A stretch of 64,000 bases of DNA, taken from NCBI GenBank assembly GCA_964247055.1, contig OZ176052.1:12028001-12092000 (forward strand), written 5' to 3'. Made by a program: the position numbers and the translations under genes. The stretch is from Paragordius varius (lineage: Eukaryota; Animalia; Nematomorpha). Under the pieces are notes generated by a model, which saw nothing but the letters and a program-made list of their open reading frames with translations, had not been told where the DNA came from and did no database searches. Positions 1 to 64,000 of the stretch are shown here, in pieces; position 1 is the first letter of the stretch; the number at the start of each line of letters is the position of its first letter.

Positions 1-665
1 ATCCTTGAACACTTCAAGTTGGTCCTTGAACATTTCAAGTTGGTCCTTGAACAGTTCAAGTTGCTTGAACAATTTAAGTTGGTTCTTGAACATTTAAAAT
101 TGGTCCTTGAACACTTCAAGTTGGTTCTTAAAATTTATAAATTTTGATTTAACCATAATATTTGCATTTATTCTTTTATTTTATTATATATTAACCTAAT
201 TTTCTTTATTTATTATATATTTATTCATTTAAAAATTAAATTCTAACCACTTTTTTGTTTCAAACTATTTTTTTTCAATTGAATATTGCCTTTTAAATGT
301 TTTTAATGAAAATTTTAATTAATAATCCAGAAAACTTATATATTTTAAATTTCGTGTTAAAATCTTATAAATATTCAAAATTATTTTAAGAAATTAAAAA
401 GATATACCGTTTTTTAAAGATTAAGAGTTTATATCGATTTAAAATTTATCTTAAATAATATTAAATAAGTTAAAATTAATAAAATAGATAAATTATTTAC
501 GATTTGATTGATAATAAAAACAAAACAAAGAAGTCAAAGGACCAACTTGAAGTGTTCGACCAACTTGAAATGTTCAAAGACCAACTTGAACTGTTCAAGG
601 ACCAACTTGAAATGTTCAAGGACCAACTTGAAATGTTCAAGGACACTCTTGAAGTGCAAATGGTA
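1..665. mobile_element. Foldback-type non-autonomous element with inverted 21-bp tandem arrays (left end outside window)
   Basis: The unit CTTGAACAGTTCAAGTTGGTC runs forward at 1-130 and reversed at ~535-650. The terminus is AAATGGTA at 658-665, followed by TA. A complete copy lies at 12764-13431. Confidence 0.8.
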
Positions 666-818
666 TATTTCGGTTTATTAATGTGGTATAAGTGCAAAAT
701 TTTGCCATGGCTTTGATTTCTTCCATATTTTTACGGAATATAATTTCTAATAGGGCTGGGGTATTTAACTACCCCAAATTGAAAAGAAGGACTAAAATGA
801 ATGTTTTGTATCCAAGTG
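666..818. mobile_element. Right end of piggyBac-like MITE
   Basis: Ends in GGGGTATTTAACTACCCC...TTGTATCCAAGTG followed by TTAA (819-822). Same end as copies at 13584, 27218 and 30541. Confidence 0.8.
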
Positions 819-1994
819 TTAAATAGAATCGATGTATAAAAAACTTTTACATTATGATAAAATTAAATTAATATATTAAAATAATACAAAGGAATGTTTT
901 CATCCAACACCTTTTATTTAAAATTTTAATAAATTTTTTTTTAAAAAATCGCATAGTGCCATTTACATTATAGCGCTTTGGGAGATTATAGGTGAACAAA
1001 ACCCAACTAATTTGAGTTTTATTATTAGGAAAATTTGATTCACACGCATCATACAATCAATAAAAATTTACCATGTATTGAGATTTAATAAAAAATTATG
1101 ACACTCGCCTAAAAGAAACAGATAAATATTAATTATGCCAAATAATATTAATCAATCTGAGAATTTAGTATCCACCCAAATAATTTTTAGAGTGAATTTC
1201 AAAAATTTAAAGGGGAATTTGACATGTTTAAGATTGAATATGATATGTTTGAGGTTAAATTTGAGGTGTATATGGATTACATTAATGTAACCAAATAGGT
1301 TTTTCGCAGTACAGTACTGGGTTTTCAAAAAAAATTGCGTCAGTAGTGCGCCCACTTTTGTACTGCTTTTGAAATTAAAAAATTCAATTTTTTGTAAATA
1401 TATATTAATTTATTTATTAAAAAAATTATTTTAGAATTTAATAAAGTACTCTCAGTAAAATTAACCCCATAATTTGTAAAGAAAAGGTTTATATTGCGGT
1501 AAAAAACTAAGATTCGCCTATTTTTAATTGGTTAATATTTAATTTTCTGCTTGAATTAAAAATAAAACTTAGGATTGTAGCCTTTCGCGCAATGGCGAAA
1601 CTATAATCGGACTCCACACCGTAAGATTCAGGCTAATGTCTCTTTCACTCAGGGCTGCCGCAAAAAGAGGTGCCTCAAAATTTAAAATTTAAATTAATTT
1701 ATGATATTTTAATAAATGTTTGATCAAGTTTAGAAAGTTCATTTTTTGACATAATTATCAAGCGGAAAATTATATATTAAATTGCTATTCCCGTAACATA
1801 TTATATAAAATCTATTATATATGGCATATTTCTAACCTTTTTTTCCGCATTAAAATATCAAGAGTTTTTACGTTTTCTATATTCATTAGGTGAGAGGTAT
1901 GATATACTTAATATTTTTCCTAAACTTTATTTTTTATTAATTTTAATTTTTTAGCATAAAAAAAATTGAGACATTTTGATGAAGCGTAATTCTA

Positions 1995-2610
1995 ACGATT
2001 TGAGACATGATGGAAACGGTATAACGCTTTTAGATATAATAAATCCCTTTTTTAATTCGATGATGTTAAACATTACTATAGGTTCAGAATTTTAATTTAA
2101 AGGTTTGTTTGCATGCGAATCTTGGTGAATTTTTGTAAAAAAACATGTATTAACATAAATTTAAAAACGAACGATTATTTAATTAAAAATATAATTGAGA
2201 ATTAGCTTGATCGAATTATATAAAAAATGTTACATTTCAACCGTTTATAAAGTTTCCATCATGTTCTATGAAGTACGCTTCAACAAAATTTTGCTAAAAA
2301 TTCGGAATCTCGCGTTTATTTTAACAGTTCATTTTAAAAGAGCCAAAAAAATTGGGACTTTCAGAGCCAACATCTAAGAATTTAAAAATTTTAAAATATT
2401 TTGTGCTTTTTATATGTAGTTTATGTTATATTTTAGTGATGTTTTTTGAAACATGCGCACCTTTGACAATTTTATACGGAGTACTTACCATAAAAGTGTT
2501 ATTAACTTCCTTTAATAAATCGTAAAGGTTAAAACCAAAAGCACCATGATTAATCCTGATATTTTCCTATCAGAATATATATATATATATCAGGATATTT
2601 TGTGGAAGCT
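1995..2610. repeat. Unclassified dispersed repeat, with homologues at ~14700-15310 and ~56215-56955
   Basis: Shared motifs such as CATGATGGAAAC, CGCGTTTATTTTAA, AAAATTGGGACTTTC(A/G)GAG and a (TA)n tract. No termini or ORF identified; boundaries approximate. Confidence 0.6.
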
Positions 2611-2949
2611 GTGTAATATAAATGGTGTATAAACAGGCAAAGTATGTTTTAATTTTGTACTGCGTCCAAGTTCAAAATATTTGGTACTAATCGATAACAT
2701 TAAAAAACATAAATACGAGACTTAATCATTTTAGGATTGCGCAAGATTGGAGTTTAAATAAAAAAACTGCAATATAAAATTGTGCTCTCAAAATATAACA
2801 TCCTATTCAGTTTGCTTATAAAAAAGTTATGTTTAACACTTCGATTCAAATTGGGGTATCTAAATACACCAAACTATATTTGAGTTTATATTTTTAGACT
2901 ACAGAAAGAAAAAACGGCACCAATTTAAATTTATGCTTATATCCTAAAC

Positions 2950-5598
2950 CAGGGGTGTCCAACAGGGTACTCGCGAGACACTAGTGGCTCATTGAAAATT
3001 TTGAGTGGCTCTTTGAATATTTTGAAAAAATTTTTTTTTTTTAAAAAAAATAATTTCTATTTTTTTGAAATTTTTTATATGTAAATTATGCATTTTTATT
3101 TTGATAATTAAATTATTTTTAGAAACTTTTTATAAAATTCTTTATTATAAATATCTAGCATCGCATTCATTTAATCATTTATAAAACACATTTTTTCCTG
3201 CATGATATTTCCAACTTCAAAATGATAACTTTCACATTCTAAAACATTAAATTACTTTCAAAAAATAGGTATTTAAAATAATATTAGCTTTCATACCAAT
3301 ACTGAAAATTATAATTTGGGTTTATTGAAACATTGAAATACTTGCAAAAAATAGGTATTTAAAATAATTTATTTAGCTTTCATACCAATACAGGGAATTA
3401 TAATTAAGGTCCATTGAAAAATTAAATTACTTGCAAAAAATAGGGGAATCCTAATTTGGGTCCATTGAAACATTAAATTACTTGCAAAAAATAGGTATTT
3501 AAAATAATTTATTTAGATTTTATGCATAAATCTAAAAAAGTAACTAGAAAATACAATCCCGAATGGGAATTAAAATATGGGTTTACTCAAATTTTCGGAG
3601 TGCCTTATTTGCGAATTTACGACAAACGGGTTTCGCGAATATAATTTAAAAAAACATGCCAATACCATGCATTTGGATTTTATTATTATGACTACAGAAA
3701 TAAAAATAATAAAATTAGAATCTTAAAAAATATTAATTAATCTCCAACCAACAATTTCATTCACGCAACCTTGTCCGATAGTAAAGGCAAATTATATTGT
3801 TGCCAATTTACTCGCCAAAAAAATGAAGCCTTATTCTGATGGTGAATTTGTAAAGGAATGCGTACTGGAAATTATAAAATGTGTTTTGCCTAATTGATTT
3901 ATATCCAGTATAAGTTTTTCGCGCAATACTATGTGTCGACGAATTACAGACATCGCAAAAAAAATTCAACTTTCCCTAATAGAAAGAATTCAAAATTTTG
4001 TCGCGTTTTCCTTGTCATTTGATGAAAGCACAGATAAAAGCAACATATCACAATTGGTAGTCTTTATTCGAGGGATAGATGAATTTTTTTATTATAACAG
4101 AAGATATGTTAGGCTTACTTCCGATGAAAAATACAACATGCAATTTTAAATGTATTGAGGACAATAAATTAAATATGAGGGAGCTATCTTGTTTGACAAC
4201 AGATGGTGCCCCAGCTATGATGGGAAAAAACAAGAACCGTGAAATTATTGTTAAATAAGATGGAATCCGATGGTATTAATATTGACCATATATATAATGT
4301 ATTGCATGATTCACCGTAAAAATCTCTGCGCACATTCTCAGACAATGGACAATGTTATGACCGTTGTTATTAAAGTTAATTTTAATCTCATGCTTTAAAG
4401 CATAGGCAGTTTAAGGATTTATTAAAAGAAATTCATTTAGAATATGGAGATTTTATATTTTTTTTAAATGTAAGGTGGCTTAGTCGAGGGAAATGTCTAA
4501 AAGGTTTTATTATTGATTAAAAGAAATAAATATTTTTATATTGCAGAATAATTATTTGGTAGAGGAATTAACCAATGAAGATTGGTTGTCAGATTTATGC
4601 TTTTCCGTAGATATTACCGAAAAACTAAATTAATTAAATGAATCCTTGCAAAATCAAGATATTTAATTGTTGATGCGAATAACCATATTAAAGCGTTTTG
4701 TAAAAAATTGAAGTTATTTGAATGCCATTTGAAAAAAATAATGCTGAACATTATCCAGAATCGAATAGATTTAAAGCTGGTAAAACTAACGATTTATCAA
4801 AATATGCAGATCAAATGAACTATTATTAAAAGCTTTTAATAATCGATACAAAGATATGACAAAATATGAAAAAATATTTGATTATTTTGTTGTCCATTCT
4901 ACGTTGAAGCTATCAACGGTCCTATTAATTTACAAATGGAATTACTGGATTTGCAATTCAATAATGAATTAAAATTATTATTTGGGGAAACAAATAAAAT
5001 TGAATTTTATAAAAAATATATAACGTTTGATAAATTTCCTAATTTAAGTTTGCACAAAGATTAATTTGTGCTTTTGGGTACACTTATCTTTGAGAAAGTT
5101 TTTTTTTTAAAATATATAACACAAAATCTCTTTCACGTTCTTTATCAACTAAGGAAAACTTGGAGAATGAATTGAGATGTGCTGTATCAAATATTGATAT
5201 AGATCTGAATAAATTAAGCAAAAAAATTACAAAACAAATATCCCATTAAAAATTTAATTATGCAATGAAAAATATTTATTTCTTTTATTTTTATTTGAAT
5301 AAAAAAGGTTACATTTTGGCGATTAAGCCACAGTCTACTCTAGTCATACTATCGAATTGCAATAAGTTTACCATATCCATGTATTTTTATCTTTTTTTAC
5401 ACATTAATATAATTTAATTAGCAAAGCATTATTATATTTATACTGTTTATTTTTTTATATGAAAATTAGCACATCCATATGTTAATATAATATATTTATT
5501 TGTTACCAATGTCTTGATATATATAAATAAAAAGCGGCTCTTTGGAATTTTGAGGTCGAAAAGGTGGCTCTTCAAGCCATTTGTGTTGGACACCCCTG
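2950..5598 (+). mobile_element. hAT DNA transposon (Buster/Charlie group), full length, inactive
   Basis: Perfect 14-bp TIR CAGGGGTGTCCAAC / GTTGGACACCCCTG with perfect 8-bp TSD TCCTAAAC (2942-2949 and 5599-5606). Empty site with a single TCCTAAAC at 15650-15657. Confidence 0.95.
3555..5250 (+). pseudogene. Degenerate hAT (Buster/SPIN/GTF2IRD2-like) transposase
   Basis: Motifs across shifted frames: EWELKYGF, KKMKPYSDGEFVKEC, FSLSFDESTDKSNISQLVVFIRG, CLTTDGAPAMMGK, VRWLSRGKCL, AFGYTYL*E. Many stops and frameshifts; ends approximate. Confidence 0.9.
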
Positions 5599-6399
5599 TC
5601 CTAAACAAATTATATTAAGTGGAATAATCTAAAAATTTAGTTTCAAAAAGGCCCATATCAAACTACTTCGACGCCATTTTTATTTTATAACATTTTGGCA
5701 AAATATCGTGTTTATTTAATTTTAAATTTTATATCACTTATAATATTGATAGAGGCAGTAAAGTGGTTTATCTTTTATTATTTTTAAGTTTGGCTAAACA
5801 GTCATGTTGACTAAATATTTATTTTTGGGTTTTATTCAAAAATATGTGATATCAAATACTGAATCATTTTTTTAATATTTCGGTTCATTAATGTTACATA
5901 AGGGCAACTTTTTGCCATAGTTTCGATTCCTTCCATAGTTTTTGAAGATTTTAAACAAGCCTGAGGTATCCAACTACCACGATTTGAATCTAAGGACTGA
6001 AATGAATGTGTTGTATCCAAATGTTAAAACTTGTTTTAACATTTATTATGAAAACAAAACCGTTTTTATTGATTGCAAAAATGTTTTTAAAAAGTGGGAA
6101 AATGTTTCGATAGACGGATAATCGTATAGATTGTGACTGGGGAAATCGATTTAGGAAAACATTTTCATTCATTGTTTTTTAGACTGGGCTGTGGTATATT
6201 TTTTAAATTTCTTATTGTTAAATTTTGCAATTATGTATATTTAAATAGCATACATTAAATGTTATATATTATGTGGAATTTTTGTTGAACCCTTTTGTTT
6301 TAAAAATGTCTAGGTCTTAGAAGTCTCTCTCTGACATCTTTAATAAAGTTGGTAAAATTAAAATTATTTTAGAGAGTTAAATAAATAAATTCTCTAGAT

Positions 6400-7999
6400 C
6401 AGGGAGGGCTGCTGAAACTTTAGTTCCCCACCCCATTTATGATTGCGAGTTTCTCAACGACCCCAACAAATATAAAAGAATTTCGGTTTTGGGAGATTGA
6501 CAAAATTAAATCTAAATTTTCATAAATTTCTATAACATTTTCCGTTTCATAGTTAAATTAAACAAGATACTAGCTTGCCCTGTCACGCTTCGGTGTGGCA
6601 TAGTCTCACCGATAATTATTCTAAATAATTTGCAGTAACTAGAGTTAATGGAGATAAAAAATAATAATAAACATATTTAATAAAAAGGATGTCTTTAATA
6701 ATTCTTTTACGGGTTTTGCATAGGCTGAAATATTGTGTCAAAATTTTCATATTTAATCCGTCCCTTATTTAAGTTAATATTCAACTATCATCGGATTTAT
6801 TTTAAGATTTTCGTTTAACGAAATCATGGTTAAAAGAATTTGAAAGTGTGTTCATACATCTGGATCAAGGGGTATAATAAGTTATTTGTGGTCCCTTTTT
6901 AAAGGAAAGAATATTGTACAAATTCCCCAGAAATGTGTTTAACTGAACTCGTATGGCTTTTTAAGCTTTGTGAAAATTAGCTCCAAAACCACGCCTATTT
7001 TGTATGGCGGCTCACTTTTAAACCGATAAACCCCTACCCATAGACCTATATGGAAAAAGCTCAGTTAATTCTTTGCCTTTATAGAGGAAATATTTGGAAT
7101 CATCTTTGATGCCATCGTCTCATGGGTTATTCGAAAAAATACCTCAACACTAAATAATCGTTATATGATGGCGTTTTAGGGCATCAAAGCCCCAAATTAT
7201 CGGTAATAAAAAAACTCGACCTTATTTTTACCTAGTTCAGAATACTTCAAGCTTTTAATGAGCTCATATGCTTCATGAACCTTTTGTAAATTAGCTCCAA
7301 AAAAACGCAATTTCTATATAGTGGCGTTTTAGCGGCTATCCGTTTACCCAGCAACCAATATTAAAAAACGGAAGACTATAATTTTTGCTTTTAACAGAGA
7401 ATAACTCGAATCCTCAGTGAATTTTAACGGTCTCATATCTTGGGCAAAAAATTTAGTTTTTTTTAAAAAAATGGCATTTTACGTGGGGAACGGGTAAAAA
7501 GAGAGCCTAAATTAAAAAAGTAAGCCGACTAGGTTCGGCGCAATCGAAAAAAAGTAATAATAATCATATTTGAAAGCGAATGTTCCAACACGTTTTCCGT
7601 ATATATGCCTCAAAGAGACGATTGTTCTGTTTTCAAAAAAACCCGTTTTTCACACGGTGTGGGCCCGAACTCGCAGCCTAAATCAAAAAAGGGGAAAGCT
7701 ATTGTCTGGGCATTCATTAATGTATTTTTTTTCACATTTGGATTTGAATGGGTATACCGGTTTTCCGGAAGCAGATCACAAAGCCATAATTTTCCATTTT
7801 TATAAATATATAGATTATAATGATTGGAATAGAAATGCTGGTATAACAGTCTTTCAAAACCAGAAAATTTTATGATATATTTATCTACGATGATTGTTAT
7901 TTTTCTTTGTAAAAATTTTACAAGTTAAAAACATTTTTTTAAACTCTATTCTTATCACTCGCGACTCCAAATGGGGTGTCCATAGTTTAAGAAGCCCTG
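6400..7999. mobile_element. hAT (Charlie-type) MITE hosting a nested Helitron
   Basis: Ends CAGGG(AGGG)CTGCTGAAACT and AGTTTAAGAAGCCCTG, with perfect 8-bp TSD CTCTAGAT (6392-6399 and 8000-8007), matching the nTCTAGAn preference of Charlie elements. Confidence 0.85.
6570..7814 (-). mobile_element. Non-autonomous Helitron, subfamily A
   Basis: On the minus strand the 5' end is A|TCTATATATTTATAAAAATGG and the 3' end is an imperfect hairpin (GCCACACCGAAGCGTGAC) followed by AGGGCAAG-CTAG|T. No TSD. Confidence 0.85.
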
Positions 8000-8034
8000 C
8001 TCTAGATTATTTTCCTTAGCACAAGCGTTGATTA

Positions 8035-8935
8035 CCAGGTGTAGTCTAAGGTAATAACGGCTTTTTGCTAAAAAACTTAATTGAGGAAATCAATTATTTA
8101 TTTTATTGGAGATATTGCCCATCTAGAAAAATTTCTCCAACTCTTAAATTATTGCCATGATTGGAAACTAAATGTTTTTTGGTAAAGCATCTGTCAAGCC
8201 ATTTTTAAACGTTTTACAAATTATTAAGCTGCTCTCTGCAAGCATATACCATGATGCGAGCAGGGAATAGTGATCGTCAGGTCAGGAGAGTTCGGCAGAT
8301 GCAAAAGTATTTTCCCGAAGCGACTATAAGGTGTCTTTTATTTGTTTTGCCGTGTGGGACGCATTGTTATGTGGCAAAAATAATCGTCCTGTCTAGGGCC
8401 CATTTTGGTCGTTTTCCTTAATGCATTAATTTAATTAATCATTTTCTGCAGATAGAGTTTTGTATTAACGGTTTCGGGGCTCATGCACAACAGCGCTTTG
8501 GTCCACCAGACACATTCATGGTTTTACTGAAGTGATTAACTTTGATGTTAATTGACCGGTTGGCAACTTAGCATTTCTCTCTAAAACCATTTCTCACCAT
8601 CCTCCGGAAGCAGCATATTTCAAGTCCATTGGTTATTTTATAATTGCCATGCGAATTGTCTGGTCAGTATTTACTGAGTTTATTGATCCTTCTCATTTTG
8701 TATATATCGAATGGTTGTGATACACGTATGAAATGAGTTTGAGTTGAGTCATCATCCATTTAGTCTTGCACTTCGTCTTCGCGGCTGTGTGGTCTGCCAT
8801 ACCAACTCTCTTTCATATTAAAATCATTTAAATATATAATCTATGTTGCACAATTTAATCGGTGGAACATTGACTTTCAACATACTTTTTCTTCTGATGT
8901 ATAAAAGCAATGCATCCCGTAATTGTTTTTTAGGC
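8035..8935 (-). mobile_element. Degenerate mariner (Mos1-like) transposon with transposase pseudogene
   Basis: TA followed by CCAGGTGT... at 8035. Minus-strand translations give DFNMKESWYGRP, KMRRINKLSKY*P, ECVWW...ETVNTKLY, HNNASHTAKQIKDTL and RVGEIFLDGQY. The 5' TIR is decayed, so that end is approximate. Confidence 0.85.
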
Positions 8936-8973
8936 ACACAGCTCAACTTTAACAAGGATCTAATTGATCAATA

Positions 8974-11823
8974 ATGTTTATAATTTGCAAAACTTGTCAA
9001 AAACCCTATGATCAATGTAGTACATGCTTAGTACCATTTACGTTGAATGAAAAAAATTCAAATCTCCAAACTTTCAATTTATCCCCAGAAAATGTTTCAT
9101 CCCCTTTTCAACAGAATACAATGAGTATATTTCATCCACCCCTCTCCACCGCCACCAATTCATCTCCAACTACCAACTATCAAGATACAAGTAATACAAT
9201 TAACAATGAATCACCTAAAACGTATCCAGACACCAAAGCTCACATGATGAACTATTTAGATTCTAAAACCGGCCTATTTACAAACGTCACTCCGGTATGT
9301 AAATCCTATTCGTTGCAAAAATAATTGGGGACTTATATTTCAAACGAGTAAATAAATAATATGTTGATGGGTAATATAGAAAACGTTTCTCTGTCTTAAA
9401 AATTATCGTCGGTTTTTATGGTAAATTTTTTTTAAAAGCAATTTTGTAGTAGTATTGTTTGTCAATATTTAAGAGACCACACTAAATATTGGCTCACTAA
9501 CCTCAATGATAAATTTTTAATTTATTGATCCATATTTTTAGATTTTAAATAAAATATTGGTGCATTTATTCACATATTTATTGGTAAGCTTAATATTCTC
9601 AGTTGACATTTATAAAAGAGATAATCTACAAACACTGTAAAATAAATGAAAAGATTTTATTTCGGGCTTCAACTCCTTTAAAAATTGCAGTAGTTTCTAT
9701 AAGCATTTATCAAATATTAAAACCGCATCCGGGAGTCGGTGAATCTTACACAGCTTAAATTACAGAATGCAAACCGTCATAAATGTTTTTTTATTCAATA
9801 ATATTTATATAAAAGTTTTGTAGAAACTTGGGCTTATGTTTACATTTACGTAGGAAGTTGATAGCCAAATTATTTCCAAACAGTTGAGATGATATCATAT
9901 CCTTTAAAAAATTAAAATATCCGTAAAACTACCCTAATGCTAATAAGAATAATAATTGTTAGAGAGAATCCATATACTTATAATACCGCTTTAATAAAGG
10001 TAACGAGAAGCAAAAATGATTTGTAAGCCGGAACGATATAATTATCGATTCCGCAACCCTATAAATCATATAATGTATCTGCTAACATAAGCCCAAATTT
10101 TTTGATTTTAACGGTCCACATATTCGCATTACGCTAATCATACTAAAAATATTACTTCCCAGATACAATCGCCAATTACTTCAAATATTGCCTCTAACGA
10201 AAAATGAAAGCAATTTAGAAACAAGGTTATTGTCGAATACTCCGGAAATCAGTAAGTTGCAACAAACATTCCCCTTTCTTTCTATACAGACATTACTCGG
10301 TATGTGGCTTGATAATTATGTGCAAGATGGCAGTAATGAAACAACAAATAATTCACCCAATAAATATCCGTACGAAAACGGAAATGGAGATGAAGAATAC
10401 ATAGAGGGACAAAAGGAGGAGAAACCGCCAATTAAGTATAAACCGAATGACAGTTGGACAATCTACAGACCTAGTCCATTTGAGCCTTAACAACAGACAA
10501 AACCTGGCCCATGTATATTACAAGGAACCGCCATATCTACACAAAATAGAAAAAGTAAATTGACGTCGCTTAATTTTGAGGAGGTTTTACGCCAAGAAGC
10601 CCAAATTTGCCAACAGCTAGCGGAATATTCTCAACAAGTTTCGCAAAACTTGCAATCCATATATGAGACATTTAATTATGAACGGTGTAGAGAACGCAAT
10701 ATTGAAAAACAAATCGCCAAGCGGTTACTGAAAAAACATACCGGACTAAATGTGGATTCCCTCTCTGATCTCACTTCAAAACCCAAAAATAAAAGTTACA
10801 TAATATATACAAATATATTATTTTGTAGAAATCGTTTTCCCTTACAAAACAACTTGATGAATGATAGATAATTAGTGTAACTTAAACTATTTTAGAAATT
10901 AGAAATGATAATTTAATTTTGAAACTTTCTTAAAATTTTTAAGGTGAAATTTATTTCTTTTATTATTTTGAAAAATTATGATATGAATGGATAAAAGTAA
11001 TAATTTTAACTGATGGATTATTATTGATGACCATCGTTTAAAAATAATTTTTGTTTCCTTTAAAGAACGAAGGCCATCTAAGACCGCTGATATCGTTAAA
11101 CCCAAGAATGGAAGTAAAAAGCAAAGGGAGAAAAACATTTTATCAAAAGAAGATAAACCTAAAGTCTTTGCAACTAGTAGTGAATCTTCTTCTACCCCCT
11201 ATCAAAATTGTAAGAAGGGAATGAACAAACTTCTAACGGTTGAAAGTGAGAGTGATTTTACAGATTCATCTACATTAACACATACCCCACCGCCACTACT
11301 TCCCCCTCGTCAAGGTTCATTAATAAGTAAACCGTCTACTTCCACCACACCAATTAATACAACACCGCCTTTCCTTCCACCCCGTCAAGGTTTAATGTTT
11401 AGACCGCCGTTGTCTCAGCCGAGATTTAGAGCTCCCGCTTTTTCCCCATCTACTGGTCTTCAAAATCCGCCACCGCCTCCAAGACCGTTGAAACCACCAA
11501 TGCCGCTACCACCAAATTTTTCACAAGGGCCGTCCGCATACATTAATAACCCATTTGGAGTTCCCGCTTTTACTCCATCTAGTAACTTTCAAAAACCGCC
11601 ACCATCAAGACCCCTGAAACCACCAATGCCGTTACCGCCAAACTTTGCACCACCGCCCTCAAACATCAATAACCCAAGATTTGCTCAAGTACCACGTCAC
11701 CGTCCACCCGCCCCGAATGCAGCAAGTCAAATTAATAACGAGACAAATTGTTGGAATTGTTGCAGTGCAGAACCAACCTCAGTTCCGAAAAATAGAAACA
11801 ATGGCTTTGCCCCTGCCAAATAA
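8974..11823 (+). pseudogene. Disrupted copy A of the 3-exon orphan gene; exons 8974-9294, 10163-~10794, 11066-11823
   Basis: Same splice sites as copies B and C. It has a 5-nt deletion frameshift near 10200 (AACGAAAAATGAAAG vs AACGAAATAATAAATGAAAG in C) and TGG->TAA at 10488-10490. Confidence 0.8.
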
Positions 11824-12350
11824 ATAGGCATGAGCTTGGGAAATATTAAAAAAATAATTATCGCAAAACCCATTACCTATTAATCATAAAAAAATATAAA
11901 CTAATATAATGATTATATTGCTATGCGCAAATTAATAAATGCAAAATAAAAATAGCCAATTAATAAAATTAATATGAATGAGTGTTTAAAATATATCGAC
12001 CAAATTAATTATATTGCAACACAATTTTAACCTTGAAGATGTGTTAAGCTATTGAATTACGCAATATGGCAAATAAATTTGACTTAACATTAATTTTAAA
12101 TTTTAAACGACAAATATATTTCAGATTAAACATCAAAATTCACCGAGAGATGATTCTAAACATTACTTAAAAAGGTATTGTTTTAAACTTCATAGAAATA
12201 ATTGCTGATACAAAAGTTGAGATGTATAAATATTAAATACCAGATGATATTGTAATGGTAAATGACGGATTGATTATGTTTTGTCGAACTTTCAATCAAT
12301 TTGCTTTTTTTCGATTACCATTATATTACGGATTTTCCAACTGTTATTAT

Positions 12351-13584
12351 CACTTCGATTTAAATTGGGGTATCTAAATACCCCAGACTAAATTTGAGTT
12401 ATGATTTTAAAATACTAAAGGAAACGGTCCCAATTTATATGCTTCTATTCTAATAAAAATCATATAAATATGCCAACATATCTAAATAAAATTTTGTTTT
12501 GAAAAAAAAAGTTCCATGTCAAACTATTTCGACGCCATTTTTATTTTACAAAAATTTTGCAAAATATCTTTATTTATTTTAAGGGTAAAATTAAAGCTAA
12601 TTTTATATTTAAACTACATTAAACATTGTTAGAAATAGAAGAGCGGTTTATTTTGTATTATTTTTCAATTTTACCATTGCACACATGTCACGTTAACTAA
12701 ATTTTTACCTTTCAGTTTTAGCTTAAAATAAGTAAAGTATTTTTGAACAAATTATTTTATATATACCATCATTTCAAGAGTATCCTTGAACACTTCAAGT
12801 TGGTCCTTGAACAGTTCAAGTTGGTCCTTGAACAATTTAAGTTGGTCCTTGAACAGTTCAAGTTGGTCCTTGAACATTTAAAATTGGTAATGAACACTTC
12901 AAGTCGGTCCTTAAAATTTATAAATTTTGATTTAACCATAATTTTTGCATTGAATTTTTTATTTTATTATATATTAACCTAATTTTCTTTATTTATTATA
13001 TATTTATTCATTTAAAAATTAAATTCTTTATTGAAAAACCACTTTTTTGTTTCAAACTATTTTTTTTCAATTGAATATTGCCTTTTAAATGTTTTTAATG
13101 AAAAATTTTAATTAACACTTGGATACAACGCATCATTTTAGTCCTTCGATTCAAATTGGGATATTTAAATACCCCAGACCTGTTTAAAATTAAATTCTTT
13201 AAAAAATATGGAAGGAATCGAAACCATGGCAGAATTTTGTTTAAAATTTATCTTAAATAATATTAAATAAGTTAAAATCAATAAAATAGATAATTATTTA
13301 CGATTTGATTGGTAAAAGTTAAAAACAAAACAAAGCAGTCAAAGGACCAACTTGAAATGTTCAAAGACCAACTTGAACTGTTCAAGGACCAACTTGAAAT
13401 GTTCAAGGACACTCTTGAAGTGCAAATGGTATATTTCGGTTTATTAATGTGGTATAAGTGCAATATAATGCCATGGCTTTGATTCCTTCCATATTTTTAC
13501 AGAATATAATTTTAAATAGGCCTGGGGTATTTAACTACCCCAATTTGAAAAGAAGGACTAAAATGAATGTTTTGTATCCAAGTG
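12351..13584. mobile_element. piggyBac-like MITE carrying a nested foldback element
   Basis: Left end CACTTCGATTTAAATTGGGGTATC, right end TTGTATCCAAGTG-TTAA. The empty version lacking the foldback is at 26650-27218. Confidence 0.85.
12764..13431. mobile_element. Foldback-type element with inverted 21-bp arrays inserted in a TATA site
   Basis: Termini TACCAT / ATGGTA; arrays at ~12785-12915 (forward) and ~13340-13415 (reverse). The empty host site TTTTTATATATTTC is at ~27060 and ~30385. Confidence 0.85.
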
Positions 13585-15544
13585 TTAAATAGAGTCGATG
13601 TATAAAAAACTTTTACATTATGATAAAATTAAATTAATATATTAAAATAATACAAAGGAATGTTTTCATCCAACACCTTTTATTTCATTTTTTTAATAAA
13701 ATTTTCTTTTAAAAAATCGCATAGTGCCATTTACATTATAGCGCTTTGGGAGATTATAGGTGAACAAAACCCAACTAATTTGAGTTTTATTATTAGGAAA
13801 ATTTTGATTCACACGCATCATACAATCAATAAAAATTTACCATGTATTGAGATTTAATAAAAAATTATCAATCACACTTGCCTAAAAGAAACAGATAAAT
13901 ATTAATTATGCCAAATAATATTAATCAATCTGAGAATTTAGTATCCATCCAAATAATTTTTAGAGTGAATTTCAAAAATTTAAAGGGGAATTTGACATGT
14001 TTAAGATCGAATATGATATGTTTGAGGTTAAATTTGAGGTGTATATGGATTACATTAATGTAACCAAATAGGTTTTTCGCAGTACAGTACTGGGTTTTCA
14101 GAAAAAACTGCGCTAGTAGTGCGCCCACTTTTGTACTGCTTTTAAAATTAAAAAATTTAATTTTTTGTAAGTATATATAAATTTATTTATTAAAAAAATT
14201 ATTTTTAAATTTAATATAGTATAATATTTAATTTTCTGCTTGAATTAAAAATAAAACTTAGGATTGTAGCCTTTCGCGCAGTGGCGAAACTATAATCGAA
14301 CTCCACACCGTAAGATTCAGGCTAATGTCTCTTTCACTTAGGGCTGCCGCAAAAAGAGGTGCCTCAAAATTTAAAATTTACAAAATTAATTTATGATATT
14401 TTAATAAATGTTTGATCAAGTTTAGAAAGTTCATTTTTTGACATAATTATCAAGCGGAAAATTATATATTAAATTGTTATTCCCGTAGCATATTATATAA
14501 AATTTATTATATATGGCATATTTCTAACCTTTTTTCCGCATTAAAATATCAAGAGTTTTTACGTTTTCTCTACTCATTAGGTGAGAGGTATGATATTATT
14601 TAATAATTTTCCTAAACTTTAATTTTTATTAGTTTTTATTTTTTAGCATAAAAAAATTTGAGGTATTTTGATGAAGCGTAATTCTAACGATTTTGAAGCA
14701 TGATGGAAACGGTATAACGCTTTTAGATATAATAAATCCCTTTTTTAATTCGATGATGTTAAACATTACTATAGGTTCAGAATTTTAATTTAAAGGTTTG
14801 TTTGCTTGCAAATTTTGGTGAAGTTTTGTGAAAAAACATATATTAACATAAATTTTAAAACGAACGATTATTTAATCAAAAATATAATTGAGAATTAGCT
14901 TTATCGAATTATATATATAAAAATTACAACATTTCAACCGTTTATATAGTTTCCATCATGCTCAAAATAATATGAAGTACGCTTCAACAAAATTTTGCAA
15001 AAAATTTCGGAATTTTTGCGTTTATTTTAACAGTCCATTTTATAAGAGCCAAAAAATTTGGGACTTTCAGAGCCAATATCTAAGAATTTAAAAATTTTAA
15101 AATATTTTTTGCTTTTTATATGTAGTTTATGTTATATTTTAGTGATATTTTTTGAAACAAAGCATTTTGTTCACCAAAAAATATATTTGAAAAAATTGCG
15201 CACCTTTGGCAATTTTATACGGAGCACTTGCCACAAAAGTGTTATTAACTTTCTTTAATAAATCGTAAAGGTCAAAACTAAAAGCACCATGATTAATCCT
15301 GATTATTTTGTGGAAGCTGTGTAAGATAACATAGGATGGTGTAAAAACAGCCAAAGTATGTTTTAATTTTGTACTGCGTCGTAGTTCAAAATATTTGGTA
15401 CCATTAGATAACATTAAAAAAATATAAATCATTTTAGGATTGCGCAAGATTGGAGTTTAAATAAAAAAACTGCAATAAAAAATTGTGCTCTCAAAATATA
15501 ATATCCTATTCAGTTTGCTTATAAAGATTAAAAGTTATGTTTAA

Positions 15545-16060
15545 CACTTCGATTCAAATTGAGGTATCTAAATACTCCAAACTATATTTGAGTTGATATT
15601 TTTAGACTGCAGAAATAAAAAACGGCACCAATTTAAATTTATGCTTATATCCTAAACAAATTATATTAAATGGAACAATGTAAAACTTTAGTTTCAAAAA
15701 GGCCCATATCAAACTACTTCGACGCCATTTTTATTTTATAACATTTTGGCAAAATATCGTGTTTATTTAATTTTAAATTTATCACTTATAATATTGATAG
15801 AGGCAGAAAAAGTGGTTTATCTTCTATTATTTTTAAATTTGGCTAAACAGTCATGTTGACTAAATATTTACTTTTGGGTTTTATTCTAAAATGTGTGATA
15901 AATATTAAATCATTTTTTTTATATTTCGGTTCATTAATGTTACATAAGGGCAACTTTTTGCCATAGTTTCAATTCCTTCCATAGTTTTTGAAATATTTTA
16001 AACAAGCCTGCAACTACCACGATTTGAATCTAAGGACAGATATTGTGTTCTATCCAAATG
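15545..16060. mobile_element. piggyBac-like MITE, uninterrupted
   Basis: TTAA on both sides (15541-15544 and 16061-16064); contains the empty hAT target site. Confidence 0.88.
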
Positions 16061-16556
16061 TTAAAACTTGTTTTAATTATTATGAAAACCAAACCATTTT
16101 TATGATTGCAAAAATGTTTTTAGTAAATGGTAAAATGTTTTGATAGACTAAATAATCGTATAAATTGACTGGGGATATGTTTCGATTAGGAAAACATTTT
16201 CATTTATTAAAAATGTTTTTTGGACTGGGCTGTGGTATATTTTTTAAATTTTTTATTGTTATATTTTGCAATTATGTATTTTTAAATAGAATACATTAAA
16301 TGTTATAATTGTGTGGAATTTTCGTTAAACCCGTTTTTAAAAATGTATAGGTCTTAGAGTTCTCTCTGACATCCTTAATAAGGTTGGTAAAGGGCTTCTT
16401 ATTTGTAGTTCCCCACCCCATTTATGATTGCGAGTTTCTCAACGACCCCAACAAATATAAAAGAAATTTCAATTTTGAGAGATTGACAAAAATAAATCTA
16501 CATTTTTCATAAATTCCTATAATATTTTCCGATTGATAGTAAATTTAAACAAGATA

Positions 16557-17803
16557 CTAGCTGGCCCTGTCACGTGTGGCATAGTCTCACCGATAATTAT
16601 TCTAAATAATTTGCAATAAATAGGGTTAATCGAGATAAATAATAATAAACATATTTAATAAAAAGAATGTCTTTAATTATTCTTTTACGGGTTTTGCATA
16701 GGCTGAAATATTGGGTACCCAAAATTGACCATAGTTAATCCGTCCCTTATTAAAGTTAATATTCAACTATCATCGGATTTATTTTAAGATTTTCGTTTAA
16801 CGAAATCATGGTTAAAAGAATTTGAAATTGTGTTCATACATCTGGGATCAAGGGATATAATAAATCATTTGTGGTCCCTTTTTAAAGGAAAGAATATTAT
16901 ACAAATTCCCCAGAAATGTGTTTAACTAAACTCGTAGGGCTTCTTAAGTTTTGTAAAAATTTGCTCCAAAACTACCCCTATTTTGTATGGCGGCCAGTTT
17001 TAAACCGATAGACCCTTACCCATTAACCTATATGGAAAAAGTTCAGTTAATTCTTTGCCTTTATAGAGGAAATATTTGGAATCATATTTGATGCCATCGT
17101 CTCATGGGTTATTCGAAAAAATACCTCAACACTAAATAATCGTTATATGATGGCGTTTTAGGGCATCAAGGCACCAAATTAACGGTAATAAAAAAACTCG
17201 ACCTTAATTTTTACCTAGTTCAGGGTAATATTTCAAGCTTTCAATGAGCTCATATGGCTTCATGAACTTTCTGTAAATTAGCTCCAAAAAAACGTAAATT
17301 CTATATAGTGGCGCAGTTTTAGCGGCTATCCCTTTACCCAGCAGCCAATATTAAAACGCAAGACTATAATTTTTGCTTTTAACAGAGAATAACTCGAATC
17401 CTCAGTAAATTTTAACGGTCTCATATCCTGGGAAAAAAATTTAGTTTTTTTAAAAAAATGGCATCTTACGGGGGGAACGGGTAAAAAGAGAGCCTAAATT
17501 AAAAAAGTAATCCGACTAGGTTCGGCGCAATCGAAAAAAAGTAATAATAATCATATTTGAAATCGAATGGTACAACACGTTTTCCGTATATATGCCTCAA
17601 AGAGACGATTGTTCTGTTTTCAAAAAAACCCGTTTTTCACACGGTGTGGGCCCGAACTCGGAGCCTAAATCAAAAAAAGGGAAAGCTATTGTCTGAGCAT
17701 TCATTAGGGATTATATTTTTTTGGCATTTGGATTTGAATGGGTATACCGGTTTCCGGAAGCAGATCACAAAGCCATTATTTTCCATTTTTATACATATAT
17801 AGA
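16557..17803 (-). mobile_element. Non-autonomous Helitron, subfamily A (second copy)
   Basis: Colinear with 6570-7814, with the same TC 5' end and CTAG 3' end and A|T flanks. Confidence 0.85.
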
Positions 17804-17868
17804 TTATAATGATTGGAATAGAAATGCTGGTATAACAGTCTTTTAGAACCAGAAAATTTTATGATATA

Positions 17869-20575
17869 CTAGCGTGAATCTCGTGCTGCTACGCAGCCCG
17901 AAGAAGTCCTTCGGACTTCTGGGGGGAGGGGGGGGTTCGAAGTTTGGATTTGAATGGGTCTACCGGTTTTCCTGTAGATCACAAAGCCAGCATTTTCCAT
18001 TTTTATAAATATATAGATTACCATAAATAATGTTTTAATATCCATTTATCTTTTAACATGCTATACATATGATAGATACTCCTTACTCAGCAGCTATCAT
18101 CAAAGAAACGCCTGACTAAAATTTTTGCCTTTTAACAGGCATTACGAAAAATCCTTCTCGAATTTTTACAGTCTCATACCTTGGGCAATAAAATACAATC
18201 AAAAAAATATTTTTGTGGACTTTGTTTTTTTTTGAAAAAAATGGCATTTTACGGGGGGAGCGGATAAAAAGAGGGCCTAAATCAAAAAAGTGACTCGACT
18301 ATGTTCGGTGCAATCGAAAATAAGTAAACAAAAATCATATTTGAAATTTAATGGTCCAACACGTTCTCCAAAAAATTGACTTAACCCATTTTTCACACGA
18401 GGTGGGCCCAAACTGGGGACCTAATTCCAAAAAAGGGCGAAGCTATTGTCGGGGCATTCATTAATGATTAAATTTTTTCGATGTTTGGATTTGAATGGGT
18501 TCACCGGTTTTCCGGAAACAGATCACAAAGTTATATGAAAAATCAGTTTTTAGCGGGTAGCTCATTACCCAGCAGCTATCATCAAATAAACGGTGGACTA
18601 AAATTTTTGCCTTTTAACAGGGAATACGTGGAATCTTTATTGAATTTTTACGGTCTCTTACCTAGGGCGAAAAATCGATTTAAAAAATTATTTTTGTGGA
18701 CTTTGTTTTTTGAAAAAGGTGGCATTTCACGGGCGGAGCGGGTAAAAAGAGGGCCTAAATCAAAAAAAAGGCTCGACTATGTTCGGTGCAATCGAAAATA
18801 AGTAAACAAAAATCATATTTGAAATTTAATGGTCCAACACGTTCTCCAAAAAATTGACTTAACCCATTTTCACACGGGGTGGGCCCAAACTGGGGACCTA
18901 TAATTCCAAAAAAGGGCGAAGCTATTGTCGGAGATTCATTAATGATTAATTTTTTCGATGTTTGGATTTGAATGGGTTCACCGGTTTTCCGGAAACAGAT
19001 CACAAAGTTATATGAAAAATCAGTTTTTAGCGGGTAGCTCCTTACCCAGCAGCTATCATCAAATAAACGGTGGACTAAAATTTTTGCCTTTTAACAGGGA
19101 ATACGTGGAATCTTTATTGAATTTTTACGGTCTCTTACCTAGGGCGAAAAATCGATTTAAAAAATTATTTTTGTGGACTTTGTTTTTTGAAAAAGGTGGC
19201 ATTTCACGGGGGGAGCGGGTAAAAAGAGGGCCTAAATCAAAAAGGTGGCTCGACTATGTTCGGTGCAATCGAAAATAAGTAAACAAAAATCATATTTGAA
19301 ATTTAATGGTCCAACACGTTCTCCAAAAAATTGACTTAACCCGTTTTTCATACATGGTGGGCCCGAACTGGGGGCCTATTTCAAAAAAAAGGCGAAGCTA
19401 TTGTCGGGACATTTATTAATGATTATATTTTTTTGATATTTGGATTTGATTGGGTCTACCGGTTTTCCTGTACCAGATCACAAAGCCAGCATTTTCCATT
19501 TTTATAAATATATAGATTACCATAAATAATGTATTAATATCCATATATCTTTTAACATGCTATACATATGATAGATACTCCTTACTCAGCATCTATCATC
19601 AAAGAAACGCATGACTAAAATTTTTGCCTTTTAACAGGCAATACGAAAAATCTTTCTCGAATTTTTACAGTCTCATACCGTGGGCAAAAAAATACAATTA
19701 AAAAATTATTTTTGTGGACTTTGTTTTTTTTTGAAAAAAATGGCATTTTACGGGGGGAGCGGGTAAAAAGAGGGCCTAAATCAAAAAAGTGACTCGACTA
19801 TGTTCGGTGCAATCGAAAATAAGTAAACAAAAATCATATTTGAAATTTAATGGTCCAACACGTTCTCCAAAAAATTGACTTAACCCATTTTCACACGGGG
19901 TGGGCCCAAACTGGGGACCTATAATTCCAAAAAAGGGCGAAGCTATTGTCGGGGCATTCATTAATGATTAAATTTTTTCGATGTTTGGATTTGAATGGGT
20001 TCACCGGTTTTCCGGAAACAGATCACAAAGTTATATGAAAAATCGGTTTTTAGCGGGTAGCTCCTTACCCAGCAGCTATCATCAAATAAACGGTGGACTA
20101 AAATTTTTGCCTTTTAACAGGGAATACCTGGAATCTTTATTGAATTTTTACGGTCTCTTACCTAGGGCGAAAAATCGATTTAAAAAATTATTTTTGTGGA
20201 CTTTGTTTTTTGAAAAAGGTGGCATTTCACGGGGGGAGCGGGTAAAAAGAGGGCCTAAATCAAAAAAGTGGCTTGATTATGTTCGGCGCAATCAAAAATA
20301 AGTAAACAAAAATCATATTTGAAATTGAATGGTCCAACACGTTCTCCGGAAAATTGTCTCAAAAACACGATTTTGTGGACTTCTGTTTTTAAAAAAAAAC
20401 CGTTTTTCATACGGGGTGGGCCCGAACTGGGGGCCTATTTCAAAAAAAGGGCGAAGCTATTGTCGGGACATTTATTAATGATTATATTTTTTTGATATTT
20501 GGATTTGATTGGGTCTACCGGTTTTCCTGTACCAGATCACAAAGCCAGCATTTTCCATTTTTATAAATATATAGA
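17869..20575 (-). mobile_element. Non-autonomous Helitron, subfamily B, with internal ~480-bp tandem array
   Basis: 3' hairpin CGGGCTGC-GTA-GCAGCACG, then AGATTCACG-CTAG|T; 5' A|TCTATATATTTATAAAA. Empty site GATATA|TTTATCTACG at 7879/7880 shows A|T insertion with no TSD. Confidence 0.92.
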
Positions 20576-20732
20576 TTTATCTACGATGATTGTTATTTTT
20601 CTTTATAAAAATTTTACAAGTTAAAAACATTTTTTGTTAAACTCTATTCTTATCACTCGGGACTCCAAATGGGGTGTCCATAGTTTAAGAAGCCCTGCTC
20701 TAGATTATTTTCCTTACCACAAGCGTTGATTA

Positions 20733-21625
20733 CCAGGTGTAGTCTAAGGTAATAACGGCTTTTTGCTAAAAAACTTAATTGAGGAAATCAATTATTTATT
20801 TTATTGGAGATATTGTCCATCTAGAAAAATTTCTCCAACTCTTAAGTTATGAATGCCATGATTGGAAACTAAATGTTTTTTGGTAAAGCATCTGTCAAGC
20901 CATTTTTAAACGTTTTACAAATTATTAAGCTGCTCTCTGCAAGCATATACTATGATGCGATGAGGGAATAGTGATCGTCAGGTCAGGAGAGTCCCGAAGC
21001 GATTATAAGGTGTCTTTTATTGGTTTTGCCGTGTGGGACGCATTGTTATGTGGAAAATTTTATCGTACTGTCTTCGGGGCTATTTTGGTCGTTTTCCTTA
21101 ATGCATTAATTTAATTAATCATTTTCTGCAGATAGAGTTTTGTATTAACGGTTTCGGGGCTCATGCACAACAGCGCTTTGGTCCACCAGACACATTCATG
21201 GTTTTAATGAAGTGATTAACTTTGATGTTGATTGACCGGTTGGCAACTTAGCATTTCTCTCTGTCAATTTACAAAAACCATTTCTCACCATCCTCCGGAA
21301 GCAGGATATCTCAAGTCCATTGGTGATTTTATAATTGCCATGCGAATTGTCTGGGCAGTATTTACTGAGTTTATTGATCCTTCTCATTTTGTATACATTG
21401 AATGGTTGTGATACACGTATGAAATGAGTTTGAGTTAAGTCATCATCCAATTAGCCTCGGATTTTGTCTTCGCAGCTGTGTCTGCCATGCCCACTCTCTT
21501 TCATATTAAAATCATTTAAATATATAAACTATGTTACACAATTTAATCTGGAACAATGACTTTCAACATCCTTTTTCTTCTGATGTATAAAAGCAATGCA
21601 TCCCGTAATCGTTTTTAGGGACACA
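20733..21625 (-). mobile_element. Degenerate mariner (duplicate of 8035-8935)
   Basis: TA-CCAGGTGTAGTC end. The ORF-track entry 21196-21450 is a fragment of its transposase. Confidence 0.85.
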
Positions 21626-22179
21626 GTTCGACTTTACTGAAAAATAAACATGAGAGCCCGCTTTTGACAGGTATAATTTCTTTGTCTGTGTCGTCTGATG
21701 GGCCAAATGGCGTCTGGGTCAAATTAATCGGTTGCTTACTTTTTTGACTTCTTATATTAGTTAAACTGGTATTATATACATCTGGTGCAGTGGTTAAAAA
21801 TAAAGATATTGCACGAAATGTCTATATTTCTTTATAAAAAACCTAATATTTTTTAAACCCCTATTTTTCATTATATCGTCTCGGGTTAATTGGGTTTTCT
21901 AGGGATATAATGATAGGTTAAAAATATAAGGTATGTATAAATATTGCAATTTTGTGGTAAAGAGTAAATTATTGGATTACATTTAGATAGATACTCGTGG
22001 TATAGGAGCTGACCTGATTCCTGCCTAGCCCGCCTTCTTCTGGTCTAGCGTCCTTTCGTGTCCTGTCTTTATATATTTTGAAATCCTTTTCAACAAGTAG
22101 ATTCTTGATTTTACCGCTCAGTCATTTCCAGTATCCACCGAATGAGTTTACTGTCATTGCTCATCCGCACGCGCTACAT

Positions 22180-22760
22180 AATCAATACAATTCTCCCACA
22201 TCGTAACCGTTTTTTTTTCGAGTGCATGACCCAGCTTTTATTTTAATCCTTACGCAGGAAGCTCCTAGAAATAGGCCGATATGGTGTGCCATTTCTTTAG
22301 GCCAGCTAGAAGAATGGCTAGTCTTATGCAAAAAATTAAAATTTTTTGTATGAGGGAGGTAAGCAGTTGTGAGCTCCTCAAAGGTATGTGTATATAGCAA
22401 GTGATGCGTCGTAGCCACCTTTTTATGAAAACTTGTATGTTTCTGGCATGTATGTGCGTACGCAACGAGCATCAGTATCCCAAGGATAATCATACATTTC
22501 AAGATTTTTAATTTCAGTTTAAGCCCAACTTTATTGGATAGCCATAGGCCTCTGACCCCACCGACCAATTGTTAGCAAGTTCCTTTTTCATAATGGTAAT
22601 CACATTGGTATTATAGATGATGATGGACATCCCTTAGTTTGATTACACTGGGGCAGGTGAGAGAGCCTAGACCATACCGACCAAGCTCTGCAAGTTGATG
22701 GTTCGAATGTGCGTTATTTGATCTTATCTAAATATCGCAATTTAGGCATTCCATGTTTTA
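22180..22760 (-). pseudogene. Decayed RTE-clade LINE, 3' part of ORF
   Basis: Fragments LWLSNKVGLKLKLKILKCMII, IQVFIKRWLRRI and F*ELPA*G.K.K.G...TMWENCI resemble the RTE post-RT region. Heavily frameshifted; boundaries approximate. Confidence 0.6.
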
Positions 22761-23255
22761 TATACAAACATTTGATCCATATTTAATCACACTTATAACC
22801 TTAAAATAAAATAAAAAACTGTTTTTATGGCATATAACTTAAAGAGGTATTATTATGATTCCCACAACTTTTATGGGAATACCGGAATCAATATACATTC
22901 CTGGTAATAATTATATCTAAATCCTCAATGTATTATATTTATTAATATTTTATAATATTTTATATTTCCAGACGAAAAACGCGACAATTTTGAATGTTTG
23001 GGAAATGGATGGCTAAGTAGAGCAAACTATCTCATCATATTTTACCAGAATATTATGTACCATAAAAAATGCTTTACACATAGATAATTATAATTAATTC
23101 TATTATCCAATTGAAATTTAATTGATATGCCAATTACATCATGTCTACGTTTGGTATTAACAATCAATGACATATTAATAATTATTCAGTAATGTGTATT
23201 TTTGAAAAATATTTTTAAATTACGTTAAATAGTACAAGGATCTAATTGATCAATA

Positions 23256-26105
23256 ATGTTTATAATTTGCAAAACTTGTCAAAAACCCTATGATCAATGT
23301 AGTACTTGCTTAGTGCCATTTATGAATGAAGAAAATTCAAATTTCCAAACTTTCAATTTATCCCCAGAAAATGTTTCATCCCCTTCTCAACAGAACACAA
23401 TGAGTACATTTCATCCACCTTTCACAACCACCACCAATTCATCTCCAACTACCAATTATCAAGATGTTATTAATACAATTAACAATGAATCACCTAAAAC
23501 GATTCCAGACACCAAAGCTCACATGTTGAATTATTTAGATTCTAAAACCGGTCTATTTACAAACGTCACTCCGGTATGTAAATCCTTTTCGTTGCAAAAA
23601 TAATTGGGGATTTTATTTCAAACGAGTAATTAAATAATATGTTGATGGGTAATATAGAAAACGATTTTCTATGTCTTAAATATTATCGTCGGCTTTTTAT
23701 GGTAAAGCTTTATTAAAAGCAATTTTGTAGTAGTATTGTTTGTCAATATTAAACAGACCACAATAAAAAATATTGGCTCACTAACTTCAATGATAAATTT
23801 TAAAATTAATCCATAATTTTTTACATTAAATAAAATATTGGTGCATTTATTCACATATTTATTGGTAAGCTTAATATTCTCAGTTGACATTTATAAAAGA
23901 GATAATCTACAAACACTGTAAAATAAATGAAAAGATTTTATTTCGGGCTTCAACTCCTTTAAAAATTGCAGTAGTTTCTATAAGAATTTATAAAATATTA
24001 AAACCGCATCCGGGAGTCGGTGAATCTTACACAGTTTAAATTACAGAATGCAAACCGTCATAAATGTTTTTTATTCAATAATATTTATATAAAAGTTTTG
24101 TAGAAACTTGGGCTTATGTTTACATTTACGTATGAGTCATGGAAGTTGATAGCCAAATTATTTCCACACAGTTGAGGTGATATCATATCCTTTAAAAAAC
24201 AAAATTAAAATATCCGTAAAACTACCCTAATGCTAAGAAGAATAATAATTGTTAGAGAGAATCCATATACTTATAATACCGCTTTAATAAAGGTAACGAG
24301 AAGCAAAAATGATTTGTAAGCCGGAACGATTTAGTTATCGATTCCGCAACCCTATAAATCATATAATGTATCTGCTAACATAAGCCCAAATTTTTTAATT
24401 TTAACGATCCACATATTCGCATTACGCTAATCATACTAAAAATATTACTTCCCAGATACAATCGCCAATTACTTCAAATACTGACTTTAACGAAGTAGGA
24501 AATGAAAGCAATTCAGAAACAAGGTTATTGTCGAATACTCCGGAAATCAGTAAGTTGCAACAAGCATTTCCCTTTCTTTCTATACAGACATTACTCGGTA
24601 TGTGGCTTGATAATTATGTACAAGGTGGTAGTAATGAATCAACAAATAATTTAGCCAATAAATATCCGTACGAAAACGGAAATGGAGATAAAGAATACAT
24701 AGAGGGACAAAAGGAGCAGAAACCGCCAATTAAGTATAAACCGAATGACAGTTGGACAATCTACAGACCTAGTCCATTTGAGCCTTGGCAACAGACAAAA
24801 CCTGGCCCATGTATATTACAAGGAACCGCTATATCCACACAAAATAGAAAAAGTAAATTGACGTCGCTTAATTTTGAGGAGGTTTTACGCCAAGAAGCCC
24901 AGATTTGCCAACAGCTAGCGGAATATTCTCAACAAGTTTCACAAAACTTGCAATCCATATATGAGACATTTAATTATGAACGGTGTAGAGAACGCAATAT
25001 TGAAAAACAAATCGCCAAGCGGTTACTGAAAAAATATACCGGACTAAATGCGGATTCCCTCTCTGATCTCACTTCAAAACCCAAAAATAAAAGTTACAAA
25101 ATATTAGAAATCGTTTTCCCTTAGAAAACAACTTGATGAATGATAGATAATTAGTGTAACTTAAACTATTTTAGAAATTAGAAATGATAATTTAATTTTG
25201 AAACTTTCTTAAAATTTTTAAGGTGAAATTTATTTCTTTTATTATTTTGAAAAATTATGATATGAATGGATAAAAGTAATAATTTTAACTGATGGATTAT
25301 TATTGATGACCATCGTTTAAAAATAATTTTTGTTTCCTTTAAAGAACGAAGGCCATCTAAGACCGCTGATATCGTTAAACCCAAGAATGGAAGTAAAAAG
25401 CAAAGGGAGAAAAACATTTTATCAAAAGAAGATAAACCTAAAGTCTTTGCAACTAGTAGTGAATCTTCTTCTACCCCCTATCAAAATTGTAAGAAGGGAA
25501 TGAACAAACTTCTAACGGTTGAAAGTGAGAGTGATTTTACAGATTCATCTACATTAACACATACCCCACCGCCACTACTTCCCCCTCGTCAAGGTTCATT
25601 AATGAGTAAACCGTCTACTTCCACCACACCAATTAATACAAAACCGCCTTTCCTTCCACCCCGTCAAGGTTTAATGTTTAGACCGCCGTTGTCTCAGCCG
25701 AGATTTAGAGCTCCCGCTTTTTCCCCATCTACTGGTCTTCAAAATCCGACACCGCCTCCAAGATCGTTGAAACCACCAATGCCTCTACCGCCAAACTTTG
25801 CACAAGGACCGTCCGCATACATTAATAACCTATTTGGGGTTCCCGCTTTTTCTCCATCTAGTAATTTTCAAAAACCACCACCGCCCCCAAGACCTTTGAA
25901 ACCGCCTATGCCGCTACCGCCAAACTTTGCACCACCGCCCTCAAACATCAATAACCCAAGATTTGCTCAAGTACCACGTCACCGTCCACCCGCCCCGAAT
26001 GCAGAAACTCAAATAAATAACGAGACAAATTGTTGGAATTGTTGCAGTGCAGAGCTAATCTCAGTACCGAAAAATAGAAATAATGGCTTTGCCCCTGCCA
26101 AATGA
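23256..26105 (+). CDS. Orphan 571-aa protein, intact copy B: N-terminal CxxC-x7-CxxC, helical middle, basic patch, Pro-rich tail; exons 23256-23573, 24456-25092, 25345-26105
   Basis: Donor CCG|GTATGT to acceptor CCCAG|ATA (phase 0), then donor A|GTTAC to acceptor TTTAAAG|AA (phase 1). Exons total 318+637+761 = 1716 nt, an open frame with no internal stop. The same structure is present in copy C. Confidence 0.8.
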
Positions 26106-26649
26106 ACAGGCATGGGCATGGGAAATATTAAAAAAATTATTATCGTAAAACCCAATACCTATTAAATATTAAAAATATATAAAAACTAATATAATGTTTA
26201 TATGCTATGCGCAAATTAATAAATGCAAAATAAAAATAACGAAATAATTATTAATATGAATGAGTGTATAAAATATATTGACCAAATTAATTATATTACA
26301 ACACAATTTTAACTTTGAAGATGTGTTAAGCTATTGAATTGCGCTATATGGCAAATAAATTTGACTTAATATTAGTTTTAATTTCCTTAAACGACAAATA
26401 GTATTATTTCAGATTAAAAATCAAATTTCACCCAGAGAGAGTTCTAAACATTACTTGGTATTGTTTTAAACTTGATGGAAATAATTGCCTGATATAAAGT
26501 TGAGATGTATAAATATTAAATACCAGATGATATTGTAATGGTAAATGACGGATTGATTATGTTTTGTAATAACAGTTGTCAAACTTTCAATCAATTTTCT
26601 ATTTAAATTCCGATTATCATTATATTACGGATTTTACAACTGTTATTAA

Positions 26650-27218
26650 CACTTCGATTTAAATTAGGGTATCTAAATACCCCAGACTATTGAGTTATGA
26701 TTTTTAAACTACTAAAGGAAACGGTTCCAATTTAAATTTATGCTTCTATTCTAATAAAAATCATATAAATATGCCAACATATCTAAATAAAATTTTGTTT
26801 TAAAAAAAAGTTCCATGTCAAACTTTTTCGACGCCATTTTTATTTTACAAAAATTTTGCAAAATATCGTCTTCATTTATTTTAAGGGTAAAATTAAAGCT
26901 AATTTTATATTTAAACTACATTCAACATTGTTAGAAATAGAAAGAGCGGTTTACTTTGTATTATTTTTCAATTTTACCATTGCGCACATATCCGTTAACT
27001 AAATTTTTACCTTTCATTTTTAGCTTAAAATATGAAATATCAAGTATTTTTGAATAAAATTTTTTATATATTTCTGTTTATTAATGTGATATAAGTGCAA
27101 AATTTTGCACTGGCTTTGATTCCTTCCATATTTTTAAAGAATATTATTTTAAACAGGCCTGGGGTATTTAACTACCCCAATTCGCGCGGGACTAAAATGA
27201 ATGTGTTGTATCCAAGTG
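26650..27218. mobile_element. piggyBac-like MITE (empty of foldback)
   Basis: TTAA-CACTTCGATTTAAATTAGGGTATC ... TTGTATCCAAGTG-TTAG. Confidence 0.85.
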
Positions 27219-27710
27219 TTAGAGTCGATGTATAAAATACATTATGATAAAATTAAATTAATATATTAATATAATACTAAGGAATGTTTTCATCCAACAC
27301 CTTTTATTTTAAAATTTTTTTAATAAAATTTTCTTTTAAAAAATCGCATAGTGCCATTTACATTATAGCGCTTTGGGAGATTATGGGTGAACAAAACCCA
27401 ACTAATATGAGTTTTATTATTAGGAAAATTTTGATTTACACGCATCATACAATCAATAAATTTACCATCTAATATTACTTTTTGTATTTATAAGACTGTG
27501 CGACAAAAATGAGGATTAAAAATGCTATATTTATTAATAATGATAATTTAAAAGAAATATGCTTCAGAATTATGAATATCAAAAATAAATGCAGAACACA
27601 ATTTAGCGAAATAGCTACTTAATTTTTCTGCTATTCAAAATTAAAAAATCGCATTCTGCATATTAAATAAAACCGAGAAAACGTGACAACTAAATTTTAT
27701 TTATTATGTA

Positions 27711-28140
27711 TAGGGTTGTGCTTAACAAGTCAGGACCCGGTCAGCACCGGGTCAAGACGAGGTCAGTGACCAATTTTTTTTGACCATAGTCATTTAAAAA
27801 AGCAGCTGAGAAAAAGTGCTAGTAAATCTTTTTTGGAAGTATAGTAATTTATTATTTTGAATATTTTTTTTCAAAATATAAATTAAATATTTAAATATAC
27901 AGAATAATCGATATTTAAATATATTTAATAATATATTATTTGTTAAACATGCATTCTTATAACATTAGCATTAATCCTAGCGAATTCGAAAAATAAATCA
28001 ATCAAGCAGTTTGCAAAATAAGCAATTTCTCCATATATGGGAACCAATAAAATGTAACATATGAGAGTCATTAAATCTTCTAAAGTAATAAAATTGATAA
28101 GAATTCGAGACACTTAGAGCAAAAATATTATGTAGTATCT
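27711..28140. mobile_element. Partial hAT-type MITE (TAGGGTTGT family)
   Basis: Terminus TAGGGTTGTG with GGTCA/TGACC subterminal motifs; homologous to the complete copy at 52126-52808 and to 57320-57768. Inner boundary approximate. Confidence 0.7.
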
Positions 28141-28984
28141 GACTTTATCTTATATGACCGCGAATTCGAATCAAACTTTTTATGGAAATTTGTCATGTTT
28201 TAGTTTGAAACATCAGTGGTCAAATTGATAATTTAAGCATATTTAAAATATTAAATAGCTCATAATGTGTAAATCAGTACACTCATTTATTTTTTGGAAA
28301 ATTCTGGCAAGATATTTTTAAAATCATTCAAATAAGTCATTATTAATACAATAAAGATGATATCATCATATTTTAGGGAAATGATGTCGAAGACTTTATT
28401 TCATAGAAATAACTAACCATCGATCAAAAAATATTATGCAAAGTTTGATTTCATTTAAAAACCACAAAAACTACCATTTATTGCATAACAAACATAGATC
28501 ATAGAGTCTGATACAATATATATATATAAACATAGTATATATTTTCTTTTTCTTCGTGCTTTCGGAGATTTCGCAGGCTGGCTTTGAAAGGCATGAAATT
28601 GAATTGTCTCAATTTGTGCTGATATCAGTGCTACCGTTGATCCATCGGAGAATAAACCTTGTTTTACAAATATGATATAACAATAGCAATTACTCTTTAT
28701 GTGTTGCATGATTTAACAAGAAGGAAGTCGTTTATAAGCACAATTTACTGTTACCATCTTCTGCACATTGGTCATGAAATTCTAAATATATATAGAAAAG
28801 CACATAGGATTTAACGCACTTCTTTACTTGTTTTATTTTTGACCTCCCAATACTTTCCACCAATTTGTATGACACTTTATCGCAATAACAGCATTTCATT
28901 AATAATTAATAATCTTTTCCTTGTTAATTTAAAGGTGGTGTTAAATAATTTTCTAACGGAATCATTCTTTTCAGAAAGGGAGTT

Positions 28985-29640
28985 TATAAAAAAAGTAAAA
29001 CTTCATGATAATCGTTCATGTCCACGTTTTCTAGCCCCTTCTAATAGGCCTAATATGGTTCCTTTTGTATGTTATCGGCTCTCATCACTTGTTCGAAAAT
29101 CTTAGTTGCAAGGTATGATTTTTTAAATAGGGTCTCTTTTGTATATGTGCTAGTATTTTAACATTTGTTATCTTATGTTCCAATTGTATTCTGAGCATAT
29201 ATCTATGGATTCATAAATCTAATGCTTTTATTTTGCTTCAATCGGTTGAGGCTCCACGACTCACATAGTGCAATACTGGAAAAATTGTTTCTATCACACA
29301 GTGGAATTGTGAAATTTTTTGTTTTTAAGAATGGATCGAGTTTGATTGCATTTTTTGCCATTGCAACTCTCCTGATAATGTCCGTTGTAGAGGTGCCATT
29401 TATGTAAACATTTTGCTCTAAGCTAAGTTATGTTGGTTCTGAGCAAATATTTTCTCCCTATAATTGGCTTTATTTGTCATGTATGGCGTTTTCTTGGGGA
29501 TAATTTTAAGCCCTTTAAAAATCGCAGTGAGTCACTTTTGTTTTGGTAAGATTTGTTATGCCGTCAGCGAAACGCAAATTATTGGTATCGCCTACTATTT
29601 GATGCCCGCTGGTTATTCCATGATTATGATAATGTTTTCA
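28985..29640 (-). pseudogene. RTE-clade non-LTR retrotransposon remnant (RT core to C-terminus)
   Basis: TNNLRFADGI (~29560-29586), GLKIIPKKTPYM, DIIRRVAMAK, ESWSLN, MLRIQLEHKITNVKIL and LGLLEGARKRGHER across shifted frames. Confidence 0.85.
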
Positions 29641-29967
29641 GAATATAAGTTAAATTATAATTCATTTTTTAAATGTATCTAAGAATTTGAAGAATATACC
29701 CAAATAGCTGAACTTAAAGCCTATGTTTAATTAATATTCTATTTTACATAATATATTTTGCTTCAAAAGAGCATATAACATATTTTAACTAGGCTTCGAA
29801 CCGGAACCTCAAACCCGTTTCCACGGTTTCACCTCCAGAATAAGTGGTTCCATTTTGTTTTTATTTAAATTAATAAAATTTATTGTTTAATTATAACTAT
29901 TTGATTGTGTTAAATTTTCTTTTAATTCCCATCAAAATGGAATGACAACCATATTTTTAGTATTTAA

Positions 29968-30541
29968 CACTTTGATTCAAATTGGGGTATCTAAATACCC
30001 CAGACAATATTTAAGTTGAAATTTTAAAAAAACTACTCAAAGAAACGGTCCTAATTTAAATATATGCTTTTATCCTAATCAAAATTATATAAATAAGCCA
30101 AAATATCAAAATAAAATTTGGATTTGAGAAAAAAGTTCCATATCAAACTCTTTGGACGCCATTTTTATTTTACAACATTTTTGCAAAATATCGTGTTATT
30201 TGATTTTAAAGCTAAAATTAAATCTAATTTTTCATTTAAATCACATCTAACATTGATAGAAACAGAATGAGTGGCCTATTTTCTATTATTATTAAATTTA
30301 GCAAATGCACACATGTCATGTTGACTAAATTTTTACCTTGAACCTAAAAATAATTAATATCAAGTATTTTTCAATGAATTTTTTTATATATTTCGATTGA
30401 TTAATGTTGTATGAGGGCAAATTTTTTCCATGGTTTCAATGCATTCCATATTTTTTGAATTATAAATTTTAACCAGGCCTGGGGTATCCAACTACCCCAA
30501 TTTGAATCGAAGGACTGAATTGAATGTGTTGTTTCCAAGTG
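29968..30541. mobile_element. piggyBac-like MITE, dispersed copy
   Basis: TTAA at 29964-29967, then CACTTTGATTCAAATTGGGGTATCTAAATACCCC; right end GGGGTATCCAACTACCCC...GTTTCCAAGTG. The right TTAA is not preserved. Confidence 0.85.
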
Positions 30542-31964
30542 AACAAGATTTTTTCTAAAATAAAATCATATGATAACATTTTTTCTTGTCCGATTGAAAG
30601 GAAAATGTTGACGTATCTTAAACACTGAAGAGAGCCGCATAAATAATTATTTACGTTAATTTTTATAATCTATTGATTCAGAACATTAATCTAATATTTT
30701 TGGTAAAAACAATAGATACTTTGGAGCTGAAAAAAGGAAAATAAGATAAATTAATCTAGGTTCTGTTTTTTATATCTTTTTACATCTATAAATTTCAAGT
30801 GTCTACCTTAATATTACAATCCTTAAAAAACAAACCATAAACTATAGCGTCAATAATCTATTACCCATAACAGAAAAAATAAGCTACATTAGATATAGTG
30901 GCACTCAAACGTGGCCCACTGCCCGCATGAGGCGCTAAAATTTATTTTATTATGAAGGGTTAAGTTAGGGGTACCTATTGCCGCTTACAACACAATATTA
31001 TGTATAAATTTAATGTGAATTAGATAAAAAAACAACTTGCAATTTTATATAATGTCATGTTCTATTTAAGATATTGTTGATACTTTGATTTGTATTATTG
31101 TAAAAAATGTTTGAAAATTGCTAAATAAAAAATCAAGAACCTAAACGAATTGGTTCCTATAAATAACCGGCTGCGGAACCGTTAAATTTATAAAAACCAC
31201 CCCGGTTTTGGTTCCAAAATTCTAGTTTCTATTTTGAATTTTTAGGAACCAGACCAGTTCCGGTTCCAACCATCCCGATTCAGGGCCCTGTTTTATTTTC
31301 ATAGTCTCTCCATATGCCTGGTTCTGTTGGCATTTTTACATTTTGTGAATCGGTAAATTTATATTATCCGGTGAGTTAATCAAAAAATTTTAATATCCTC
31401 AATTTTGACATTTCTTGTTCAGATAAGGTAAAATATAAAAAAACCATTGGCCATGCGCATTTGATGAGTATTAGCAATAAAAGGTAGCTGCTGCAAAATC
31501 ATTCGTCTATAAAGATGAGTCGTCCTATAAACTAATATTTGTGATGGTTAAGGATATTTACCTAATTGTGTATTTTGCCCAATATCCTACTACAAGAGCT
31601 AACTAAAAAGCCCCTTTTTATCTGTCAAATATTTTAACATTTATTGGCCATGATTAAAATTAAAATGATTGACAAAATTCAGTTATATCTAAATGCAAAT
31701 ATTATTACTTATTATATATTATTATTTAGTATAATATATTTTTACACAACAAACTTTTCGGTCTCCGGATGCCCACATATTTAATAAATGATAGAATTAA
31801 TAAGTGAAATATTTAAATCAAACCCTAAAAATAATTTCTCAAAACAGACACAGAGAAAATTCTTTTAAATCTGCAAAAATGGTTATCATTGATTATGTGA
31901 CTTTGCGCTATAAGCTAAAATGTGATTCTTATTAATTAATAGCTATTTAGCCTATTTTGATATA

Positions 31965-32290
31965 TTATTTACACCTCATATTCGCTCTCTAGCATTTTAA
32001 ATACACACTTATCATATTGTTACCCTTAAACTTTATAAATTCCCCTTGTACATTTTAACCCTAAAAATTAATTGTGTTTTGGATATCAAAAATTATCCAA
32101 ATTTCATTTTTTTGATGCAATTTCGTTCAAATTAATGTAATACCGCGAAAAAGATTAACTATGCCTTAAAAAAATTTTCCTATCAATAATGAGTTAATTA
32201 GGGTGAATTTAAAATTTTTAAGGGTGAGTTTGTTCGAGGATGATATATGTTCAAGAATTAAATTGAAGAGATTAGGAGAAATTAGAGGAG
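31965..32290. repeat. Old, decayed member of the 21-bp foldback family
   Basis: Inverted arms rich in ACCCTTAAA / GGGTGAATTT with ~21-bp spacing; similar single decayed arms at ~1180-1290 and ~13955-14060. Approximate. Confidence 0.45.
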
Positions 32291-33017
32291 TCAATGGTTT
32301 AATAATTGCGACAACATGTTGAAGTAGTATAATTGGTTCTTTAAATAAGTCGATATTTTGATCTTTTAATTATTATAATATTAATCAGTTTTTATATACT
32401 TTGTGGCCAACCAAACGTTTCACCTAAACATGTATGATTTTGTTAATTAGGAAAATATGAGTATTTTGTGTTTAATAAAATTTATTTTTTGCGTAAAAAA
32501 TATTTATTCACATTCCTAATCCCGTTAAAAATAGCCTTAATAGCATTAAACATTAAAATAAGCAGTAAAATGTTAAATTTTATATGTTACTGAAGATTAA
32601 ATTATGTACTCAATAAATCATGTTAAAATTTGGCACTACTCTCGAAGAAATTTTTAACTGTGCTAAGAGGAGAGGCACACATTCCTTTTCATTCAAATGC
32701 AACATACATAAACTCAAAATCTATCAAACATCAAAAAAATGAAAACAAGTTGGTTTTTACACAAGCACATATAGCTACCAATTATTCTCATTAAAATATT
32801 TTTCGTTAATCTGAATTATGTAATAGAAATGGTAAGAAATTTACAAGTGGTGAATATAAGTTAAGCTAAACTATATCAAACTAAGGCTATCGAATAAACC
32901 GTCATTCTGCGAAATTTAAAACTATATTAACACGTAACTTTTTAGTTTGTTTTCTAAATTTAGCTATAACCTTGTATTGTTTTAACTGAGTTAATATATT
33001 TAATTTTTTATAATTAT

Positions 33018-33877
33018 ATGGATTCAATAATGTCTGACAATTTTTATAATTTTATGGGTGCTACTTTAAGCAATAATCAAATCAATTCCGTAACACAAGT
33101 GAATACGAAAGAAACTAAAATTCGACGCCCCATGAATGCTTTTATGGTATGGGCAAGAACCGAAAGAAGAATTTTAGCTGATGCCAATCCTGATTTACAT
33201 AACGCAGATCTCAGCAAAATTTTAGGTATTTAATTTATTATTGAACGTTTTAGGGAGAGCTTGGAAATCTTTGAGTAATGAACAAAAACAACCTTTTAGG
33301 GACGAAGCAGAAAGATTGAAATTGTTGCATATTTCTATGTTTCCAGATTATAAATATAGGCCGAAACGAAAAAAGACAGCACAAATAGGGAGAAATTGCT
33401 TGCAGAAAAAAATTTGTTTTGATGATAAAGTAATACATTTTAATTTAATGTTAGACACCTATAAACATTGCACAAGAATGTCCTAATTATTATCATATTG
33501 ACAATAATGTATCTAGCTCATATAATTTAATTTACGGTTCTTCAAATTACACTCACAACTTTTTGCCAGAAGGACCTGTAAATTACAATATATCACACAG
33601 TTTAGAGAAAAGTCCAATTAGTTTAACAAACACTCCTCCGCCTCCATATAGCACTGAAATTATCTATAATGCTAACCGAACCCCTATAGTGACAAATGCA
33701 ATGCAATTTTCTTGTTTGCCTAATTTTCAAAGTATAATCTCATCCTCAATTTATGAAAGTGAAATACATCTTCGAGATTCAACCCCATATTTTACCGAAT
33801 ATTTAACTGACAGTGATATTTTAAATCACAATTCTGGAGTGATATACGCAAATGCATTAAATTTGATGTATAATTAA
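33018..33877 (+). CDS. SoxF: SoxF-group HMG-box transcription factor, ~268 aa; exons 33018-33225, 33254-33429, 33455-33877
   Basis: HMG box [37 protein letters not shown]|RAWKSL...[10 protein letters not shown]. The [11 protein letters not shown] signature is SoxF-like. Introns of 28 and 25 nt restore one frame. Confidence 0.85.
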
Positions 33878-33904
33878 TAAATATATTTAATTTAAATTAT
33901 ATTT

Positions 33905-35147
33905 TTATAGTTTTTCTGGCATCAAGTCAAGGTCGACATACTCCGGTTTCTTGGATTTTTTAGACTCCTTATTTTTGCGGATTAATTTATAATTATATTC
34001 TTCTCCGTGGTGATTTTTCTCATTATTCGATCTTTTCCAATATTTGATTTTGGAATTCCAATCTCTCCATTTAGAAGTAGGAGTGGGGGTCAATTCAATC
34101 CATTTTCCTGTACTTTGAGAAATTTTAATGTCATCTTTACCACCAGATGATTGGATGTAAAATTTAGAGAGCTGAATTATTTGTGGCCAAACGGGTTGAG
34201 GTTGAGGAGTAGGTACAAATGTTTGGGCGGATGATGGCGCTACCCAAGATTTTTCTTTGGGTGTCGGTGAAACCCATGACTTAGCATAAAGAATCTTTTG
34301 CGACGGCAAAGGTGGGGGTGTTGTGCTAGGTTGCCAACCCCAACTTTTTACAGAACTGGGAGGTGCTTCACTTGAAGCAACATGCCAAGATTTAATAATT
34401 TTCGTGATTGGTATGTTTGTGGAAGGTGGTAGGCCACTAGATTGGGGACAAACTAATTTATTATATATGAGTACGGGAGGACATGGGCTTGGAGCGACCG
34501 TGGTGGAAACCGGTGTAGGAGGCGGAAATGTAGAAACTGTGGTCGACTGAGTTGTTGAAACGGTACTACTTACCCAGGATTTGACCCATTTCCCCGAAGC
34601 AGTTGACGAAGGCCATCCACCCTTATTCCAAGAAAGGGGAGCCGCAGTAACTGGGGATGCCCATCCCCAAGGCTGCTGATTCTTTATCCAAACATTGTTC
34701 CAAGGATTAACAGGTGCAGGGGTTTGAGGTGGAATAGTTACACTCCATGTGTCAATCTTTTTAATCCAATTGTTCCAGTCAGAATAGGGCCCTAAAATTA
34801 TTATTAATCTATACCACTTGGGTTGCTGTACCACCCTGGAATTCTTTTATTGCGTGATTCCCCTAAAATTAATTTAGAAATTACTTTTTTCAATTTTCGA
34901 TCCAGAAATAATTGCCGGTAAATACGCAATAAATTGCCCAAGCTTTTTGAAATCAGATTCATCTCGAATTATAATATTATATACCTTGTACCAAAGTTAA
35001 TAGAAGCTCATCGGGTATGTTATCAATTATCTGATCCAAAGATTCAAAATTTGTAAAATTTATTGGTGCCGCATCCAGCAAACGCAGCTTTGGATTAAAA
35101 TCCAAAATTTCCCAAAAACAGATTATTATAATAAATTTTATATACAT
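33905..35147 (-). CDS. Secreted Trp/Pro/Ser/Thr-rich preproprotein, ~391 aa, unknown family; introns 34963-34984, 34863-34884, 34792-34814
   Basis: Three GT-AG introns of 22, 22 and 23 nt join MYIKFIIIICFWEIL... to the 309-aa ORF in frame (1176 nt total). Hydrophobic N-terminus, RNKR site and repeated KSW motifs. Confidence 0.75.
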
Positions 35148-35438
35148 TTTAAGATAAAAATATATAAATGACATAAAACTGTGTCGTTATAAAATTTATA
35201 GGTCATTAGGTAAAGTCATTTAGCAAGGCTGAACGTCATAATAGTACTCTACTTTTTATACTAATAGAATAAATATATGATAAATATATTTATATTTAAT
35301 ATAATTTTTAATATACATTCAGCATTTAATAGCTTATTTAAAATGACAATGACCATTTAATAAGTTAATCTATCACTTTTATTTTTATATATTTCCATTA
35401 AATCAAATATATCATCACTAATAAGTTAGGTTAACGCT

Positions 35439-35864
35439 ATGCTCCCTTTATCTTTGCTTAAGGCCGTTCAAAATCATCCTATGGTATTTAAATATTTTAT
35501 ATTAAGTTAGTTGAACTAAAAAACGGTGAAACCTACAATGGACATTTAGTTAGTTGCGATACATGGATGAATATATATTTGAGAGAAGTAATTTGTACTT
35601 CAAAAGTAATTAATTATGTAAAATGTAAGGAAGGTGATAGATTTTGGAAAATGGCTGAATGTTATATTAAGGGCAGTAATATTAAATATATGCGAATTCC
35701 TGATGAAATAATCGAAACTGTAAAGGAAGAAACTTTACCTATTAGCAAACCACACTCCCGATTAGGACCTAAAACATTTGGGAGGGGAAAATTTAAAAGT
35801 TATATACATTTTAATATATCTAGATAAACCGCAGCTATCAAAGCAACTTAAACCAAAAAAATAA
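35439..35864 (+). CDS. LSM4: U6 snRNA-associated Sm-like protein LSm4; introns 35484-35506, 35606-35629, 35799-35823
   Basis: [15 protein letters not shown]|[33 protein letters not shown]|[28 protein letters not shown]. Confidence 0.95.
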
Positions 35865-35869
35865 ATTTA

Positions 35870-36740
35870 TTATATTAATTTATATGCAAATAATAAATAA
35901 CCACTATGTAAAACATATTTCATTGGTTTGCTTAAAATGTAATATTTTTTGTTGTCCCCATTTAAGGATACGAGATCATGTTCGCGGAAATTATAGGGTA
36001 TTTTTGTACATTGAATGGTTTCTACTTGAGAATATTTGAGAGAGTTAAGTCGACTTACTGTTTTTTGGCATTGTTCAATACAGGGACAGAATATGCAAAT
36101 CTGAGAACCTAAAAAATTAATCGTCTGCTTTATTAATACCTTTAGCTAAACGTTTAGTAACATTTCCCAAAGCTTTCCAGGGAGTTGGAATATCAAGAAT
36201 AACTTTGTTAACGTAGTCTCCAAAATTTTGATCAAACGAAATTTCATCACAAATATCAAAAGATAAAACTGTAACATTTTTGTCTTCATAACCGTGATTC
36301 CTCAATTCCTCTTGGGCAATTTTATATCTATCATCCCTATCAATTGTGTATAAATGTCCGTCAGGGAGAATGGCATTGAGAATAAAGTGGGATAAAGCAG
36401 CACTCCCGGTCCCACATTCTAAAACTTTATCATCAGATTTCAAATTAAGTTTAAATATAATAATGGATATGTCTGTAGTATACAATATTTGAGTCCTATG
36501 AGGCAACAAATCTATCCAAACATCTAACGTTGGATGCATTAAATAAACCCATTTGTTTGAATTGCAATAATATTTGGATCCATAAATCCGCCCAATTATA
36601 TGGTTATGTCGAATCGAACCAAATTTTGTTTGATGAATTTTATCTGCCTCAATTTTTATTAAAAATTGTGAATTTCTTCCTTGCCAAATTACAACTTCAT
36701 CGTTTATATCAATAATATCTTTATATCTGATTAAGCTCAT
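35870..36740 (-). CDS. TRMT61A: tRNA (adenine58-N1)-methyltransferase catalytic subunit; intron 36109-36139
   Basis: LPHRTQILY, VLECGTGSAALSH, ILDIPTPW; after a 31-nt intron FCPCIEQ and HSGYLLFA. Start taken at MSLIRYKDII. Confidence 0.93.
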
Positions 36741-39018
36741 GGAAGAATGTAAGGATATCGAAGATTTCCTTTCCACATCAATTGCACTTTTGGAGGTATG
36801 CAACAGATGCTTTTTTATTTTTCTCATACCATATATAAATGTAACATGTTATCATAATCCTCAAAATATTATCAGGTTTTTTAAAATTAGTTTTTTTATT
36901 GCGGAAAAATTGGAAGGGCGTATATCAAAATTATCGTCTTCGCATCATCAATCAAAATGAGGTTTTGATTTCTTTAGCCTGTGTTAAAACGTCTTGTTAA
37001 TCTGTTAATACTCCACCAGTCCTATCGTCAATTATTATATTTTTTCCCAAATTGACACATTAATTTTAATATATAATTAAGTAGTATTGTTTTTTAGACA
37101 CCGGTTTATGTTTTATGAAAAACCGGTTTATAAGCGGTTTTTCAAATTTTTCGTAAAGATTTTTCTTTTAGGGTTTTTCGTTTATAAAGTACATGCGCTT
37201 TAAGTTATTATTTTTTTATAAGTTCAAAACCGTTTTTTATAGAAAATTATAACTAAATAATTTATTTTTATTGAATTGAGGCCCCGCTACATTTTTGGAA
37301 CAAATGGTTTTGTTCCGGTCTTATTTTAAGAAAAACATGACTTATATTTAAAAACGAGACTAGGAAAATGAATTTGTTGAGGTTTAAAAAATATTTATAA
37401 TTACATGATAATAAAATTAAAATCATAATTTTAATATAAAGATAAAGGAAATATTTTTATCTTATCCTGTTTGAAAGCGTAACTGTTTACAACCGTTTTG
37501 GTTTACCATAAATCTAATAGTGCGACCCCTTCCAGAAAAACGGTTTCATTTATCTATTAAAAAGTTAGTTATTTAATATTTATAATAATGGATTTATTAG
37601 AACTAATCCTAGCTCCAACTTTCTGTAAAATTTATTGCTTTTTCCTAGTATTATGCCAATTAAACCAATTTATTAAACCTAATTTGCTAATCTCAGACGA
37701 CGTCGATGTGGCGCATAGATAGATACGGTTTTCATATATTTATAAGCTTTCGATGTAATGATTATAAAAAAAACTTTGTAAATGGATATAAAAACCTAAT
37801 TTATAAAATGTGTAATCAATCATTTATTCTTTACCATTGATAGATTTGAATAAATTGTCTCTAAGGGTAAGATTAAAAAATGAAAATCAAATTAATAGTT
37901 AAAAATTGGTTTCGCTGTTTTAAAAATTTATAATGCTAAATAAAAATTTAAAATTTGGTGCTATGAAATAATTATTATTAAAACATGTAAGATAATGAAT
38001 GATAATGGATACTTACTTACTTTTCATCGATTGCCCTGTGTATAGTTGAGCCATTCTTTTAAATTGGATTCTTTGTTTATCGAATCAAGATGTGGTATAT
38101 TAAATAAATACTCCCCAAAATGATATAGTAGAAAAAGTATAAGTTACAGATTATCTAATAGCCATTTTCATTTATGCGCCTCTATTATGTCTAGCCATTA
38201 ATTTTAATAAGCTTGTTTAGGTCCACCCTTTAGCATATATTTATATATCATCTTTTGATGCATTTTTCCTGAAAAGGTGTATCATCATTTAATTCAATAA
38301 GAAGTCATTCATATATATTCCCACAAATGCGCCGATCATTTAAAAAATAGCAATAATATCAAAATATATAAAATGTTGATCGAAATCCAAAAAATATATT
38401 CTTATTCTCATAAATGAAATTATTCAAAAAACGACTTATATTAATGAAATGTGCGTGTTTTTAAAGTTGGAAAGCATGCGGGCCCACTTAATTTAGAAAG
38501 TGGCCATATATTTATATTACTTTCAAGGATTCTTTGTAAACCCATCTGAAAATAGGCTGTGTCTTTGATCCGATTTTCAAAAATTTCACTTATTCAAATC
38601 CAAGTGCCGATCCTAAGATCGCTTCTTCTCGATTTTCCAATTATTGTTTCGACTAAGTCCAGTGTCTCGTGTCAGGGACAGCTAATAAATTAGAAAATTA
38701 TCTGAATGTTAACATTTTTTAAAAATATGATTGAAGTTACATTTTTGTAAATTTTGTAATGTTTAAATACTTTTTTCTAAGGCTGGGATTGGATTCGAGA
38801 ATGATACTAAGATAATTTTTAATAAATGTCATTTTCATTAACATTAACAGTATTTATCCAACAAAACAATTGATCTATGATATATTAAACATAGGTTTTG
38901 CCCGTAAAAAACTTTAATTAAATCTCAAGTTGCTGTATGTTGATAGTACCTTTTAAAAAATTAAATATTTTATATCTCCCAAATTTTACTCTTATATAAA
39001 ATTTCTATAAATTGAAAG

Positions 39019-39864
39019 GAGTGGAACGGTTTGAAAGATGAGATATCCGAGTACAAAACAACCCTCTCCAAATACAAAAATGAAGAATTAGCGTTACTCA
39101 AAAATCTTTCTGAAGGTTTGTAAACTACATTTTAAATATTTATTGTATTCAGGTCAGGATAAAGAATTGCAAATTGTCACAAAGTATGCGGAACAAGTTA
39201 AAAAATTAACGGCTAAAAATTTCTCACTCGAAAAAACGAGCAATAATTTATTACGTGAAAATATGAGTCTTAAAGAGGAATTGCATAAACTCCAAGAAAA
39301 ATGTAAAAAGGACCTCTATGAATGTGAAATCAAGACTGTAACCTTACAAGACGAAAAATATAAACAGCTACAAAGCGAAAGTTTATTAATTGTTAATATA
39401 TTTAGGTTCTTTAACCATTAATAAACTATCTGAAGAAAACGCTAAGCTAAAATTTGAAGCACTAAGCCTACAGGAACAATTAGATGCTAGTGAAATGCAA
39501 CATAGAAAAAAACTTAAAACCCTTAACCTTGAAGTATTGAATTTTTTTTATAATAAAAATAAATAGTTTGAAAATAAATTGAGTCGTTTACAAAAGTTAC
39601 CACAAATGGCAGATACCAATTCACATCAAATCTTTGAAAAAGTTTATTTTTTTTGGTTTACCAACTATAAATAATTTATAGAAGTTAGAAATGGTTACGG
39701 TCGAAAAAGATAAAGTTATTTCTGAACTAAAATCCGACATTGAAAACTTGAAGTTTAGATTGAGAATGGTTCAAAACGTGAATCATCCCAACAATAATAA
39801 TACAAATACTAATTATAATATGAAATCAAAATATGAGCCTCCATTGAAGAAAAAAATTAATTAA
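39019..39864 (+). CDS. CCDC152: Coiled-coil protein, CCDC152-like; 5' exon not resolved
   Basis: Four short introns give a continuous heptad-rich frame ending LNLEFENKLSRLQ...IFEKKLEMVTVEKDKVISELKSDIENLKFRL, which resembles the CCDC152 C-terminus as I recall it. Needs a search to confirm. Confidence 0.55.
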
Positions 39865-40032
39865 TTTTTCTTTTTTTGTATGTGTGAAAAGAACCATATG
39901 GATTTAAAAATAAGAATAAATTAAATAATTACTAATTTGCAATTAATATATTATATTGTTGTGTTAATTGGGAAAAAAATAAAATATTCACATATTTATA
40001 TATATTTTTTGCAATTCACCAACTTACTTTGT

Positions 40033-41962
40033 ATGGCAGATAAAATTAAAAATTGTGAAATTATTTTGGAGAAAAATATTTATTTCCCGGGTGAAACGAT
40101 TAAGGGTCATTGCATATTACAAATCCAGGGCTCCATAGTTGTAAAAGGTAATTCTACCAATACTATCTTTTTAAATCATATAAAATATTAGGATTTGTGT
40201 TTTATGACGATTAAGATTTTTTTAAAAAAATTCTGATTTTCTATAAGTTTAATTTTTGTATTTATTTTTATAATTGTACCAATTTACATAATTTTTATTA
40301 GTTTTCATATATTTCAAAATATGCAAGTCGTATATTTATTGAATACTTTTGAAATAAACATTTCATATCCTTTCCGTATTATATATCCATAAACTTATCA
40401 ATCCCAACCAAATTAAAGCTTTATGTAACCAATCAAATAAAAAAAATTTTAAACTTAATTCTATTTTAAAACTATAACAAAGCATCGGGCTTGTTTTTTC
40501 AAAAAGTGATTGGGCTTTCTATTATTTTGCCATGTTGTTGCCAACTTAAATCAAATAATTCAAGATATATAATTAATAAATAAATAAAAAGTGCTAAATT
40601 TTTTCGTCATTATAATGAATAAGAACCTTTCGAACAATTTTTTTAAAAACATAAAATTATGATAATCTTAAAGGATATTAATTAAGTGTGTTTAGTCAAA
40701 AATTATTGATCATTTATATTAAACATTTTTAACTCAATATCATTAATTGACAATAAATTTCAATAATCTTTATATAATAAAACTTCATTATCTGTTTAAT
40801 GACTTCATTGTAAAGTAGTGGATAAAGCGAGTTTGGATTCCAAAAATGCACAATTTTTATATCATTCCTGTCAGCCATAGGCAGGGGAGCATTTAAAATT
40901 TCAATTTTAGTAATTGACCCTTAATTTAAAGGTAAAAAAGAGACTTAGAAATGTTTAAAATTTGTATTATATTATATTAAGGAATCAAAGCCAATTTGAG
41001 AGGTTTCGCCAAAACACGAAGAAATCAGAATGAACGTGAATATTCTCAAAATTACATTTTTGCGTCCTTATATCTGTCAAAGTTTACATACACCCCTTAA
41101 AAATAATAATTTGATAGATGTGACCAAGAACAAATATGGGAAGATGTGACTATTTTGAAACATTTGACTCAAAATACAAAATTCCCCTTTTGTTTCGATC
41201 TGCCAAACGACAATCTACCATGTTCATTTGAAAGCAAAATATGCCATATTCGCTATTGTATAGAAATAGTTATCTTATTTACAAATAGCTCTCCACTCCG
41301 TGAAGTCAAATATTTCAGTTTGATAGCTCCAGTGAAATCATATTTAACCGAAAATGATTTAGTATTCTTAATTTAACTATACCTATTATTTAATACAGAC
41401 ACCGATAGAAAAGAAAAGTAAAATGTTAAAATATGAATGGAGTATTAAAGCTCATAGTATTAAGTTAATTAGCAGACTAGAGCAATCCTGTTATAGTTGT
41501 GGCAATTTTTTGAAATTTAAAATACACTTACACAATGAAAGTCACACCCAATTAATACTAAAAATAGGGTTAAACCAAGTATAATAAGCGGATATAATTG
41601 TAGATTGTTAATTACAGTTTTGAAAATCATGAAGCCCCAATCAAAGTGGAAAAATTTGTAGAATTATTGAAAACACCCATGTTGAAAGAAAAAAGGTCAT
41701 TTAATTTTTCTTCATTTTCGCTTAAAATCAAGGTTCCAGTTGTTCCTCCATCTCTACAGGATGCCTGCAAATATTTGGACATTGCTTATCAAATAAAAGT
41801 TGAAATGGTTTATTTTATTTTTAGATATGTTTGCATGATAATAATTCACAGCAGGGCAATATTTTAATAGAACACATTTATCCCATTCAAATTGTCAATC
41901 TTTCAATGATGTACAATCAATCCTCAAGATTTCACATATTTTATGGTATCAATTATTTTTAA
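40033..41962 (+). CDS. Alpha-arrestin (arrestin domain-containing protein), multi-exon
   Basis: N-terminal YFPGETIKGHCIL, then FPFCFDLPNDNLPCSFESKICHIRY and IKVPVVPPSLQDACKYLDIAYQIKV. One ~830-nt intron plus several short ones; internal exon limits partly approximate. Confidence 0.82.
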
Positions 41963-42170
41963 TTTATTTATTATGCAAGATTTTATTTAAATTACCTAAA
42001 ATTTATTAATTAACACAAAGAATTATTAGAAATATTTGCCATTTCTTATTTATGTAAATTAATATGGGTCAGAGATGGGCTTAATGCTCACAGCGCCTCC
42101 ATTTTAATTTCCTTTACTTGAATTCTGCGAGTTAAGTGGGCTCATATCTTAATTACGGGATATTTATATA

Positions 42171-42558
42171 TACCATTTAAAGTTCAAATTCACCCTTGAA
42201 CTCAAATTCACCCTTGAAAAATTCAAATTCACCTTCGAACAATTCAAATTCGCCCTAAAATAAATTATGTGTTTTTTAAGATTAAAAATTAGCTATATTT
42301 TTTTATATTTTTTAAAAAAAGAAATTTTGTTTAAAATTAAAATAATACTGAAAAATTAATGAACTATGCCATAAAAATATATTTAATTTTAATGATAAGT
42401 TATTTTAGACTGAAATTTGATAATTTATTTTTAGGGTGAATTTGTTCAAGGGTGAATTTGAATTGTTCAAGGGTGAATTTGAATTGTTCAAGAGTGAATT
42501 TGAATTGTTCAAGGGTGAATTCGAATTGTTCAAGGGTGAATTTGAATTGTAAATGGTA
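42171..42558. mobile_element. Foldback-type element with inverted 21-bp arrays, second subfamily
   Basis: Termini TACCATTT / AAATGGTA in a TATA context; unit GTTCAAGGGTGAATTTGAATT, ~5 copies on the right arm and reverse-complement copies on the left. Confidence 0.85.
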
Positions 42559-43247
42559 TATAAGTTTTTTTACACATACGCATTTTCTACAAAATTTATA
42601 TGTGTGAGCGGATTCACGTTTCTAGTTAAATGAAAAGTCGATGACTTTTTTCTATGGCTCGTCTTCAATTAAATCTAATAAAAATTAAAATATTTTTGGA
42701 ATCCTTACTTTTGCACATTTTTAATTACTTATTGTAAACAACAAATCATGGTTAAAATGCATCCACATATCTTAAATACCGAAAGCGCAAAAAACTAAAT
42801 ATAATTACCAAATATTTTTCTAAATATCACGTTTTAGGAATATGTCTCAAAAATTTTGGCTGGTAAAATATTTAATACCGCATTTTACATATACATATTG
42901 ATGTGATATATATAAACTATTTGCGGTTTATTTGGACAAAAATGTGATTATTTATAAACTTACAAATATTACATTAGCTCAGGAGATACTAAAATTTTTT
43001 CTTTAAGATTAAAACATACGTGTATCATAATAGCAAATATTCAGTAACATTTTATCTGTCCAATTTGACTAACATATATATAATTAATCAATTAAAAATT
43101 TAACATTAAATGAAACAGGAGGATTAAATTAATTATTTCAAAATGGCGCGATAGCGATGATACATGTGTTAATGGCTTTTTCGCTCTTAATTTATATAAT
43201 ATATTGCTAAATATTATATAAAATTGGTGAATTCTCACACATGATAG

Positions 43248-43757
43248 ATGAATAATTCTATATTAGATTATTGCAGTAAAGATGTTGAGGGTGGTGAATA
43301 CGTTTCGCCTGAAATGCTGTGTTCACATATCGTATACGATGGCCAAAAATCCCAAACCCCTGATTATTACGTAAATTTAGCATTACCGCCAATCGATGAT
43401 TTACAAAGAAAATTTAGTAGCAGTGTCAAGTGTGGTGAAGATCACAAATTAATGATGATGTTGTCACAAAATGAAAAAAAACCCGCTTCCAAATCCATGT
43501 ATGTTACACGTTCAAATTATCATCCCAAACAAAAAGATGGAGGAGACTCTCTACCATTCATGTTTAAGCCACTGTACATGTGCGTAGAGGAAAAAGATTT
43601 AAATAAAATTAATAATAGCTATAATAAAACAACATATCAAGCCAAATGTAATGGTGGCATACTCCCACCAACACCCCAAATTTGTAATGAAAAGAAAGAG
43701 GAGAGTGATAAAAATTCATTATGTCATTACTCATTATCAGTCATTGAAAATATTTGA
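43248..43757 (+). CDS. Hypothetical 169-aa protein, intronless or last exon of a gene
   Basis: Uninterrupted ORF with normal amino-acid composition in otherwise stop-rich AT DNA. No recognisable motif. Confidence 0.5.
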   Translation: MNNSILDYCSKDVEGGEYVSPEMLCSHIVYDGQKSQTPDYYVNLALPPIDDLQRKFSSSVKCGEDHKLMMMLSQNEKKPASKSMYVTRSNYHPKQKDGGDSLPFMFKPLYMCVEEKDLNKINNSYNKTTYQAKCNGGILPPTPQICNEKKEESDKNSLCHYSLSVIENI

Positions 43758-43945
43758 AAAGGTGTGCGAACACGCAATCAATCTATGGCAATTATATTTA
43801 TTTATTACAGGTAAATATTTATATATGTAAGTAATTAAAGTATGTATATGTACGTATTTATGTTGTGGTACAACTCACAACATAATATATACTTACATAT
43901 TACATATACAATCAATTTACATTAAAAATAGAGGGTGTTCATTCA

Positions 43946-46900
43946 TTACAAGGTATCATTCAAAATTTCTTTAGCCGATTGTGAAAGGTGTTCAGGGAAT
44001 TTGATGTTAAAACAAACGATGAAATCTCCGAAACGTGTCCCTTTAGATTTGGGATCAGGCAAGCCTTTGCCAAAAAAGCGTTTTTGTGTGTCAGGTGCGA
44101 TAATGTCTGTCAGCCGCAAAGTTTCCGTCGTTCCATTTAACAAAGGAACTTGAACCGATCCACCGCATAATGCCTTTAATTTTAACGATACATAAACAAA
44201 AAATGTTTTAAAACTCATACTGTTATTGTAAGTAATAAGGAGATGTATCAAATAAATGTGTAAAGTATGGAAAAGTTTTAAATAAATGATACTTGAGTTA
44301 TTTAATAACCTTGTTAATTGATAGGTGTGATGAAAGGTGAAACAAAGTTTAAACAACCTCAAAATTGATATAACGGAAGTGAAATTGTATATAACGGGAT
44401 TTATAAGCTACTTAACAAATTTTGTCATATTTAAATTTTTTATTAGAGCAGAGATTTTTATAAAATGCGATCCATAACACCATAATAAGCTAAAATTAAT
44501 TAAGTAATATAACATAGCTAACATATATAACTAAATGGATATTCAAAGCACTACATTCAACTTAATTCCATACCTTATTAGTATAAATTAAAGAGATCTG
44601 ATAAATTTTTTGATTTGCAGTATAACCTTACCTGTTTCAATGTGATCGTCGCTGTATATTTAATGTTTGATCCATCACGTTTATAGAGTGCGTTTGGTTT
44701 ATCGCGTATAATGAATATAATATCGGCCGGTATATGGCCTGGTAACTGATCGCCTTCTTTGGGAAATGTGATTCGAGTCCCCGACTTCCAACCAGGTTTA
44801 ATATCGATGGTTAGGACATTGTCAGTTTTATTGGTGGAGCCATCTGGCCCAACGATAGTTTTTGTAACTTTCAATTTTTTGGTACAACCTGTGCGGTAAA
44901 GAGATTAAATTAAAGGGACAACACATAATCAAAAATATTTTATGTCTTCATGATGCGTGTAGGAATAACACAGTAAATGAATTAAACCAATAATTTAAGT
45001 AGAAAATTAGCCAACAGTATAAACCTACCGACCAGGTCATTTCGATATTGCAAAAAATAAAACATTAACATTAATTGTACTCATTTAAAAAAGGAAATTA
45101 CCCAGGATCTATGAGCTAAATTATTGGACATAAAAGCTAATGTAAAATAACACCGAGAAAATAAGATTTCCGATAATTTCTTAACAACCGTTCTTTAAAT
45201 TAATGTTTACTTTAGTGTATATAACTATGAATTAACATCTACCTACCTAGTCATAACCATCTATTTTATCATAATATTAATCCAAAAATTAACATATTTC
45301 TTATTACAAGTATAAACCCTGACACACAGAATGTAAATAAATCCAAAACTAACATTTTTCCAAACTAATGAACATACATATTACATTCCAGAATGTAAAA
45401 AGCATCCAAAAATATGCGTTTTAAAACCTGTTTAATAAATAATATGGACATTAATGTATACCATACCATACCCTTATAAATGTCCTGTAAATCAATGTAT
45501 AAATCCTTTTCGACAGGCGCATCTTGAATCGGTTTTCCAGTCCCTGAATGTTGACCACCTCCTCCGGCTCGTCTAGGTCGGGCGCCTGGAGTTTTTCCAC
45601 CAGCGCCCCCATGACCACCCATTTGAAACATGTTACCACCGGGCTGGCCTCCAAATCCAAAGGCTTGGAATGGATCCCCGTTACCTTATTATGCAATGCA
45701 ATTCATTAAGGCATAAAAAGGTATTTTGTCAAATAAACGATTAATATTTTTTTAAACTAAAAAACCCATATATGTCCAGACCCAAAAAGGAATAGGTCCT
45801 TATTAAGTATAAATAGATAGATTTTAAAGTAAAATTTTTTGCAAAATGTGATATATATATAACAGTAAAATCAAGTAAACCTAGAAATATGTAGAGACAA
45901 AGCGTAACTAAAAAACATATATTTCCAAACCCAAAAGCTTAGAAAAGTCCCCGTTACCTTGATATATGTGAATTTTGAAGTAAAATATTTTTGATTTTTT
46001 TTGTGAAATATATAACAGTGATAATTAAACCGCTACCCAAAATGCTTTTTATGGCCTGAATTATTTATTTAAATGTTTGGATCTACTTATTTGGAGTATA
46101 AATATGTGCAAATGTGTCAAACAGCCTGAAAATTTTATTGGTATTATAACCGTTGAGCAAAAAAAAATATTTTTTTGGCCCTTTAAAATTGTTGGTGAGT
46201 ACCACTGTAAGTAAAAACAAGTAAACATATAATTATAAAAAACGAAAAAAAGACAAATTTTTTCATCTGACCAACACTGAGCTGGCCTCCGAATCCAAAG
46301 GCTTGGAATGAGTCTCCATTAACTACGTTTAAAATTTTGTAAAAAAAATAAAAGACTAATATTTTTAAAACCATACTTTTAAACCCCAAAAGCTTTATAA
46401 TAAATACGCATCACCTTATTATGTGTTTAACATTGGAAAAACGGTAATCTGTCAATAATTTTGTAACAGAAAAAATCCATATTTTTCTACCATCAAATCC
46501 AAATGGTTAGAATGGATATGTATGTATTAAAAAAATTTCATTTATCTAAACATAGTAAAATCTCTTTCTCTATTAAAAGCAAAATAAAAATAAAAAAAAA
46601 TTTTATAAAAGCAAAGAAGATTGATATTTTTAAATGGAATAATGAACAAAACCATTTTTTTCAAACCTAAGTCTAAGGGTTTAAAGGACCCCCATAACCA
46701 AAATTCTAAATGTAAAGGTTTACTGTGAAATACAGATAGTGAGACCGTTTTTTGTTTAAAGACTCAAAATATTACGAACTGTTATTTTTACACAAAATAT
46801 TACGAGCCATTTAAACATAAAAAACTGCTTTATATGATATAATATGTTATGGTTCAAATATTTTAATTATTTCAAAAGCGGTCCTATTTATGGTCGCAAC

Positions 46901-47773
46901 GCTAGTTATAAATTTAGTTATACAGTATATTTAAATTTAAACAAAACATAAAGAAATATATTCAACAAAATGATACTTATATATAAACCTTAACGAAACA
47001 AAATATTTTTTAATGGTTTGATTCTGATCAATTACAAAATAATTATTTTAAAAGCGGTTTAGGGTTGGTCAACTTTAGTTAAAATGAGCAGAAACATATT
47101 ACTGAGGAAAAACTGCGTGATTCGTACAATTGGATATTAAACAATAGACATTCATAAATTATTTTAACATTAAAAGTTTTTTATTAAACAATGGATGAAT
47201 TTTTCCAACGATAGAATAAAATTATGCGAATAAAATTAGATTTATACAAAAAGTTAAAACATAAAAGCAGAAACCTTAGATTATGATTTTAGTACATATG
47301 GAACAATATATTTTTACATATCTTTTATACCTGTATCCATCCCAGGACCACCCGAAGAGAAAAAAACTCGCGTCCCTCCTCCACCAGGCCCTCCACCCAT
47401 GCCACCATCCGAAAAGAAAGCTGCAAACGGATCCTGGCCTCCGAAGAATTGCGAAAATATATTACGCGGGTCACCCTTAAACTCGTAATGAAATCTATAA
47501 ACGATTATATAAATGCTACCCTTCGCCTCCCCCTGGACCAGGTGCACCTCCCTTGAGACCCTCCTCTCCAAATTTATCATAAACCTCTCGTTTTTTGGGA
47601 TCAGAAAGAACATCGTATGCTTCGGATATTTCCTTAAATTTTTCTTCAGCGCCTTTTTCCTTATTCTTATCCGGGTGATATTTCAGAGCCATTTTCCTAT
47701 AGGCCTTCTTGATTTCATCATCGGTCGCTTTTTTGTTTGTTAACCCTAAACTTGCGTAATAATCCTTGCCCAT
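43946..47773 (-). CDS. DNAJB: Class B DnaJ/Hsp40 (DNAJB1/4/5-like), ~371 aa; exons 47520-47773, 47331-47494, 45472-45684, 44632-44888, 43946-44173
   Basis: J-domain with HPD, G/F-rich region, and C-terminal domains with [19 protein letters not shown] and KGLP...[12 protein letters not shown]. Exons total 1116 nt in frame. Confidence 0.93.
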
Positions 47774-47873
47774 ATCAACAATAATCAGCAGGCGTATATG
47801 ACAAGCTTTTAAAAATGGTCATATGATATATTAAAAAAACCATTATTTCATTTGCATAAGAACTTTTTTCCTC
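47774..47873. promoter_or_regulatory. Putative bidirectional promoter between DnaJ and peroxiredoxin
   Basis: Only 100 bp separate the two divergent start codons. No specific motif is assigned. Confidence 0.55.
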
Positions 47874-49803
47874 ATGTTTCCTAAAATTGGAGAACCCGCA
47901 CCTTTTTTTCAATCCATGGCAGTTATGGATGGAAAATTTAAGGAATTAAAACTATCCGATTACAAAAACAAATATGTTGTTTTATTTTTTTATCCCCTGG
48001 ATTTTACTTTTGTTTGTCCCACTGAAATCATAGCTTTTAGCGATAGATCTGATGAATTTCGAGCGGAAAATTGCGAAATCATTGGTGTATCTACAGATAG
48101 CCATTTCTGCCATCTTGCATGGTTAATATTTTTTATATTTTTTAAGGATAAATACGCCCAGGAAAAGTGGTGGATTGGGTAATATGAAAATCCCTTTACT
48201 TGCTGACAAAAGCATGAAGATTTCAGCCGATTATGGTGTTCTTAGAGATGACGGAATTGCTTTTAGGTTAATTTTTTTTGAAACAAATTTAATTTAAAAT
48301 ATAAACACTTAAAAAAAGTTTTTAGTCTTGTTTTACAGCATCAATTTTTTTATCAATACGATGAAAAATAATGAAATTTAATATTGTATATAACCTTTAT
48401 TCATTATATAATTCTATGCTCAAATAACCATGTTTTTTCCACAACATTTAGCGAAAATATGAACTGTATAGGTATAAAAAATTTAGATGCAAACATTTAT
48501 TTTGTAATTCAAAATTACATGATAAATTTAAAAAATGTTTTTTTAGCAAATTATAATAAGCGATTAGTGGACATAAATTTATTATTAATATTACATGAAT
48601 AAAGACAATTTTTTAGTATTAAAGTAGATTTAACTGCGAAAAGTTATACATACCCTAAGTAATGTGTAAGCGTGCATAGACACCCGATAATAATGTAACA
48701 AAACATTTTTTTCACACAATTTGATGCCACAATTAAATCCTAATCTCAACTTTTCCAGAAAAGCGAAATAGCATTTTTCAGTATCTAATTGACCTTTCAT
48801 ACCATTAAGATATAAAATTATTTTGTCCAACATCTGCATATTTTATTATGTATAATTGGGTTAAAAAATGTTTTCTTATCATAGATTGTCGTACGCCTGC
48901 CTATACATTGCTAGTGGTAAATTTATAAGATACGAAATAATGCTTTACGCAACGTAGGTTTATACTTATTTTAAAATAACGAAGGGGTCCCGGGTTATTG
49001 ATAGTTATGAATTTATTTAATTTTTTAAACATATCATTTTTATATATAACTTAAATCATTTTGCAATTACTCTCTAATTTTTTTAAAAAAATATTTGTTT
49101 CCAAAATAATTATTACATGTTCCGGTACCCGATTTTAAAAATAAGATGTCTTTTAAAGGTCCCGTTCTATTCATCAATGCATTTATAATAATAAATTTGA
49201 GCTGACCCTTTTTCCTATGATGTAATAAGAAAACGCGATTTATTAATTAAATATGAACTGGCGATATTATTGTTGACCTTTAAATTATTTTTGCATTTTT
49301 TTATATATACAAACCCACGGTTATTTACATTGTGTGTCAGGATATTAGAAAATAATTTTTACACAATGTACAAAATAAGCGAGCCCTTAACCACAAATTT
49401 ATAACAATCCAATCATATTAACTGTGCAGAAATATTAAAGCCTCTAAATTTTAATTGACGCACCCATATTAAAACTTCTTATGTTTTTGGCCTTATATAA
49501 ATATATATTTTTAGAGGGCTTTTCATAATTGATGATAAACAACGGCTCAGGCAAATTACTGTAAATGACTTACCAGTCGGTCGAAGTGTGGATGAAACAT
49601 TGAGACTTGTTAAAGCTTTTCAATTCACTGATAAATATGGCGAAGGTATGGTTCTAAATTTAAATTTTAACTCATATTTATTCACATTTCTAAAAAACTA
49701 ATATTTTATAGTGTGTCCTGCTAATTGGAAACCCGGAGAGAAAACCATTAAACCGCTGGTGGACAAAAGCAAAGAATATTTTGAAAGTGCCAACAATGCC
49801 TAA
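47874..49803 (+). CDS. PRDX1/2: Typical 2-Cys peroxiredoxin (Prx1 subfamily); exons 47874-48121, 48147-48266, 49515-49645, 49712-49803
   Basis: [24 protein letters not shown] and C-terminal SKEYF motifs. Confidence 0.96.
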
Positions 49804-50119
49804 ATTTTTTTATAAAAATTATATTGATCAAATGTCAAAACTAGATAATTTTTTTAAACTATGATATTTTTATGAATGGTAATACATTTGATATTGTATA
49901 TATTAATAGAGGAAAAATCACAATAATTTTTTTTAAAAAAAATTCTTTTCTAGCTTTACATTTTTTCTTGATAATCTTAATATTTACCATATTACATAAT
50001 CTTTTGATATGAATCATCACACACACACAATTTAGTTAATTTATTATATTTATCATGCACCACATATAACGAACGCCCTTTCACACTGATAAATGCTTTT
50101 TTTATTTATCAATCAATTA

Positions 50120-53100
50120 TTAAATCTCCATAAATATTCTGTCCACGATTTCTTGATTCATGATTTTACCTATTATATGAATTATATATCAATTGTAACT
50201 TTTCTCTGGTAAATTTTGTGAACTACCAATGAAACTATCCTTAATATCCGAGTTTTTTCCAATTTCACAGTTGTTCATTATTACGGCATTTGAGATAACA
50301 GCTCTGAATATTATTATCATAAAATTTTGGTTACCCTTCTTTTATGTGTACATGCGTTCCAATTATGCAATTTGTAAGTTTGACTCCATTCTCAAAGATA
50401 CAATGTTTCCCCAAAATACTTTTTCTGATTTGAGTATTATCCTTGAACACACATCCGTTGCCAATTATACAATCGTTTGATATCTATTCTCAGGATAAAA
50501 AAACAATAGGTGGTGTTGTACTTTTTTTGGATTTATACTATTTTCTAACGCGTTATAATCATATATTCGATTTAATTTGGGTTGAAAAAATTACAAAGTC
50601 AATTACATGTTTTTAAACAGAAATAGAAAATTATCCAAAAGAAATTGAAAATTTCTGAATAAATGGACCAATTCTATAATGATTCGTTAAAATGTTAGAT
50701 ATATATTTATTTCTGAAAAATTTGGCAATTATCTCAATGATACATTAAATGTCCCTATGGGAAAAAGCTATATGGAATACTTCAACACTTAGGAACCCAA
50801 TAAAGAAAATAGATTAATTTATAATAACTAATGTAATTATTTTATATGAGCAGACCGAATTATAATTAACATTTTACACCTCCCTATATCCAGGCTTCTC
50901 AGTTTATGATTTCGATAATATTCAACACTAAAATTATAGGAAATAAAGTTTTTGATAAAAAAAACACTAAAAAACTATGATTTTGTAAAATTTATACCTG
51001 GACATTTTGACCAGATGAGATGGCAATTTGTATATTGCTATCAGCTTGATCGTCTAAATAAGTTGAAACATTTTTTTGAACCTAAAAATATAAGAGAAAA
51101 CTTAGAAATATAGAATTCGATCAGTAACATTCCCTAAACTTTTGCCATGACACGTTTCCGTTTTATTTTTGTCAACTCAGGCCGATGATTATATAATTAT
51201 ATTTAGAAAATGTGGTTTGTTAAACAAAATATATGGATTGAGATAAAAATTAAATAAAAATGTCACACATTAGTTTGATTTATATCTATGATAAAAAAAA
51301 TCAAAGTATAAAAATAAAGTGAAATAAAACGTCGATTAAAAAATTAGCATAACATGTCAATTCTAAAATAAGGGCAAAATTTGGGCGTTTCGTTTTATTA
51401 AAATGTATTTAGGAACGCTGAAATATTATTGGGTTAATTGGAATTATTTTAATTCGGCAATAATTGAATTTATTTACATAAATTTTCAATAAATACTAAT
51501 AATATTTTTCAGGTGTAAAAATAAAACATATCGATAAATATTACTAAAAATAATTTAATATTCAATTATTTGAGTTAAAAATTGCAATTGATAGTTTTTT
51601 TTACCGTTTTTGGCGATATGTTATAAATCGCAATGTAAAAAATTATTGTTTATGATACTTGTCTAAAATCCAAATTTTTATAAAAAAATTTATACATAAT
51701 CTCACCTTCTAATACTTTACAAAGATTAACCATAAAAATGAGACAGTCATATACCATTTTATTGGCCAAACAAAATGAGTAAAATGTATTGACGCGTATA
51801 CAATTGGCATTGGAGGAATCGGCTGATCCCACGTAGGCACAATACTTGGCATCAGATAGAGCAGTCGCTGTGCGATAAAATTTATCATTGAGTCGAGGTG
51901 ATTGGATTGAATTCATCATGTTTTGGGTCAAATTTTCTCCAATATTTGTTATTCGAGCCGTTGTTCTTACCATAGAACTAGTATCGTCGTTTTTACGGGG
52001 AAAAATTTCTGATTCTACATTAAAAAATAAAATATTTTTACACTAAGATTAAAATTATAAGAGAATATCGAAAACTCAAAGGCAAATATTATTTTTATAA
52101 AGACAACCATAATTTTTATTATACCTAGGGTTGTGCATTTGACTGCTTTTTCAAAAATGTCTGCTCAGACCATGGTCATGACCACTTTTTACTTAAATAA
52201 ACATGGGATATTGGATGAAAATAATGTTCAAACGCCACTTGCGTGTCACTAATTCCTTAAAAATTTGTATTATACATTTTTTTATATTTATATTTACAAA
52301 TATATTCAATGAAATTGAATCAAGAATATTGTTTCAAATGAATTTTGCTACATGTTTGTGGCCTTCTAAATCTTCAAATACATTGTTTTTAATACTGAAT
52401 ATTTCAAAAAAAATTTACCCAGTTTGTTATACTCTTTCTTTCATCCATGAATTAATATCCATTTATAAGATGTTTTCGTTTTATTGGTTTACACATATGG
52501 AATAATTGCATATTTTGCAAAGTGCTTGATTGTTTTGTTTTTCGAAATAACTGGATATGCTTAAATGCTAATGTTATAAGGATGCATGTTTAACATATTT
52601 TGTTAAATAAGCATATTTAAATATTTATTTTATAATAAAAAATATATCAAAAATAAAATCTTACTATCTTTCTTTCATAAAAAATTTACCACCAATTTTT
52701 CAAAAAACAGCTGTTTTTTTAAATGACCATGGTCATAAAATAAATAATCAATGACCTGCTCATGACCCAGTCAATTGACCGGGTCATGACTTGGTCAGTA
52801 CAACCCTAATTATACCCTATATGGTTTGAATAATTAGAAATTGTTAGACCATAGGCAATTACATATAAAATCAAGGTTAAAAAAATTGGTTGTCTTTGTA
52901 AAAAGTCGTTTAGTTTTTATCTTTTGTTTTCATGATATTAATTTGTACCGTTCATCAAAAAATAATACCAGTCTTACTGCAACGCAGTTATCTATAGTTA
53001 AAAACAGGTATAAGCATAAATACTGAACATAAAATGTAGTTATTCGTTTAAATCATTAGTAAAATAATATTTTAATGAAAATGGATGCAAATTTGATAAA

Positions 53101-55228
53101 TACTAACAATTTTTTACAATTAAAATTTATGTCAATATTTTTATTATCTTTATAAGCGATTACAAATGTATGGGGTAAAATATTAATTTTTAAAACATTT
53201 TCACATGTACATATTATTTATCAATAATTGAATGATATGTGAATACTATAAAAGTTGCAAAGTACAATACGAAATGCAATAATTTATACCAGATCTTTTC
53301 AGGGTTATTGGTCGATTCTTGATGAGATAGGGGAGGACTTCACCCTTAAGCGAGGACATTTTTCTTTAATTGTAATGAATAAAGAAAAAATACTATACTT
53401 ATTTTCTACTATAAAGTTTAGGATGCATCGATTTAAAATATAAATGTGTGTGTCCATCAAATTTATGCATAAACGGAAAGCAGGATTTCTAATAAAAAAG
53501 TATTAGCAATACTTGCAAAGAAAATTATGGCGAAAAGTTATGTTTTCATCAATATCAGCCTCTGAAAGAAACATTAATAAATTATCTTGGCCATCCAATG
53601 CAATAACGTCTTTTTCTATCATAAATATGAAAAAATCCTATTTTAATAAAAATAAAATAATCAAGCATTTTCACATCTATATATAATTATTTATATTTGT
53701 TTTATATATATGGAATAATATATATTAATTATTTTCGTAAAAATATTATTGAACGTTCACATAATTTTCGACATCTTTTTATATAACTTTTGTGGATAAT
53801 AAAAATAAATCTAAATCCATTCTAAATTATATTTAATTATTTTAAACATAAAAATGAGTTTTTATTACCGATTTTTAATTTGGTTTTAGGTCCAAGTAAG
53901 CCATCGGCCATCTGTTGAGGATAATTGGTAAATAAAACAGTCAATGAAGCATCTTTGAGTCGATGTACATTTGCCAAGTTCTGAAGGGGTACCGTGCAAA
54001 TACTATCGCAACTAAGTACAATAATGTTTGGGCTCTATCAAGAATATAAAAATTAACCATTGATTAGAAATTAGAAGTTTGTTTAGAATAGGTTTTAAAA
54101 CCAAAAAATATTGAGAAACGGTTCTGAAACCGTTTTAAGAACTGAAAAAGGGGTCTCAAAAAAGTATTTTTTATCCCTTATTTGTCAATTTGTATTACAA
54201 TGGAAACCCTGGTTTAAATTTTTTTCTAGTTTAAAATTAAAAAGTAATAGTTTTTTGCAAGTGGCACAGACACTGTATTTTTGCAATATATATATTCAAC
54301 TATTGGTGAAAATTAAAATATTTGATAATTGGAATCTAGGTAAATTTTGTAACAAAGATATTGAAACACCAGAGTTTATAAAATTGATTGGTTCTAATCC
54401 TTGGCAGATTCTCATTATCATAAGATTTAGTATAGGAATTAAAACTTTACATATTAATTTACGGCAGATGAAATTTGCGGTTTAGTATTCATTCTCCATA
54501 TAATTAATTCACTAACCAAATGTCACAACTAAACTTATTTTGGCCAACCGTCAGAGCAGACAATTTGGATATAATATAGTGACAGGTATAAAGTTGAAAG
54601 GAAAAAAAGCGCGGTCGCTGTAAAATGTAAAACTTTTCCCAATTCTATCTCTCTGACCTAAAGAGAATGAATTGGAGCATATTTATCTATAAAGAGGTAT
54701 AAATCGAATGATTTTAGCTATATTGATATAAAAGAGATTTTACTAGATTCGAAATTAATCATAAATTATATAAATATATAATAGTCTTTTTAATTATCGC
54801 TAAAAAATATAGAAAGTTATATTTTTAATTCTATATGTAATAGTCAAATTGTGGGCTCCGAAATTATTTAAAAAATTGTTATTTAATAATTACAATTAAA
54901 CGATCTGCAATGTGTCGAAGGGCATCAGCCGTCCCCCAATCATATTGACCACTAATTCCAACTAAATCAATATTGATTTGTGTATCATTTTCTTCTTTTA
55001 GAGCTCTATGCATATCCGACTTCCAAATATCAAGTGTAATTATTATAACCTCTTAACTTTATTGAGTTAAAAACCTTCGAAACCGGATTTCTCAAGATAA
55101 CTTACGGGATACCAAATTAAGGGTTTGTTGCAAATTGTGAGCAACGGCTTGGGAAAATTTGATGTCAAATCTTGCATTCTAGAGCCTATGCCCGCTGCTA
55201 ATATCACAGCTTGAAATTCTTGATGCAT
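50120..55228 (-). CDS. EIF2B3: Translation initiation factor eIF2B gamma subunit, multi-exon, largely missed by the ORF track
   Basis: [30 protein letters not shown] (55228), [36 protein letters not shown], left-handed beta-helix repeats (DCIIGNGC...NCIIG) and C-terminal IFMEI*. Confidence 0.92.
52126..52808. mobile_element. hAT-type MITE in an EIF2B3 intron
   Basis: TIR TAGGGTTGT / ACAACCCTA with perfect 8-bp TSD ATTATACC (52118-52125 and 52809-52816). Confidence 0.92.
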
Positions 55229-56214
55229 GTGTACCGCGCAAATAATAATATTTTATATGATATATATTAATGTGATCAGATATTTTGAACTTTTTCAAAA
55301 TTAGAACATACTTGCCTGTTTTTTAACCATCGGTGTGGTATATTACACAGTTTCCACAAAAAATATCCTAATGAAATATATATCACTTTGTAAAAAATTT
55401 TTAACGAAACAATTTTTTTCATTAGATAGCTTATGACCAGTGTATTCATTTGTCATAAAAAAATTTATTTGTTAACAACCTAGTTTTTAAGATATGAGAA
55501 AATCATAATTGGGCAAAAAGTGAAAATTTAATTAAGAATTCAAAAAATAATGATAAAAGTTGAGATATTATGATTGATTATCATTTTAGAAGATATTTTC
55601 TATATATAAGGGGGCCTAAATCATATAAATAGAGTTTCTATAAAATCTCAGTTCGAAAGATGGCGTTTTTCTTTTAACACACTTGATAGTTAAAAAAAAT
55701 TTTATGAAACTATAATAAAATTATTTTTTTTAAATTATTTACAAGCTAAACACACCATTAAAATCTTAACATTCGTATTTTATTTAGTTAAAATACTATA
55801 TCAAAATAAAATTAAGAAATTTTTTTTTCATTTTTTGTCTTCTGGTTTATGAGCGCATAAAAAATTTAAACTGCATTGTTTTAAAATCTTATATGAGTGG
55901 TAGTTATAACGTATATAATTTGAGCAAATTAGGATTTAAAAGCAGTAATTCAATCAAATATCTCTACATATTTCAAAAAAATATCATTTTTGGTTAAAAC
56001 AAACCTGTTAAATGAATTTATACGGATTGTTGGTCGATATTACACTACTTTAAAAAAAAATTCGCACTTCTAAAATGGGCTGGATCTCATAAGAACGGAT
56101 AATTGCCGAGATTGTGCGATAAAAAGATTAAATATAAGCTAAATTTTGGTATCAACTAAAAATAAAAATATTTACTTTTTCCATAATTTTTAGCAAAATT
56201 TTAGTTTCCTTCAT

Positions 56215-56955
56215 ACTGTTTTGAGTCATGATGGAAACTATAAAAGGCTCTCTAATACTATAAAAAGCTTTTGCCTATATAAATCGATGATTCTGAACAT
56301 TATCGCTTCAGAATTTTGATATGAATGTTTATTTGCCTATAAATTATTGTGAATTTTTGTAAAAAAATACAATTTTTATTACTCATAAATTTGAAGAGGA
56401 ATGAATATGTTAAACAAAATTCTGAGGTGTTAGAAATGTTAAGCACCTCCGAATTATATAGGGAAAATGTTTTAATGTCTTAAAGCGTTTTTATTCCATC
56501 ATTATTCAAAATAGATTGAAGTGAACTTCAACATTGTTAAAAAATAATGAAAAAAGTATGCATTTTTTAATATTTTTAATTGATATCAAAATTAAGCATG
56601 TAAAAATTTGTGGCGCGATCCCGGCATTTTCGCGTTTATTTTAAGAGGACTATCCCATTTTAGGGGAGCTAAAAAATTTGGGACTTTCGGAGTCCACATC
56701 TAAAATAATTAAATTTTTGAAAATATTGTTTTCTTTTTATAATTAGTTTATAATATATTTTAGTGATATTTTTTTGGAATGAAGCCTCAAGATTTTAAAA
56801 AATTTTATTTTAAAAAACGTGATCGAATTTTGCCATTTTATTAGCGTTCACTACAAAAGCGTTAATAACTTTCGTAGATCACCCGTAATGGCCAAAATCA
56901 ATAGGAGCATGATAATTCTGATACATTTTCCTATTTGAATATATATATATATAGA
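56215..56955. repeat. Dispersed repeat homologous to ~1995-2610
   Basis: Shared motif order, ending in a (TA)n tract. Approximate limits. Confidence 0.6.
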
Positions 56956-56961
56956 TATATA

Positions 56962-57131
56962 CAGTAGCGTATGGAGTAAAACAATATTAGTCCATAATAG
57001 AATAAAAAATTGTTTTTTAAAAAAACAAGGGGATATTATAGATATGTGTATTTACAACTAAAATTGTTTTTTTAAAAAAACATTTTTTTATTCTTTTATG
57101 GACGAATATTGTTCTACTCCATACGCTACTG
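56962..57131. mobile_element. Tc1/mariner (pogo-like) MITE, 170 bp
   Basis: TA-CAGTAGCGTATGGAGTA... / ...TACTCCATACGCTACTG-TA, long near-perfect TIRs. The homologous (TA)n at ~2573-2590 lacks it. Confidence 0.9.
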
Positions 57132-57319
57132 TATATATTTATAATATATTATCAGGTTATTTTTTTACGATATCTAATAATAGATAACAAATATAATTTG
57201 GTTGACGCGTTTTCTCCGTTGTAGTTAATTTTCGAACAGATGTGGTAGAATGCGATTTTTTAATTTGGACAATAGCAGAAAAATAAAAGTAACTTTTTCT
57301 CTAGAATGTGTACAGATAT

Positions 57320-57768
57320 ATATTGCACAATATATTTTCTCTACGTGTCTCTAATTCTTATGATTTCTATTTCGACTCTAGAAGTTGTAATGACTCTTAT
57401 ATGTTTTTACATTTTATTGGTTCCCATATATTGAGAAATTGCTTATTTTGCAAACTGCTTGATTGTTTTGTTTTTCGAAATCACTAGGATATGCTTAATG
57501 CTAATGTTATAAGAATGCATGTTTAACAATTAATATATAGTTAAATAGTATATTTAAATATCGATTATTTTGTATATTTAAATATTTAATTTATATTTTG
57601 TAAATAATATATTCAAAAATAATAAAATTACTATACTTCCAAAAAAAATTTACTAGCAATTTTTCTAAAAACAGCTGCTTTTTAAATGACCATGGTCAAA
57701 AAAAATTAGTCACTGACCTCGTCATGACCCGGTGCTGATCGGGTCATGACTTGTTAAGCAAAACCCTA
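57320..57768. mobile_element. Partial hAT-type MITE (TAGGGTTGT family)
   Basis: Ends GTCATGACTTGTTAAGCAAAACCCTA; inverted counterpart of 27711-28140. Confidence 0.7.
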
Positions 57769-58525
57769 TACATAACAAATAAAATTTAGTTGACGCGTTT
57801 TCTCGGTGTTTTTAATTTGTAGAATGCGTTTTTTTAATTTTGAATAGCAGAAAAATTAAGTAGCTTTTTCTCTAGATTGTGTATTTTTGATATTCATTAT
57901 TCTGAAGCACATAGCTTTTAAATGATCATCATTCATAAATAAAGCATTTTTAATCCCCATTTTTGTCGCACAGTGTTATAAATACGAAAAGTAATATTAG
58001 ATGGTAAATTTTTATTGATTGTATGATGCGCGTGAAACAAAATTTTCCCAATAATAAAACTCAAATGAGTTGGGTTTTGTTCACCTATAATCCCCAAAGC
58101 GCCGTAGTGTAAATGGCACTAATCCGATTTTTTTAAAGAAAATTTTATTTAAAGAATTTTAAAATTAAATGTGTTAAATGATATTCCTGATTTGTATTAT
58201 TTTAATATATTAATTTAATTTTATCATAATATAAAGGTTATTTATACATAAACTCTGTATTAAATAATTATACCTCTCAACTTTTATATCAGGCAATCAT
58301 CAAGTTTAAAACAATACCTTCTTAGGTAATGTTTAGAAATATCTCTGGGTGAAATTTGATGTTTAATCTGAAATAATATTATTTGTCATTGTTTAAATTG
58401 GAAATTAAAACTAATGTTAAGTCAAATTTATTTGCCATATAGCGCAATTCAATAGCTTAACACATCTTCAAAGTTAAAATTGTGTTGTAATATAATTAAT
58501 TTGGTCAATATATTTTATACACTCA

Positions 58526-59147
58526 CTAGCGTAAATCTCGTTCTGCTACGCAGCCCGAGGAAGTCCTTCGGACTTCTGGGGGGGTGGGGGTTCGAAGTTT
58601 GGAGTTGAATGGGTCTACCGGTTTTCCGGTAGCACATCACAAAGTTACATGAGGAATCAGTTTTTAGCGGGTAGCTCCTTACCCAGCAGCTATCATCAAA
58701 AAAACGGATGACTAAAATTTTTGCCTTTTAACAGGGAATACTTGGAATCCATATTGAATTTTTACGGTCTCATACCTAGGGCGAAAAATAGATTTCAAAA
58801 ATTATTTTTGTGGACTTTGTTTTTTGAAAAAAATGGCATTTTACGGGGTTAGCGGGTAAAAAGGGGGCCTAAATCAAAAAATTGACTCGACTATGTTCGG
58901 CGCAATCGAAAATAAGTAAACAAAAATCATATTTGAAATAACACGTTCGCCAGAAAATTGTCTCAAAGACACGATTTTTGTGGACCTCTGGTTTCAAAAA
59001 AAACCCCGTTTTTCACACGGGGTGGGCCCGAACTGGGGGCCTATTTCAAAAAAAGGACGAAGGTCGAAGTTTGGATTTGAATGGGTCTACCGTTTTTCCT
59101 GTACCAGATCACAAAGCCAGCATTTTCCATTTTTATAAATATATAGA
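58526..59147 (-). mobile_element. Non-autonomous Helitron, subfamily B, 622 bp (single internal unit)
   Basis: ACACTCA|CTAG...TATAGA|TTCATATT. The empty site in copy B (~26255-26265, reverse complement ACACTCA|TTCATATT) shows A|T insertion with no TSD. Confidence 0.92.
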
Positions 59148-59308
59148 TTCATATTAATATTATTATTTCGTTATTTTTATTTTTATTTTGCATTTATTAA
59201 TTTGCGCATAGCATATAAACATTATATTAGTTTCATATATTTTAATATTTAATAGGTATTGGGTTTTACGATAATTATTTTTTTAATATTTCCCATGCCC
59301 ATGCCTGT

Positions 59309-62196
59309 TCATTTGGCAGGGGCAAAGCCATTATTTCTATTTTTCGGTACTGAGGTTGGTTCTGCACTGCAACAATTCCAACAATTTGTCTCGTTATTTA
59401 TTTGAGTTTCTGCATTCGGGGAGGGTGAACGGTGACGTGGTACTTGAGCAAATCTTGGGTTATTGATGTTTGAGGGCGGCGGAGCAAAGTTTGGCGGTAA
59501 CGGCATTGGCGGTTTAGGGGGTCTTGGCGGTGGTGGCTTTTGAAAATTACTAGATGGAGAAAAAGCGGGAAGCCCAAATGGGTTATTATTGTGTGCGGAC
59601 GGTCCTTGTGCAAAATTTGACGGTAGCGGCATTGGTGGTTTCAACGGTCTTGAAGGCGGTGGCGGATTTTGAAGACTAGTAGATGGGGAAAAAGCGGGAG
59701 CTCTAAATCTCGGCTGAGACAACGGCGGTCTAAACATCATTAAACCTTGACGAGGTGGAAGGAAAGGCGGTAGTGTATTAATTGGGGTGGCGGAAGTGGG
59801 TGGTTTACTCATTAATGAACCTTGACGAGGGGGAAGTGGTGGCGGTGGGGTATGTGTTAATGTAGATGAATCTGTAAAATCACTCTCACTTTCAACCGTT
59901 AGAAGCTTGTTCATTTCCTTCTTACAATTTTGATAGGGGGTGGAAGAAGATTCACTACTAGTTGCAAAGAATTTAGTTTTATCTTCTTTTGAGGAAATGT
60001 TTTTCTCCCTTTGCTTATTACTTCCATTCTTGGGTTTAACGGCATCAGCGGTCTTAGATGGCCTTCGTTCTTTAAAGGAAACAAAAATTATTTTTAAACG
60101 ATTATCATCAATAATAATCCATCATTATAAATTATTAATTTTATCCATTCATATCATAATTTTTCAAAATACTAAGAATAAATTTCACCTTAACCACATA
60201 TAACAACTACCTTAAACTAAGGAAGTTTCAAAAATAAATTATCATCTCCAATTTCTCAAATAGTTTAAGTAACACTAAGAATTATATATCATTCATTAAG
60301 TTGTTTCCTAAAGTGAACAATTTCTAAAAAATGATATATTTGTATATATTATGTAACTTTTATTTTTGGGTTTTGAAGTGAGATCAGAGAGAGAATCCAC
60401 ATTTAGTCCTGTATGTTTTTTCAACAATCTCTTGGCGATTTGTGTTTCAATATTGCGCTCTCTACACCGTTCATAATTAAATGTCTCATATATGGATTGC
60501 AAATTTTGCGAAACTTGTTGAGAATACTCCGCTAGCTGTTGGCAAATTTGGGCTTCTTGGCGTAAAACCTCCTCAAAATTAAGCGAAGTCAATTTATTTT
60601 TTCTATTTTGTGTGGATATGGCGGTTCCTTGTAATATACATGGGCCAGGTTTTGTCTGTTGCCAAGGCTCAAATGGACTGGGTCTGTAGATTGTCCAACT
60701 GTCATTCGGTTTATACTTAATTGGCGGTTTCTCCTCCTTTTGTCCCTCAATGTATTCTTCATCTTCATTTCTGCATTCGTACGGATCTTTATTGAATGAA
60801 TCAATTGTTGATTCATTACTGCGTTGCACATAATTATCAAGCCACATACCGAGTAATGTCTGTATAGAAAGAAAGGGGAATGTTTGTTGCAACTTACTGA
60901 TTTCCGGAGTATTCGACAATAACCTTGTTTCTAAATTGCTTTCATTTATTATTTCGTTAGACGCAATATTTGAAGTAATTGGCGATTGTATCTGGGTAGT
61001 AATATTTTTAGTATGATTAGCGTACGAATATGTGGATCGTTAAAATTAAAAAATTTGGGCTTATGTTAGCAGATACATTATATGATTTATAGGGTTGCGG
61101 AATCGATAACTAAATCGTTCCGGCTTACAAATCATTTTTGCTTTTTGTTTCCTTTATTAAAGCGGTATTATAAGTATATTGGTTCTCTCTACCAATTATT
61201 TTTCTTATTAGCATTAGGGTAGTTTACGGATATATTAATTTTGTTTTTTAAAGGATATGATATCACCCCAACTGTGTGGAAATTATTTGGCTATCAACCC
61301 TAACCCTATAAATTATACGTAAATGTAAACATAAGCCCAAGTTTCTACAAAACTTTTATATAAATATGATTGATTATAAAAACATTTATGACGGTTTACA
61401 TCCTGTAATTTCAGCTCTGTAAGTTTCAACGACTCCTTGATGCGGTTTTAATATTTGATAATGCTCATAGAAACTACTGCAATTAAAGGATTTTTTTTGA
61501 AGTAAGAAATAAAATCTGTTCATTTTTTACAGCTGTTTTTAGAGTGTCTTTATTATAAATGTCAACTGAAACTATCGAGCTTACCAATAAATATGCAAAA
61601 AATGCACCAATATTTTATTTAAAATCTAAAATTATGGTGCAATAAATTAAAAATTATCATTGAAGTTAGTGAGCCATTATTGTTAGTGTGGTCTCTTTAA
61701 ATCGACAAACAATACTACTACAAAATTGCTTTTAATAAAACCTTACAATCAAAAACCGACGATAATTTTTAAGACAGATAAAATCGTTTTCTATATTACC
61801 CATCAATATATTATTCAATTACTCGTTTGAAATATAAGTCCTTAATTATTTTTGCAACGAAAAGGATTTACATACCGGAGTGACGTGTGAAAATAGGCCA
61901 GTCTTAGAATCTAAATAGTTCATCATGTGAGCTTTGGTGTCTGGAATCGTTTTAGGTGATTCATTGTTAATTGTATTAATAACATCTTGATAATTGGTAG
62001 TTGGAGATGAATTGGTGGCGGTTATGTAAGGTGGATGAAATGTACTCATTGTGTTCTGTTGAAAAGGGGATGAAACATTTTCTGGGGATAAATTGAAAGT
62101 TTGGAAATTTGAATTTTCATCTAACTTAAATGGTACTAAGCAAGTACTGCATTGATCATAGGGTTTTTGGCAAGTTTTGCAAATTATGAAACTCAT
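59309..62196 (-). CDS. Orphan 571-aa protein, intact copy C; exons 61876-62196, 60358-60991, 59309-60069
   Basis: Same splice sites and phases as copy B; 321+634+761 = 1716 nt open frame. Confidence 0.8.
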
Positions 62197-62689
62197 TAAT
62201 GATCAATTAGATCCTTCTACTATTTATTGTAATTTGAAAATATTAATTGCAAAAATATACATTACTGAATAATTATTAGTATCATTGATTGTTAATACTA
62301 AACGTAGACATGATGCAATAGGCATATCAATTAAACGTCATTTGGATAAATATTAATGATAAATATCTATATGTAAGGGGCTTTTTATTGTACACATGGT
62401 CAAATGTGATGAGATAGCTATTTGCTATGCTCAGCCATTTATTTCCCAAACATTCAAAGTTGTAGCGTTTTTCGTCTGGAAATATAAAATATTATAAAAT
62501 ATTAATAAATATAATACATTATGGATTTGAATATAATTATTACCAGGAAATCAATGTATATTGATTCCGGTAATCACATAAAAGTTGTTGGATTATAATA
62601 ATTCCTCTTTATGTTAAGTGCCATAAAAACAATTTTTATTTCATTTTAAGGTTATAAGTATGATTAAATATGGATCAACTTGCACAGCT

Positions 62690-63215
62690 ATGTGTTACCA
62701 GGTCTGTATGGTCTAAGCTCTCTCGCATGCCCTAGTGTAATAAAACTAAGGGATGTCCATCATCATCTATAATACCAATATGATTACCATTATGAAATAT
62801 AAAAATAAGCTTGCTGCCAATTAGTCGGTGGGTGTCAGAGATATATGGCAATCCAAGAAAGTTGGGCTTAAACTGAAATTAAAAATCTTGAAATGTATGA
62901 TTATCCTTGCGTAATATACTGATGCTCGTGGCATACGCACATACATGCTAGGATACAAGTTTTCATAAAAAGATGCCTATGACGCATCACTTGCGATATA
63001 CACACGCCTTTGAAGAGCTCACAACTGTTTACCTCCCATATCCAAAAAATTTTAATCATTTGCATAACACTAACCATTCTTCTAGCTGGCCTGAAGATAA
63101 TGGCACACCAACTCCGGCCTAATTCTAGGACCCCACTGCGAGAGGCCTTAAATGAAAGTTGGGTAATGCACCCTGGAAAAAACGCTTACGATATGGGAGA
63201 ATTGTATTGTTAGTG
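62690..63215 (+). pseudogene. Decayed RTE-clade LINE fragment (duplicate of 22180-22760)
   Basis: Colinear with the copy-B remnant but with different stops and frameshifts. Confidence 0.55.
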
Positions 63216-63914
63216 TAGCGCATGGGAGTAAGCAATGACAGTTAACTCAGTCGGTGGATATCGGAAATGGTAGAGCGGTAAAATCAAGAATGTACTTGTT
63301 GAAAAAAAGATCAAAATATATAAAGACAGGAGACGAAAGGACGCGAGACCAGAAGAAGGAGGGCTAGCCAGGAATGACATCCCCTATACCACGAATATCG
63401 ATCTAATGCAGACGACCACAACTAGTGGCATGTCATATCAGATTTGACTATAACATTGGATAAATGATACATTGATACACTAATCGTAGAATAAACAACT
63501 ACTTGTCGCCATTAAGAGGTAATGGTATAGAATTTAGGGTATATACTTAATGTGCTGTAGGATATCAAGTTAGGATATAAAAATAAATATAACCCAATAA
63601 TTTATTCTTTCCCACAAAATTGCAATAACAATTCATGCATACCTTATATTTTTAACGTATCATCATATCCCTCAAGGTAAACCCAACGAGACGATAAAGT
63701 GAAAAATGAAGGCTTAAAAAATATTAAGTTTTTTATAAAAAATCTATACATTTCGTGCAATATCTTTATTATTTTAACTAATGCACCAAATGTAAATAAT
63801 ACCAGTTTAACTAATATAAGAAGACAAAATAGTACTCAACCGATTAATTTGACACCGCCATTTGACTCATCAGACATCAGACGACACAGACAAAGAAGTT
63901 GATCCTGTCAAAAG

Positions 63915-64000
63915 CGAGCTCTCATGTGCCTAAAAAACGAATACGGGATGCACTGCTTTTCTTATACATCAGAAGAAAAAGAATGTTAAAAGTCATTGTT
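63915..64000 (+). mobile_element. 5' end of the degenerate mariner (cassette copy C)
   Basis: Reverse complement of ~21545-21625. Confidence 0.7.

Follow-up and report, generated by a model that had tools for sequence, protein, structure and literature searches.

Do the three separate open reading frames on the plus strand at 23256-26105 of the window (the whole 64,000-nucleotide stretch of Paragordius varius DNA analysed here) encode a single protein, and what might such a protein do? To our knowledge, Nematomorpha are among the least studied animal phyla, and their lineage-specific genes are almost entirely uncharacterised. The best explanation as a whole, to which we assign a probability of roughly one half, combines a real gene and gene family, loss of a BACK domain, sequence exchange among the copies and a docking-scaffold mechanism.

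Gene model and paralogs

The original prediction held that the three frames are exons of one gene, and its coordinates, splice sites and lengths were found to be exact. Exon 1 of this gene, hereafter copy B (23256-23573; 318 nt, 106 codons, phase 0), starts with ATG and encodes a CKTC-x6-CSTC knuckle, for which a spacing of x7 had wrongly been given, followed by a Ser/Thr-rich linker; the donor GTATGT comes directly next. Intron 1 (23574-24455; 882 nt, GTATGT..CCCAG) precedes exon 2 (24456-25092; 637 nt, 212 codons plus 1 base, donor A/GTTACA), which encodes linker, short helices (FPFLSIQTLLGMWLDN), a PNDSW..PGPCILQGTAI block and an amphipathic helix of 59 residues. Intron 2 (25093-25344; 252 nt, GTTACA..AAAG) is in phase 1. 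Exon 3 (25345-26105; 761 nt, acceptor AAAG/) encodes a basic patch, TPYQN, an acidic Ser-rich stretch, two LPPRQG motifs, two 42-43-aa Pro-rich repeats and CWNCC, followed by TGA, and contains a tandem duplication at 25701-25965 with a unit of 126-129 nt (~43 aa). Joined at the GT..AG borders, the 318 + 637 + 761 nt form a frame of 1716 nt, with 571 codons (571 aa) and then TGA, and all motifs previously listed for the protein are present in it. A putative polyadenylation signal (AATAAA, 26219-26224, +) lies ~115 nt past the stop and is identical in copies A, B and C.

Copy C, on the minus strand, is intact as had been claimed, with exons of 321 nt (61876-62196), 634 nt (60358-60991) and 761 nt (59309-60069) that also total 1716 nt. 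All six exonic indels between B and C are 3 nt long, two of them in exon 3, whereas intronic indels range from 1 to 19 nt. Copy A (8974-11823, +; exons 8974-9294, 10163-10794 and 11066-11823) is a pseudogene. It had been described as broken, and its exon 2 has lost 5 nt close to the beginning and contains a TGG>TAA change at ~10488. The region upstream is lost to within 22 nt of the ATG, making it the sole copy without a shared 300-nt upstream region.

A count of three copies is correct within the window but not beyond it. At least 12 family loci occur at 11.59-12.34 Mb on the window's chromosome, including seven intact copies with three exons; further loci were found on C1 and C4, with at least 27 exon-2 matches genome-wide. 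The family comprises more than 20 loci, amplified in both tandem and inverted orientation. The C1 subfamily is ~55% identical to the window copies and has the same motif order.

Comparison of these paralogs supports the predicted splicing at the sequence level. The same splice sites occur in all seven intact three-exon copies on the window's chromosome, with exon lengths that differ by multiples of 3 only, and canonical splice sites are kept in 9 of 9 three-exon copies examined. Intron 1 is missing in paralog L018 and in the C1 copies, and two older paralog classes have exons 1 and 2 as one continuous reading frame, uninterrupted at L018:3423-4367:- and L013:3424-4482:-. The position and phase of intron 2 are conserved across every paralog class. 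In exon 3, coding conservation reaches upstream of the first ATG: a SKTAD motif encoded there is kept in L018, and the C1 copies have either SKTAD or SKTSD. Together with the dN/dS values given below, these observations make it very probable that 23256-26105 is a real three-exon protein-coding gene and a member of a real family.

Protein anatomy and a candidate docking scaffold

The joined frame was used for length, stop counts and dN/dS, while searches and folding were carried out by exon or with the natural exon 1+2 reading frames of paralogs. In agreement with the original prediction, no known family was recognised: Pfam matched no domain at cut-off in any exon, sub-segment or paralog searched, and the weak matches to SSFA2_C, YjcZ and zf-met2 were rejected as falling below cut-off. 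A sequence profile search of the PDB returned septin-3 as its sole row (E 0.92), which was discarded, and Foldseek against the PDB gave no match at E 0.001. Matches in the ESM Atlas to giant-virus C2H2-type clusters had a recognition value of 1676, below the 2300 benchmark; these are probably driven by composition and were set aside.

AlphaFold2, used for monomer prediction only, yielded one confident helix of 59 residues (exon-2 residues 137-195, block-mean pLDDT 80-94), with disorder outside it and pLDDT <50 at roughly half of all positions. The hydrophobic power of the helix peaks at a periodicity of 3.5-3.6 residues, and its heptad pattern is moderate, with hydrophobic residues at 10 of 17 a/d positions. 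It is also the most constrained segment of the protein (pN/pS 0.07); the value is 0.13 for the C-terminus and 0.18 for the Cys knuckle (from eight copies). On C3, the Cys motif is kept in 8/8 three-exon copies that are intact or nearly so, and the C1 copies keep it as well; in L018, which is otherwise intact, Gly replaces the third Cys. The number of Pro-rich repeat units varies by paralog, with one in L021, two in B, C and others, and four in L018. Exon 3 of copy B encodes four PxxPxR, one RxxPxxP and two YxN motifs. Short motifs such as PxxPxR and YxN appear readily wherever a sequence is rich in Pro.

Our favoured, though still tentative, reading of this anatomy is that the protein could dimerise and, through its SH3-ligand repeats, act as a multivalent docking scaffold. 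A mostly disordered chain would be paired with a second molecule through the 59-residue amphipathic helix, acting as a coiled coil, and its tail would offer an array of short docking motifs, variable in number (the four PxxPxR and two YxN motifs in copy B), to proteins with SH3, and possibly SH2, domains. The 4-Cys knuckle and C-terminal CWNCC may provide a metal or lipid contact, and gain and loss of repeats would tune the valency of the scaffold.

The two basic clusters at the exon 2/3 junction, KPKNKKRRPSK and KPKNGSKKQREK, lie ~8 residues apart and could instead form the two halves of a bipartite nuclear localisation signal. On this view, the protein would be a nuclear or nucleic-acid-associated regulator, its zinc knuckle contacting nucleic acid or chromatin proteins and its Pro-rich tail serving as an activation or condensate region. 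Such a role would suit a largely disordered protein with a conserved knuckle, which is also found in Gordionus (see below), and the knuckle's best, though weak, matches in Pfam are zinc-finger models. However, a search of zinc-finger families (zf-met2, zf-met and zinc ribbons) gave at best zf-met2 with E 0.014 and 15.9 bits, below its cut-off of 27; the basic segment ranks with the less constrained parts of the protein (pN/pS 0.63), and L018 lacks one Cys. We regard a nuclear role as rather unlikely.

A hairworm relative with a BACK domain

The original prediction regarded the family as an orphan, which proved incorrect. When 1.84 billion proteins were searched with a profile, one clear relative emerged, CAK9297721.1 (P0001; E 7.7e-28, profile positions 20-206), an unnamed protein product of 667 aa from the horsehair worm Gordionus sp. 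m RMFG-2023. A second, word-index protein search, using an alignment that included the Gordionus protein, found no relative besides it. The suggestion that the family is lineage-restricted was borne out, the sole relative found in public protein collections being from another horsehair worm. The best matches of a neighbouring TRM61 were animal proteins of 40-46% identity, none from a close annotated relative, which agrees with an animal source but does not specify the phylum; the hairworm affinity is indicated by CAK9297721.1.

CAK9297721.1 matches window positions 24420-25070 in tblastn (E 1.3e-31), and 15 of 22 residues of its N-terminus are identical to those encoded at 23265-23330 (CxxC-x6-CxxC then LVP). 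It shares with the window proteins the N-terminal C[KR]TCQKP[YF]xQCxTCLVP motif, the FP[YF]LS.QTLL..WLDN helix, the LQG.AI block and a long helix ending in ..LL[KR]KYTG..VDSLS, after which come a basic region and then a tail rich in Pro; identity in the core is 35-40%. In contrast to the window proteins, it contains a Pfam BACK domain (5.8e-15) and a ~65-residue follow-on segment between knuckle and core, and has neither CWNCC nor the 43-aa Pro-rich repeats. It is also a singleton in its 90% cluster, as opposed to the 27 or more exon-2 matches in the Paragordius varius genome.

BACK (PF07707) had no Pfam match in any exon of copy B, nor in L018 and L013. The domain links the Gordionus relative to BTB-BACK(-Kelch) proteins, whereas the window proteins are without both BACK and BTB. 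Within this genome, the BACK nearest to that of Gordionus lies in a C4 gene of the BTB-BACK type (38% identity), the C-terminal part of which proved unrelated to the family. A relic of the BACK segment is found in L019, where ~850 extra nt fall between the equivalents of 23523 and 23569 in B, at most a few residues from the site that the alignment gives for the additional, BACK-bearing segment of CAK9297721.1. The amplified copies have lost BACK, and L019 retains a relic at the homologous position. In principle, the Gordionus BACK domain could be an artefact of a fused gene model.

A second gene accompanied the family. At 28198-29020 (-), tail-to-tail with copy B, lies a relic of a deubiquitinase gene of the USP type, corresponding to its 3' part; this is the partner gene that the duplicated unit contained, now decayed. 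USP relics adjoin several other family loci, and the partner is decayed at most loci.

Descent from a BACK protein, with CAK9297721.1 and the L019 relic as its witnesses, and the USP companion gene raise the possibility of a ubiquitin-pathway adaptor, which might bind ubiquitin or a cullin complex through a CUE-like 'L..FP.L' helix. This helix-turn-helix resembles the Met-Phe-Pro region of the three-helix CUE/UBA ubiquitin-binding domains; two CUE domains and one UBA domain are among the weak Foldseek matches, and hhalign places CUE models exactly on the FP helix. The family, however, is without the third helix and the di-leucine, and the match is not significant: the Foldseek E-values exceed 5, and hhalign gives a probability of 0.4% (E 0.13). 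A CUE domain (PF02845) was not supported by any of three tests, namely hhalign, a Pfam search of the isolated segment with no match up to E 10, and a genome-wide scan with the CUE model, which matched three other loci and none of the family. In addition, the FP pair is not conserved, reading IP or IA in L018 and C1. With BACK lost from the amplified copies, where Pfam finds no domain, and the USP partner mostly decayed, we consider an adaptor of this kind improbable.

Duplication, selection and turnover of copies

Amplification by segmental duplication, as originally suggested, is supported by units of >14 kb and by introns that are 90-96% identical between copies. Several copies, namely A, L019 and L020, have died, and the tail of L002 is cut short by a premature stop. 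The copy nearest to B depends on the region compared: divergence in intron 2 is 0.8% from A and 10.5% from C, whereas in the 3' flank it is 2.0% from C and 9.8% from A. On the basis of this mosaic similarity, with the nearest copy shifting along the gene, the copies appear to exchange sequence.

Between B and C, exons diverge by 5.4-6.9% and introns by 9.1-10.5%. A dN/dS comparison of these two copies had been proposed in the original prediction, and gave 0.38 (95% interval 0.24-0.57), not near 1. Over 28 pairs, the median was 0.36 in frame as opposed to 0.87 and 1.02 in the shifted frames, with an in-frame range of 0.27-0.55 across all 28. These ratios point to dominant purifying selection and to a gene that is maintained by selection. 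The linker at residues 107-133 has a pN/pS of ~3, from small counts.

That fast-changing linker, the lineage-specific amplification and the confinement of the family to a phylum of behaviour-manipulating parasitoids could bring to mind a parasite effector, exported into the insect host, where, like bacterial effectors of the EPIYA type, it would mimic docking sites for the tyrosine kinases of the host. In the tail of the C1 paralogs, [EV]PIY[MI]NQ (EPIY-like, also written [EV]PIYxNQ) is repeated and interleaved with PxxPxR, which would fit this reading. Export is at odds with an N-terminus that, read by eye, has no hydrophobic signal-peptide-like stretch and opens with the Cys motif, and the dominance of purifying selection also counts against such a role, which we judge very unlikely.

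It is just as doubtful that the locus has no organismal function, being merely carried along by segmental duplication or a mobile element, with frames kept open by youth or gene conversion. The intron similarity, nearly that of the exons, the signs of exchange and the dead copies would be expected of a passenger. Nevertheless, no in-frame dN/dS exceeds 0.55, against values near 1 in the control frames, indels preserve the frame, and the same motif order is kept at 55% identity on C1 and 35-40% in another genus. Furthermore, Pfam detected no transposase, reverse transcriptase, integrase, capsid or viral domain in exons, segments or paralogs. Hardly credible, finally, is the most elaborate scenario, a hairworm invention from a BACK protein that lost BACK and was then amplified into exported, host-mimicking docking proteins, with SH3-ligand and EPIY/YxN arrays rewiring insect signalling in parasitism and one inter-domain linker diversifying.

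The family thus presents more than 20 loci under selection that are without a known domain yet have a readable anatomy, consisting of a knuckle, a putatively dimerising helix and an array of docking motifs that varies between copies. The evolution of the family can be traced from the BACK loss, through amplification with a deubiquitinase passenger, to the birth and death of copies. For annotators, this provides a sequence-validated gene model in an unannotated genome; for experimenters, a candidate with which to address the role of amplified disordered proteins in a behaviour-changing parasitoid. The docking scaffold that we tentatively favour would have a counterpart in adaptors of the Gab/Dos/IRS type, which are multivalent SH3/SH2 docking scaffolds. 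The window protein has neither a PH nor a PTB domain and is unrelated to these adaptors in sequence; the likeness would be one of functional analogy, in that both are long disordered chains with arrays of PxxPxR and YxN motifs.

Exon structure and evidence for a single gene

The genome holding the three copies is a very AT-rich animal genome of 110.6 Mb (GC 0.25-0.36). In copy B, the 571-residue reference on the forward strand, exon 1 (23256-23573, 318 nt) is directly followed by GTATGT, exon 2 (24456-25092, 637 nt) is preceded by CCCAG and followed by GTTACA, and exon 3 (25345-26105, 761 nt) is preceded by AAAG and ends with TGA. The ORFs join exactly as originally predicted, giving 318 + 637 + 761 = 1716 nt. 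Copy C, on the reverse strand (62196-61876, 60991-60358 and 60069-59309; 321 + 634 + 761 nt), likewise comprises 1716 nt, with a frame open from end to end. Copy A (forward strand; 8974-9294, 10163-10794 and 11066-11823) is a pseudogene, broken as had been proposed: 5 nt are deleted near the start of exon 2, a TGG codon has changed to TAA, and the upstream region is lost. A 300-nt upstream region is common to all family copies except copy A, where similarity to B begins 22 nt 5' of the ATG.

The three ORFs are exons of one gene, the splicing of which we infer from five independent lines of sequence evidence. Splice-site types are identical in 9/9 three-exon copies on C3, the contig bearing the window (GTATGT..(C/A)CCAG-type and GTTACA..TTAAAG). 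Exon lengths of intact copies (318/321/324, 631/634/637 and 638/761/764/770 nt) differ by multiples of three only; all six exonic indels between B and C measure 3 nt, with intronic indels of 1-19 nt. Divergence between B and C is lower in exons (5.4-6.9%) than in introns (9.1-10.5%), and their dN/dS is 0.38 (bootstrap 95% interval 0.24-0.57). For the 28 pairs among eight copies the median dN/dS is 0.36 and the maximum 0.55, compared with 0.87 and 1.02 when the same sites are read in shifted frames. Intron 1 is absent from two older paralog classes, namely the intact locus L018 (C3:11.589 Mb) and four copies on contig C1 (2.04-2.30 Mb), in which the exon-1 and exon-2 sequences form a single unbroken ORF of 314-318 residues counted from Met. 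Finally, intron 2 is in phase 1 and interrupts the same codon in every paralog class. The residues right after it (K-R-R/K-P/Q-SKTAD) are conserved 5' of the first ATG of exon 3, which therefore cannot be a separate gene. A protein of the horsehair worm Gordionus (CAK9297721.1) combines, in one chain, the motif of exon 1, the core of exon 2 and a continuation that is first basic and then Pro-rich.

Family size, duplication and genomic neighbourhood

Where three copies had been proposed, a search with exon 2 finds at least 27 matches genome-wide. C3 alone has twelve loci, which occur in either orientation between 11.59 and 12.34 Mb. Intact three-exon genes account for seven (B, C, L021, L006, L007, L009 and L010), and L018 is intact as well; L002 has a premature stop within its last repeat. 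Three copies are dead: A; L019, whose exon 1 is degenerate; and L020, in which exon 2 has a 2.5-kb insertion. On C1, the exon 1+2 ORF is intact in four copies at ~55% identity, and six others are broken; contig C4 has one family relic. Broken copies form an array at G000:C1:2600109-2628002, four of them ~5.6 kb apart with identical stop patterns and two more nearby.

Segmental duplication was correctly anticipated, and the duplicated unit far exceeds the gene: window positions 1-12764 parallel 12782-27071, with an inverted copy at ~57320-64000. Similarity among copies is mosaic, implying sequence exchange between them. The nearest copy switches along the gene (window 8952-12116, 23234-26400 and 59147-62447): in intron 2 the divergence of B is 0.8% against A and 10.5% against C, while in the 3' flank it is 2.0% against C and 9.8% against A. 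This switching, together with a dS above intron divergence in several copy pairs, points to gene conversion between copies.

The duplicated unit includes a tandem array of ~477-bp units (92% matches; window 18079-20577, also 7327-7816, 17317-17805 and 58591-59149), lying 5' of B and immediately 3' of C, and each unit encodes a 106-aa ORF. A 309-aa ORF at 33905-34834 (reverse strand) is rich in Pro, Ser, Thr and Trp, has repeated KSWV-type motifs and matches no Pfam family. Between B and C lie single-copy housekeeping exons (36117-36827 and 43946-44362, both reverse strand); one encodes the tRNA m1A58 methyltransferase TRM61/GCD14 (E 3e-41), its matches being animal proteins only 40-46% identical, and the other a DnaJ C-terminal domain (E 7e-9). 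Relics of a USP-type deubiquitinase gene adjoin several family loci, including a 3'-end relic at 28198-29020 (reverse strand), tail-to-tail with B; fuller copies occur at C3:12329952-12330808 and C1:2092494-2093350.

Protein anatomy and proposed role

The N-terminal Cys knuckle reads CKTC-x6-CSTC, one residue shorter than the x7 spacing originally given. The naturally continuous exon 1+2 ORF of L018 was modelled by AlphaFold2 at a mean pLDDT of 39, and a single helix exceeded 60. With the Gordionus protein added to the alignment, B exon 2 is predicted to form a 59-residue helix (exon-2 residues 137-195, block-mean pLDDT 80-94), amphipathic with a 3.5-3.6-residue period, plus three short helices at about 50-64 pLDDT, the remainder being disordered. 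Pooled over eight copies, pN/pS is lowest in the long helix (0.07), followed by the C-terminal CWNCC segment (0.13), the knuckle (0.18), the FPFL..WLDN helices (0.24), the PNDSW..LQGTAI block (0.27), the Pro-rich repeats (0.38), the Ser/Thr-rich linker at residues 26-106 (0.58), the basic patch (0.63) and residues 166-199 (1.08). The linker that opens exon 2 (residues 107-133, window 24456-24536) has a value of about 3, which comes from few sites and non-independent pairs and could reflect diversifying selection or small-sample noise. The frameshift of copy A falls within this linker. The copy B tail has four PxxPxR, one RxxPxxP and two YxN motifs; its 43-aa Pro-rich unit occurs one, two or four times per paralog, and the C1 paralog tail repeats [EV]PIYxNQ.

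The conserved helix, the likewise conserved Cys clusters at both ends and the variable repeat array with SH3-type consensus suggest a largely disordered docking scaffold, a tentative reading to which we assign a probability of roughly one in three. Molecules would dimerise, the disordered tail repeats would serve docking, and gain or loss of repeats would change scaffold valency. A nuclear regulator is the leading alternative, consistent with the knuckle and with the bipartite character of the basic patch. A role as ubiquitin-pathway adaptor would fit the USP neighbour, the BACK ancestry proposed below and a CUE-like motif, although this motif failed 3/3 tests. An exported, host-mimicking effector is harder to reconcile with an N-terminus devoid of any signal-peptide-like stretch. 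A functionless passenger is contradicted by the gap between in-frame and shifted-frame dN/dS.

The hairworm relative and a proposed BACK ancestry

Database searches and structure predictions covered individual exons and those paralog ORFs that are continuous by nature. No Pfam family was found in any exon or paralog. An exon-2 profile search of 1.84 billion representative proteins yielded one true relative, CAK9297721.1 (667 aa, Gordionus sp. m RMFG-2023, E 7.7e-28); a second match was a repeat artefact, and a word-index search using the alignment including CAK9297721.1 gave no further relative. With this sole relative the family is taxonomically restricted, as proposed, but no strict orphan. 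It is a real, previously undescribed family restricted to hairworms; the predicted spliced gene and its duplication hold, and the interpretation attached to them does so in part only.

In the Gordionus protein, a BACK domain (Pfam; residues 96-167, E 5.8e-15) lies between knuckle and core. A segment 37% identical to its residues 148-231, which take in the part specific to this protein after BACK, occurs at just one site in the Paragordius genome, beside L019. Here, two relics of the post-BACK segment form a palindrome (L019:5382-5805 = G000:C3:12336381-12336804), one being a decayed copy on the strand of the gene and the other its adjoining inverted duplicate. L019 also has ~850 nt that B lacks. 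They fall between positions 23523 and 23569 of B, no more than a few residues away from the point at which the alignment is gapped to accommodate the extra, BACK-bearing segment of the Gordionus protein. From these sequences we infer a knuckle-BACK-core-tail ancestor, with BACK lost in the amplified copies.

On C4, locus L028 (G000:C4:2739000-2748999, minus strand 3090-6913) contains a gene that has both BTB and BACK exons. The gene may also include a 442-aa ORF located downstream on that strand, which has CKVC..CKTC and a Lys-rich end. The BACK domain of this gene is the closest in the Paragordius genome to that of the Gordionus protein, whereas the remainder is unrelated.
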